Of a stretch of DNA of 64,000 nt, positions 1 to 64,000 are shown one piece after another. This stretch comes from Tubulanus polymorphus (taxonomy: Eukaryota > Animalia > Nemertea), in the NCBI RefSeq assembly GCF_964204645.1, contig NC_134033.1, positions 2,748,131 to 2,812,130 on the forward strand. The letters run 5' to 3'. Under the pieces are notes generated by a model. It worked only from the letters and a program-made list of their open reading frames with translations. It ran no database searches and had not been told where the DNA came from. Position numbers and translations under genes: made by a program. Position 1 is the stretch's first letter, and every line of letters starts with the position of its first letter.

Positions 1-69
1 GATTTAACGGGTACAGCCATCTTGATCGGGAACTGTTAAACTAATCGCGAAGGTGTTTATCATTTTTAG

Positions 70-3000
70 ATCACCAATGGAGTAACTGCCGAGTTTGAAC
101 TGGAATCTCTGTTGTTAGAGGGGCATTGTTACGACACGACGACTGGAGCGCCCCCTAGAGGACTGCAATTCACTCTCGGTACTAAGGATACCCCGGTTAT
201 GGTCGACACGATCGTCATGGCGAATCTGGTAAGTTGCCAAAAGTGTTCGATTTGCATACGGCTGCAGACGGTGGATAAATTATGCAAATTAACACGCAAA
301 TTTCAACCTGATTGTCATCGCTTAGACTTATGACCAGTTGAAGACGATCTTAGTTATGTAGCCAATCTGACAACTCGAAACCAATCTTATGGTTTGAGAC
401 CACTTACGGACTGAAGTCATGACTGGGCCCAGCATGTAGTTTTACAGTCAAGGTTAAGATTTCAGATCCATCTTAGTTGCATGGCTCTTCTACGTAACAG
501 CTTGAACACTGATTTAACACCACTTGTCTTTTGGAGTTAAGTCACGACCCACAAAACGGGCCCCTGATTTTTGCGTATTTCCGTTTTCTAGGGATATTTC
601 CAACTGAAGGCTAAGCCCGGAGCGTGGCTGCTACGCTTGCGCGAGGGTCGCTCGCAGGATATCTATGACATCGCCAGTCACGAGTTCACCGATTCGCCGG
701 CCGACTCGGCGGACGTGGTCGCCGTCATCGATAGCTTCAAATCGAAAATCATCAAAGTCAAGGTCAGTTTTTTAATGCAGTTGTAGTTAAAAACAAACAT
801 TATGATTAGTTACTAATGACGACCTTCTCATTCTCAATAATTTCTGAGTGCAGTCAATTCATTCAAATCCTTGTCTTGTGAAACTGGATTCAGGGGTTGT
901 GGGCTGTAGACTTTTGCAGAAATTCAATTTTCAGGACCCATTTTTACAGTTGTGAGTTAATTAACTCTGAGTTAAAAATTAGTTCATTTTCAATGAGCTA
1001 ACTCTTGAGTCAAATCTTAACTCACAACTGTGGAACTGGGTCCTGACGTCTAACTGGAAAATTCTGGCCTCGATAATTCGATCTTTAAAGCGGCCCAGTA
1101 AATGCAAAAAAAGATTGCCAACATTCCTTACTTATTCAAAGACAAGTCAAAATCAAAATTGTTAGAAGCTTACTATTAGTTTTCATTCAAATTTCAATTT
1201 TATTTTTGTAGGTGTCTAAAAAGCCCGGTAAACTGAAAGAGGACGTTCTGCAGACGGATTCTACTGAGGATGAAGGATTATGGGACAGTTTGTCTAGGTG
1301 GGTCCCCGAAAACATTCAGCGTTGGGTATGGAGGTGATTATCATAAATGTGTACTAAGTCCTACCCTCTCTCTCTCTCTCTTCTCTCTCTTTCTTTGTCC
1401 CGTGCTGTTATAATCCTGTTAATGTAATGTTTTCATTTGAAATGTCACAATCGTAACTGAGCTCATGAAAACAGCTCCAAAAATACATTCAAAACTAACC
1501 AGTTTTAGACATGAAGATTTATACATTTATAAAAGCGAATGCATAGAGATAGAAAAAAGTCCCATCCAACAACGGACAACTTGTTTCATGTCAGCATCCT
1601 TTTTATGAGGAAATTACTGAACTACATTTTAATACATCCAGTACAAATGATTCATAAAATTATGCACAAATTCGATACATTACTTACATGGATATTCAAT
1701 ACACTAGTTACATGGATATTCAATACACTAGTTACATGGATATTCAATACACTAGTTACATGCATATTCAATACACTAGTTACATGGATATTCAATACAC
1801 TAGTTACAGAGATATTCAATACACTAGTTACATGCATATTCAATACACTATTTACATGGATATTCAATACACTAGTTACAGAGATATTCAATACACTAGT
1901 TACATGGATATTCAATACACTAGTTACATGGATATTCAATACACTAGTTACATGGATATTCAATACACTAGTTACATGGATATTCAATGCACTAGTTACA
2001 TGGATATTCAATGCACTAGTTACATGGATATTCAATACACTACAGGAATTTAATGTAAATAATTGTTATCTCTCGTAATAATCTCTTTTTAATCATTTTC
2101 TGATTTCGTTCCTGTGCGTCTGTCTATATGTCTCTGTTTGTCTGTATTGCCGTTTGTAAGTTCCGAACTAGTATTCAGTGTGTCATATGCAAGGACTCCC
2201 GGGACTATTGCTACTGCACTTTTGAGATAACTAACGCCACTACTGTCGGATCAACTGCGGAAATGGATCTCGAAACATTTCAGAAGTACATGTATACAAG
2301 CATTCTTTCTATCTGTACATCTGGAAGTTAGAATCCTATATCCAATAAGAAGTCTTCTGGTTTATGGCTACGATATTCTCTGTTCTTGATTACGGTTGCA
2401 ATGTTCTGATCTTTATACTGATATTCTGTGGTGTCTGGTTTCAGTAAAACTTTTGCGCTTGAATCTATTTTCGTCTCTGTACTCACTTGACGATTGTGCA
2501 GTTTTCTTTGTTGTTGCGTGTTTCAGTAAAGTTCACCAGGAATCGTCTGTCTTCTCTATCATTCTTCCTTCCTCTGTTCCTGCTGCATTCCTCAGATTTC
2601 TTCAGCCCTATACACTTATCCGTCGCATTTCTGCGGTCTTCGCTCGCGAACTAAGATTCATCATGGCTGGCCTCTTGTTATCTGGAATGCCTATTTTTGG
2701 CGTTACTTAGATTCATTTATCCCCTATCGGGACAATTGCCTATTTATTCATTGTTTGATTTTAAACAGCTTTTGAACAACTTAACCCAAAAACTTCTTAT
2801 TGACCCTTTAACTGATTTAAAGAGTTGAGACCAGCAATTTTGATATTAGATGTATGTTGCTGGGCCAATCCCTCCACTATTGGTTACGGAATGACTTAAT
2901 TTGATTCTATGTTCTTCGTCAAAAAAATCTTTCTAACCCCCTACATGTACGTAGATATTATGATAATCACAGCCATTTCGTTCCTAGCAGCCGGCTGCTC

Positions 3001-6000
3001 ATGCTTTTTTCATCGCCATGGTGACAGTCTGCGTATAGCAGACGTGCGTCTGCTCGATGTTCTTGTCGTCGTCGTGAACGGGTTTATTTTGTCGTCTGTT
3101 ACTGAATTCATTTTTTTCACCGCAACATAATTTACATAAACAGAAATGGGGGAAACGAACGTGTATTTGGTAAGTTCAATCCCCAATTTTACTTGCCGCA
3201 GTCCTTCTTGTTCATAACGTCAGAATTTCACCCCTTTCATTGCGGATTGTTTCGTGCCACAAAATGCTCGGGCTGGTTGCTTAGTCATGGCTTAGACTTA
3301 AGACTAGTCTAAGACCGACTTAGTTCTATAGCCAATCTAACAGACCGGTCTTATGATTTAAGACCACTTTTGAACTTAACTTCTTCGCTACCATAGGTAA
3401 TGTAACGCCCCTCACCAGAGAATTTTCCCATATTCATATTTATTTTCGATTCAGTTCAGTATTTGAGGCACTGATTCGCCATCTATGAGTAAACGGTGTA
3501 ACTAAACTGAAGCAGACGATAATTTAGTACGTCTATACACCAGCAGAGTAGCGACTCACCACACCAGCAATCGTAGTAAATCATTATTTGCGATGTAAAT
3601 ATACGTCACGCATGGTAGCGAAGAGGTTAAGTCACGACTGTGCAACTGGCTCGTGGAGATCATTTGAAAATTTAGGGAAATTTCACCCCGGTGCTTAGCA
3701 TATAACGGGCATACGTAAGTATTCGCGTAATTGTATTCGTTTTAAGCGTTTTCTTTTCCGCGGTTTTTTACAGTCGATTTTCCGGCAAAACGAAAGAAAC
3801 GAAAACCGAGGACAAAGATCAGACTTTGAATATCTTCTCCGTCGCGTCCGGGCATCTTTACGAGCGATTCTTGAGGTAATTTTCGAATTCGAAGTTAGAC
3901 ATAACAGGCCGTTAACACAGTTCTTGGAATGAAGAGATAGAATTACTTCAGATCCAACGTTTTTAACTTTTTGAGTTACCGGTTAACCCTTTCAGTGCTG
4001 ACTAGTTGATACCCTATAGTGCTAGAGATGATTTGAAAATTTTTAGAAATTCCGCCCTAGTGTGTTTAATTATGGGAATACCACTATAGTGCGTCTACAC
4101 CGCGGTGCGGTGTATCGTTAGTTACTAGTATTTCACTATAGATGACACGTGCTGCCATTTTTCAAGGGAGATAATTACTAATTACATAAAATACACCGCA
4201 TTGCAGTGTAGGCCTACTAGCAAAGTCTATCACTGATTTATACACTGCACTGCGGTGTAGACGCACTGAAAGGGTTAAATCGGGAACTATTAAACTAGGT
4301 CCTGAGGGCAGGATCCAGAGTTTTGCGGTGTCGGATTAAACAGATTTGCCTCCCCTTTTTCAGAATAATGATGTTGGGCGTGTTGAAAAATACGAAGTCG
4401 AAAGTGAAATTCTGGTTCATCAAGAATTACTTATCACCGTCTGTTAAGGTAAGCTCTAATCTATCAGTACTTTACTATTGCGGGGATGAGATAATTTATC
4501 CCGGGACCACAGTCCTGGCAATCGATTCCAGACCAGTCAATAACCAATCTAACAACTTAAGACCAGTTCAGGCTCCTTCGGTCTATAACTAATCTAACAA
4601 AAGCCCAGTCTAGGCTCATTTTAGTTCTGAAAGCCAATTTAAAAACTTAAGACCAGTCTAAGCTTATTTTGGATCTATAACCAATCTAACAACTTAGCCA
4701 TGCTAACAATTTAAGGTCAGTCTAAAGATATAAGACCACTTCTGGGGCCGGTTCCTCAGTTAAAACTTAAGTCCAAAAATGGTCTTAGATTTTAAGACTG
4801 GTCTTAAGTTGTTAGATTGGTTATAGGACTAAGACGGTCTTAAATTGGTCTTAAGTCTAAGCCATGACTATGGAACTGGGCCCTGGACTCTAGTCATGAT
4901 TCTGCAACTGGTCCTTGCGCCACAGGCTGGACTGTCGTTCAGAAAACAAGAGACTACTCACCAAATGTCATTAATGAATGTCTGTCACACGGTGCATAAG
5001 ACCGAGTTCCTTATTCAAGAATCATTTTCTTGTCAAAAATAGATAACTGATATGTTTGGTCGTCGATTTATTTTAGGATTTTATTCCGCATATGGCTAAA
5101 GAGTACGGTTTCGAGTTTGAGTTTGTGACGTACAAATGGCCGCGATGGTTGCATCAGCAGACGGAAAAACAACGAATCATCTGGGGGTAAATTTCGACGT
5201 GATATACGGCGCAGTTCCCCAGTTGTGAGATGGAGTTAACAATTTGAGTTTAAATTAGTTCATTTTCGGTGTGTTAACTCCTAGCCAAGTTTAAACTCAC
5301 AACTGTGAAACTAGTTCCTTGGCTGCGCAGTTTCAATATTGCCCTGTATCGAGTTCCACAGTTGTGAAATAGCGAGTTGAAACTCTTTAGTTGAAATCTG
5401 TTCATTGTCGATGAGTTAACTGAGAATCAAATCTTTACTCATAACTGTGGAACTCTGGATCCTGGTTAAGTCTTCAGAGAATTCAAATCTCATTCAAAAC
5501 CTTTGAATAAGGGCTTGAATTAATGAAATGGGGATTTATGGAGGCGGCCATCTTTTCTTGCATCAATTGACTTTACAGTAGGCCTACTAATGTCTATTTC
5601 AACTTGACTTGAGAGCACATCAAGTGGCCTAGCTCAGTCAGTTTTGGTGGTACGTACCTGATAAAAGTTTCATTAGGACCAGAACGAATGGCAGTTGAAC
5701 TGAAACATTGTTTTTTAATCCATTCTTCACTGTATAGAAGGATATCGAAAACGTCTTCATTAAAAGGGGTTGAAAGGAGAAAAGTAACTCCACGATTTAT
5801 AAGTTTAACAATATGTTTCCGTGCCTACGTACCAAACTTCAGTTGTTTAACCCTTTCAGTGCTGACTAATTAATACCCTATAGTGCTGGAAATAATTTGA
5901 AAATTTTTTAAATCCCACCCTAGTGTGTTGAATAACGGGAATACCACTATAGTGTGTCTACACTGCGGCGCGGTGTATTGTTAGTTACTAATATTTCACT

Positions 6001-9000
6001 ATGTTTGACAGGTGCTGCCATTTTTCAAGAGAGATAATTACTAATAACATCAATACACCGCACTGGGGTGTACTAGCAAAATCTATCACTGATTTATACA
6101 CCGCACTGCGGTGTAGATGCACTGAAAGGGTTAATTTAGCAGCTTATTTATATTTTCAGATATAAGATTCTATTTTTGGACGTTTTGTTCCCGCTCGACG
6201 TAAAGAAGATCATCTACGTCGACGCCGATCAAATCGTGCGCGCCGATTTACAAGAGCTGTACGACCTCGACCTTGAGGGCGCGCCGTACGCCTATACTCC
6301 GTTTTGCGACAGCAGAACCGAAATGGACGGCTTCCGGTGAGAGCTGAAAAAAATATGAGTTTACTTAGATTCTGGACTCAAACTTGGCCTCGAATGATTC
6401 GTCATTATCGTAGCATTTTCAGTAACGAGAGCGTAGTTCATTTTCATGATTGAATATTTTCACAAATCTCTTTTGGTTCAAGCACTTTCCAATTCGAAAA
6501 TTTGGAATACCAACGGTTAGGTCATCAACTTGAATTAACCTTGGCCGAGATAACTGAATTCAGTTTCACAGTTTTGTGGGTTAAATTTGACTCTGAACCC
6601 AGTGCCACAGTTGTGTGGGTTTGATTTGACTTTTGTCCCAGTTCCACAGTTTTGTGGGTTTAATTTGACTCTGAACCCAGTTCCACAGTTGTGTGGGTTT
6701 AATTTGGTTCTGAATCCAGTTCCACAGAATTTGTGGGTTTGTTTGACTCTTGTCCCAGTTCCACAGTTGTGTGGGTTTAATTTGGTTCTGAATCCAGTTC
6801 AACAGTTGTGTGGGTTTAATGTGACGCTGAACCCAGCTCAACAGTTGTGTGGGTTTAATTTGACTCTGAATCCAGCTCCACAGTTGTGCGGGTTTGTTTG
6901 ACTCTTGTCCCAGTTCCACAGTTGTGTGGGTTTAATTTGGGTCTGAATCCAGTTCCACAGATATGTGGGTTTGATTTGAAGCCGAGTCTGAAAATCACTA
7001 ACTGAAGAATTGAATCTGCACTGAAACTAACAACCTAGCCTTAGATCCCTTACAATCGATCGTAATCAATTCATAAAAAGTTGATTCCCGTTTACAGATT
7101 TTGGAAGCACGGATACTGGGCGAACCATTTGGGTCACAGGAAGTACCATATCAGCGCGTTGTACGTCGTCGATTTACAGAAGTTCCGTCGCGTTGCCGCC
7201 GGCGATCGTCTGCGCGGGCAATATCAAGGTCTCAGTCAAGATCCGAACAGTTTGTCAAATCTGGATCAGGTAGGTTTACTCACAGACGCCTAAGGTTTTG
7301 TAGTCGCAAGGTCAATCTAAAATCCCCCGAAAGGGATGAAAAAAGAGTCCGAAATGTTTCCTTGAGCTAGTCGTTCTATAGCCAATCTAACAACTTAAGA
7401 CCAGTCTAAGACCATCTTAGTTCTATAGCCAATCTCATAACTTAAGACCAGTCTAAGCTCATTTTGGTTCTATAGCCAATCTCATAACTTAAGACCAGTC
7501 TAAGCTCATTTTGGTTCTATAGCCAATCTCATAACTTAAGACCAGTCTAAGCTTATTTTGGTTCTATAGCCAATCTAACAACTTAAGATTAGTCTTTACA
7601 TATAAGACCATTTTGCACTGGGGCTAGAAAAACCGGTGACAATTATGGTATTCTGGAAACATTGAAATAACTTCTAGCAGACATTTCAGACTCTATTCTT
7701 CGTTCTTATCATTGGTTTATACATTATCTTTACAACATGAGCGCTGAAGAGTGCTAGATCAATAGTTATTTTTAGATAAGCAAAAAAAAAATTTCTTTTC
7801 TACTATTTTTAGGATTTACCGAACAATATGATTCATCAAGTGGCGATAAAATCATTGCCGCAAGAATGGCTTTGGTGCGAAACCTGGTGCTCGGATACTG
7901 AAAAACCTCAAGCGAAAACTATCGATTTGGTAAGTGTTGAACACAATAGAACCCACCCTGCATTGGCGAAAATGCAGTAGACTCTGTCTCTTACTGTGGT
8001 AAAGTTAAAACCGGTAAAATTCTACCCCGAGTTGATGTTAAGTACTGAATAGGCTTTAAACACCTAAATACATCTGAATTCACTTGTTTGACTGCTCTGT
8101 TGCAGACTTCTTTTTGTTAATGATAAGTCACAGTACCTAGTACTAGGCCTGATGTTAGGACCCCACAAGGTCTTACCCCCTCGGGGTTCACATTTCATTC
8201 TATATTTGTATTTATCGCCAAAGCTCTCGTTTTAAATATGGTACCACCAGTTCACACTCATACGCCATCTATCCAAATTGACTGTCATTATCCTGGTATC
8301 AAATTTGATACGGATGGCAGCTCTTTTATATATGATATCGCCAGTCTACACCCATACGCCATCTATCCAAATTGGTTGTCAAGACTGTGGTATCAAATTT
8401 TATTCAGCTCTTGTGTCATATATGATATCACCAGTTTACACCCATACGCCATCTATCCAAATTGGCTGTCATTATCGTGGTATCAAATCTGATATCAAAT
8501 CACTGGAGGATTAACTCTGAATGACACATATATTTTTCAGTGTAATAATCCTCAGACGAAGGAGCCGAAACTGGCGGCCGCGATGAGAATCGCGCCTGAG
8601 TGGAAAAACTACGACGCCGAGATTAAACAACTTTGGGAGAAAATTTACAATAATAAAAAAATAGATAAAACTTCATCGACGTCGTCGTCACAACGAAAGA
8701 CAACTACAAAAGCAGGTTAGTTGCGGTCCGCGTGGATCCATGATTTTCAGAATGGCGCCTTGGTTATCGACTAGGGTCCCCACGACTCCTTGATTCATGA
8801 AAAACTTCTTAAGGGAAAATGTTTTTCAAGGTGTTTGAAACTCCTTTAATTTGAACAAAATGTCAGAAAGTACTTTAAAACTCCTTCAATTTGAGAGATC
8901 GGGAATTAGAAATTCTAGCAATTGTACACCTAATGCATACGGTTGGAAGCACGATCTTTTTGTTACCCTATTAGGAGGTTACCGATTGGGAAAACAAGTT

Positions 9001-9284
9001 TAGTCGCGTCAAGGATGAATATTTGCTTATAGACAGGAGGAGTCTACTGTCATTGGGACGAAAGCGAAGCAGACGCTTCCTCAAAATATGGAATTTTCTC
9101 CTTTAAAACTTTTTCTATCCAGGAATGACTGATCTGTACGAACTCCGACCGATGTAATCGGGAAATATCCCTTGAACGGAGCAGAAATGGGCGCTGATTC
9201 CGCTCGGCCCCTATTTATGATTTATTGATGATTTCTTTAAATTTGTTCTTTGCAGACGGACACAAGCAGCACACAGAGCTATAA
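70..9284 (+). CDS. UGGT: UDP-glucose:glycoprotein glucosyltransferase, 3' portion (11 coding exons; 5' part lies outside the window)
   Basis: Exons 70-228, 592-762, 1212-1297, 3774-3875, 4364-4448, 5077-5186, 6160-6336, 7098-7269, 7813-7929, 8541-8715 and 9256-9284 have GT-AG boundaries and compatible phases. Translation gives [86 protein letters not shown] (GT24 DxD), [30 protein letters not shown] and a C-terminal HTEL ER-retrieval signal. Confidence 0.97.
932..1045. mobile_element. Short TIR MITE, PIF/Harbinger-like (related copies near 5212-5320 and 5350-5463; fragments near 15605-15660 and 36465)
   Basis: Ends CAGGACCCA..CAGTTGTGAG and CTCACAACTGTGGAACTGGGTCCTG are inverted; the internal gagttaactc segment recurs across copies. 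Confidence 0.7.
1672..2042. repeat. 24-bp minisatellite (TACACTAGTTACATGGATATTCAA) x ~15 in a UGGT intron
   Basis: Visible tandem array; it explains the 8-aa periodic ORFs in several frames. Confidence 0.95.
3376..3630. mobile_element. TTAA-targeting TIR element nested inside another MITE
   Basis: Ends TTAA-CTTCTTCGCTACCAT and ATGGTAGCGAAGAGG-TTAA; removing it restores the ttttg(g/a)acTTAAgtcacgactg end of the surrounding MITE (~3271-3652). Confidence 0.8.
3983..4278. mobile_element. piggyBac-type MITE, copy 1
   Basis: TTAA-CCCTTTCAGTGC ... GCACTGAAAGGG-TTAA: TTAA target with CCCT/AGGG ends typical of piggyBac; three near-identical copies in the window. Confidence 0.9.
4742..4886. mobile_element. 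Harbinger-like MITE family (ttaagaccagtct core; other copies ~310-430, ~3271-3652, ~28206-28347)
   Basis: GGGGCCGGTTCC ... GGAACTGGGCCCC inverted ends; conserved internal ttagttctatagccaatctaacaacttaagacc. Confidence 0.7.
5847..6134. mobile_element. piggyBac-type MITE, copy 2
   Basis: Same TTAA-CCCTTTCAGTGC / GCACTGAAAGGG-TTAA ends and body as 3983-4278. Confidence 0.9.
6558..6980. repeat. 39-bp minisatellite (CCAGTTCCACAGTTGTGTGGGTTTAATTTGACTCTGAAT-like) x ~10
   Basis: Tandem array; the same family occurs inverted at ~25872-26290. Confidence 0.93.
7373..7600. repeat. 47-bp tandem repeat amplified from the internal part of the ttaagaccagtct MITE
   Basis: gttctatagccaatctcataacttaagaccagtctaagctcattttg x ~5; a similar degenerate array lies at ~4530-4740. 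Confidence 0.85.
8240..8500. repeat. ~90-bp tandem repeat x ~3
   Basis: Recurring ccagt(t/c)tacacccatacgccatctatccaaattg at ~8247, ~8341 and ~8431. Confidence 0.8.
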
Positions 9285-9651
9285 CGAAGAATTTCATTTT
9301 AGCAGAGAGTTACCGTTAAGAAAATACAGTAAAAACCGGCATAATCCGGACCATCTGGGGGCCGACATCTGGTTTATTTGTACAAAAAAATCCGATAAAA
9401 ATGGTCGAGGGCGCGTGAATCCGGGATTGAACTGATCAGGATTAAGTCGGTTTTTTCGGTAGTTCGCGATGTTCTCATTCGACGAGTCGTTATTAGTCAT
9501 TAGTCATCGTAAACGCATCACTACGAAGGTTAAGGTCGCTTTAACTAGTTCTGTAATTTATGTTCTCATTGTCATCGATACGGGGGTACATCGCCTGCCG
9601 TCGTCAGAGTTTATCTCTAACTCGTGGTGAAGAAGAGTTTTTTTTATCCGT

Positions 9652-9928
9652 TTAACCCTTTCAGTGCTGACTAGTTTAATACCCTATAGTGCTGGAGATA
9701 ATTTGAAAATTTTGAAAAATTCCGCCCTAGTGTGTTGAATAACGGGAATACCTCTATAGTGCGTCTACACCGCGGTGCGGTGTATCGTTAGTTACTAGTA
9801 TTTCACTATGTTTGACAGGTGCTGCCATCATTCAATAGAGATAAAAACTAATTACATCAATACACCGCATTGCAATCCATCACCGATTCATACACCGCAC
9901 TGCGGTGTAGATGCACTGAAAGGGTTAA
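9652..9928. mobile_element. piggyBac-type MITE, copy 3
   Basis: TTAA-CCCTTTCAGTGC ... GCACTGAAAGGG-TTAA with a small internal deletion relative to copies 1 and 2. Confidence 0.9.
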
Positions 9929-10430
9929 GGTGCCACTTCATCTTGAATTCAATGCATATATCTCTCTGCGATGAAAGTAAATTCAGGGATTTTGTCATAG
10001 ATATGAAACGTAAGGCTAGCTACAATAGTTTTTCATTTCTGCTCAGCCGGCCGCCTATCAACCCTGTAGATAATTTTTTTTTTTTAATCATGATCAAGGT
10101 AACCATAACTGACGCGGCAGTTACAGAAATGAGTTGATTATAAATTTTGCAGCATGTTTTAAAAATGATGCGGCCGATTAGGAGAAACGAGGTATCTTCT
10201 TTTTTCTAGCCTAACTGCCATCTTCGAGTTCTGGCCTATATGTACGGTCGAAGCTTATATTTAAGACTGAGCTATTCTTAGTTCTATAGCTCTGAGCCAT
10301 TCTTACTTCTATAGCCGATCTAATAGATCTCGGCTTAATTTCCAAGCCTATTTAGTAGTCACCGAGTTAAAGGGACCTGGTATATACGTAACTACTTAAA
10401 TTTTGCATAATTTCCCACAAATTCAGTATA

Positions 10431-10787
10431 CAGTCAAGCCCCGATATAACGCCCACATCGGTGCAGAACGATTTTTGTGGTATAGAGAGTATGGCGGTAT
10501 ATTGGAGGTGTTTTACTATGTTTTTGTATTGAGATCTACATTGAGGAAACCTGGCGGTAGGCAGGGGTGGCGGTAAATGGGAGGGTGGTATATCGGGGGT
10601 GTTTTACTATGTATTTGTATTGCGATGTACCTTGAGAAAACCTGGCGGTAGGCGGGGGCGGCGGTATATGGGAGGGTGGTATATCGGGGGTGTTTTACTA
10701 TGTATTTGTATTGAGATGTACCTTGAGAAAACCTGGTAGTAGGCGGGGTGGCGGCAAAGGGGAGGGTGGTATATCGGGGGTTGACTG
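10431..10787. mobile_element. Tc1/mariner (pogo/Tigger-like) MITE with internal 91-bp tandem repeats; fragment at ~55340-55440
   Basis: TA-CAGTCAAGCCCCGATATA ... TATATCGGGGGTTGACTG inverted ends; three 91-bp internal units starting ~10510, 10601 and 10692. Confidence 0.75.
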
Positions 10788-12151
10788 CACATAGAAAATA
10801 GACTGTTTGCGCCTTTTTAGTCTTTATTCCATTTGCTGAATCTTACTGTCGTAATCTGTCAGGGCTTTTTAGTTGGTAAAATAAGGGTAAAGTATCTCCA
10901 GTAAAGTAAGGGTATCTTTGAAAGTGGTTACACGAATGTGGAAATGGGTCCCAGAAGATGACGTATTTTTTAAAGCTCACTTGAATTCTGTAAATTCTGA
11001 TACTTCTGTTTTATTGACAATCTTCTCATGAAATTTCGTGTCGTCAGGGTCGAGACAGGAGACTAACGTCCAGACGATCAGTTTTTGTAGGGCTGTCAGT
11101 AATTGTCAAGAGGTGTGGCAGGGATGACTAGTCGGGCCAATAGTTTTGCCCCCGATAAAATTTGTTGACTGAAAATTCCAAATTCCAAAACTTTTGCTGG
11201 AATGTGGTGCAGGATAGCTATGGTCTCGAATTGCATCCACGTAAAAAAAAAAGTATGAACGCAATTCTGAGCTCGGATATGAGCCGGGTCAACTTGCTCC
11301 GGCACCGATCCTGGATAGCGGGTACAGACAGCGAATTGACGACTACGTTACGACCATTATTTATTCATTCAAGATCATGTAACAAAATGTGAATAACATT
11401 CCAGAATCATCGAATATTCGTAAATCATACGTCGCATCATTTAGAGACTTATTGTTCAGTTTTTATCCTTTTTTTCGATGTTGTTAGATGATAAAATATT
11501 TCATGTAAATTGTGTAAAAACTTAAAGTTTACAAAATATCAATGTACAGTGAATGTTTCCTAAGAAATTAGTTTCAATGGCTTCAAGTATTGATTCGCTT
11601 ATATCTTCAAGAACCTTAAAGAGGGGCTCAAATCTCGGTAAAATTAGGGATAAGACAGACCATCGTCCCTCGGCAGGGATTCGAAACTGATGGCGTCTGC
11701 CGAGGAAAGATGTGATGATACGTGTATTTTATTTGAGGCTTTTAGCACCGTCAGATGTTCGGGGAAAGTTTTTCAGAAATTACTATTTCAGGAATTATGA
11801 TTTTGAATTACGTGTATTATTATCAGCAAGATGGAGTAAAACGGTGTTTGTCTCTTAATGTTCACTGTTAACACTTTCATGCTATTTATTGTGGTACAAT
11901 CGAGATCCATTTTTTTTCCTTTCTCGTTTTTCTATCGGTGCGAATTTATGCCGAGTATTTCGTTAAGTTTCACTCGCACTTTCCACGAATCGAATAACCG
12001 TTTGTTTTCTTTCAAATATCGCGCGCAATTCGCAAGAAAGCGAATTCGTTTACCTCGCGAGGGAACAAAAATCTCCTACCCAGACGCAGACGAGCGGTTT
12101 GTACTGACTCGATCGATAGCGGATATAGGGCAATTTGCTGTTAGCGGAATA

Positions 12152-12332
12152 CAGCGGAATCTCGTTATAACGATCTCGGACACAACGATTCTTCGGATAT
12201 AACAAATATAGAATTTCGCGTCCCAGAAAACTTAAGAAAATTTGATCAATTTCATACTGGATATAACGAACTATCGGTTACAACCAACGGATTTTCTGGT
12301 TCCGTGAAATTCGCTGTAGCGAGGTCCCGCTG
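12152..12332. mobile_element. Tc1/mariner (pogo-like) MITE
   Basis: TA-CAGCGGAATCTCGTTATAACGA ... TCGCTGTAGCGAGGTCCCGCTG-TA; TA target duplication. Confidence 0.75.
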
Positions 12333-12670
12333 TATTACTGAGTTCAACTGTACATGTTACTGCATTGGGTTGCATTGGAATTTTCTATTCTTTCCTTTAA
12401 GGAGACTCGCGTAGAAAACTGTTCATTTAAAAAAATGAATATCTTGTCATTTTTTGTAAATACTGTATTTTGTGATTCGGTTAGTAATTAATAAAACAGG
12501 TTGCTACATATTTATGTAAATTAGAACTCTCGAGGATTTGTTATTTTCGTGTTTTTGTCTTTATCTTCGAGCTCAGGTTTACAGATGTCGGCAGTTGATG
12601 CCATATTGTTTCTTATCAGGGATTTCTTTGATTTCTTTCTTAAATGTAGGTCGAAGTAAAGGTCCGATAA

Positions 12671-12889
12671 GGCTAAAAAAATTGATACCTTGTTTCTCCG
12701 CTCTGCTGAGCTTAAATGTTCACCCGGCCGGCCGCCTATCTACCCTGTACATTACTTTTTTTTAAATCGTGATCAATTTTACCATAACAGACCCGGCCGC
12801 TATAGAAACGAACTGTTTACAAATTTTATCATATTTTACAAAAATGACCCGGCCGCTGCGGAGAAACAAGGTATCATGTTTGTTTAGCC
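12671..12889. mobile_element. PIF/Harbinger MITE, copy 1 (older copy ~10014-10211)
   Basis: GGCTAAAAAAA..GATACCTTGTTTCTCCGC and GCGGAGAAACAAGGTATC..TTTAGCC ends; TAA/TAA target duplication. Confidence 0.9.
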
Positions 12890-13280
12890 TAAGGTAAGGT
12901 GTTTAAGGAGTTTGAAATACTGTACTGGTTACGCAATAAATTCCCTTATCTTCGGAACCACTTTTAGGGCACCGGTACTCCCAAGAGTTGGCGAGTTTAG
13001 CCTGTCATCATTTCTCGCCTGATAGTAATGTATTGTAATGGATTCGATTGATTTGGACTTGAATTGATTTGAAACTTTTTGTCTCATAACCAGGCGGAGT
13101 AGAAATTCATGTTGTGATTTGGCCATGCTGCAAGTGACCAGCTCTTGACCAATCACAGGCTAGGGTTAGTAAATCATACGATCCCTAGTAACCTATGGTA
13201 CTATCATACTAGATGTGGCCTGTTTATTCAAATGAGCTGACCACTCTCGCCCAATCAGAAGCTAGCTAGGGATAGGGTTA

Positions 13281-13497
13281 GGCTAAAAAAATGGATACCT
13301 TGTTTCTCCGCTCTGCTGAGCTTATAAGTTGACCCGGCCGCCTATCTGCCCTGTACATTACTCTTTTTTTAAAATCGTGATCAATTTTACCATAACAGAC
13401 CCGGCCGGTATAGAAATGAACTGTTTATAAATTTTATCATATTTTACAAAAATGACCCGGCCGCTGCGGAGAAACAAGGTATCATTTTTGTTTAGCC
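13281..13497. mobile_element. PIF/Harbinger MITE, copy 2
   Basis: Near-identical to 12671-12889; TTA/TTA target duplication. Confidence 0.9.
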
Positions 13498-14149
13498 TTA
13501 ACCGTGTGATCTGTTTATTTATATAAGGGACCATACGTTTTAAATAAGTAAGGTTCAGAATATGACGATAACTGATTGTTTGATAAACCGGTCAGAAGTG
13601 AACCGGGTTTAAATCCGGCAACTAGAGTCAGGTTTCACGAGGTCCCGAACAAAGTTCCGGGGCTATTTCATCTAGTTTGTTGGAACACTGATTCTAGTAC
13701 GAAAACATGATTTCTGGATCAATGGTGCAATACGTACTCGATGGGACTGTACCGGAGTCCTATCTTCGGTTTCAAACGTGTCTGGCACGGTGACGGTCGT
13801 TAGAGCTCGCCTGACTAGAGATTTATCTTTGTGAAATCCGAAGTTTCCTCTGACAATATTTCATTTTTGTAACCTCGATGAGACTGTATATACTATAGAA
13901 AGTCTTCTCGTTTCGGTTTTGATTGCGTCAGGTATAGTGGCAGTCGAAAAGCCCGCTAGACTTGTCGAGATTCATCTTTGTGAAATCGGAATTTTTCAGC
14001 ACTATGTAATTTATTTCCCATCTGACAACGATGTTGAAAATGTGCGGCGTACGGTAGGCTTAGATTTTGATGGGAGGTCGAGAGAGACAGAGAGCTAAGT
14101 GGGTGTAACTGCTGGAATCACTGCTAAAACGCATTCTGTGCGCTTCAAC

Positions 14150-15235
14150 ATGAATTTTACCACAATCTTAACGACTGCTGCTCCGCGATGGTGCAAGGAC
14201 CTATCACGACCAGAACGATGGGATCACGTTTTCAGCTATAATATTTATACGTACGGATATTTTCCAGCTTCAGTTTTAGGAATGTTTCTAAACTCTGTTT
14301 CTATTCTAGTATTCAGAAAGATCGGTCGCTCCACTTATCAAACTATAATCATTCTCGCCTGGTTTGATTTACTGTTCGTATTTTCAGTGTTTCTTCTTTA
14401 TCCATTTCGAATGTATATCATCTATATGAGTTCCAGAGTATTTATTCTCGGGCGTATCGACGACTGGTTTTTTGGACACGAAATTATAATTTGGGTTCTA
14501 CCGCTGTTTTATACGTTTCAAATGGCAAAAAATTGGGGCGTAGTTACAGTAAATTTTGAAAGACTTCTGGTCGTCGCGAGTCCGCTGTATTTCAGACGAT
14601 TCTGGGACAAAAAGCAAATAATTTTTATATCGGTTTTGAACGGCATTATTTCCGCCATTTGTTTCTGGCCGTATTATTTTCCACTACGTTTACCCGGAAG
14701 GCCAAGGCGGCGCTGTTACACACGTTTATATACGATGGGTGCTTTTGGAGCGAAAACAATTCGAACACCTTTTACTTATTCCTCTGCTAGCGCCGCGCTT
14801 TATCTTGATAATTCATACATGTTCATGACTGTTTCTACACCTTTTATTAGTTTAATTGTGATAAATCTAACTTTGTTCGGAATTATGATGTTTAGAAAAC
14901 TAAATCGAAAGAAACAATTTCGCGCGGACGCAGCGGCGCCCGGTGAAAAATCTACCGAACTCAAAATATTAAAAGTGGTTCTTATAATTGTATTTCTGTT
15001 TTTTATCTGTGAAATCCCCGCATCGCTGGACCGACTGTTGCATTTCTTGCAGAAGAGGTATGGCTTACGTCACGGTGTAGTTGGGGGTGGGCTGATGATC
15101 ATGCGTAAAGTGGGAATTCTGTTCAGTGTTATAGACTCGTCCGTAAATTTCTTCGTTTACTGCGCAACAAACGGCGCCTTTAGAAAAAAAGCTAAACAGA
15201 TTTTACTAATAAATTATCTGTTGGACTCTAAATAG
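14150..15235 (+). CDS. Intronless class A GPCR, FMRFamide-receptor-like (lophotrochozoan expansion type)
   Basis: First ATG at 14150 (MNFTT, N-glycosylation sequon); seven hydrophobic segments; TM1 GMFLNS, TM2 LAWFDL, TM3 FERL (DRY equivalent), TM6 FFICEIP, TM7 DSSVNFFVY. Confidence 0.9.
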   Translation: MNFTTILTTAAPRWCKDLSRPERWDHVFSYNIYTYGYFPASVLGMFLNSVSILVFRKIGRSTYQTIIILAWFDLLFVFSVFLLYPFRMYIIYMSSRVFILGRIDDWFFGHEIIIWVLPLFYTFQMAKNWGVVTVNFERLLVVASPLYFRRFWDKKQIIFISVLNGIISAICFWPYYFPLRLPGRPRRRCYTRLYTMGAFGAKTIRTPFTYSSASAALYLDNSYMFMTVSTPFISLIVINLTLFGIMMFRKLNRKKQFRADAAAPGEKSTELKILKVVLIIVFLFFICEIPASLDRLLHFLQKRYGLRHGVVGGGLMIMRKVGILFSVIDSSVNFFVYCATNGAFRKKAKQILLINYLLDSK

Positions 15236-16381
15236 GACAGATAAAAGTTCCTTTCATTCCACATTTCAAGAAACAGACCACAGCGTCCATATTATCAATG
15301 ACGGTAAGATGGTCGAACTCAGTGGTTGCTGTTTGTAACTTCATGATTTTTTCATGCTGCTTTCTGCTTGAACTGATGCAACGGTTCTGCCCTCAAATCG
15401 CAAAGCTCTTACTAACACTTGACTGTGATGATTTTGGAAACTTCAAGATGATATAGCCCCGATGTTTTTGCAAACTGATGAATAGACGTGGAGCAAAGAC
15501 GCAAAATGATCTTAAACCCGTGAAACTTGGCTAATTTGCGAGCTCGAAAGAAACCTCAGATTCTATGACTGCATTATCAAACATATAAAAAATTATATCG
15601 AAAATGAACTAACTTCGACTCGGAGTTAACTCTTACTCACAACTGTGGAACCGGGACCTGTAGTTTCGGCGTCCTGCAATGCAGCAACACCGCACGTTAT
15701 TGCGTTTATTAGCAAGTTTATCATCCCGGACTCAGTTCAACTGAGATCTGATTTATGAGAGAGAATGCATTCGTGTCCAGAAATTACACCGAACAGAAAG
15801 TCAGTAACTTCCGGAAGATTTCTCTCGGGAATCGTACCGGAAATTTCCGGAGGATCTATTTCCGGAAACTTTCTGCCTAAATGGTGCCTACAGAGTTCGT
15901 AAACTTCAGGGCAAGTGGAAATACAGGTGTTTTCTGGGAGTTGTCCAGGCGAAAAGTGAAAAATTCCAGGAGTCATGGCAAGCAAAATGTTGGTTTAGGC
16001 CTATCTATAGCCGCGATCACACAAGCAAAAAATCTCTGCGTGATAGACTATTGATTCTGGTCTTGAAATATAACCATCCCTCGCAGTGTCACTATATATA
16101 CTAAATATACGAAATCAGGTATCCATGTTTGTAGTTTTGCATTTACTGGGCTGTGTTGCCCAACCTCAAACGGCCGAGCGGACCCAACTATTTGATAATG
16201 AGATGCTCTGGTGCTCACTTTCACTCTTGAATATATGAGGGAAGCATATTTATAGCTTTATCAATTTAACAATGGTAGTCCTATACCCGGGTCTACAGTC
16301 ATTACACACGAACAATTAAGGGTATATTCCTTCATTGTTTAAAACTAGGAGTAATGGCGACTACGGAATAGTGTTTCTTCA

Positions 16382-16985
16382 ATGGTTATAATGTTACCAA
16401 CGGATCGAAGTATTGTTTTGAATTTCCTCGCGTTTCGGTATCTCGTTACCAGTTTCCGAAATTATCAAAAATGCTACATTAAATCGAGAACCGCCGAGAG
16501 TATAGTTAAATCTCTCCGGGACTGTTACTACGAAAAAGTTATTCCGCGTTCGCTGTCTTGGATTTGGAAGTATGATTCCAGTTCAGCTTTTCCGCCTGAA
16601 GCTAACAAACGACTGCAATTCGCAATAGATCGCGCTAAGAAAGATTTCGCCAATCTCAAAAATATATATGGTTTAAACTTTTCGCTTCCACATCGGAATA
16701 AGCATGTTTTGGACTTCGACACTCACTTAGAATATCGGAAATTATCACCCAAGTCTGGACTACGATTTCATATTTATGAACTTACAAACCATTTGTGATC
16801 AACTGAACAGGAATTATTTTGATAATTTACCACGTCGATTCCGTCTCACTCTTCATGAACTCTGAAACTTAACAACTGTTAGAAATTTCAAAAGCGGATA
16901 ATGGTGGGAAAATTGTTATCTTAGACCTTGTTGATTATTATGCAAATCTCTCTTAGACAACCCCAATGTATATAAGATCATCCCG
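16382..16985 (+). mobile_element. Degenerate Penelope-like retroelement fragment (region upstream of the RT core)
   Basis: Motifs in order across frameshifts: LRDCYYEKVIPRSL, YGLNFSLP, NLPRRFRLTLHEL, ISKADNGGKIVILDLVDY (the KADKG..VILD..Y motif) and KSLLDNPNVY. Confidence 0.78.
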
Positions 16986-17923
16986 AGGAAGCGGAATCTC
17001 CTATACCCAGACAAGCGACTTGCCCGGTACCAATTTCAGAAAAGAGAGAATATTTTTTTATACAGGCGCGCGGTTACCGGTACCGAGTATAGGAAACAAG
17101 TTGCTGTAAACAGAATAATCCTACCCAGAAAAGTAATTTAGTCATCGCAATCGGTACTGCACCAATCATGTCCATAGGTATAATAAGAACTACGTAGGCT
17201 TGATGATGGATAATATGTATATCAAATAATAAAATCAACTCCTCCGCACTCAAATCAATTGAGATATTTTGTGTTCGAGTTTAGGCGATAAAATTCGCGT
17301 TATAAGTGTACACAGTGGATGCTCGTTACAGCGAACTTCACGGGACCAGAATATACGTTCGTTTTAACCAGTAAGAAATTGATTGAAATAGTCTCTCGCT
17401 TGGGATGAAAATTCCATCATGAATCGTTGTGCCTGCTGTGTTCACATGAAATCTAATTCACATTCTGCTAATGCAACGGTTCTGAGATTTTCGTTCGACG
17501 CGAAAGCATTCTGTTTTAAAGGAGTCGACTGAAATATATATTTTTTGTATGGATAATAAAATACGTCGACGATAAGAAAAGTCACAGGTTTGCGTGTCAC
17601 TAAATACCATTGTCTCTAAGTGATCGGACGAATGTGAAATCTTGGGAGTAGTCCAAGGTGAAACAAAAGCTATTCTTGTCCTGAATAGACCGCATACGAA
17701 ATCAATAGTCCATTCTATATGCATTCCCTTTGATAATGATGAAATCGAACCCGCGCTTCAGAAACAAAGTCATTGATGGAAAAGGCGTCGTATCAGTTCA
17801 AGCAGCGTATCAAAATTACGAAGATAAATGAACATCGTATCGGGTTTTAAATCGTATTGTCACCGCTTTCGATGCGGCAGATGTTTCGATCTGATTCTTA
17901 TGAAATCAATTATTTTTCTAATT

Positions 17924-19009
17924 CTATTTAGAATCCCACAGATAATTTATTAGTAAAATCTGTTTAGCTTTTTTCCTAAAGGCGCCGTTTGTAGCGCAGT
18001 AAACGAAGAAATTTACGGACGAGTCTAAAACACTGAACAGAATTCCTACTTTACGCATGATCATTCGTTCATCAAAAGATACGCCGTGGAGTAATCCATA
18101 CCTTTTCTGCAAAAACCCTAACACGCGGTCCAGCGAGGCGGGAGTTTCACAAATAAAAAACAGAATTACAATGATAATAACCACTTTTAATATTTTGAAT
18201 TCGGTAGATTTTTTACCGGGCGCCGCTGCGTCCGCGTGAAATTGTTTCTTTCGATTTAGTTTTCTAAACATCATAATTCCTAATAAAGTTAGATTTATCA
18301 CAATTAAAGTAATGAAAGGTGCAAGAACAGTCATGAAAATGTTGGAATTATTAACGTGAACTGCAGCATTAGCACGGGAATAGGCAAAAGGTGTTCGAAT
18401 TGTTTTCGCTCCAAAAGCTCCCATCGTGGATTGACTCCTGAAACAATGTCGCGTGGCCTTTCCGGGTAAACGTTGTGGCAAATAATACGGCCAGTAACAA
18501 ACAATGGATATAACGACATTGAAAACCGACAGAAAAATTATTTGTTTATTGTCCCAGAATCGTCTGAAATACAGCGGACTCGCGACGACCAGAAGTCTTT
18601 CAAAATTGATTATAACTACGGCCCAATTTTTTGTCATTTGAAACGTATGAAACAGCGGTTGAACCCAAATTGTAATTTCGTGTCCAAAAAACCAGTCGTC
18701 GTAACGGCCAAGAATAGACACGCTGGAATTCATACCGATTTTGAATATTCGAAGTGGATAAAGAAGAAACACTGAACATACGAACAGTAAATCAAACCAG
18801 GCGAGAATCATTATAGTTTGATAAATAGCGCGACCGATTGTTCTGAATACTAGAATAGAAACAGAGTTTAGAATCATTCCTAAAACTGTAGCCGGAAAAT
18901 ATCCGTACACATAAATTCTATAACTGAAAACGTGATCCCATCGTTCTGGTGGTAACAGGTCCTTGCACTGCCGCGGAGCAGAAGTCGTGGAGATTGTGGT
19001 AGAATTCAT
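17924..19009 (-). CDS. Intronless class A GPCR, FMRFamide-receptor-like; paralog of 14150-15235
   Basis: ATG at 19009 (MNSTT); collinear and highly similar to the + strand copy with the same TM motifs. Confidence 0.9.
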   Translation of the reverse strand: MNSTTISTTSAPRQCKDLLPPERWDHVFSYRIYVYGYFPATVLGMILNSVSILVFRTIGRAIYQTIMILAWFDLLFVCSVFLLYPLRIFKIGMNSSVSILGRYDDWFFGHEITIWVQPLFHTFQMTKNWAVVIINFERLLVVASPLYFRRFWDNKQIIFLSVFNVVISIVCYWPYYLPQRLPGKATRHCFRSQSTMGAFGAKTIRTPFAYSRANAAVHVNNSNIFMTVLAPFITLIVINLTLLGIMMFRKLNRKKQFHADAAAPGKKSTEFKILKVVIIIVILFFICETPASLDRVLGFLQKRYGLLHGVSFDERMIMRKVGILFSVLDSSVNFFVYCATNGAFRKKAKQILLINYLWDSK

Positions 19010-20536
19010 TCTTCCATGACCTGTAATCAGTGACTCGGTAACACCCCACTCGCTCTCTGTCTCTGTTATTACATCTAAGCGTACTACACGCGGACGCACG
19101 TTTTCAAAATTCTCGTCGGATGGAACGTAAATTACATAGCGCTGAAAATTCAGATTTCACGAAGATGAATCTCTATATATGTCATATATAAAGTCAGGTG
19201 AGCTCTACGACTGCTGCGAGACAGTTGTCTCATCGGGTACAACGCATCATCGATTAAGAAATCAAGTCCTTTTTAAACCCCGTCACTTCAGTTAGAAAAC
19301 ATATTGTATGTGTATAATAATAAAACAGATCTCTTGGGAAAAAACTTAATTAGGGTTAGGGTTAACCACGTGTGCTTATAGTTAGGTCCAGAGTATGGCG
19401 ATCATTGGTTCTATGATAAACCAGCCAGAAGTAAAACTGATTGACATCCTGACCTGATTGAGTCAGGTTTCATGAGGTCCCGAACAAAGTTCCTACCAAC
19501 AGATCCCGCGTGGTGTTATTTACGGGTGGATGCTGACACATTTACTGCCTACGAACCGAAACGTTGGATGTTCTGGGCAAGAACACTCGTGTGTTTCGGT
19601 TCTTGTGAGGGGTCCACCCTCCGATATTCTGGACTGGATATTTTCTGAAGAAAGATCAATATTCAAGGTTGAAAATTTTGTAGTGGCAATTATATTCGCT
19701 GGTTTACCAGATCTGAAAATGCGAGCGACGAAACCACGGCGAAGTTTGGAAAAAGGCCCTAAATTGCTAAGTGGATTCCTCTCCCTCCCCTTTGACCCTG
19801 GATCCGCCTCTGATCAAAATGATTATTAAAAGAAGCCTTGATACCAAAACAAGAGAAAGTTCCGCGACTTGCGTCAGGGGACGAATTTCTAAATTGGACG
19901 AATAATTTGAATTAAGAGTTTATGCGCCCTACATACAACTCGTTTGTAGGCCTATACTACTGACTCATGGGTACATGACTGCTGATATTTTTGAGTAGAA
20001 AACGAATCCGTTGACAATCGTTCATCTCTTCTTTGTCGTTTATTTCAGATAGATAGATAGATATTTCATTGTCCACAAAATAAAATCAGCATTGACAAAA
20101 TCTGTTTCCTATGTTAGTGCACGATATCATTACTTGTGTTATAAATGGCAAGTGGGGATTTAACAGCATTAGCCGCACCGGCGATGGGCAGTTTTATATC
20201 AATTTTACACATTAAACAAAAATTCAAATTCAAAGGTTATCATAAGCAACTGGTCGCTAATTACCTTCGCGGGACTGGCCCCAGTTAAATACAGGCACAA
20301 GCCCCTCAGTCAGAGAGTAACCATATGTAGAATAAATTATCTATTGTCAACCTGACGACGTAGTTTGCTTAAATAACGTAATAGGAACAGTTTCTTCGTC
20401 GTTCACGGAATCAGATCCACTACCGTACACGCGTCACGAAGGGGGATTTATTTCTTTACGGGCGCGTATAGATTTCTAACTTGGGCGATTGGTTTTTAGA
20501 AAAGACCTGATTTATGGATTATTCATTGGTACGTAA

Positions 20537-20752
20537 GGCTAAAAAAAATTGATACCTTGTTTCTCCGCTCTGCTGAGCTTATAAGTTGACCCGGCCGCCT
20601 ATCTACCCTATACATTACTTTTTTTTAAATCGTGATCAATTTTACCATAACAGACCCGGCCGCTATAGAAATGAACTGTTTATAAATTTTATCATATTTT
20701 ACAAAAATGACCCGGCCGCTGCGGAGAAACAAGGTATGATTTTTGTTTAGCC
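20537..20752. mobile_element. PIF/Harbinger MITE, copy 3
   Basis: Near-identical to 12671-12889; TAA/TAA target duplication. Confidence 0.9.
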
Positions 20753-21367
20753 TAACACTTATTCGTTTTCGTTCAAAAATATACGCATATATATACTTCC
20801 AAGCCTAGTTCATTTTTGTAGGAAAAAGTAGCAAAATTTTCACCCGAAAATGTGAAGTTGTGAAATTGCTTCTGCATCTGATTTTCAATTTCAGGTTTTC
20901 CACGCGAGCACTACCCCGACCCGATAGCGCGTGGCTATTACCTTACAAAAAGTTCTACGTTCATGAAAATCGAACGGATGTACGTTAATAGCCAAAATTG
21001 AATAATTGAAAATCATTTTAGGGGGAATTTATTTATTTAGGAACTGTTCATGCATATACGCAAAACGTTATTGATTTTCTTACTCGAAACACGGATTTTA
21101 TAAAAACACTCCATTTTCTGATGCGATGTACTCGATGAGACTGTGTAGGCATACTGACGGTCTTGAACGTGTCTGTTATCATAGGGCTTTAAATATAACA
21201 CTTATAACTCAGAACTGCGCAACTGGATCCTGGGCTGGCCGATAGCTATATGCGCTTCAATATGTCTAATGAACATTAAAAAAACTGAGAAATATTTCTA
21301 AAGCTATTTCTTTATTTTATTCGAAGACAAAAACATATTTATACCATTCATAATTAAAGTAATTAAT

Positions 21368-22339
21368 CTATTCTAAATCGTCCCCGGGAAGTTGTTCCCC
21401 GCATTGAAACTTCACGAAGTCCGAAATTTCCAACGAATTTTGTTCCAAGAATTCTTTAACGGTGATCGATTCGTCCATCAGGAATTCCTGAAACAACAAC
21501 CGCTTTTCGTCGTCTTTATTCGAGTCGGGTTCGTCGTCGTCGTCCGGCGAACCGACGCGGTCCGGGTTCATGCCGACGATATGCTGGCACAACTGGCGCG
21601 CCAATTCCTCCGTTTTGAAGCGCGCGCCGTCAGGCGGCGACGCCGTCCGGCGGTACGAAACAACGGCGCAGTATTTACCGAGTTGGCACGCGCCCGAACT
21701 CGCGCTTTCGGGACCGGCCGAATGAACGTAGCTCGCTAACTCGAAACCGTCCGCCGCGCGCATCACGACGCCGCGACGCGGCGCCATATTCTCGCCGATG
21801 TTCCCGATCACCAACGCGATCGCGTCCGATACGGTTTCGGCGCCGTCGCACGGCAACGACGCGATTCGACTTTTATCGAACGCGACGATATTTCGCGTAT
21901 CGCTATTCGAAGTCGAGCCGCCGCGTAAACAGGCGTCGGCGACCTGTTGCACCAACGCGTGGAACTTCTTATTGCGCGCGACGAAATCTGTTTCGCAGTT
22001 CAGCTCGACGATGGAGGCGGCGTCGCCCTCGACGATTAATCCGATCAGCCCGTTAGACATGGCGCGGTGTTGTAATTTAGTCGCTTTCGCCCATCCCTCT
22101 TTCTGCGCCTCGGCGCGAAGCCACTCCTCGGCTTTGTCGACGTCGTTTTCGAATCGGTCGAGAGCCTTGCGACAATTAATAAACGGATAACCAGTCCGTT
22201 TACGTAATTTACTTAACGAGGCCTTGTCGGCGGTTAGGTAGGCGGTCAGGTGCACCGAACGACCTATCACAGGCGGCGGTCTAACGACGATTCGACGGAG
22301 ATGCCGCGAACAGAGACCTCGCACAGCAGCGGAAAACAT
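21368..22339 (-). CDS. TSFM: Mitochondrial elongation factor Ts (single coding exon; probable 5'UTR intron ~22347-22611)
   Basis: Arg-rich presequence MFSAAVRGLCSRHLRR; LSKLRKRTGYPFINCRKAL; IVELNCETDFVARN signature; IGENM; QLCQHIVGMNP; C-terminal FVKFQCGE. A splice acceptor lies 7 nt upstream of the ATG. Confidence 0.96.
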   Translation of the reverse strand: MFSAAVRGLCSRHLRRIVVRPPPVIGRSVHLTAYLTADKASLSKLRKRTGYPFINCRKALDRFENDVDKAEEWLRAEAQKEGWAKATKLQHRAMSNGLIGLIVEGDAASIVELNCETDFVARNKKFHALVQQVADACLRGGSTSNSDTRNIVAFDKSRIASLPCDGAETVSDAIALVIGNIGENMAPRRGVVMRAADGFELASYVHSAGPESASSGACQLGKYCAVVSYRRTASPPDGARFKTEELARQLCQHIVGMNPDRVGSPDDDDEPDSNKDDEKRLLFQEFLMDESITVKEFLEQNSLEISDFVKFQCGEQLPGDDLE

Positions 22340-23879
22340 CGCGATCCTACCGTAGAAAAAAACATTCACAAATCACACAGAATTTTAAGATTATCAACCA
22401 GGGCCATCATATTTGAAGTTTGGGGGTGAACTGTTGAAGGCCTTCATAATTGAAAATCGGAACAAATTTATTGATTTTCTGTGGGAGTATTTTGATATTC
22501 TTAGCCCTTCAAGGTCAAGTAAGCTACCGATATCAAATTGGCGTCTTGTGCAGCGGAATGAAAGAGTAATCGGTAGAAATTCAATAAGATGAAGACATAA
22601 TTGACAAATACCTTGTGTTTTTGGTGGAATAAAATTAATTTCCGGGTGAAAATTCTATGCGGCAAAATTTGACGAAATTGTTGCTAATCGGCTGTAACTA
22701 TTCCGTCATTTATGCTCTACTGCCAAGGGTGGCGTTTAGGCGAATGGATCAATTAAATCGAATTTTATTCATAAAAGAACAGAAATTTATTGTGACTGAA
22801 ATAGCATTAAAACCGATATCGACGTAGCTGACATAGTTTGCATAAGTACGAGATTATTCAACAGTCCTCTCGAATTGGTCTTTTGCTAGGTTTTTGTACT
22901 TCTGTTGTCACCACGGCGGAAGCCCCCCTCCCCCTACTAATATCACGAATTCGGTCCGGTAGAGCAATTTAGAAAGGATGAGAAAAATCTTATGCATTAA
23001 AAAAAACACGGAGGTTATTAGCGAAAATGAAAGAGATAATATAATTTCACAAACTTTCAAGGGATTAGTTTACGGAATCCCGGGATGTGCTACCGCCCTG
23101 GCCAGAGGACCAGCCACAGCGCGGCAACGACACCGCGGAAAAACAAAGTATAAAAAACAAAGTCTGGGAAAACTCAGCGGATTTGCAGCAGAAAAGTTTT
23201 CTCATGGGGGGGGGCGCATATGTCACAAGCCCTTCTTCTTTATGTTGTCCCACTGATCATTGATCGCATTGTCGTAGTTCATGCAGGAATAGAAATCAAG
23301 GTAACTTAAAACATGTAGTTATGATAACAACATAGTCTGTATGTTGGCCTACTCATCCTATGAAACGGGTCCCACGTTCTAACCGACATTTCTAAACTTG
23401 GACTATTTGCACTGGTTCGTATCTTATATAACACGCGTACGCTGTTCGTACAAACTCATCAAAACTGTCCCCGAATCGATACACAATTTAATAAATTCGT
23501 ATTTGATTAATAACTATTTGATGATGAGCACGGCACGCGCGGTTAGTTTAGGCTCGGACAGTCAGTGTGCGTGTGTGTGACCGGAACAAACTGCCACAGT
23601 GTATCGATACAACCCCCGGACAAGATAAGAACGGACAAGTCTGCTCGATCGCGATCATCTGACGATCCAACGAGAGTTGTTGGTGACCGGTCTGAAATAC
23701 GTGGCGGATATCTAGACGAGTGTTTTCGTTCAAAGGTACGTTCAGTCACATAAAAGCAGGCGCGGATCCAGACTATCGCACATGCAACACGGGCCCTTTT
23801 CAAAGTTTGTGCCCTTTTTTCACTGTGCTGTAGTCACCGAATGGCCTGGATCCGCGCCTGAAAACTCGTTGTACAAGCG

Positions 23880-24108
23880 TGTTTCTTATATATAATTAAA
23901 TATCAATACATATGTAATACATATTAATATATAATTATCACTTAGTTTATCAATTCTTTTTTCCCAGGGAAATCTCCCTATCAGACTCAGCCCCTAAGGC
24001 TCGGGGTTGTCCTTCTCATATAGGTACCTATTCATCTATGAAATGATATCCAAAGAAATTATGTTTATAATCTTGTACATATTGTAAGTAAATAAATCAT
24101 TCATTCTT
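23880..24108 (+). mobile_element. Probable LINE (CR1/L2-type) 3' tail remnant
   Basis: Stem-loop cagcccc..ggggttg, then an AT-rich tract ending aataaatcattcattc (short-repeat tail). Confidence 0.35.
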
Positions 24109-24217
24109 CTGCAAATCGTTTTAACCTATGTGATTTTTTTATGATTCAGTGTATCTATAGGTTTTTGTTAGCTCACGGTTCACTTCATATTTTGAAGGTA
24201 ACGCGCGTGCAGATTCT

Positions 24218-27200
24218 ATGATGGTGGCTGGAAGTCTCACCGCCGTGTTGGCAGTTTTGTTTTTGGCGGCAACTTCAGTCGTTTTAACGGAGGCGCAAAT
24301 TCCAGCTAAATTCAAGAGACTTTACACTAAAGGGACCAGAGGAAAGGTAATAACGGGGTTTTTTATTGAAAATAACTTCCCCGGAAGAGTGAGCTGATAG
24401 AATGTCTAATGTCTGGTGTTTGTAGTTGATTTTCATTTAGAAATGTCTCAGGTGAAGCACTGAACACATGTGAAGTGTGGACGATCAGTTTTTGAAAGAG
24501 TGCTGATAAAATGTCTAATGTCTGGTGTTTGTAGTTCATTTTCAATTAAAAATGTCTCAGGCGAAGTACTGAACACATGTGGTGTGGCCGATCAGTTTTT
24601 GAAGCTTTGCTTATAAAATGTCTAATATCTGGTGTTTGTATTTCATTTTCAATTAAAGATGTCTCAGGTGAAGCACTGAACACATGTGAAGTGTGGACGA
24701 TCAGTTTTTGAAAGTTTGCTGATAAAATGTCTAATATCTGGTGTTTGTAGTTCATTTTCAATTAAAAATGTCTCAGGTGAAGTACTGAACACATGTGAAG
24801 TGTGGACGATCAGTTTTAGAAAGTTTGCTGATAAAATGTCTAATATCTGGTGTTTGTATTTCATTTTCAATTAAAAATGTCTCAGGTGAAGCACTGAACA
24901 CATGTGAAGTGTGGATGATCAGTTTTTGAAAGTTTGCTGATAAAATGTCTAATGTCTGGTGTTTGTAGTTCATTTCTAACTCTGGTGAAGCTCGAAGCGT
25001 GCTGATAAAAAGTAAAGTAAAGAATGGTGAAAAATAACGAATGTCCGATGTCGTGCTTATAGTCCAGGCTGATTGGTATACGAGGTGTGGAGACTGCCGA
25101 TTGAGACACCTGCATATTTAAAAATATTCTCAATGATTTTCAGATGTCTTCAGTGATGGGAAACTACGCTCAGGGATCGTGTAATATGGGTTTACAGAAG
25201 GTTGATAGTACCGGCTATGACGGCTATGCTCCCGTTGCGATTGGCGACAATAATTTCTACCGTGGAATGGCCTGTGGCATGTGTTTAGAGGTAATCCGTG
25301 CAAATAATCATTCTATCCCCGAATTTCTCGGTAAAAGTTTGCAAAATACATAACAAACCAAACGGATTCTTATATCATCTCGATCTCAACATAGAATCCC
25401 GTACTAGGAATAAAAAGAGTCCGAAATGTTTCCCTTGGCTAGTTTAAAGTTTATCCGACTTTTGCAACCATATCCTATACGTAATAGACATCTTCAGGAA
25501 TCCGTCCAGCAAAATAGTGGTCAAATGCTTAGCAAAATTGTTGTTGGAAATCTCTATCTTTGTTTTTGGCATTCGTGCAAATTTGTCCAGACGATCGATA
25601 TTGTTTGTATAAATACGCGCGCAGACGGATATTTATCTACACGTGTGTGCATCTATATCAGTCTTCCGCTGCTGAAAGAGTGCAGTCAGGTTTATTGGAT
25701 GAGTTAAATTAATTTCCTGAAATTTCACGCATTATTAAATTTGTGAATTGATTTTAATATTTGAATTACAGATACAATATAATGGCAAGAGGTATATTGG
25801 ATTGGTCAAGGATCAATGTGGGGGCTGCCCACGACCAGGTAAACAGTGTTTGAATCTTGGAATTCATATTCAATCCGCACAACTGTGGAACTGGATCCAG
25901 AGTCAAATTAAACCCACACAACCGTGGAACTGGATCCAGAATCAAATTAAACCCACACAACTGTGGAACTGATTCCAGAGTCAAATCAAAACGACACAAC
26001 TTTGGAACTGGATCCAGAGTCAAATTAAACCCACACAACTGTGGAACTGGATCCAGAGTCAAATTAAACCCACACAACAGTGGAACTGGATCCGGAGTCA
26101 AATTAAACCCACACAACTGTGGAACTGATTCCAGAGTCAAATTAAACCAACACAACTGTAGAAATGGTTCTAGGGTCAAATGAAACCCACACAACTGTGG
26201 AACTGGATCCAGAGTCAAATGAAACCCACACAACAGTGGAACTGGATCCAGAGTCAAATTAAAACGACACAACTGTGGATCCATAGTCAAACTAAAAACC
26301 ATGTGGAACTCAAGAATGGAGAATGACAAGCTATAACAATTATACGTCAAGGGCGACCTAGACAGGGGGCTATTCTGGTCGACAGACTGAGAACTGGGTT
26401 GGAGGTTTAATGACTGCGTTTACATAGAAAAGCTGGGGGGGGGGGGGGGTCTTAGAAAAATGTCTATCCGATCTTAGAAATTTGTTCCTTACGTATATAT
26501 CATTCTATTTCAGGCGGTTTCAACGTTGGACTGAGCTTACCGTCGGGATACAGAAGAAACCGCTGGAAAGCTATACCCTGCCCGGTCACGGGCGAGGGTC
26601 TGAAGTATAGATTTAAGCAGGCTAACCGCTGGTGGACTCAAATGGCGTTTTCCAATAACAAGTACGAACTCTGTTAACAAACACACCTAAATGTTGTCCT
26701 TTCTAACAAATGCAATCACAATTCTCAATTGTTATCGGGCCATTACATCATATCAGTTATTTTCAACAATATCAAGCAGTAGATGTGTTATTATTTTCGT
26801 CAAGGCGTCAAAGTTTCAAGTTGTCTTTTCTTGTTAATGTCCAGATATCCGATAGCTTTCGTTGAGTATAAAAGTGGAAATCGATGGGTGAAGGTGAAGC
26901 CAGCCGGTTACGCGGCGCTGTTCACGATGACCCAAGTCGCCGGTAGCGGTAAATTTGATATCAAGGTCACCGATATAATGGGTACTGAAACACAAGCGAA
27001 GACTTCTGGTTGGAATAGTAAGTTTGTTTTTTTTTGTTGATATGACTCATGACAGATTTGTAAGTGTTGATTTCATGTATTCTATTTGTAGCCTTTTTCA
27101 AGCCATTACAAGAAAATGCCAAACCTCCAACCACAGAACCCCCTACACCAGAACCGCATACCACAGAACCCCCAACACCCGAACCGCATACCACAGAACC

Positions 27201-29903
27201 CCCAACACCGGAACCGCATACCACAGAACCCCCTACACCGGAACCGCATACCACAGAACCCCCTACACCAGAACCGCATACCACAGAACCCCCTACACCA
27301 GAACCACATACCACAGAACCCCCTACACCAGAACCGCATACCACTGAACCCCCTACACCAGAACCGCATACCACAGAACCCCCAACACCAGAACCGCATA
27401 CCACAGAACCCCCTACACCAGAACCGCATACCACAGAACCCCCTACATCAGAACCGCATACCACAGAACCCTCTACACCAGAACCGCATACCACAGAACC
27501 CCCTACACCGGAACCGCATACCACAGAACCCCCTACACCAGAACCGCATACCACAGAACCCTCTACACCGGAACCGCATACCACAGAACCTCCAACCACA
27601 ACGACAGTTGTACAAACCACTACACTTAACAACTTAGGTCCTAAATCGTTGTACGAACTCTTCGAGGTAAGTTTTGGAATAAGAAACAGATGAGTATTCG
27701 CCGAAAGATGATCAGAAATCTCAACATAAATTCAAATACATATTTTGCAGCGACGTGATGGAGTCATGTCAACTCACATGGCATCGGAAAGTTCGGGATC
27801 ATGCGGAATGCCATCGGAGGTGCGGCCAGCCGGTCCACTACACGGATATTTCGGTTACGCGGCTGTAGCGCTGGGCTCTGATTACTACCACGAGTCTTTA
27901 ACGTGTGGAATGTGCATGGAAATAACGTACAACGGGAGGAAGTACCTGGGAATGGTCAAAGACGTCTGTTACGGCTGCCCGACTCCAGGTGAGTTAACGT
28001 AGTAAGCCCGTCCTTCGCCACTACTGCCTTAACCTTCGTTTCCCAATTTCTAGAACTGAAAAATCTGTAAATAGTTATCAGCGAAATCGATCGTGTAAAA
28101 TTCATGGGAAATATAGCGTTTTTAAAAGTTGCTAGATTCTGTTATGGTTCTAGCGACTTAAGGCCGATCTAAGGCCATTTTTAAGACTTTAAGTCGTAGC
28201 ACCTGAGGGGCCGGTTCCATAGACAGGGCTTAGACTTCAGACCGTTCCAAGACAAACTTAATTCTATAGCCAATCTGATAATTTAAGACCAGTGTTAAGG
28301 TTTAAGACCTCTTTTGGTCTGAAGTCCTGACTACGGAACCGGTCCCTTGGGCCCATAAAATTAACCAGAAATCCCTCGTTGGTTTTATCAGGGAAATGTA
28401 ATGAGACCTCCCTGGTTTTATAGATCGATGATGTTTATTTCGTTTTTGTTGAAGGTGGTTTCGATATCGCGATGCAGCTTCCGTCGGGCTGGATCCCGAA
28501 TTCGTGGAAAATGGTGCCGTGTCCTGTTCGCGGTAACATACAGTACCGATTCACCGAAAAAAACAAATTCTGGACGCAATTAACATTTCACAATTACAGG
28601 TATGGAAATAGTTCTTCCGAGGGATGCACGTAGAAGCATTTTTTCTTTTTAGTTTCTTTGATGATGGAGTTTTAGGAGTAACCCCGAAGCAGTAAGAAAA
28701 TAGACTTTTCTTCATATAACTGTGCGTTTTATTTTTTACGTAGAAGAAAGAAGATTTTTACAACAAAAATTTTAGGGCGTTCCGGGATCAGTTGCGCATC
28801 GTACCTTGAGTACAAGTGTTCCTAAATCTTGAGACTAGCCTTAAGTTATTGTATTGGTTATAGAACTAAGATGAACTTTATGATAGCGAATTTTAATGGT
28901 AATCGGGATATTGTGGGAGTGGATGTGTGTACTACGTCATTGATATTGGGGCTGGACTGGTTGGCGTTCAATATTGTCGATATATTCAAATTGAAAATAA
29001 CTTTCTTGATCCTTGATATTATATCATTCATAGTATATCATTCGTTGTCGAAGATATCGAGCAATATGTGGGTTATTCTTCAAGACGTCAATAAACTTTC
29101 ATGTCAGTTTTATCTTTAGAAATGCCATTTACGAAGTGAATTACCGATGGCCGGGAGAAGAGACGTGGCGAGCGACCGAACGCGCTAAATACGGCGCGTT
29201 CTTCATCATGAAGGACGTACCCGCAGACGGCGTCATCGAGGTCAAGGTCAAGTCCATCTTCAACTACGACGTCGTCGGCCGTACTACCGGCTGGAGTGAG
29301 TGTAGGCGGATCTTACAGGGATCCGTCAGAAATCTACCACCCGATTTAACACAATTTCGATGGAAATACCATTCTTAATTACTACAATGCCAAATACGAC
29401 CGACCTACGCCCAGCTATCTAAAGCCGGGCGTAGGTCGGCCTTGCGACGGCTTGCGACTCACTGCGACGCGACTTACTGCAACCGCCAGCGACGATCGCG
29501 TCGCAACGACCAACCGACCTACGCTACCTTGCGACTGCCAGCGACGGGTTGCGACTGGCAGCAACGCCAGTCGCAATGAGTCGCACATGTTCTACTTTCT
29601 GCGACGCGACGCGACCATCGCAACCGATCAACGCGCTCTTGCGACTGAAGAGCAACTAGTCGCACACGGTCGCTGACAATCGCGTCGCAACCGACTTGTG
29701 CAGCCACTTGTGATGCAACGCGACGATCGCGTCGCGTCGCAAGGTCGACCTTCGGCCAGCTTTCAAAGATGCGCCTTGCTCTGTTCAGTTCACGTACCGG
29801 TATGTTAATTTTCAATTGATTTTTTTTTGTAGATTTGGATTACCAAGATTTCGGTGTTCAGCAGCCAGCAGTTTGCATTCAAACGACTCCCGATTCTGAC
29901 TGA
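24218..29903 (+). CDS. Secreted tandem expansin-like protein: signal peptide, EXLX/YoaJ module (DPBB+CBM63), Pro/Thr/Glu/His linker, second EXLX module; 622 aa
   Basis: Exons 24218-24346, 25144-25290, 25772-25838, 26514-26661, 26845-27017, 27092-27666, 27751-27988, 28455-28599, 29120-29295 and 29833-29903 total 1869 nt in one frame. Motifs: GSC, ACGMCLE, VKDQCGGC, WKAIPCPV..YRFK..RWW..NNKYPIAFVEY..W..GY..KVTDIMG; module 2 TCGMCME, VKDVCYGC, GGFDI, WKMVPCPV. AATAAA at 29908. Confidence 0.9.
24400..24975. repeat. ~109-bp tandem repeat x ~5 in intron 1 of the expansin-like gene
   Basis: aaatgtctaat(a/g)tctggtgtttgt recurs at ~24401, 24510, 24617, 24726, 24835 and 24944. Confidence 0.92.
25872..26290. 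repeat. 39-bp minisatellite, reverse complement of the 6558-6980 family
   Basis: cacaactgtggaactggatccagagtcaaattaaaccca x ~10. Confidence 0.92.
27130..27597 (+). repeat. Coding 30-bp tandem repeat encoding (TTEPPTPEPH) x ~15.5
   Basis: accacagaaccccctacaccagaaccgcat units inside exon 27092-27666. Confidence 0.95.
29421..29763. mobile_element. TIR element with internal GCGAC repeats in the last intron of the expansin-like gene
   Basis: AAAGCCGGGCGTAGGTCGGCCTTGCGAC ... GTCGCAAGGTCGACCTTCGGCCAGCTTT imperfect inverted ends. Confidence 0.7.
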
Positions 29904-30614
29904 TATCAATAAATACAAATTTACGAAAGACAAGACGTGTATTTCTCATTAGTTCGTCATCGGAGAGGAGAGAGAACATTCCGGGACCAGTTACTGAGGG
30001 GGATGTCCACTAAACACCAGACATTGTGCTCGGATGCTGGATCGATGCTAATTCGAACCCCCTATTCGAATTCCTCGGGACGCCTGACTATCCATTGGTT
30101 AAATGTAATCAACTTTTGAGCAAAAGGCACCCCGGTGTTTTTGGCCTATTACACCAACCAGAACAGAACGTTCATTGAGAACCGCCGTTGCATGTACCGC
30201 CAGGAACGCGAGCATACTGAGTTCGAACATTGATAATCCATGTATCGAAATACTGATCTTAACTCTGAGAGTCGCACTTAACTAAGAACGTTCGTAAATG
30301 CTTTGGTTATCTTTTTTGTTTACGTATATGGCGACTCTCTAGCGCGACATTACGTGCGCAACGCCTCTTTATCCCTAACCTATAGAGCAGAACCAGTGAC
30401 TCGGTAGTAGTTGCTAAACAGAGATTCATCGTACACACCCCGTCGAAGATACGTCAATCCCGCTGGCTCGCTATTACTGATGATGGCTGTCAGTAAAAAC
30501 CGAAATGTTGTGGGTTCATTTTCGCGATAGAACGACTTCTCGTTTAACGTGGTCATTTTCGTTTTATCGCGGCAATTTCTCGTTTTAATGTGGTAATTTT
30601 GCACCATTTGTGCT

Positions 30615-31667
30615 AATGAGCTAGGTCTCAGAATGAGCTAGGTCTCAGAATGAACTAGGTCTGATAATGAGCTAGGTCTGGCGGGAATGAGCTAGGTCTC
30701 AGAATGAGCTAGGTCTGGCGGGAATGAGCTAGGTCTGGGAATGAACTAGGTCTGATAATGAGCTAGGTCTGGCGGGAATGAGCTAGGTCCGATAATGAGC
30801 TAGGTCTGACGGGAATGAGCTAGGTCCGATAATGAGCTTGGTCCGTCGGGAATGAGCTAGGTCTCAGAATGAGCTAGGTCTGAGAATGAACTAGGTCTGA
30901 TAATGAGCTAGGTCTGGCGGGAATGAGCTAGGTCTGGGAATGAGTTAGGTCCGTCGGGAATGAGCTAGGTCTGATAATGAGCTAGGTGTGGTGGGAATGA
31001 ACTAGGTCTGGGAATGAGCTAGGTCTGGGAATGAGCTAGGCCTGGGAATGAGCTAGGTCTGGGAATGAGCTAGGTCTGGGAATGATCTAGTTCTGAGAAT
31101 GAGCTAGGTCTGATAATGAGCTAGGTCTGGGAATGAGCTAGGCCTGGGAATGAGCTAGGTCTGGGAATGAGCTAGGTCTGGCGGGAATGATCTAGTTCTG
31201 AGAATGAGCTAGGTCTGATAATGAGCTAGGTCTGGGAATGAGCTAGGCCCGGGAATGAGCTAGGTCTGGGAATGAGCTAGGTCTGGGAATGATCTAGTTC
31301 TGAGAATGAGCTAGGTCTGATAATGAGCTAGGTCTGGGAATGAGCTAGGCCTGGGAATGAGCTAGGTCTGGGAATGAGCTAGGTCTGGCGGGAATGATCT
31401 AGTTCTGAGAATGAGCTAGGTCTGATAATGAGCTAGGTCTGGGAATGAGCTAGGCCCGGGAATGAGCTAGGTCTGGGAATGAGCTAGGTCTGGGAATGAT
31501 CTAGTTCTGAGAATGAGCTAGGTCTGATAATGAGCTAGGTCTGGGAATGAGCTAGGCCTGGGAATGAGCTAGGTCTGGGAATGAGCTAGGTCTGGCGGGA
31601 ATGATCTAGTTCTGAGAATGAGCTAGTTCTGAGAATGAGCTAGGTCTGATAATGAGCTAGATCTGGC
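30615..31667. repeat. 17/20-bp satellite (AATGAGCTAGGTCTGGG) with higher-order 102/105/207-bp periodicity
   Basis: About 60 monomers; the variant aatgatctagttctgag recurs at 31081, 31186, 31288, 31393, 31495 and 31600. Confidence 0.95.
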
Positions 31668-31969
31668 ATTAGTTAACAGTCTATCGCTAATAGTTCTAAG
31701 ATTTTTCTTCGAATTCAGCGACAATTCATACACAATGGAAACTAGATTTTTTGAAATGTAGTGCGAACTGTTCTAAGATATTTCTTGTGCATTCTAATGA
31801 AGACTGGTCCACTTCTTATATTTGACCGATGCTAATGAATCCAGCTAATGAATTATTGATACCCACTGGTCCACTTCTTATTCATTGTATTTGAAATGAA
31901 TATTTTTGAGTTTGTTAGAATAGTACAGAGGGTGTGGTACGTATTATCATAGAACCACGCGTTTGTAGT

Positions 31970-34200
31970 TCAGTGGTATTTTGTAGCCAGTGGTGGTCGT
32001 GTCCATTGAACCGCATTACGACAAACTCAGTTCATATCGTGTCCTGTTATTGTCCTCGGTCTTTGAAATCATGTTATACGTGTTCGATTTGAATTGAACC
32101 AATTCTGAGGATTAATTCTTAACACACGTTGAATTCACTACACGCGCATATATGTCCAGTCCTTACGTGAGGTTAGGTGAGTTGAATCGGGATTTTGTAA
32201 ATCTATAAGCTATAAGGGCTCGGGCTTCTTTACTTGAATATTGATTCATCAGTCAGAATTGAAACCTGTAAAATATGAAATTGTTTTCTTTTTCAGATCA
32301 GCCATTCCTCATTGAGGACCTCATTGCTTCCAATACCGCGGGGCTGACTAAACCAACGCTGTTTTCAAAATAATCTATGATTCTCCACACAGAATTGAAT
32401 TGGTGGTGAGTAGATTTGTAGGTGTTTTAATACTGGATACAACGGATTCAATGTACATGTATCGAGTCCAATTAAAAATCATAACGATGATCATTACGTT
32501 TTTTTTCAGAGGAGCTCTTCTTCCTCTGTCAATGCGTGCTGGACTTAATCAACTAATACACAGTGGACTTCAGGCCTTCCTCGCTTACTCGGGACCTGTT
32601 TGCTGTCAATACCTGCTGCGGACTAAATCAACAAATGCATAATTGGAATTCAGACATTCCTCGATTACTCCAGACCCGATTGCTGTCTGCGTGCTGGATT
32701 TTACCAACCTGGACCAACAGACCAGTAGAATGTTGTAGCCTGCTTGGATGTCATATCTTCTAAGAAACAAACAGAAGACTGATCGAAGTAATCCATGAAT
32801 TGGTGAGTAGAATTTCTAACAGTTTTTCGTATAGGAAACTTAGGTTAGGTCGGGTTTAAGCCTATCTATCAAACAGATTGGTCCTCGTTACAGCAATTTC
32901 GGATACATTAGACTACTAACATTCCTCTTAACTCGAATTAATTTCTGACTAGTGTTAAATGTTTGAGGTGTTAGAAAAACCTGATTGATATTCTTGATTA
33001 TTCTTTTGTTGTAATGGTTCTAAATCTGTATTAAAGTTTGAAATGATAATTCCACTTGCCGGTTTTGACAAATTTGAGTTAAGAGGAGTCCTATGTAAAA
33101 CCATTTATCAGATAAAAGAAACTTATTCCATAAAACTGGACAATGAAATATTACTTGTAAATTCAACTTGTAACCGGTTCAATCGTCCGAGACATTTATA
33201 CAGCACCTGAGAGTAGTCGAGCTATAGGCTTGGGAAGGTGGTCGCAATTATTAAATATAGATCGCAATTTTGTCCTAAATCATTGATTCAAATTAGTTTC
33301 GATCGTCTGCTTGCCTGGAATTATGAATGTAATCTCTGATCGGTCAAGGACGATTAATCCGGTTATGACGAGTGGTATGAAGTTCGGGTTTGACTATTTC
33401 ACGGAACGGCTTCGTATTGTAATAATGTTATAAATGTGTGAGTTACTTCGCTTAATTTACACTTGTCGTATAGTTTTCTCAGGAGACCGAGGAGGTAAGC
33501 TCGGTGGGCACAGGACGGCGCTCCGGCCCACCGGCGAATTCATGACAGAAATAGACTTTTTTACTAAAATGGTTTTTTACATTTCCGACCAACAGATGAT
33601 CCCCTCGTTTACCAGACCTAACACCTTGCCACTACACACTCAACCTCGCTTAAGTCATTATCAGATAATCATCACACTACATCAGTATTTCTAATAACAA
33701 TTCTCTGGAGTAATTTGTAATACGTTCTTTCGGTAAGTCATCATCTAAACGATTCTCCCAACTAAAGAAGACTTAAGCGATGTTGACTGTACTTTCTCCG
33801 AGCCGAATGAATGAAGACATAGCTATTTTGTGATGGCCCTTCCTGGTTCTTGGAAAAATGATGGCAGATTTTGAATAACATTATCGTGGAAACCATTGCG
33901 GAAACCACTTGGCTTGGTCCAAAGTTGTTACAGCCTGTGAGCGCTGTGACTGCACCCTCACTTATTGATGTTAACTCGGCATTCTTTATTTCATTGTTAT
34001 CTTTAAGTGAAAAATAAATCATATCATGTTATTGTGTTCTGTTTTAAGTTTGTAATTTTGGTTGAATCTGCGACAAGTGTAAATTACTTATTCTCTTATT
34101 GTTCTTGCTCAGTCACACGTGTAAAAACAGTAAAATACATTGAAGTGAAGCTTGATGCAATTGATACAAAGTTTTTTCGAGTTGTTCCTTGAGTGAACAC
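31970..34200 (+). repeat. Large interspersed repeat with exon-like internal units (inverted partial copies ~34990-36410 and ~51750-52870; direct fragment ~56010-56140)
   Basis: Shared blocks include gtgtccattgaaccgcatta..gtcctcggtctttgaaat, cagatcagccattcctca, aacctaacc..tttcct..ctactcacc and gtgggcacaggacggcgctccggcccac. Confidence 0.8.
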
Positions 34201-34989
34201 GAAATAGTCGGAGTCTCCCTCCACCAGCGCGAACACGTCTCCCTCCATAGCCTTCCACTATCTAGGCCGTTTCGTGATGCAGTTCCACATATTTGGGGAC
34301 GGCGTTCTGCTTAGGGTTAGGTTTAGAGATTAAGACACTGTTAAAACGAATTTGAGTTAGAAATACACGTTGAAAAGGTATCACTGACGTGTCTAAAGCC
34401 TAACAACCACATCCACCTTTTCATAAATATGCCCTGCATATTTTTAAAATGTTGATGCTATTTGTTTTGTAGGGTGTCGTAGTATAAGTGAATAACGCTG
34501 TGAGGAGGTGGAATACCTGAAGATATGCGAGGTGTAAATACTGAAATTCATTGCGTGTGTGTTCAATGAAAATAAAGTGTTTGAAATAAAGAATTCGATT
34601 TCTGCAATTTAGGTCGGGTTTAAGAACTTTTCATAGAAATACCGAAATAACAGGTTTCGTCAACACACCAAACGCTCGAAGTTCAAGAGAATTCGAAATG
34701 GTTATAGATAAATGCATTATTTCGAAAGTTTCTATCTTGGTTTTCAATATTTCAAATCGCTAAACACTTCACTTACCTAGAGGAACGCGACATTGTCAAA
34801 TGTATATCGTTATCGGAACCTTGAACCAGCAGCGGAGAGAAGTCCTTATACAGCACCAGCATATGAGCAAAGCGTCGTTACAGCATCCAAACTCTACCGG
34901 GTGGTTCTTAGAAAACGCAACAGATGTCATTTTTCGGATATATTCATAACCGAAGATAATAAACTGATTATAAAACTTTTTATTCAACT

Positions 34990-35645
34990 AAGCCAGGTAT
35001 TCACTCAAAGATCAGCTTTACTATTTCGATGTATTGTATTTGGTTTATTGGTTTTATACGTGTGACTGAGCAAGAATTATTAAAATAAAGGAGACTCGTA
35101 ATTTACACTTGTTGCAGATTTAAATAAAATGACAAATTTGAAACCTTGATTCCTACATGATTTTATTCAAAATTGTACAAAGTTTATTCGAATGTAAAAT
35201 CGGTTTCTGGGACAAAATCATTTCTGATGAGGCTCTGCTTGCTTAAGTTGATGACATCTCCATTCGTCAGCCAGATACCAGTTACAGGAACATTATTTCA
35301 ACTTTTAAATCAATCTCTACAGTAATTCAGTTAATTGGGAAATTAGTGGCACGAGCTTGAGGATTTGTGAATGAAGTTGACGTCTGACAGGACGCAAAGC
35401 GCAATAACCATCTCGGTGAAAGTCAGTTTCTAACCTCCATCAGTCTGTGGGCCGGAGCGCCGTCCTGTGCCCACCGAGCTAACCTCCTGAGTCTCCTGAG
35501 AAAACTCTACGACAAGTGTAAATTAGCGAAGGCGACATCTGTTGCGTTGTTTAGAACCACAATCTCCGGACCCGGTGACTTACACATTTATAACATTATT
35601 ACAATAAGAAGCCATTCCGTGAAATAGTCAAACCCACACTTCATT

Positions 35646-35738
<93 letters not shown>

Positions 35739-36410
35739 TGGCAACCTTTCACAAACCTTTACTCGACTCCTCGGTGCCCGTTATAGTCTAGCCCACCTTC
35801 CTATACTGCCGAATTGCCCGTATCAACTCTGGACCAGGTTAAATGTGTTTAGAATTGGTTTTATATTTTGCACTTAAAGCCAATTTAAAAGTTTGAACGG
35901 ACACTTCAGTTTCAGTAAATCCCTGCAAAAGTTTTGTGTTATTGAGTGTCAGGTGACAAAGCCACAATTTTAGTTATTTCTCAATAATTTTCACATTTGT
36001 CTCGCGTCTAAATACAGAATCCAGAATGGTTTTAGTCTCAGACGATTAACGCGGGTTACAACGTATACGATGTGGATTGTATGACCCAATATGCAATGAA
36101 GCAAATGTTTTCGATTGTTTATATCTGATAAATCGTTAGATTACTCGTAACTCGAATCTCTTTAAGTCGAATAAGCATTGAAACTCCGAAAACAAATATT
36201 GGAATACTTACATTCGATGCTGGCAATCAGATTTCCGTTGTTTAATTGGAATTCAAACACAAATCACTGAGATCACAATCGATTCGAGTTAAGATTGAGT
36301 CCACTGTATTTCAGTTTGCTATAACGAGGGTCCGTCATTTCTTCGACTAAGCTTAAACCTAACCTAACCTTAATTTCCTAAACAGAAATAATTCAAAATT
36401 TCTACTCTAC
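34990..36410 (-). repeat. Inverted copy of ~32800-34200
   Basis: Collinear reverse-complement blocks: 35445-35640 vs 33380-33530, 35010-35140 vs 34040-34160, and 36285-36410 vs 32800-32940. Confidence 0.8.
35649..35738. repeat. (TA)n microsatellite
   Basis: Direct observation. Confidence 0.98.
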
Positions 36411-36752
36411 CGTTGGGATCCCGAAACGGATGGTTCGCCGCGTTGATACGGGGATAAACATGCTGGACCCAGTGGCACAGTTGTGAGTTAAAGCTAAATC
36501 CGAGATAAATACAAATTACACGAATTAATTAGTAATTCGGTGGATTTTACCGGATTTGCCAGACGCAATAGAAAAGAAATTCTGCAGTTTGCTGATGTAA
36601 TTAAGCCACTTTTCGTCAACCAAATGTATCTCGACAAAATACAGCATCATGAAATCAGTTGCATGAATCAAATTTGAAATCGATGGTTACATTTACATGT
36701 AACATGGTTACACGTAGTTACATGTTAGAATGTTTTCCAATCACAATCGGGC

Positions 36753-37020
36753 GGACCGGATGGCTTAGTCGGTCGGCGACTAGCGTGTCACCGCTGTGGC
36801 CCGGGTTCGAGTCTCGGAGGAGGCGGGTCAGGATGTGGCAAATGATCTCCGGTAAGCGGGCGAGTCGAGAGTACTGTCCTCCCTGGAATGAGGTTGCTAA
36901 TGCGTGAGTCCTACAAAATAACTGGTGTGGGGTAAATTATGTTTAATTCAGTCGTTTCTGGCTGAATTATTTATTTATCCCACAATACCGGTCCAGGCTG
37001 CGGAGTAATTCCCCCAGGGA
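36753..37020 (+). mobile_element. tRNA-derived SINE (head resembles tRNA-Asp)
   Basis: A box TGGCTTAGTCGG (36761) and B box GGTTCGAGTC (36804); AGCG-TGTCAC-CGCT anticodon-like arm; no tRNA acceptor closure; ~200-nt body follows. Confidence 0.75.
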
Positions 37021-38394
37021 CCTTCGACTTTTTTACAATATTAGTTTGTTATTTTAAGTTTAGTGGTGAGGGTTTGGGAAATTTTTTTATATTTATTCAA
37101 TTCCTCGAACTGAAGAAATCCAAGCGACTATTCGGTACAAGCAGCGCACGCGGTTATCAATCACAGTTCTTTCTCAACTGATGATAAAACTTTGATAATT
37201 TTTTTAACTTCACCAGATTTCGGTTAAAGAAGATGTGTACGCGGCGATGTCTGGTGAACTTGTGTATAAATTCGGATTCAAAACGACTCTATCCAATAGA
37301 GAATCACTCACTGGAGACCTGCCATACGCTCTACTACACAATAGTGCCGCGTCACTGCACAAACCCTTAAGCAAACTTCGATATCCTAAAGCAAAACTCG
37401 AAAATAGTAAAATTGAGCCGGTATTATAGTTCAAAACCAGACGTAAATAGAAGGGAAATCTACACTAAAGTTTGTTGGATAGTTTAGATAAAATTTCAGC
37501 TTACAATTTTAGGCAAAAATCGAAGCATTCGATATTTCTATCTTAAACAATATGTGCCTCTATGAATAGTCGAATTAAACTCGATGACCTGTAGGCCCCA
37601 TTGAAAATGTTTGGCACGAATTGAATAGTTCTTTCGGATTAGCGTCACGGACTCGGGTCTGTCACAGGAATGCGCGATCGAGCTTTCTGATTGATCCATT
37701 CCGGTCGCATCGATTATGCACCGTCGTTGATTGGTTGACGTAGGTATTAGAAGCGCGGTTCGAGCCGCCCGGTGCCAGTCCGAGAACCGATGTCCAGTGA
37801 TGAAGGTCGACCTATAAGAGCTCTGCAACAAGGCGTGAAGAACGTGTGGCTTCAAGCAAACAACCTACTGATAAGCGGCTGATGATGTTAGGAGAGACTG
37901 GAACGTGAAGGAATTTGTGACGCCTTGCGATTGAGAACGCAAGATGAGACTGGCGGCTGTTGATGCTGATGATTGCGGTGGAGATCACGATACTGCTGCT
38001 GCTGCTGTTGATGATGTCTGATTTCAACTACAAACAGATTACGGCTAATTTGCTGATGAAGACGAGTTGCTGTTGTCGCTGATTTCCGATGTTCTATTTC
38101 GCGCACATTCATACATTATGAATATTGTGTCTTTTTAGGGTTAAACCGAAACCAGTTCGCTACTACTGACAACTACATGTACACAACTCGTTTGTCGCAA
38201 CGTCCTAACTAGTCTGCTGCTGCTGCTGCATTGGGAACCGCATCAACCCACATTTTGCTGTTTCGGTATCTTTACATTAAGATAAGGTAATTATATTAAA
38301 CTACACCCATCCTTACATTTTGCATATTCAATCTTCTTCAATAGCTTGACGATTATCCGATTTGTTTTTCAGCCGGCTATATTTGAGTTACAGC

Positions 38395-38682
38395 AACATC
38401 TTCAAATCTCGAGACGCAGACTCAACTCCGACTAAAGCACGATCTCCAAACCTCGAGATGCAGACTCCACTCCATCTCCAAACCTCGAGACGCAGACTCT
38501 ACTCCGACTAAGGCACCATCTCCAAACCTCGAGACGCAGACTCTACTCCGACTAAAGCACCATCTCCAAACCTCGAGACGCAGACTCTACTCAGACTACA
38601 GAACCATCTCCAAACCTCGAGACGCAGACTCTACTCCGACTAAAGCACCATCTCCAAACCTCGAGACGCAGACTCTACTCCG
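38395..38682. repeat. 44-bp tandem repeat x ~6
   Basis: catctccaaacctcgagacgcagactctactccgactaaagcac at 38473, 38517, 38561, 38605 and 38649. Confidence 0.92.
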
Positions 38683-38964
38683 TCATTATTTCGTTTTGCC
38701 GCATGTTATAAAGTAACGTAAATAAATAAACGTCCATCTACATAAAATGCTCGTCTTACTAAAAATCTCTGTCTCGGGCTCCGGAAAGAACTCTTCCGCT
38801 TACAACTTCTCACACAATCAAGGAAAGGACAAAGTCAAATAGGAAAGGACAAACGCAAAGTACAAATCAAAGAATTTATTCCAAATTCAAAGTAGGAATT
38901 TCTTACAGCTTGTTTGCAAAAGTAAAATTCAACATTTTATTGAAACATCAATATTTAATATCAA

Positions 38965-39034
38965 CTAAAATGGGATTTGAACCACCAACCATTCGACTAG
39001 CAGTCCAGCACCCTACCCACTACGCTATAGGGAC
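38965..39034 (-). pseudogene. tRNA-like sequence (tRNA pseudogene or SINE-type head)
   Basis: Reverse strand GTCCCTATAGCGTAGTGGGTAGGGTGCTGGACTGCTAGTCGAATGGTTGGTGGTTCAAATCCCAT has A and B boxes at tRNA spacing, but the acceptor and anticodon stems do not pair well. Confidence 0.6.
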
Positions 39035-39157
39035 GTACCGGCAGCACACAGAGGAACTCATATTTATCCATTGCTTAAGCAAATTTTATCAAAAAAATAA
39101 TGCCATCTACCGGGCGAGACAGGAACTAGTTCCCATTTCAACCCGGTAGATGGTAAT

Positions 39158-39410
39158 AGAGAATGAGACAAGAGTGGGCAGAGAGAGAGTGAGAATGAGA
39201 CAGAGTGAGGAGAGATGAGAATGAGACAGAATGAGGAGAGATGAGAGTGAAACAGAGTGAGAGAGTGAGAATGAGACAAAGTGAGGAGAGATGAGAGTGA
39301 AACAGAGTGAGGAGAGAGTGAGAATGAGACAGAGTGAGGAGAGATGAGAGTGAAACAGAGTGAGGAGAGAGTGAGAATGAGAGAGGATAGAAAGAGATAG
39401 AGAGGATAGG
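39158..39410. repeat. GA-rich degenerate minisatellite (gagtgagaatgagacagagtgaggagagat)
   Basis: Direct observation. Confidence 0.85.
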
Positions 39411-39639
39411 ATGGCATATCACCTGAACTTATGTTCCTCTTGTTTTCTATCTAGAATGCCGTTTACAGTTTCTAGTTCAAACAGATATTTATCCCATCAG
39501 CAGTAATGTTATTATTTTGTCCTCGTGGACATAAAGTTCACTATAACTGAAGTCAAGTTCTCCCAATATGAGTTCGTTTGTTTGTTTATCCTGTCGCTGA
39601 GTTTGAACACTGCCCACACCATCTGATGTAGTCCTGATC

Positions 39640-40460
39640 ATAGTTCCACCATATTGATGACAAACATCCTAAAAATATACATGAAACTTAATAGATTTAA
39701 GGCCATCAATCAAACATACAGAGTTAGAGTTAAGTCTAGTTACCGGTGTATCAGAGAAATGGCAATCTAAGGTACCCCCAAAATGAGGGTCAGGGGTCAA
39801 ATATTTTTTGTCTCCGATTTCGATGAAATTCAGTATATACATGTATTCTGGGGTGCTGATTACAAATCTGAAAGAATTTTTCGGATCCGAGGCCCCAAAA
39901 ATGAGAAATTCAAATTTTTGGGGGGACCCCTAAATTGTCAAAAGGCCTTGGACCCCAGAATTTTCGAGATATTCAAAATCTGATTGCAGATTTGGAATCA
40001 GCGCCCCTGAAAATAGTAAGGACTAAAATTTTAAGCAAATCGAAGAGATTCGATTTTTTGGCCAAAAACGGCAAAAATCTAAGGTGTAAGTCCAGGAGTT
40101 TTTTTTCGGCGAAAAATTTTTTTTCTCTGATTCCTTGTAAACTTGGTAGGAAGATGTATTCTGTGGTGTAGATTCCGGATATGCAATCAGATTTTGAATC
40201 GGAATTCATCTTCATTGGCAAATAAGGGTTTTAATGCCCAAAATATGCACCCCAAAAATGGGGTACAAAGTCAAAATTTTTTTTTGGCCCAATTTTAATA
40301 AATTTTGGTGCAGACATGTTTTTTGGGGTGCTGATCACGAATATGAAGTTAGTTTTTGGATCTGAGGCCTCTAAAATGAGATATTCAGGATTTTGTGTTT
40401 TGACCCTTATTTTCGTCACAAATTTTGATGAAATTTGGTCCAAAAGTACAATTTCATCTA
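39640..40460. mobile_element. DNA-transposon-like repeat; 39640-40180 recurs directly at ~43950-44460
   Basis: Near-identical atagttccaccatattgatgacaaacatcc ... gtagattccgga blocks; TA-CCGGTGTATC Tc1-like end inside; repeated ggggtgctgat(c/t)acaaatctga submotifs. Confidence 0.7.
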
Positions 40461-41654
40461 TTGAGCCGAGTATTCAATTAATTTTTAAGGCAGAAACTCC
40501 ATTGACAATTCTTATGACACTCAGTAAACACTATGTTTACAGATAAACTGCTCTCTCATAATTGTTTTTGGAACATAAAAGAAATTCTACTCACACAAGT
40601 CTCTCCTCCCTTGTCTAGCAGTAATAATAGTCCACTGAGTTCCACAATTCCACATACAGAGTTCCACACCTTCAGGAGTCAACCACTGATTATTTTTTAC
40701 GAGTATCAATCCACTTTTAGTCCAGTTAGTCCACATGTAGTTCGGTAAGTTCACATGTAGTCCAGTTAGTTCACTAGTAGTCCGGTTAGTGCACATGTAG
40801 TTCCCATGTAGTCCGGTAAGTTCACATATAGTCCGGTTAGTTCACTAGTAGTCCGGTAAGTTCACTAGTCCGGAAGAAGTTGACTGAAGAAGTAAAACTG
40901 ATGAATTTCAGTCGAAGTCCACATCCAGTATTTGTGATGAAGTTTACCAACGATAGTCGAGAGAGGAAAACCTGAAATATGAAATTGAAACAGTCTCTAG
41001 AGAAACACATTAACAAACTCAAACTCAAACTCTCAGACATACTAGTAAAGGCTTATACAAAAGTTTTCACAACTTTACTGGATTAACAGATTGTTTTTAC
41101 GTAACTGATATACTCGGCCACTGTAGGAGTAAGATGGTGAAACTGGTTGAGTCAGCTGGTGATGGTAACCTGCTGAACATGTGGAAAAGAGGAGGAATTA
41201 ACAGGAATTGTAACAACAGCTCATCAAGATTTGTGAAACTATCACCTGCACCATGTCGTGCATGCGGCGCCGCCTGGCTAGTGAAAGTGGTTATTGATAC
41301 TGAGTGCCGAGGTCCCTGTGTCTGTGAGGTCCCCCTGTGTGTCCCTGAGGACATGAAATCTTGTGAATTCTTATTCTTACGTATGTCTTACTTTAAACGG
41401 CCAAGTGAAAGTGACCACAGCAAGGACAAGGTTACCGTTAAACACTTGACTCCAGGTCCCTGTGGACGTGTCTGTAAAGTCCGAGTGTCTGTGAGGGCAC
41501 GAAATCTCATGAATTCTTATCTTTTAAACCAATATCAAAGCTCGTACGTTGGGAATCATTGTGGCTTTAAAGTCTTTATCAATTGAGAGACTTAGTTTCA
41601 TTGTAAATAAAGAATTAGAGATTGAATTGAGCGAGCTCCACAGTGCGCGATTTC

Positions 41655-42285
41655 CATGTCGACCGTCTAGTGCTGCCCCTACATATAACGATAGCGGGGA
41701 AAACGTGAACTAACTTAATACTCGCTTGCCAGAGTCTTCGGACAGCCGTAGTGGACGAACTAATTACCGATTTGCGGGCCGGATTCCGAGGGAATTCTCA
41801 AAATCTTTCAACTGCTCTGAAACGTTTGAACCAAACAATCATTCTATAAGAGAATTAACCTTAAAAGAGTAAATTTGAATCGGGATATTTCTAGTATCGT
41901 CTGGCAGAGAGCGACAGGTGTTTGAATGTTCCCTGATTATTTGCGCGCAATTAAAATATATCGAAGAAAAAATATGGAAATTTTGTCAATTCAGATGATA
42001 AATTATCATTCAAAAATATAAATGAATAACTTATTCTGAATATAAATACTAATTAATTGATAAGAAAGTGAATTTTAGCTATCAAAATTGAATATCGTTA
42101 CCTAAAAAATAAGAAAATTTCATTAAAAAATTATAGAGTATTCATAGTTTAATATTTAATAGAATTAGGTGCCACACTGGTCCGTATTGTACGTAAATGG
42201 GAAATTCATATTCCGGCGGCGCTATTTTAGTTCACAGAAATTCCGCTGTCGTTATTCATAGGGGCAGCACTGTACGGTTGATATC
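41655..42285. mobile_element. Element bounded by ~70-bp imperfect inverted repeats with an AT-rich core
   Basis: atgtcgaccgtctagtgctgcccctacatataacgatagcgg versus the reverse complement of ccgctgtcgttattcataggggcagcactgtacggttgatat. Confidence 0.6.
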
Positions 42286-42895
42286 TAACCCAGCCTCGCA
42301 ATCTTACTGTGGCATGCAAGTAATACAGATATTATTTTAGCCGAATTTCGTTCATTATTCACCACGATTCCGTTTTCTATGAATAATTCAATTAATTTTT
42401 AAGCTTTTGGAAAGGGGATCTTCTTTTTAAAACGATTTTCAAGCCATTTTTGATAGAACTCTTCTGTCAACGGAATCTAATTGCATAAAGCGGTAAAGAG
42501 GTAGACTCACATGCCACAGACAGAATCTAAAGCAAATTAAATTTTATTCTCCAAAAAAGTGCATTCATCCAACGCTATCATCAAAGTTGCAGCACGTGAA
42601 CCATTAAACCTCCTATTAAGGTCGACCCTTCTTGGTCAGGGTTAAAATCAAACTCTCCCAACCACAAATTGGCGCAAACAACTGGAAAAACTTCAGTTGA
42701 ACCTCGTTAATACGACAAATCTGTGTAAAGACGAAACCAGTTTGATTCAACAATTGCATCCCACAAGATTCATATCAACGAGATTCCACTTAAACTAGAA
42801 CAGAAAATCAGTTACAACCACCACAAAATTAGTGAATAATCAATTTATTGTGAAATTTATTTCTTTCAGTGAAAAATGTGCATCAGAGTTAAATA

Positions 42896-43541
42896 TCAAA
42901 TAAAAGTCTTGCATAAAGCGAACATGTGATCAACTCCGCAAAGAACTGACTGAACTAACCCAGGAATCGAAACCTGAAATCATATTTACAATATCAGACA
43001 TCAGATTTATGATGCATCAGTATCACACATGTTGTTTCTGGTGCGCTATGTTATTACAGTACAGAAGAGTCTGTTCCTAACTTGAATCAATGTGATACCA
43101 GTGATATCCCATTGACTGATGATTCAAGTTCTGTGGTCGAGAATTAAAACCTAGCAATCTAACTCGGAAATGTCTAAAAACTCCTGGACTTTTGTCGAAT
43201 TCAGACGGAAATGAAATTTTCTGACTTTCTAATGGAATTTTCTGATCCTCAACTCAGATTTTTGCTTCGCAAGTATAAATTTTGCAAGTCTCCATTTCAG
43301 TATAAATTTTGCAAGTCTCCATTTCAGTAAGACAAGGTTTACTGTTTTTGAGTTAAAAGCCGACAACTCTTTGCACCGTCTAGTAGAAATAAACCAAACA
43401 TTTTGAGTGAGTGGTGCTTTAGGAGTGTTTTAAATCTAGAGAAATTGAGACTTACCTTAAACGGAAAGAATTGATCGTCCATGTTTCCTAAACCTAAGGA
43501 GCCATGTTTATTTCTACCCCACACGTACAGATCATTGTTAT
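42896..43541 (-). CDS. RCC1L: RCC1-like protein (WBSCR16), last two coding exons
   Basis: Exon 43541-43456 encodes NNDLYVWGRNKHGSLGLGNMDDQFFPFK and exon 42973-42896 encodes VSIPGLVQSVLCGVDHMFALCKTFI*, matching the RCC1L C-terminus (VWGKN..G.LG.G..EDQYFP..V..PG....V.CGVDHM). GT-AG sites; minus-strand AATAAA at ~42844-42861. Confidence 0.9.
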
Positions 43542-43949
43542 CTACAATATACATGTAATAACATTGTAAACAATGTAACATCATTCTAGATGCTAGGCTA
43601 GGGATTGATAGAGAGAGGGAGCAGGGCCAGGGAGTTTCACACAGTAACTAGGCTTAAGAATAGAAATCCCTATTCCTATGTACTAGCATGTCTCCAGCCT
43701 CGATTACCTACGTACCTATTGATAACTATTGAAATGAGACATCAATTTCTAACATTTCTTCCAAGTCACAACTCTACTTGGTTCATCTTGGTTTATCTGG
43801 GTTCGTCCTGGTTCATCCTGGTTTATTGGGGCTCGTCCTGGTTCATCTTGGTCCATCTGCTCCACTGCATCAATGTCTGTATAATGTTCAAATCAATTCT
43901 CTACTGATTGTAGGTAAAGGGGGAATCGTCACCACCATAACATCCGTCA

Positions 43950-44460
43950 ATAGTTCCACCATATTGATGACAAACATCCTAAAAATATACATGAAACTTA
44001 ATAAATTTGACTTATGTTAGAGTTAAGTCTAGTTACTGGTGTATCATAGAAATGGCAATCTAAGGTACCCCTTAAAACGAGGGTTAGGGGTCAAATATTT
44101 TTTGTCTCCAATTTCGGAGAAATTTAGTATAGACATGTATTCTGGGGTGCTGATCACAAATCTGAAAGAATTCTTAGGATCCGAGGCCTCAAAAATGAGA
44201 AATTCGAATTCTTAGGGGTACCCCTTAAATTTTAAAAAGGCCCTAGACCCCAGGGTTTTTGAGATTGCAGATTTGGAATCAGCACCCCCGAAAATATTTA
44301 GGACTAAAATTTTAAGCAAATCGAAGAGATTCGATTTTTTGGCCAAAAACGGCAAAAATCTAAGGTGTTAGTCCAGGAGTTTTTTTTCGGCGAAAAAAAT
44401 TTTTTCTCTGATTCCTTCTAAACTTGGTAGGAAGATGTATTCCGAGGTGTAGATTCCGGA
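43950..44460. mobile_element. Second copy of the 39640-40180 repeat
   Basis: Direct near-identity to 39640-40180. Confidence 0.75.
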
Positions 44461-45028
44461 TCTACCGCTGTGATCCCCGTCTTACTTTGTTGCTATTGTT
44501 TCTTCAAAACAATCTGTACCAAACAAGACCTTACTCACCACAATCAGATATCCATGCGCTTCACTTAGCTTCAACTCAGTTATTATATTGACTGTAGAGT
44601 GTGAATTGTCGAAACAGATATTGACGAAGTGTTTTACAGAGACGCAGAATATTTTTAGGTAAAGATAGAAAATATTATCGAATATTATAACAAACTGAAC
44701 GCAGTTCGGGAGCGACAGTAAATATTTTTAGAGAAATAATTGCACATGATTATAAACAAGATATATTGAAACACGTCTAAATTTAGAAACCGCGGTAATT
44801 ACTGCGAAACCGAGCGCAGGTGAAAGTAACAGAAATACGAGACTGGCGCCAGTTTGATGGGAGATCTTTTTACAAAATAATTGGACTCAATCCATTCGTC
44901 AACTTCTGACATTTGCGAATTCGTCATTTATTACTGTGCAGCGACACTTTTGAGAAATATCGCGCAAACTTGGAAAGAGTTAGAAATGTATTAGTTTTGA
45001 AGCGTGAATTGTGTTCAATATGCAGCGA

Positions 45029-48000
45029 ATGAAAGCGTTGTTCGTAGTTTTACTGATCGCTTGCGGAGACTGTATATTTACGCGGGCTGATCGCGCAAAC
45101 TCTGTCGAGGAAGCCGCGTCTGTTACAGTCAGTTCATCTTGTAACAACACTCAATACTCCGTCGATTCTACGTCTGGTTACATCGTTTCACCGAACTATC
45201 CGTCGTTAGTTCGCGGTGTTGAATGTCGTTGGTTCGTCAACAGCTCTTTACCGGGAAGTTTTCTCGTTCAAGTTTACTACGACATCGAGCCGTCGATATT
45301 CTGTAACGAAAATTACCTTCTCGTCGGTGAGTCCGACAACAAACTCTGCGCTACCGGAAAAAAACAACAAGATATCCGCAGTAACGATTTGATTTCGTTG
45401 TTTTTTAAGAGTAACGTCGATGGAGCGCGAGGTAGTCGGGTTTATATCATATATCGTTTTGAAGAACAGAGTCGTTTGAAAATTGTACATAAATGCTCAA
45501 AACGTGCAGTAAACGAATTACCAACTCAAACAGGTTATAAATTCACAATTTCTACTCGGCGATGTAAATTGTTGTTTGAATGGATCGAGATGCCAGACAG
45601 GTTTGCAATGAATTTAACGTTTATAGAGATAGATTTCAGATTAAGACCAGGTGAGGATCCGATGAAAACTCGTCCTCAAATTTACGACGGATGGAACAGC
45701 ACCAGTGAACCTATAGCTCTTATACGAGAACAAACCGGACATCCGCCTTCATCGTTTTATACTAAAACTAATAAAGCACGTATTGAATTCATTTCAAATA
45801 AACTGTCGTTTAAGTCACAGTTACTCGTGCAAGTTTACCAAATATCAGATTGGAACATCTCTAACCCGTTAATTCAAGTCTACAATAAATCAGGACTGCT
45901 CACTACAATTGATGGAATACCACATATAGTAACTCAGTCTAAACACTTATACTGCTGGTCTATCACAGTCGATGTTCTGCAGTACGTCGTCTTCAACTGG
46001 ACACGTGATCTCGTCTCGTCACCAGGTGTCGTTGGTGTATATAAACAGGAAGGATTACGTATTGTGAGAACTGATATTTTACTCAGTTTTAACCATCTTA
46101 ATTCCCTGAGTGTAAAATCAGACGGATTTCTCGTGATTCTGTGCGTTTTAACGACATCGGATTTCTCAAGATCGAATTTGAAAATAGAATTTAAAGCGAA
46201 ATCAATGACAATATCAGACGTCTACGTCGACAAACCATGGATATCGGTAAGTTTATTACAGTGATTTGTAAGTTTGGATCGTGTAATAAAATCATTGTAA
46301 TTACATATATTTTGATGGCGATTTTGACCAGTGAAACTTTACCGAGAAACTTGGAATAATAACGTAATGCGACCCAAAACACATGTTGTTTGCGCAGACA
46401 CTAATTATGATGGGTGTTGAGAATTTGGGTTAAGTTTGGAACATCTTGAACTGTTATTGATATATTTATCTAATTCTAAGTCGTAAGGAGTTTAGAATTG
46501 TCGTATTGTAAACGTTCAATGTTGTCATCGATTCTCTTATATTTCAGAATGATGTGGGCGCGAAGGATTTAACAGCTTATCGATTGTTCCCGAGAACGAG
46601 GAACACATTGTATCGTGTAGCTACATTACAACTAAACTGGAAAGTGAACATCTATGAAGAACAGTTGAAACTAACAGTGCTATCAGAAAACTGTGATCGA
46701 GCTGGTTCTTATATATTTGATGGTAGTAATTTCACAGCTAGACGCTATGGTCCGTATTGTCCTGGTTCATACTACGGTCGATCTGTCGTCAGCCTGATTA
46801 CATCAGGTGGACCGGTTACTGTAGTAGCATACGCTTATTACTATAACAATCAGTTAACAGTTGGTGATCCCAGCAGGTCATATCTTAAATTAGCTCCTAC
46901 TGATTGTGACGGTTACGTTCTACAGGATGAAGAACGTCAGATCAATATGACGTCACACTGTCTCGTGATTACACCTGAAAATCGACGCCTTCGCTCGAAA
47001 AATATTCACATATTATCAGAACACGAATATCAAATTGACCGATGTTTTCTCAAGATGTCATGGCGATGTGATCAGTTTCTGAGTTTGAGTAATCAGTTTC
47101 TTAATAACAGTCTCGTATTAAACACTGTAGATTTCACAGTTTATGAGATTGGATTCTGGCAGTATCCACTAATAGTTAAACTACGTCGTAAATGTCTAGG
47201 AGTGAAAAAAGCGGATAGTTTTGGATTTGCCGGTTCCCGTCTTCCAGTTACTACTAAAGATAAATGTGGACTCGTGCAGTCACCGAACTACCCGGGTCGG
47301 GCAGGAGGTACATTAAAATCTATTTCATATAAATTTGAAAACCCGATACAACAAAATATATTTCAATATTACAGATTTATTGTCAAATCTATTGGACTAG
47401 TTTCATGTGAAACAAACAATGCCCGTCGAAATGATCCGATCATATTGATGCAGATTATTATTTTCAACCTTTTCCTAAATGGAAAAATATCTAAAATTAT
47501 TAGTAACCAACATGAAACTAAAATATGTGAAAATAACGCGGTTCGTGGATTTATATTTCATAGTTTAACAGATAATACTCTGCGTTTTGAAGTTAATAAT
47601 CATATCCCGACATTTCAAATACAATACACTTTACACGAGTCGTTACCGATTAAACATTTCGATGATTTCTACTGTAAACAAGGATTTCTAGATTCCGGAA
47701 TTTCTTGCATCAAATTCATCAGAGATGAACGTCTGAATTGGGAGAACGCTGAAATATACTGTAGACAGAAGTTCGCGGGACATCTACTCAGTATCAACTC
47801 GGAACAGGAAATGATTTCCATCAAAAGATTATTCGCTACAGAACTTCTCCGAATGGCGTACACATTAAAAGCGCTCATAATGATGATTGGATTGAAATGG
47901 CAGGTAAGACTAATGTATTCAAATATGAATTAGAAAAGAAAGGTTTTTAAAGAGAATGATATATATTTCATTTTCTTCACGAAACAGAATGATGGTTATT

Positions 48001-51000
48001 ACACGTGCACTGACGGTAAACCATTAAGCTACGCAGAGTGGTATAAACCTGTTATTAATGAAACGATACCAGAAGTTATTCGAGGATTGATATCTCCGCT
48101 AAGAAAACAACCGATTAATGACGTCAATATGCCGTGTACGGCGATGATACTAAATAATCCACGAGGATCAGCGAACTGGGTTCGATTCCCGTGTCAAATC
48201 GAGGAGACGCACACGACATTCATTTGTGAATCTGAGAGAATCGACATCAAAAACAAACATAATTCAACGATAAACGACGCGAACAATTCAACAAATACAG
48301 GCTTAAATAAAACCAAAGATCAAATGATTCCCGATGTTACTTTAATAAATTCAACCTGTCCAAGAGGTTGGGTAACTATTACCGGACAATGTTATCAAAT
48401 ACTAACCGACTGGAAAAACAATCGAGGTTTGAATATTCGGATTGCTAGAGAAATGTGTAACAGCATCCGCACCGAAATAGTAAGAATCAACTTAAATATA
48501 GAAAGTGATATGAAAAATTTGATCAACAAATTTCAATATCGCCATCAATATGGCGCTATACTGACAATGGACCGCGGCGGATTTAAAGTTATCAAACCAC
48601 TGGTGACCAGAGATGAAATTACTTATATTCAGTCAGTTAAATGGTTATTGAAACCTTTCGATAATACAAAAGATAAAGTGCATTCCGTGTTGTGTACCTA
48701 TAATGTAACTGGTAAAGAGTTAGCTTCTATAAGCGGTTGTAAATCGTGGCAATTTGAATGTAACGATCGAAGATGTATCAGCGACCATCGCGTATGTGAT
48801 ACCAGACACGACTGTCAACACGGTGAAGATGAACTCAATTGTACGGATATCAATTTACACAGTCAGTTCCGCTGTAACGATGGACAGGTTATATCGATTA
48901 GCGGTTTCTGTGACTTTATGAGAGATTGCGTCGATGGCTCGGATGAGAACTCGTGCTATCATCCACCGTGTTTATCTACGCAATATCGCTGTTCCAATGA
49001 CCAATGCATCGATAGTTATAAACGATGTGACGGACTAGCCGACTGTAAAGACGGTTCCGATGAGATCGGATGCACTGCCGAACTTTGTCAGGGGTTCTCG
49101 TGCGCGGACGGTGAATGTATTAGTTCTCAGTTGTATCGGGATGGTGTCGTTGATTGTAGCGGAAGTCTCGAAGAAGACGAATTGGTCAATAATATGACAT
49201 TGAATCCCGAAGTTTACTGTAATAATGACAATCACTGTACGACTCGTTTCACAGATCTGTGTAAACAATCGGGTGAACAAAGATGTTCGTTCAATTCTCC
49301 TCGCTGTTATTCCCGACACGAAAGGTGTTAGAAAGGATGCCGATTGGTTTCCCGGTATGTCGAAATCTTGAACACATACTCGCGTGTAATGACTTCCAAT
49401 GCGCGGCTGGTACTGTAAAATGTCCGGCATCTTACTGTATACCGATCAGACACGTTTGTGACGGTCGATCCGATTGTCCTAATTCAGAAGATGAACGAAA
49501 CTGCGAGACTTGGTCGTGTCCGGGAATGTTTAAATGCGGCCAGGAAAATCGATGTTTTCCGCAATCTGAAGTTTGCGACGGTTTCGTAAATTGTAAACAT
49601 AACTCGGATGACGAGACATACTGTAACGTCACGTGTCCTGAACGTTGTAATTGTCGGGGCCATTTAATCGATTGTGAAGATGCTCTTTTATCAGATATTA
49701 CTGGTCAATTTATAGAATCAACTCGGGTTTTGATTTTGTCGAATAACCGAGTCGTATTTAACGAGTCGACGTTCAACTCTTTCATTTATCTTCGTTTTCT
49801 CGATATTTCGGCCAATAATTTGTCTTACATCGTTCCAAACGCGTTTTCTAATCTAAACAATCTATACACATTAGACCTTACTCACAACCGCATAACATCA
49901 TTATCTGCTAATACCTTCGCAGGTTTGATCAGTTTAGAACAACTATTTCTTATCGGAAATCCGCTGCAACATTTAGAAGACGGTAGTTTCCGAGGTCTGA
50001 TGTCACTGACTGTTCTCGATCTTCACGGACTTTCTATATCGGTTCTCGGTGGAAATGTATTTAAAGGTTTATCCGCATTACAGTCGTTAAATATCAGCAG
50101 TAACAGAATACATTATATTTCTAGCTATGCTTTTTCTGGATTGGTTCGACTTGAAATTTTAGACCTTGTCAACAATTATGAAGTAATATCCGTACAAAGA
50201 AACGTTCTTGGCGATCTTACATCATTGAAATACCTCGCTTCGGATGCTTACAAATTTTGCTGTATGGCGCCGAATGTTGACCGATGTCTTCCCGAAGCTG
50301 ATCAATTTTCGACCTGCTCTGACCTGATGGGTAACGCTGTGCTGAGAGCCATTATCTGGATGATCGCATCTTTCAGTTTTCTCGCTAACAGTATCGTTAT
50401 CTTATTTCGCGTTCAAGCTTTGCGGATGGAATCCTCCGGAACACGTAACACATCTTCAGATATCCTCATCATAAATATTGCAAGTTGTGATTTTCTGATG
50501 TCGGTCTATTTGTTTTTGATCGCGGGAGATTTTTTGATTATGCCGTCTCGCCGGGGTTATTGTCACAGTTTCGTGCGAAGGTTCCTTGACTTTTCTCTTA
50601 TTTCTAACACGTCAGAGATATTCAAATATCGTCAACCCATTTTCTAGAAGTCCGATTATAACTCCGAAATACGTTATCGGTATTTGCAGCATTTGTTGGC
50701 TCGTTATAAGCACAGTTTCTATTCTACCGCTGTCATCGTCGTCTTACTTCGGAGACAATTTTTACGGTACAACCGGAGTTTGTTTGCCTATGAATTTACT
50801 GACGATCGACGTCAATAGCTGGCACTATTCATTCGCTATTTTTGCCTTGTTTAATGCGTCCATATTGGCTACGATAATGGCGACGTACGCTCAGATGTAT
50901 AGACTAGTATCTGGAAGTAGGTCGGGCTCGGGAAGAGCCGATCCTACCGAACTTGTTTTAGCTCGAAGGAGTTTAGTAATCAATCTTTGTAATCTAGTTT

Positions 51001-51203
51001 GCTGGCTACCGATAATAATCGTTCAGTTTTGCGCCGTATTTTCGGTCGAGATACCGAACCAGGTGGCCGCTTGGCTGGCCGTTCTATTTCTACCGATCAA
51101 CTCGTCTCTGAATCCGCTTCTTTATACAATACTAACTATCGATATGAAATCTATTCGTGAACGCAATAAACGACTACTAGGATTGACGACATCCAGTAAA
51201 TAA
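45029..51203 (+). pseudogene. GRL101-like LDLa/LRR GPCR copy A, frameshifted (ectodomain ORF of ~1305 aa intact up to TAG at 49329-49331)
   Basis: Exons 45029-46246, 46548-47903 and 47988-51203. Relative to copy B, a 4-bp deletion at ~49328 creates an immediate TAG, and 58 bp are replaced by 8 bp at ~50530 in ECL1. Confidence 0.88.
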
Positions 51204-51749
51204 ACAACAGGTTGACAGGAGTCCCTGTATAATGTTTGCCTGTCTATAAATAGGGGTTGAAACTCGAAATACTAAAACTTAGTTGAGTTCGTTTGAAATC
51301 GCTTGACCGAATTAGTTTAATTTTTTATTGTGTCATTCACAATAAATAAGTTTCCAGTTTCTAGGCGCCTGGCGGTCCGTCGAGATCCTCATTGTTGCGA
51401 TAAATTTGCGCTCATTTTTTGAAACATACGTTTTTATTCAATATCATACAGCTCTGCAGTGTATTGAAGTTAAATCATGGTGATTAGATATTTCGACTCC
51501 ACAAAATGTCTACTCGCCATGATTCATGTGACGTGTGGAGCTCCTTAGTTTATTCCGGAAGAGTTTGAGTCTTCCGGTCGCGATTTGGGTTGGTTTAATC
51601 GAAACGGTAGCAATCATGTCCCGAGAAAATGGCGAAAGGGCATCATTTAAAAAAACCAATATTTGAAGTTCTCTTGGATGATTCAATTAGTGACGATGGT
51701 AGTTGGTATATCAACCCTCGTCACGCGTGAGTGAACACGAAATACCCTG

Positions 51750-52870
51750 TTAAAATTAACCTAACCTCAGTTTCCTAGAGAGAAATAATTTATAATTTCT
51801 ACTCACCGATTTATGTGAGCAGTTTTTAGATTATCATTCAGCTCACAGGAGTTCTCTATCATACCAGGTTGGTTTAGTCAGCACACACTTGATGCAATCA
51901 GGTCCTGATGAAGTGAGGAAGTTCTGGAATCTGGAAACTTTATTTCTCGGTTTAGTCAACAATCAGATCCTGCACAGGAAGATCTTCTCTGAAAAAGCAA
52001 CTTAAGTGTTTAATGAGACTTGAATCAGCTTGAATCCGGCCTAACTTAAGTTTGACATTTAGATTTGAAATTAAAATGTCCGCTCACCGATTCATGTGTG
52101 GAACTGCATGGATTTCAATCTGTTATCGTTTCCTTGGAAGATGTGACATCCGAGCTACAGCACTAATATCTGTCCGGCCTTGTAGGTTTAGTCAGCAAAC
52201 ATTGACAGCAATTAGATCATGTGAGAAGTAGAGCTTATCTGAAAAAAAGTATTGATCTCAATTATAAATTTTAATTTGCCTCGATACATGCACATTGTAA
52301 TCTGTTATAGCCAGTATAAAAATCCTACAAATCTACTCACCACCAATTTCTGTGCGGAGCATCATGGATTATCTCAAAAATGTCTGGAGTTCACGCGTCG
52401 GTTTACTCAGCTTCGGGGTATTGGCAGCAATCAGGTCCTGAGTGAGGAATGGCTGATCTGAAAAACAACAATTTCATATTTCAGTTCTGACTGGAAGAAT
52501 CAATTTTAAGTTTAGGTTGGATGTCCGAGTGAGATCCCAGAGACAGGGAGTCAATTAGACAAAGTTATCCACGAGATGTGAACTGTCGAAAACATCCCTC
52601 GGCAACTTCCCAAATTAGTCTTTAAATTAGTGAAAAAAAACTTATAGATCTCCCTTTCTACTAACCTAAACTCACGTAAGGACCGGACATATATGCGCGT
52701 GTATAGTGAATTCAACGTGTTTTAAGAATTAATCCAAACTGGTTCAATTCAAATCGAAACGTATTCATTGATTTCAAAGACCGAAGACAATAACATGACA
52801 TAATATGAACTGAGTTTGTCATAATGCGGTTCAATGGACACGAGAACCACTGGCTACAAAATACCGGACT
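51750..52870 (-). repeat. Inverted copy of the ~31970-32860 exon-like repeat family
   Basis: Reverse complement matches 31970-32860; contains three AG...GTGAG-bounded units. Confidence 0.8.
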
Positions 52871-53312
52871 GACCCTGTTAATATTTTAACTTTAGAAACC
52901 TAACTAATATATGAAGTAGATATAATATCAGATATTCTCTAACAGTCCTCGTTAAAATGATATTTCTATACAGTGAATTAAATCCTTTCAAAATTGAATT
53001 AACTGAAAAATCACTTTGCAAGACAATCTGTTAATTACATTTACATTGTCTATAACTCGAATTGTCACTGAAATCGAACACGGATCATAGAACTATTTGC
53101 AATCGATTTATCAAATAAAATGAATTAAGATGATATCATCATAGGAAATATGCGATACATTCAATTAATCAAATGTCCATTGTCTGTAACTTGTTAGAAC
53201 TGTCTAAGCACCTGCAGCAACAGCAGTAGTAGTAATAGTAGCCAAGCAGGAAATACTGCTATTTATATTTATGAATTCTAGTCATCAAGATGATAAATAG
53301 AGGCTACTTTAC

Positions 53313-53913
53313 TACTTTTCTCTTAATTCTAACGCGTCAGAGATATTCAAATATCGTCGACCCGTGTTCTAGAAGTCCGATTATAACTCCGAAATACGTT
53401 ATCGGTATTTGCTGCATTTGTTGGGTCGTTATAAGCACAGTTTCTATTCTACCGCTGTCATCGTCGTCTTACTTCGGAGACAATTTTTACGGTACAACCG
53501 GAGTTTGTTTGCCTATGAATTTACTGACGATCGACGTCAATGGCTGGCTCTATTCCTTCGCTATTTTTGCCTTGTTCAATGCGGCCATATTGGCTACGAT
53601 AATGACGACGTACGCTCAGATGTATAGACTCGTATCTGGAAGTAGGTCGGGTTCGGGAAGAGCCGATCCTACCGAACTGGTTTTAGCTCGAAGGAGTTTA
53701 GTAATCAATCTTTGTAATTTATTTTGCTGGCTACCGATAATAATCGTTCAGTTTTGCGCCGTATTTTCGGTCGAGATACCGAACCAGGTGGCCGCTTGGC
53801 TGGCCGTTCTATTTTTACCGATCAACTCGTCTCTGAATCCGCTTCTTTATACAATACTGACGATCGATATGAAATCAATTAGAACGAGATATAAACGTCA
53901 ACAAAAGAAGTAG
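53313..53913 (+). pseudogene. GRL101-like GPCR fragment (TM3-TM7 and a distinct C-tail)
   Basis: Homology to copy B begins abruptly at acttttctcttaattctaacgcgtcag; the tail is RTRYKRQQKK versus RERNKRRLGLTTSSK. Confidence 0.85.
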
Positions 53914-54217
53914 ATTAAGAAAACTTCAGTAGCAATTAAAGAGCTTTTAAACGAATCGTTTTAATGTTCATGGTCGCGCACCAAACTCTAGTAATGAATC
54001 TAAAGAACAAAGGACAGATATTAACGGTGACCTTTGGGCCTATGGTCCATTCAGTTTTTTTATCACTACTTTATCTAAACAGTTCATATGAAATAGTTTT
54101 TTTTCGTAGCCATTAGATTAATTGTAGATTGTTTGTTAAATGCAATAGTATTTGCTTAAGGTGTGGATTTAAGGTGCTCGGCGAGCCCTTTACTGACCAG
54201 TTTACTGATCAGGAATA

Positions 54218-55147
54218 GGGACCGTGCATAAAGTACGTACGCTTGACTTCCGGGTATTTTTAACCCCCCTCCCCCCTTGTACGCTCATTGTATGTTTTTT
54301 ATAACCCCTCTTGCGTACATACTTTTAGGGGTAACCCCCCCAGTAAAACAGAATTTTCAGGAATAATGGTTTAAAGAAGGCAAAATCCACCCTGATTCAA
54401 CAGAGTTCCTGCTGACGTTGATCAACGATCTTCCATGGCGACAAAATGAAAGACTGAAAGTGGGGAATTCCCGCGATCCAAATATAATATATCGAATGCA
54501 ACAAACCCAGGGAGACCGGTTTCGCAATTAAGGCAGTGTTTGCTGTACATAAAAGGAAGACAGGTTTACCCGCAGACATAGATGTTAATATTAAAATAAT
54601 GATCACAATAAAAATAAACTATTGTTTGTTTTATTCTACTACCTATTGAATATAATTATGAACAGATGTATCTATCATTTCAACAGATTTATCTTCAAGA
54701 CAGTTTATTAAAAAACAATTGTAAAATGTCAGAATATGCGGCTTTGTATGCCTCCATAAACTGGTCATATTTCGTAGCGGCCATTATCGTAGGATCTAAT
54801 AAAGAGTACCAATGTTGAAACAATAGTGGATGTTTAAATGAGCAATTAGCGACAGCTACGGCTTATGATCGAACCCCAAACAGTCGAATGTGAAAAAATA
54901 ATCCAACAAACTTCAAGTAATATATTCATTTTATTGTCACTAGACACACTTAGGATCGTCGGCAAACGGGGATATTTGTGAAATTCACATTATGTTTCGT
55001 GCACAAAGTACTTACTATTAATATTAACCCTCCCCCCTTGGAAAGTATGTACGTTTTTAGCTGACCCCTCCCCTCCCCCTGTACGCTTTTGTACGGATTT
55101 TAAGAACCCCCCCCCCCTACGGACGTACGTACTTTATGCACGGCCCC
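54218..55147. mobile_element. Non-autonomous PIF/Harbinger-like DNA transposon (~930 bp)
   Basis: GGGACCGTGCATAAAGTACGTAC ... GTACGTACTTTATGCACGGCCCC ends with a 3-bp ATA/ATA flanking duplication. Confidence 0.85.
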
Positions 55148-56511
55148 ATAGACGATTACATAGATGACGACTTATTAATTTATGAATGTATTCACTGATG
55201 TAGTGTGAGCGTGTGTGTGTAAGAGTGATTCGTCAGAATCAATACGAGCGGAACTATATCCCATACTCGGCACCGTAATCCACCGAACGCCGAAGGCAAA
55301 CGAGAATTTATGAATCACGAATGTTCTTCTTTATAGTTTACTATGTACGTGTATCTGTATATAGAGATGTACATCGAGAAATCTTGGGGGTAGGCGGGGG
55401 TAGCGGTAAATGGGAGGGCTGTATATCGGGGATTGACTGTATTCATATTATAGTTAAGCAAGCCACGACTAGGTCAATATTGGTTAAGAAAAACTCTCCC
55501 TACAGAAATTGACGTTTTAATCGGAATCAATATTTCAAAAAGAAATATTCCGTCCTGTTTACCAAACACAATCAATAATTTAGAATTTTCGTTTATATGC
55601 ATCTGAGTATAGATTTTCAATTTCTTGGTTACGTGAAGCGCGATTTACTCATTCGGAAAGTCAAAGCTGACGTTTCCAAGAGTTTGGCCGTTCGTTGATG
55701 TGTCGATATCGTTCTCTGCGGACATGGAGCGACCGTGATTGCTGAGATCGTCTGTCGATGCCGATTCTCACAAGGACGAGGAATCGCCCGTGACCGACAG
55801 CACGACGCGGTACAAACTGCTCTACAAATCTATGTATTGTTGTACAAATTTTGCTCGCGATAATTCGATTTTCAAAGGGATTTAATGCGGCTTTTAAAGC
55901 GAACCCTAAATGTTACTGAGAACTGGTAGAATATCTGATCATCCACGTCATACATTCGATATGTATTCGAGAAGATATTTGAAGTTGAAATAAGTACTAT
56001 CCTGCTATTATTCCAGCCGGTGGTGCTCGTGTCCATTGAACGGCAAATGACCGAACCAGTTCATACTGCGTCCTGTTATTGTCCTCGGTCTTTGAAATTA
56101 GAAGAAATACGTTCGATTTGAGTTGAACAGAACCCGAGGAATATTTTGCAGTAAAGATAGAGAAAATATCATTCGGTACGCAGTTCGGTAGCGACGGTGA
56201 ATATATTTTGAGTGAAAAAATTGCGCGTGATTATAAACACGATATATTGAAGCACGTCTAAATTTAGAAACCGCGGTAATTACAGCGAAACCGAGAACAG
56301 AAAGATGAAGGTTTCACAAATACGAGACTGGCGCCAGTTTGATAGGCGGATTTTTTTAACAAAATAATTGGACTCGATCCATTCGTCAACTTCAGTCATT
56401 TGCGAATTCGTCATTACTTTGCATCTACTCTTTAGAGAAAGGTCGTGAAAACTTGGAAATAGTTAGAAATGTGTTTGTTTTGAAGCGTGAATTGTGTTCA
56501 ATATGCAGCGA

Positions 56512-59500
56512 ATGAAAGCGTTGTTCGTAGTTTTACTGATCGCTTGCGGAGACTGTATATTTACGCGGGCTGATCGCGCAAACTCTGTCGAGGAAGCCGC
56601 GTCTGTTACAGTCAATTCATCTTGTAACAACACTCAATACTCCGTCGATTCTACGTCTGGTTACATCGTTTCACCGAACTATCCGTCGTTAGTGCGCGGT
56701 GTTGAATGTCGTTGGTTCGTCAACAGCTCTTTACCGGGAAGTTTTCTCGTTCAAGTTTACTACGACATCGAGCCGTCGATATTCTGTAACGAAAACTACC
56801 TTCTCGTCGGTGAGTCCGACAACAAACTCTGCGCTACCGGAAGAAAACAACTTGATATCGGCAGTAACGATTTGATTTCGTTGTTGTTTAGGAGTAACGT
56901 CGATGGAGCGCGAGGTAGTCGGGTTTATATCATATATCGTTTTGAAGAACAGAGTCGCTTGAAAATCTTACATACATGTCACAAGCATGCAGTGAAAGAA
57001 TTACCAACTCAAACAGGTTATGAATTCATGATTTCTACCCTCCGATGTAAATTGTTGTTAGAATGGATCGGGATGCCAGACAGGTTTGCAATGAATTTAA
57101 CGTTTATACAGATAGATTTCAGATTATATCCAGGTGAGGATCCGATGAAAACTCGTCCTCAAATTTACGACGGATGGAACAGCACCAGTGAACCTATAGC
57201 TCTTATACGAGAACAAACCGGACATCCACCTTCATCGTTTTATACTAAAACTAATAAAGCACGTATTGAAATTATTTCAAATAGAAACCCACTTTTTAAG
57301 TCGCAGTTACTCGTGCAAGTTTACCAAATATCAGATTGGAACATCTCTAACCCGTTAATTCAAGTATATAATAAATCAGGACTGCTCACTACAATTGATG
57401 GAATTCCACATATAGTAACTCAGTCTAAACACTTATACTGCTGGTCTATCACAGTCGATGTTCTGCAGTACGTCGTCTTCAACTGGACACGTGATCTCAT
57501 CTCGTCACCAGGTGTCGTTGGTGTATATAAACAGGAAGGGTTACGTATTGTGAGAACTGATATTTTACTCAGTTTTAACCATCTTAAATCTCTAAGCGTA
57601 AAATCAGACGGATTTTTCGTGATTCTGTGCGTTTTAACGACATCGGATTTTTCAAGATCGAATTTGAAAATAGAATTTGAAGTGAAATCGATGACAATAT
57701 CAGACGTCTACGTCAACAAGCCAAGGATATCGGTAAGTTTATTACAGTGATTTAGATTAGGTTCGTGTAATAGAATCAATGTAATTATCTATATTTTTAT
57801 GGCTATTTTGACCAGTGAAACTTTACCGAGAAACTTGGAATAACAACGTTATGTGTGACCCAAATTTAATATATTCGGACGCACTTGTTGTTTACGCAGA
57901 GTAATTATGATGATTAATGGAGGAATTTAAGTTAAGTTTCGATAGCTACATTTTGAACTATTATCAATATATCGAGGTCGTACAGAGTTTGAAATTGTTG
58001 TATTGTAAACGTTTAATGCTGTAATCAATTCTCTTATATTTCAGCATTTACTCACAAACCCAATATCAGTTCATCAAATGTTCCCGAGATCAAAGATTAC
58101 ATTGTATCGTGTAACTACATTACAACTAAAATGGAAAGTGAACATCTATGAAGAAAAACAGTTGAAACTAACAGTGCTATCAGAAAACTGTGATCGAGCT
58201 GGTTTTTATATATTTGATGGTAGTAATTTCACAGCTAGACGCTATGGTCCGTATTGTCCTGGTTCATACGACGGTCGATCTGTCGTCAGCCTGATTACAT
58301 CAGGTGGACCGATTACTGTAGTAGCATACGCTTATTACTATAACAATCAGTTAACAGTAGATCGTCCTGACTGGACATACGTAAGATTTGCTCCTACTGA
58401 TTGTGATGGTTATGTTCTACAGGAAGAAGAACGTCAGATCAATATGACGTCACACTGTCTCGTGATTACACCTGAAAATCGACGCCTTCGCTTGAAAAAT
58501 ATTCACATATTATCAGAACACGAATATCAAATTGACCGATGTTTTCTCAAGATGTCATTGTCATGTGACCAGTTTCTGAGTTTGAGTAATCAGTTTCTTA
58601 ATAACAGTCTTGTATTAAACACTGTAGATTTCAAAGTTTATGCGGTTGGATTTTGGCAAGGACCACTTATAGTTAAACTACGTCGTAAATGTCTAGGAGT
58701 GAAAAAATCAGATAGTTTTGGATTTTTTGGATCTCGTCTTCCAGTTACTACTAAAGATAAATGTGGACTCGTGCAGTCACCGAACTACCCGGGTTCGGCA
58801 GGAAGTACATCAAAATCTATTTCCTATAAATTTGAAAACCCAATACAACAAAATATATTTCAATATTACAGATTTATTGTCAAATCTATTGGATCAGTTT
58901 CATGCGAAACAAATAACGATATAGCGAATGCTCCGATTATTCTAATACAACTAATGAATTATAAAACTTTTCATAATGGTGGATATTTCAAAACTATTAA
59001 ATCTCAACATGAAACTAAAATATGTGAAAATAACGCGGTTCGTGGACTTATATTTCACAGTATGAAAGATAACACTTTGCGTTTTGAAGTAAACAATTTA
59101 ATTCCGACATTTCAATTGCAATACAATTTACACGAGTCGTTACCGATTAAACATTTCGATGATTTCTACTGTAAACAAGGATTTCTGGATTCGGGAATTT
59201 CCTGCATCAAATTCATCAGAGATGAACGTCTGAATTGGGAGAACGCTGAAATATACTGTAGACAGAAGTACGCGGGACATCTACTCAGTATCAACTCAGA
59301 ACAGGAAATGATTTCCATCAAAAGATTATTCGCTACAAAACTTCTCCGAATGGCGTACACATTAAAAGCGCTCATAATGACGATTGGATTAAAATGGAAG
59401 GTAAGACTAATGTATTCAAATATTAATTAAAATAGAAAGATATTTAAAGAAATGATATATTTCATTTTGTTCACGAAACAGAATGATGGTTATTACACGT

Positions 59501-62500
59501 GGACTGACGGTAAACCATTGAGCTACACAGAGTGGTATAAACCTGTTATTAATGAAACGATACCAGAAGTTATTCGAGGATTGATATCTCCGCTAAGAAA
59601 ACAACCGATAAATGACGTCAATATGCCGTGTACGGCGATGATACTGAATAATCCACGAGGATCGGCGAACTGGATTCGATTCCCGTGTCAAATCGAGGAG
59701 ACGCACACGACATTCATTTGTGAATCTGAGAGAATCGACATAAAAAACAAACACAATTCAACGATAAACGTCGAAAACAATTCAAAAAATACAGACTTGA
59801 ATAAAACAATAGATCAAATGATTCCCGATGTACCTTTAACTAATTCAACCTGTCCAAGAGGTTGGGTAACTATTTACGGACAATGTTATCAAACACAAAC
59901 CGACTGGAAAAACAATCGAGGTTTAAATATTCGTAGTGCTAGAGAAATGTGTCACAGCATCCGCGCCGAAATAGTAAGAATCACCTCAAATACAGAAAGC
60001 GACTTGAAAAATTTGATCAACGAATTTCAATATAGACATCAGTATGGCGCTATACTGACGATGGACCGCGACGGATATAAAGTTATCAAACCAATGGTGA
60101 CCAGAAATGAAATTACTTATATTCAATCAGTTAAATGGTTATTGAAACCTTTCGATGATACGAAAGATAAAGTAAATTCCGTGTTATGTACCTATAATGT
60201 AACTAGTGAAGAGTTAGCTTCTGTAAGCGGTTGTAAATCGTGGCAGTTTGAATGTAACGATCAAAGATGTATCAGCGACCATCGCGTATGTGATACCAGA
60301 CACGACTGTCAACACGGTGAAGATGAACTCGATTGTACGGATATCAATTTACACAGTCAGTTCCGCTGTAACGATGGACAGGTTATATCGATTAGCGGTT
60401 TCTGTGACTTTATGAGAGATTGCGTCGATGGCTCGGATGAGAACTCGTGCTATCATCCACCGTGTTTATCTACGCAATATCGCTGTTCCAATCACCAATG
60501 CATCGATAGTTATAAACGATGTGACGGACTTGCCAACTGTAAAGACGGTTCCGATGAGATCGGATGCACTGGCGAACTTTGTCAGGGGTTCTCGTGCGCG
60601 GACGGTGAATGTATTAGTTCTCAGTTGTATCGGGATGGTGTCGTGGATTGTAGCGGAAGTCTCGAAGAAGACGAATTGGTCACTAATATGACAGTGAATC
60701 CCGAGGTTTACTGTAATAATGAAAATAACTGCACGACTCGTTTCACAGATCTGTGTAAGGAATCGGGTGAACAAAGATGTTCGTTCAATTCTCCTCGCTG
60801 TTATTCCCGACACGAAAGGTGTATTTTAGAAAGGATGCCGATTGGTTTCCCGGTATGTAGAAATCTTGAACATATACTCGCGTGTAATGACTTCGAATGC
60901 GCGGCTGGTACTGTAAAATGTCCGGCATCTTACTGTATACCGATCAGACACGTTTGTGACGGTCGATCCGATTGTCCTAATTCAGAAGATGAACGAAACT
61001 GCGAGACTTGGTCGTGTCCGGGAATGTTTAAATGTGGCCAGGAAAATCGATGTATTCCGCAATCTGAAGTTTGCGACGGCGTCGTAAATTGTAAACATAA
61101 CTCGGATGACGAGACATACTGTAAGGTCAGGTGTCCTGAACGTTGTAATTGCCGGGGTCATTTCATCGATTGTGAAAATGCTCTTTTATCAGATATTACT
61201 GGTCGTTTTATAGAATCAACTCGGGTTTTGATTTTGTCGAATAACCGAGTCGTATTTAACGAATCGACGTTCAACTCTTTCATTTATCTTCGTTTTCTCG
61301 ATATTTCGGACAATAATTTGTCTTACATCGTTCCAAACGCGTTTTCTAATCTAAACAATCTATACACATTAGACCTAACTCACAACCGATTAACATCATT
61401 ATCTGCTAATACATTCGCAGGTTTGATCGGTTTAAAACAACTATTTCTTATCGGAAATCCGCTGCAACATTTAGAAGACGGTAGTTTCCGAGGTATGACG
61501 TCACTTACTGTTCTCGATCTTCACGGACTTTCTATATCGGTTCTCGGTGAAAATGTGTTTAAAGGTTTATCCGCATTACAGTCGTTAAATATCAGCAGTA
61601 ACAAAATACATTATATTTCTAGCTATGCTTTTTCTGGATTGGTTCGACTTGAAATTTTAGACCTTGTCAACAATTATGAAGTAATATCCGTACAAAGAAA
61701 CGTTCTTGGCGATCTTACATCATTGAAATACCTCGCTTCGGATGCTTACAAATTTTGCTGCATGGCGCCGAATGTTGACAGATGTCTTCCCGAAGCTGAT
61801 CAATTTTCGACCTGCTCCGACCTGATGGGTAACGCTGTACTGAGAGCTATCATCTGGATGATCGCATCTTTCAGTTTTCTCGCTAACAGTATCGTTATCT
61901 TATTTCGCGTTCAAGCTTTGCGGATGGAATCATCCGGGACACGTAACACATCTTCAGATATCCTCATCATAAATATTGCCGGTTGTGATTTTCTGATGTC
62001 GGTCTATTTGTTTTTGATCGCAGGAGCTGACCACGTGTTCAAAGGCGTTTATTATCTGAATTCTGAAACCTGGACGGATAGCTCATTATGTCGTCTCGCC
62101 AGGGTTATTGTCGCCGTTTCCTGCGAAGGTTCCTTGACTTTTCTCTTAATTCTAACGCGTCAGAGATATTCAAATATCGTCAACCCGTTTTCTAGAAGTC
62201 CGATTATAACTCCGAAATACGTTATCGGTTTTTGCTGCATTTGTTGGCTCGTTATAAGTACAGTTTCTATTCTACCGCTGTCATCGTCGTCTTACTTCGG
62301 AGACAATTTTTACGGTACAACCGGAGTTTGTTTGCCTATGAATTTACTGACGATCGACGTCAATGGCTGGCACTATTCATTCGCTATTTTTGCCTTGTTT
62401 AATGCGGCCATATTGGCTACGATAATGACGACGTACGCCCAGATGTATAGACTCGTATCTGGAAGTAGGTCGGGCTCGGGTAGAGCCGATCCTACCGAAC

Positions 62501-62751
62501 TGGTTTTAGCGCGAAGGAGTTTAGTAATCAATCTTTGTAATCTATTTTGCTGGCTACCGATAATAATCGTTCAGTTTTGCGCCGTATTTTCGGTCGAGAT
62601 ACCGAACCAGGTGGCCGCTTGGCTGGCCGTTCTATTTTTACCGATCAACTCGTCTCTGAATCCGCTTCTTTATACAATACTAAATATCGATATAAAATCT
62701 ATTCGTGAACGCAATAAACGACGACTAGGATTGACGACATCCAGTAAATAA
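56512..62751 (+). CDS. Intact giant GRL101-like leucine-rich-repeat GPCR (copy B), ~1948 aa: signal peptide, CUB and CUB-like domains, C-type lectin x2, LDLa x~7, LRRNT/LRR, hinge, 7TM
   Basis: Exons 56512-57732, 58045-59400 and 59482-62751, both introns phase 0. CUB GYIVSPNYP..CRW; CTLD LNWENAEIYC..HLLSINSEQE..IGL..WTDGKPLSYTEW; LDLa C..CD...DC.DGSDE; LRR LDLTHNRL..F.GL; hinge YKFCC..DQFSTCSDLM; TM7 LPINSSLNPLLY. An alternative ATG lies at 56503. Confidence 0.93.
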
Positions 62752-64000
62752 ACTATAGTTTGACACGAGTCCCCGTATAATGTTTGCCTATCTATAAATC
62801 GGGGTTGAAACTCGAAATCCTAAAACTTGGTTGAGTTCGTTTGGAGTCACGTGACCGCATTAGATGAACGAATACTATGAGATAAGTTAACAGCAGGGCA
62901 TAATTACCCCGATTATCATAAATACCGTAAATTTTGGTTATTGTTATATCTAACTCACAACATTCTCGAATAGGTAGTAATTTTACCGGAGTCGTGTTTT
63001 CCGAATTACTAACTCGTAAAAAACCTTCAAAATTATTTCTAACTGTGAAGGATTAAGCTTACACTTAATATCTAATACTTCAACATCTATATCCCCAAGA
63101 TTCTTGCGTAAATATAAGCGGGTTTGATTGGAGCGAGAGGGAATCATCCGTTTGAAACTAGAATTTAGGGTTTCATGCATATAAAATTCCCCTAATTCGA
63201 AGGCGTTTATTTTACTAAATAGTAATCTACGATTCAACCCTCAAAAATCTATGAAGTATTGTCATTAAGTTCCGAAAGAAGAAGAATTGAGTTTAACGAT
63301 GATTTAAGTCACTCGATGAAAATGATTAAGAATTCATGTCTCTCGCGAGGACGCTGTTAGTTAGATTTATCAATATAACGGTTTCTACCACGAGAGACGA
63401 AGCACCTCCCTTCAGAAATATAACATCATAATGCATAAACACAGTTGATTGGGGAATATTGAAATATGTTCTTTTTCACGGACCGAATATACACCAGTGT
63501 TGAAATAATACAATATTTTAAAGTTCTTTAATATATCTGAATTAAAACTATTATCAACCGATGATAATTTCGTACCAGAAGAACAAATTATATCAGATAC
63601 TTAAAAGTTGAATCTACCGCTGGCGCCAACTTATTGTCAATAATAATTATTTAGACACACAAACATTTCCCCAACTATCGGTGACCGAACATATCAGATC
63701 ATCATTTTTGCCATCATACGTGTAGGCGTTCCAAAACAGAGGGAGACAAACAGGAAAAAAATGAATTTGTTTTATTATAAGAGTATTCAACACAAAAAAA
63801 AATAACGACCGCAAAAAATGAAAATAATTGGAAATCGTGATTAAGTTGATTCAAATAATTGGAAAAATGAAAAAAGAACTAGCTTTCGCATCCCATGAGA
63901 TTGAAAATTAAGATGAACATAACTTCTATAAGTTAGTGGATTGAAACCAGGACAGGAATAACAGAATTTTTTATTGTTGAAAAATTGTACCAAAAAGAGG

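Follow-up and report, generated by a model that had tools for sequence, protein, structure and literature searches.

A survey of microbial expansins left open whether the few expansins of animals are real genes or contamination (bioRxiv 10.1101/637728). A locus of the nemertean Tubulanus polymorphus, lying in the 64,000-nucleotide stretch of DNA analysed here (the window), bears directly on that question. It also raises a testable one of its own: what role an expansin, in this case one with two modules in tandem, could have in an animal that has no cellulose wall.

Gene structure and genomic setting

The gene occupies positions 24218-29903 of the + strand and comprises ten exons and nine introns, all with GT-AG boundaries, which splice into 1869 nt of stop-free sequence encoding 622 amino acids plus the stop codon (Table 1). 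Every coordinate of the earlier note holds, and its proposal of a 622-residue ORF with a signal peptide and two DPBB+CBM63 modules agrees with the splice sites and with a bacterial EXLX profile; we are highly confident of the gene's identity and two-module EXLX nature. Residues 1-26 form the sole N-terminal hydrophobic stretch, a putative secretion signal such as EXLX proteins carry. The arrangement of two modules and a long linker had been likened to microbial CAZyme architecture, aptly in our view; an extended stalk of 180 residues with a Thr/Pro/Glu repeat (15.4 copies), probably O-glycosylated, lies between the two EXLX-type modules. RefSeq calls the same 8/9 and 9/10 exon junctions in paralogous copies, and its protein XP_074658306.1 has a predicted junction of an astacin leader to exon 8. 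The three sequencing runs covering the gene are DNA-like, and none of their listed joints corresponds to an exon junction; a single RNA-like run gave no coverage of the gene. From the sequence we infer a single mRNA that joins both modules across the predicted exon 6-7 junction.

Table 1. Exons of the two-module gene and the duplicated 3' segment, in window coordinates.
Feature	Position	Strand	Content
Exon 1	24218-24346	+	Start codon, signal peptide (~residues 1-26), short basic leader; GT donor, phase 0
Exon 2	25144-25290	+	First part of module 1 DPBB (D1), CxxGxxCGxC-type cysteines
Exon 3	25772-25838	+	Module 1 DPBB, D106 = D71 equivalent; phase-1 end within G79-equivalent codon, same intron position in coral loci
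Exon 4	26514-26661	+	End of module 1 D1 (Asn118 at D82 position), start of CBM63 (K149, W154, W155); phase-2 end within K135-equivalent codon
Exon 5	26845-27017	+	Remainder of module 1 CBM63 (Y186 = Y157); single copy in genome
Exon 6	27092-27666	+	Acidic stalk of Thr/Pro/Glu/His, without Cys; 15.4 copies of a 30-nt repeat (27130-27590)
Exon 7	27751-27988	+	Module 2 DPBB (D484 = D71), lacking its own signal peptide; single copy in genome
Exon 8	28455-28599	+	End of module 2 D1 (D496 = D82), start of CBM63 (F531, W532)
Exon 9	29120-29295	+	Remainder of module 2 CBM63 (Y565 = Y157)
Exon 10	29833-29903	+	C-terminal tail, one unpaired Cys, stop codon
Duplicated segment	28297-30379	+	Intron 7 to past exon 10; eight other copies, 93-97% identity

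The suggestion that this is a domesticated animal gene is upheld by a 16.5-Mb chromosome-scale contig, animal neighbour genes, single-copy DNA depth and host repeats within the introns, features that together rule out contamination. The Tubulanus locus is therefore plainly a host gene, with consequences for the question left by the survey. Its 3' segment has been copied by segmental duplication: seven of the eight other copies lie on the same contig and one on a 139-kb contig, and DNA depth over the segment is about 8x. Exons 1-7 are absent from the 7.5 kb upstream of each, such that the copies are 5'-truncated and retain exons 8-10.

Homology and key residues

The bacterial EXLX profile, representing 103 proteins, matches model residues 52-215 (E 8e-17) and 449-591 (E 6e-15; E-values at Z=1e5), covering positions 30-192 and 43-189, respectively, of its 211. 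In both modules the homology spans D1 (DPBB) and then D2 (CBM63), the canonical EXLX order, and the modules are 42% identical to each other (77/185, E 4e-56). Exon 4 alone matches B. subtilis YoaJ (2bh0, E 0.018), exon profile A4 matches six solved EXLX proteins (E 1e-15 to 9e-8), and the RefSeq protein of a near-identical copy (exons 8-10) matches three (E 4e-6 to 2e-4); language-model neighbours are DPBB_1/EXLX clusters. The profile search recommended earlier succeeded only in part, as the bacterial profile detects both modules but Pfam DPBB_1 (PF03330) and Expansin_C (PF01357) gave no match to single exons, the genome or the whole natural homologues P0003, P0006 and P0044. A structural model of the relative P0003 (pLDDT 78) matches the two-domain fold of solved microbial expansins (E 4e-10 to 4e-8, TM 0.60-0.68), although its input consisted mostly of bacterial EXLX rows and so leans towards that fold, and the structure is the relative's rather than that of the Tubulanus modules. 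A single-sequence fold of P0003 was discarded (pLDDT 42).

In BsEXLX1, wall creep is abolished by D82N, and cellulose is bound by W125, W126, Y157 and K119 (PMC5072189, PMC11040781). The alignment by eye of the first CBM63 with YoaJ proved correct, the aromatic triad being W154/W155/Y186 in module 1; in module 2 it is F531/W532/Y565. Module 1 (pI 9.5) keeps K119 and has Asn118 at the D82 position, as placed by ungapped alignment to module 2 and by the intron rather than by hmmalign, whereas module 2 keeps both D71 (D484) and D82 (D496). D1 has otherwise diverged: T12 and T14 are not conserved, Y73 is replaced by Cys, two elements of bacterial EXLX (a 7-residue helix and the C-terminal strand) are absent or cannot be aligned, and each D1 region contains six Cys. 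Simulations cited in PMC5072189 suggest that D82N may be rescued where residue 73 is not aromatic, and module 1 thus need not be inactive. With Asn and Asp both occurring naturally at this position in one polypeptide, the protein provides its own test of the D82 mechanism.

Origin of the modules

Both modules carry a phase-1 and a phase-2 intron at the same codons, and two loci (L033 and L037), termed coral-type from their 50-85% identity to Stylophora and a shared CBM14 fusion, carry introns that match these two in codon and phase. This match points to an old animal family over stray transfers. In trees with long branches and a bacterial sample skewed towards a single motif, the Tubulanus modules are sisters (99/92) and all eukaryotic rows stand apart from the sampled bacteria (96/93). 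L190, a eukaryotic sequence fused to two CBM1 domains, shares the internal D1 deletion and groups with the coral homologues; loss of the D1 helix is common to all eukaryotic rows. Animal-only monophyly was left undecided once L190 was added (p-AU 0.07).

The earlier note had raised the possibility of horizontal acquisition. An independent transfer from bacteria to the nemertean line, followed by intron gain, would fit the best solved-structure and BLAST matches, which are bacterial (~28% identity to myxobacterial EXLX), as well as the patchy distribution of animal expansins (bioRxiv 10.1101/637728) and the free tree prior to addition of L190, in which the Tubulanus group and corals were apart. 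The two exact intron matches with corals, the shared helix deletion and the eukaryotic clade argue against it, and uniting the animals improved the first tree by 7 lnL. Stems are 1-2.5 changes per site long, and the trees show no close bacterial donor. In these trees the modules do not nest inside a bacterial clade, and cnidarian homologues exist, such that recent transfer into nemerteans is highly unlikely. A search for loci related to P0003 found none in bacterial genomes or in two viral scans. Instead, old eukaryotic or animal inheritance is the probable history, a very old transfer of EXLX from bacteria to eukaryotes is possible, and the doubling of modules is lineage-specific.

Possible function

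The reading we favour, to which we would give an even chance, is that of a secreted bivalent glycan binder and loosener from an old eukaryotic EXLX lineage, doubled in nemerteans. An EXLX lineage present in early animals would have undergone internal doubling in the nemertean line with its introns already in place. The protein is likely to bind glycan, the aromatic D2 platform of each module contacting an insoluble beta-1,4-glycan surface. How it might act on foreign glycan is a more tentative matter, with chances somewhat short of even: module 1, with its basic pI, W/W/Y triad, K119 and Asn at D82, would serve mainly as an anchor, while module 2, with D71, D82 and F/W/Y, would loosen chain packing without cutting, and the stalk would let the heads span fibres. 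The target is probably a glycan that the worm does not make. Candidates are prey chitin and the walls of microbes and algae, encountered on the body surface, in the mucus or in the gut; there the protein could assist the worm's own GH18 chitinases. A genome search found GH18 genes but neither a chitin nor a cellulose synthase and no GH9 cellulase, a blank that does not prove chitin synthase absent; since GH9 was not found, dietary cellulose is the weakest substrate candidate. Fusion of the coral kin to CBM14 and of L190 to two CBM1 domains suggests that the lineage travels with binders of insoluble glycans.

Tubulanus secretes tubes, and both modules could instead be non-loosening, lectin-like heads. 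The protein would then cross-link glycans in mucus, tube or cocoon made by the worm itself; its mucin-like stalk would act as a spacer, and the unpaired Cys at the C terminus would permit dimers. The layout of two heads and a stalk and the degraded D1 residues would suit such an adhesive role, as would an Exaiptasia expansin-chitin-binding gene with a secreted product and raised expression in the adhesive pedal disc (PMC6626399); retention of D71 and D82 in module 2, and the failure of the genome search to find a chitin or cellulose synthase that would supply a host fibrillar substrate, make it unlikely. Heads that bind peptidoglycan or fungal and algal walls, agglutinating or weakening skin microbes, would accord with the avid binding of peptidoglycan by BsEXLX1 (PMC5072189), the basic module 1 and the similarity of exon 7 to the DPBB defence-type proteins Barwin, kiwellin and cerato-platanin. 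That resemblance is general to the fold, and we consider an immune role decidedly unlikely. Finally, P0003 has exactly one module and a Thr/Ser tail, as might be expected if the locus held two separate genes or if its main product were module 1 plus stalk, with intron 6 retained up to a stop at 27691. However, intron 6, at 84 nt, is too short to hold a promoter and has canonical sites in the right phase, exon 7 lacks a signal peptide, and module 2 is intact with its key residues, which renders this alternative extremely unlikely.

A wider reading, possible but rather doubtful, is of a vertically inherited, unrecognised animal expansin family at least as old as the cnidarian-bilaterian ancestor, marked by the shared introns and turned to chitin or some other glycan not of plant origin. 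In this view the nemertean expansin would be the first with two heads, anchor and loosener, and its CBM63 half would now be reshuffled into new secreted single-domain proteins. The fold and annotated animal relatives are already known; a chitin-loosening or bivalent expansin, if true, would be of interest to biomass enzymology.

Comparison with known systems

Searched with exon 7 at any protein length, 1.84 billion representatives yielded just two true relatives; length-limited protein searches covered sequences of at most 488 aa, and P0001 was rejected as a Cys-rich chance match. The nearest relative found is P0003 (279 aa), from a contig of Logan run SRR28369062 that looks spliced; it is 37% and 35% identical to modules 1 and 2 and forms a clade with them (100/99). 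It shares the signal peptide, basic leader, C-terminal motif and Thr/Ser tail, but has a Y/H/Y triad and no Asp at D82.

B. subtilis EXLX1/YoaJ (2bh0, 3d30) and other microbial EXLX proteins (9ms4, 9ms5, 4js7, 7wvr) resemble the Tubulanus protein in D1-D2 order, D71, aromatic triad and secretion, and have D82 in common with module 2 and K119 with module 1. The Tubulanus protein differs in being <30% identical to the nearest sampled bacteria and below Pfam thresholds, and in its two modules, 180-aa stalk, nine introns, deleted D1 helix, six Cys per D1 region and Asn for D82 in module 1. Modular microbial expansins (CBM1-expansin swollenins, CBM2- and GH5-expansin fusions; bioRxiv 10.1101/637728) likewise join a second carbohydrate-active unit through a Pro/Thr linker, but in Tubulanus that unit is another whole expansin, a layout absent from the published fusion list consulted. 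The cnidarian expansin-CBM14 proteins (Stylophora pistillata PFX14032.1, with five chitin-binding CBM14 domains; Exaiptasia AIPGENE19685, 'Expansin-YoaJ', PMC6626399) come from intron-containing animal genes; two of their internal introns coincide with those of Tubulanus in position and phase, and the D1 deletion is the same. At 26-33% identity to Tubulanus, they have one module with CBM14 domains in place of the second, and in corals the aromatic triad is partly lost. Expansin-like effectors of plant-parasitic nematodes are also animal, secreted and DPBB-containing; their domain order is reversed and their relation to canonical expansins unclear, whereas the Tubulanus modules follow the canonical D1-D2 order.

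Gene model and module identity

Rebuilding the ten proposed exons from the window sequence gave nine introns, all GT-AG, and phases totalling 1869 nt, which encode 622 residues with a single terminal stop at 29903. The open reading frame proposed in the earlier note thus stands, as does its signal peptide, the only hydrophobic stretch in the product being residues 1–26. The two modules share 42% identity (E 4e-56), and their intron positions coincide at two codons and behind a shared GW motif, indicating that the doubling came later than intron gain. An 84-nt, in-phase intron 6 and an exon 7 without a signal peptide suggest, from sequence, that transcription and splicing join the two modules. 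In one contig from sequencing run X1, which may represent a second allele, 21 nt are missing at the donor site of intron 7, so that a weaker GT donor remains.

Features of the expansin gene, its surroundings and related loci
Feature	Location	Details
Module 1	residues about 44-231	
Stalk	182 residues	without Cys; acidic Thr/Pro/Glu/His; 30-nt repeat x15.4
Module 2	residues about 414-610	
Rhodopsin-type GPCR paralogues	window 14099-15232 (+), 17927-19156 (-)	intronless; inverted orientation
Mitochondrial EF-Ts gene	window 21371-22339 (-)	intronless
A read by all three runs	window 26875	Ser to Arg, exon 5
21-nt deletion	window 27989-28009	
Receptor array	window 45008-62748 and further on C9	tandem; nearly intronless
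XP_074658306.1 junction	G000:C9:2994582-3039555; L185-L188, L025	
Coral expansin-CBM14 fusion genes	L033:5959-12421; L037; P0044	
L190	44-1258	metagenome JGI contig

Exon 4 weakly matches Bacillus subtilis YoaJ, exon 7 is similar to DPBB proteins, and a RefSeq protein comprising exons 8–10 of a near-identical copy matches solved EXLX proteins (E 4e-6 to 2e-4). A bacterial EXLX profile, built from 103 proteins gathered by motif scan, matched both modules across D1 (DPBB) and D2 (CBM63), bearing out the two units originally proposed, whereas a Pfam search of the exons and of whole natural homologues gave no match; the family therefore lies under Pfam thresholds. The closest relative found, the 279-residue single-module P0003 (37% and 35% identity to the modules), matches YoaJ at 3e-7, and expansins were the only matches with E below 1e-3 to its predicted structure (pLDDT 78).

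Key residues and putative function

In EXLX proteins, D2 is the part that binds β-1,4-glucan surfaces, and D1 loosens the packing of the chains non-hydrolytically. In BsEXLX1 numbering, and with residue roles taken from PMC5072189 and PMC11040781, D71 is conserved in both modules and K119 in module 1 only. Equivalents of the cellulose-binding W125/W126/Y157 had been noted by eye in the first CBM63, and module 1 does carry W/W/Y; the module 2 triad is F/W/Y. Changing D82 to Asn abolishes BsEXLX1 creep (PMC5072189, PMC11040781); module 2 has the aspartate (Asp496), but module 1 has Asn118, the effect of which may be softened by the Cys found at the Y73 position of both modules. Module 1 is basic (pI 9.5) and module 2 near neutral (6.5). 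The product would be a secreted, two-headed protein, with module 1 as anchor and module 2 as loosener.

Searching the T. polymorphus genome revealed GH18 chitinases but no chitin synthase (0 candidates), cellulose synthase or GH9. On this evidence the putative substrate is more likely to be a foreign glycan (prey chitin or the walls of microbes, for example) than cellulose from the diet or chitin made by the worm itself; such blanks are not proof, and loss of chitin synthesis in this species is possible. Cross-linking in mucus or tube, or microbe binding, are live alternative roles.

Host locus and partial copies

Contamination was rejected: the contig that carries the window is 16.5 Mb long, in a genome of 268 Mb, the gene adjoins mitochondrial EF-Ts and GPCR genes, DNA depth across exons 1–7 is single-copy, and the introns contain host repeats of very high copy number. 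About 1.9 kb separates the expansin gene from the EF-Ts gene, and the two are arranged head-to-head. The receptor array consists of CUB/C-type lectin/LDLa/LRR/7TM (GRL101-like) genes, 90–95% identical and part of segmental duplications.

Depth over exons 8–10 is about eight times higher than over exons 1–7, and eight additional copies of these exons (93–100% protein identity) occur where CUB/C-type lectin/LDLa/LRR GPCR genes have been duplicated. The copies lack exons 1–7; the sequence shared with the window starts near 28297, or at 28404 in one of them, and all keep exon 8–9 frames and splice sites intact. Their variant sites (10 synonymous, 12 non-synonymous; ratio 0.32, p 0.009, transition bias uncorrected) give a weak hint of constraint that falls short of proof. 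In RefSeq XP_074658306.1, a truncated copy of an astacin-MAM gene contributes two signal-peptide leader exons, which are spliced in phase to an exon 8–10 copy across 43 kb containing four GPCR genes. This junction may be an annotation artefact; if real, it would represent a recent product of shuffling, a secreted protein in which CBM63 stands alone.

Relatives and origin

On long animal contigs (L033–L035), the exon 7 search also turned up an expansin whose gene has introns. One member of the related exons' family is PFX14032.1 of Stylophora pistillata, in which five chitin-binding CBM14 domains come after an expansin; it is labelled 'putative chitinase 3', and Pfam shows only the five CBM14 after the expansin module, with no GH18 domain. 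A secreted Exaiptasia gene of the same layout is upregulated in the pedal disc (PMC6626399). The coral-type L033 and L037 have a phase 1 intron in the G79-equivalent codon and a phase 2 intron in the K135-equivalent codon, exactly matching both Tubulanus modules; a third intron, in phase 0 ahead of the first Cys, coincides with one in L033, is shifted in L037, and was left out of this count. L190, a eukaryotic CBM1-CBM1-expansin nearest to the coral expansins, has the same D1 deletion as the Tubulanus and coral expansins and retains D82.

In a tree with 55 bacteria, the modules were sisters (99/92), joined by P0003 (100/99), on long stems, and a tree constrained to keep all animal rows together was 7 lnL better. 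When L190 was included alongside 29 bacteria, a 96/93 branch separated the eukaryotic rows, all of them, from the bacteria, L190 grouped with corals (97/91), and animal-only monophyly was neither recovered nor rejected (p-AU 0.07), in a sampling whose bacteria were motif-biased and whose eukaryotes included neither fungi nor plants nor amoebozoans. The horizontal acquisition raised in the earlier note is thus unlikely in the sense of recent transfer into Tubulanus, given the two introns exactly shared with L033/L037 and the separation of eukaryotic rows from bacteria. The locus gives useful evidence for an old animal expansin lineage.

We found no paper on nemertean expansins. Animal expansins have been annotated but called unconfirmed, and the expansin-expansin form is absent from the fusion list of the same study (bioRxiv 10.1101/637728); the two-module Tubulanus gene is real and apparently a new architectural form within the known expansin family.
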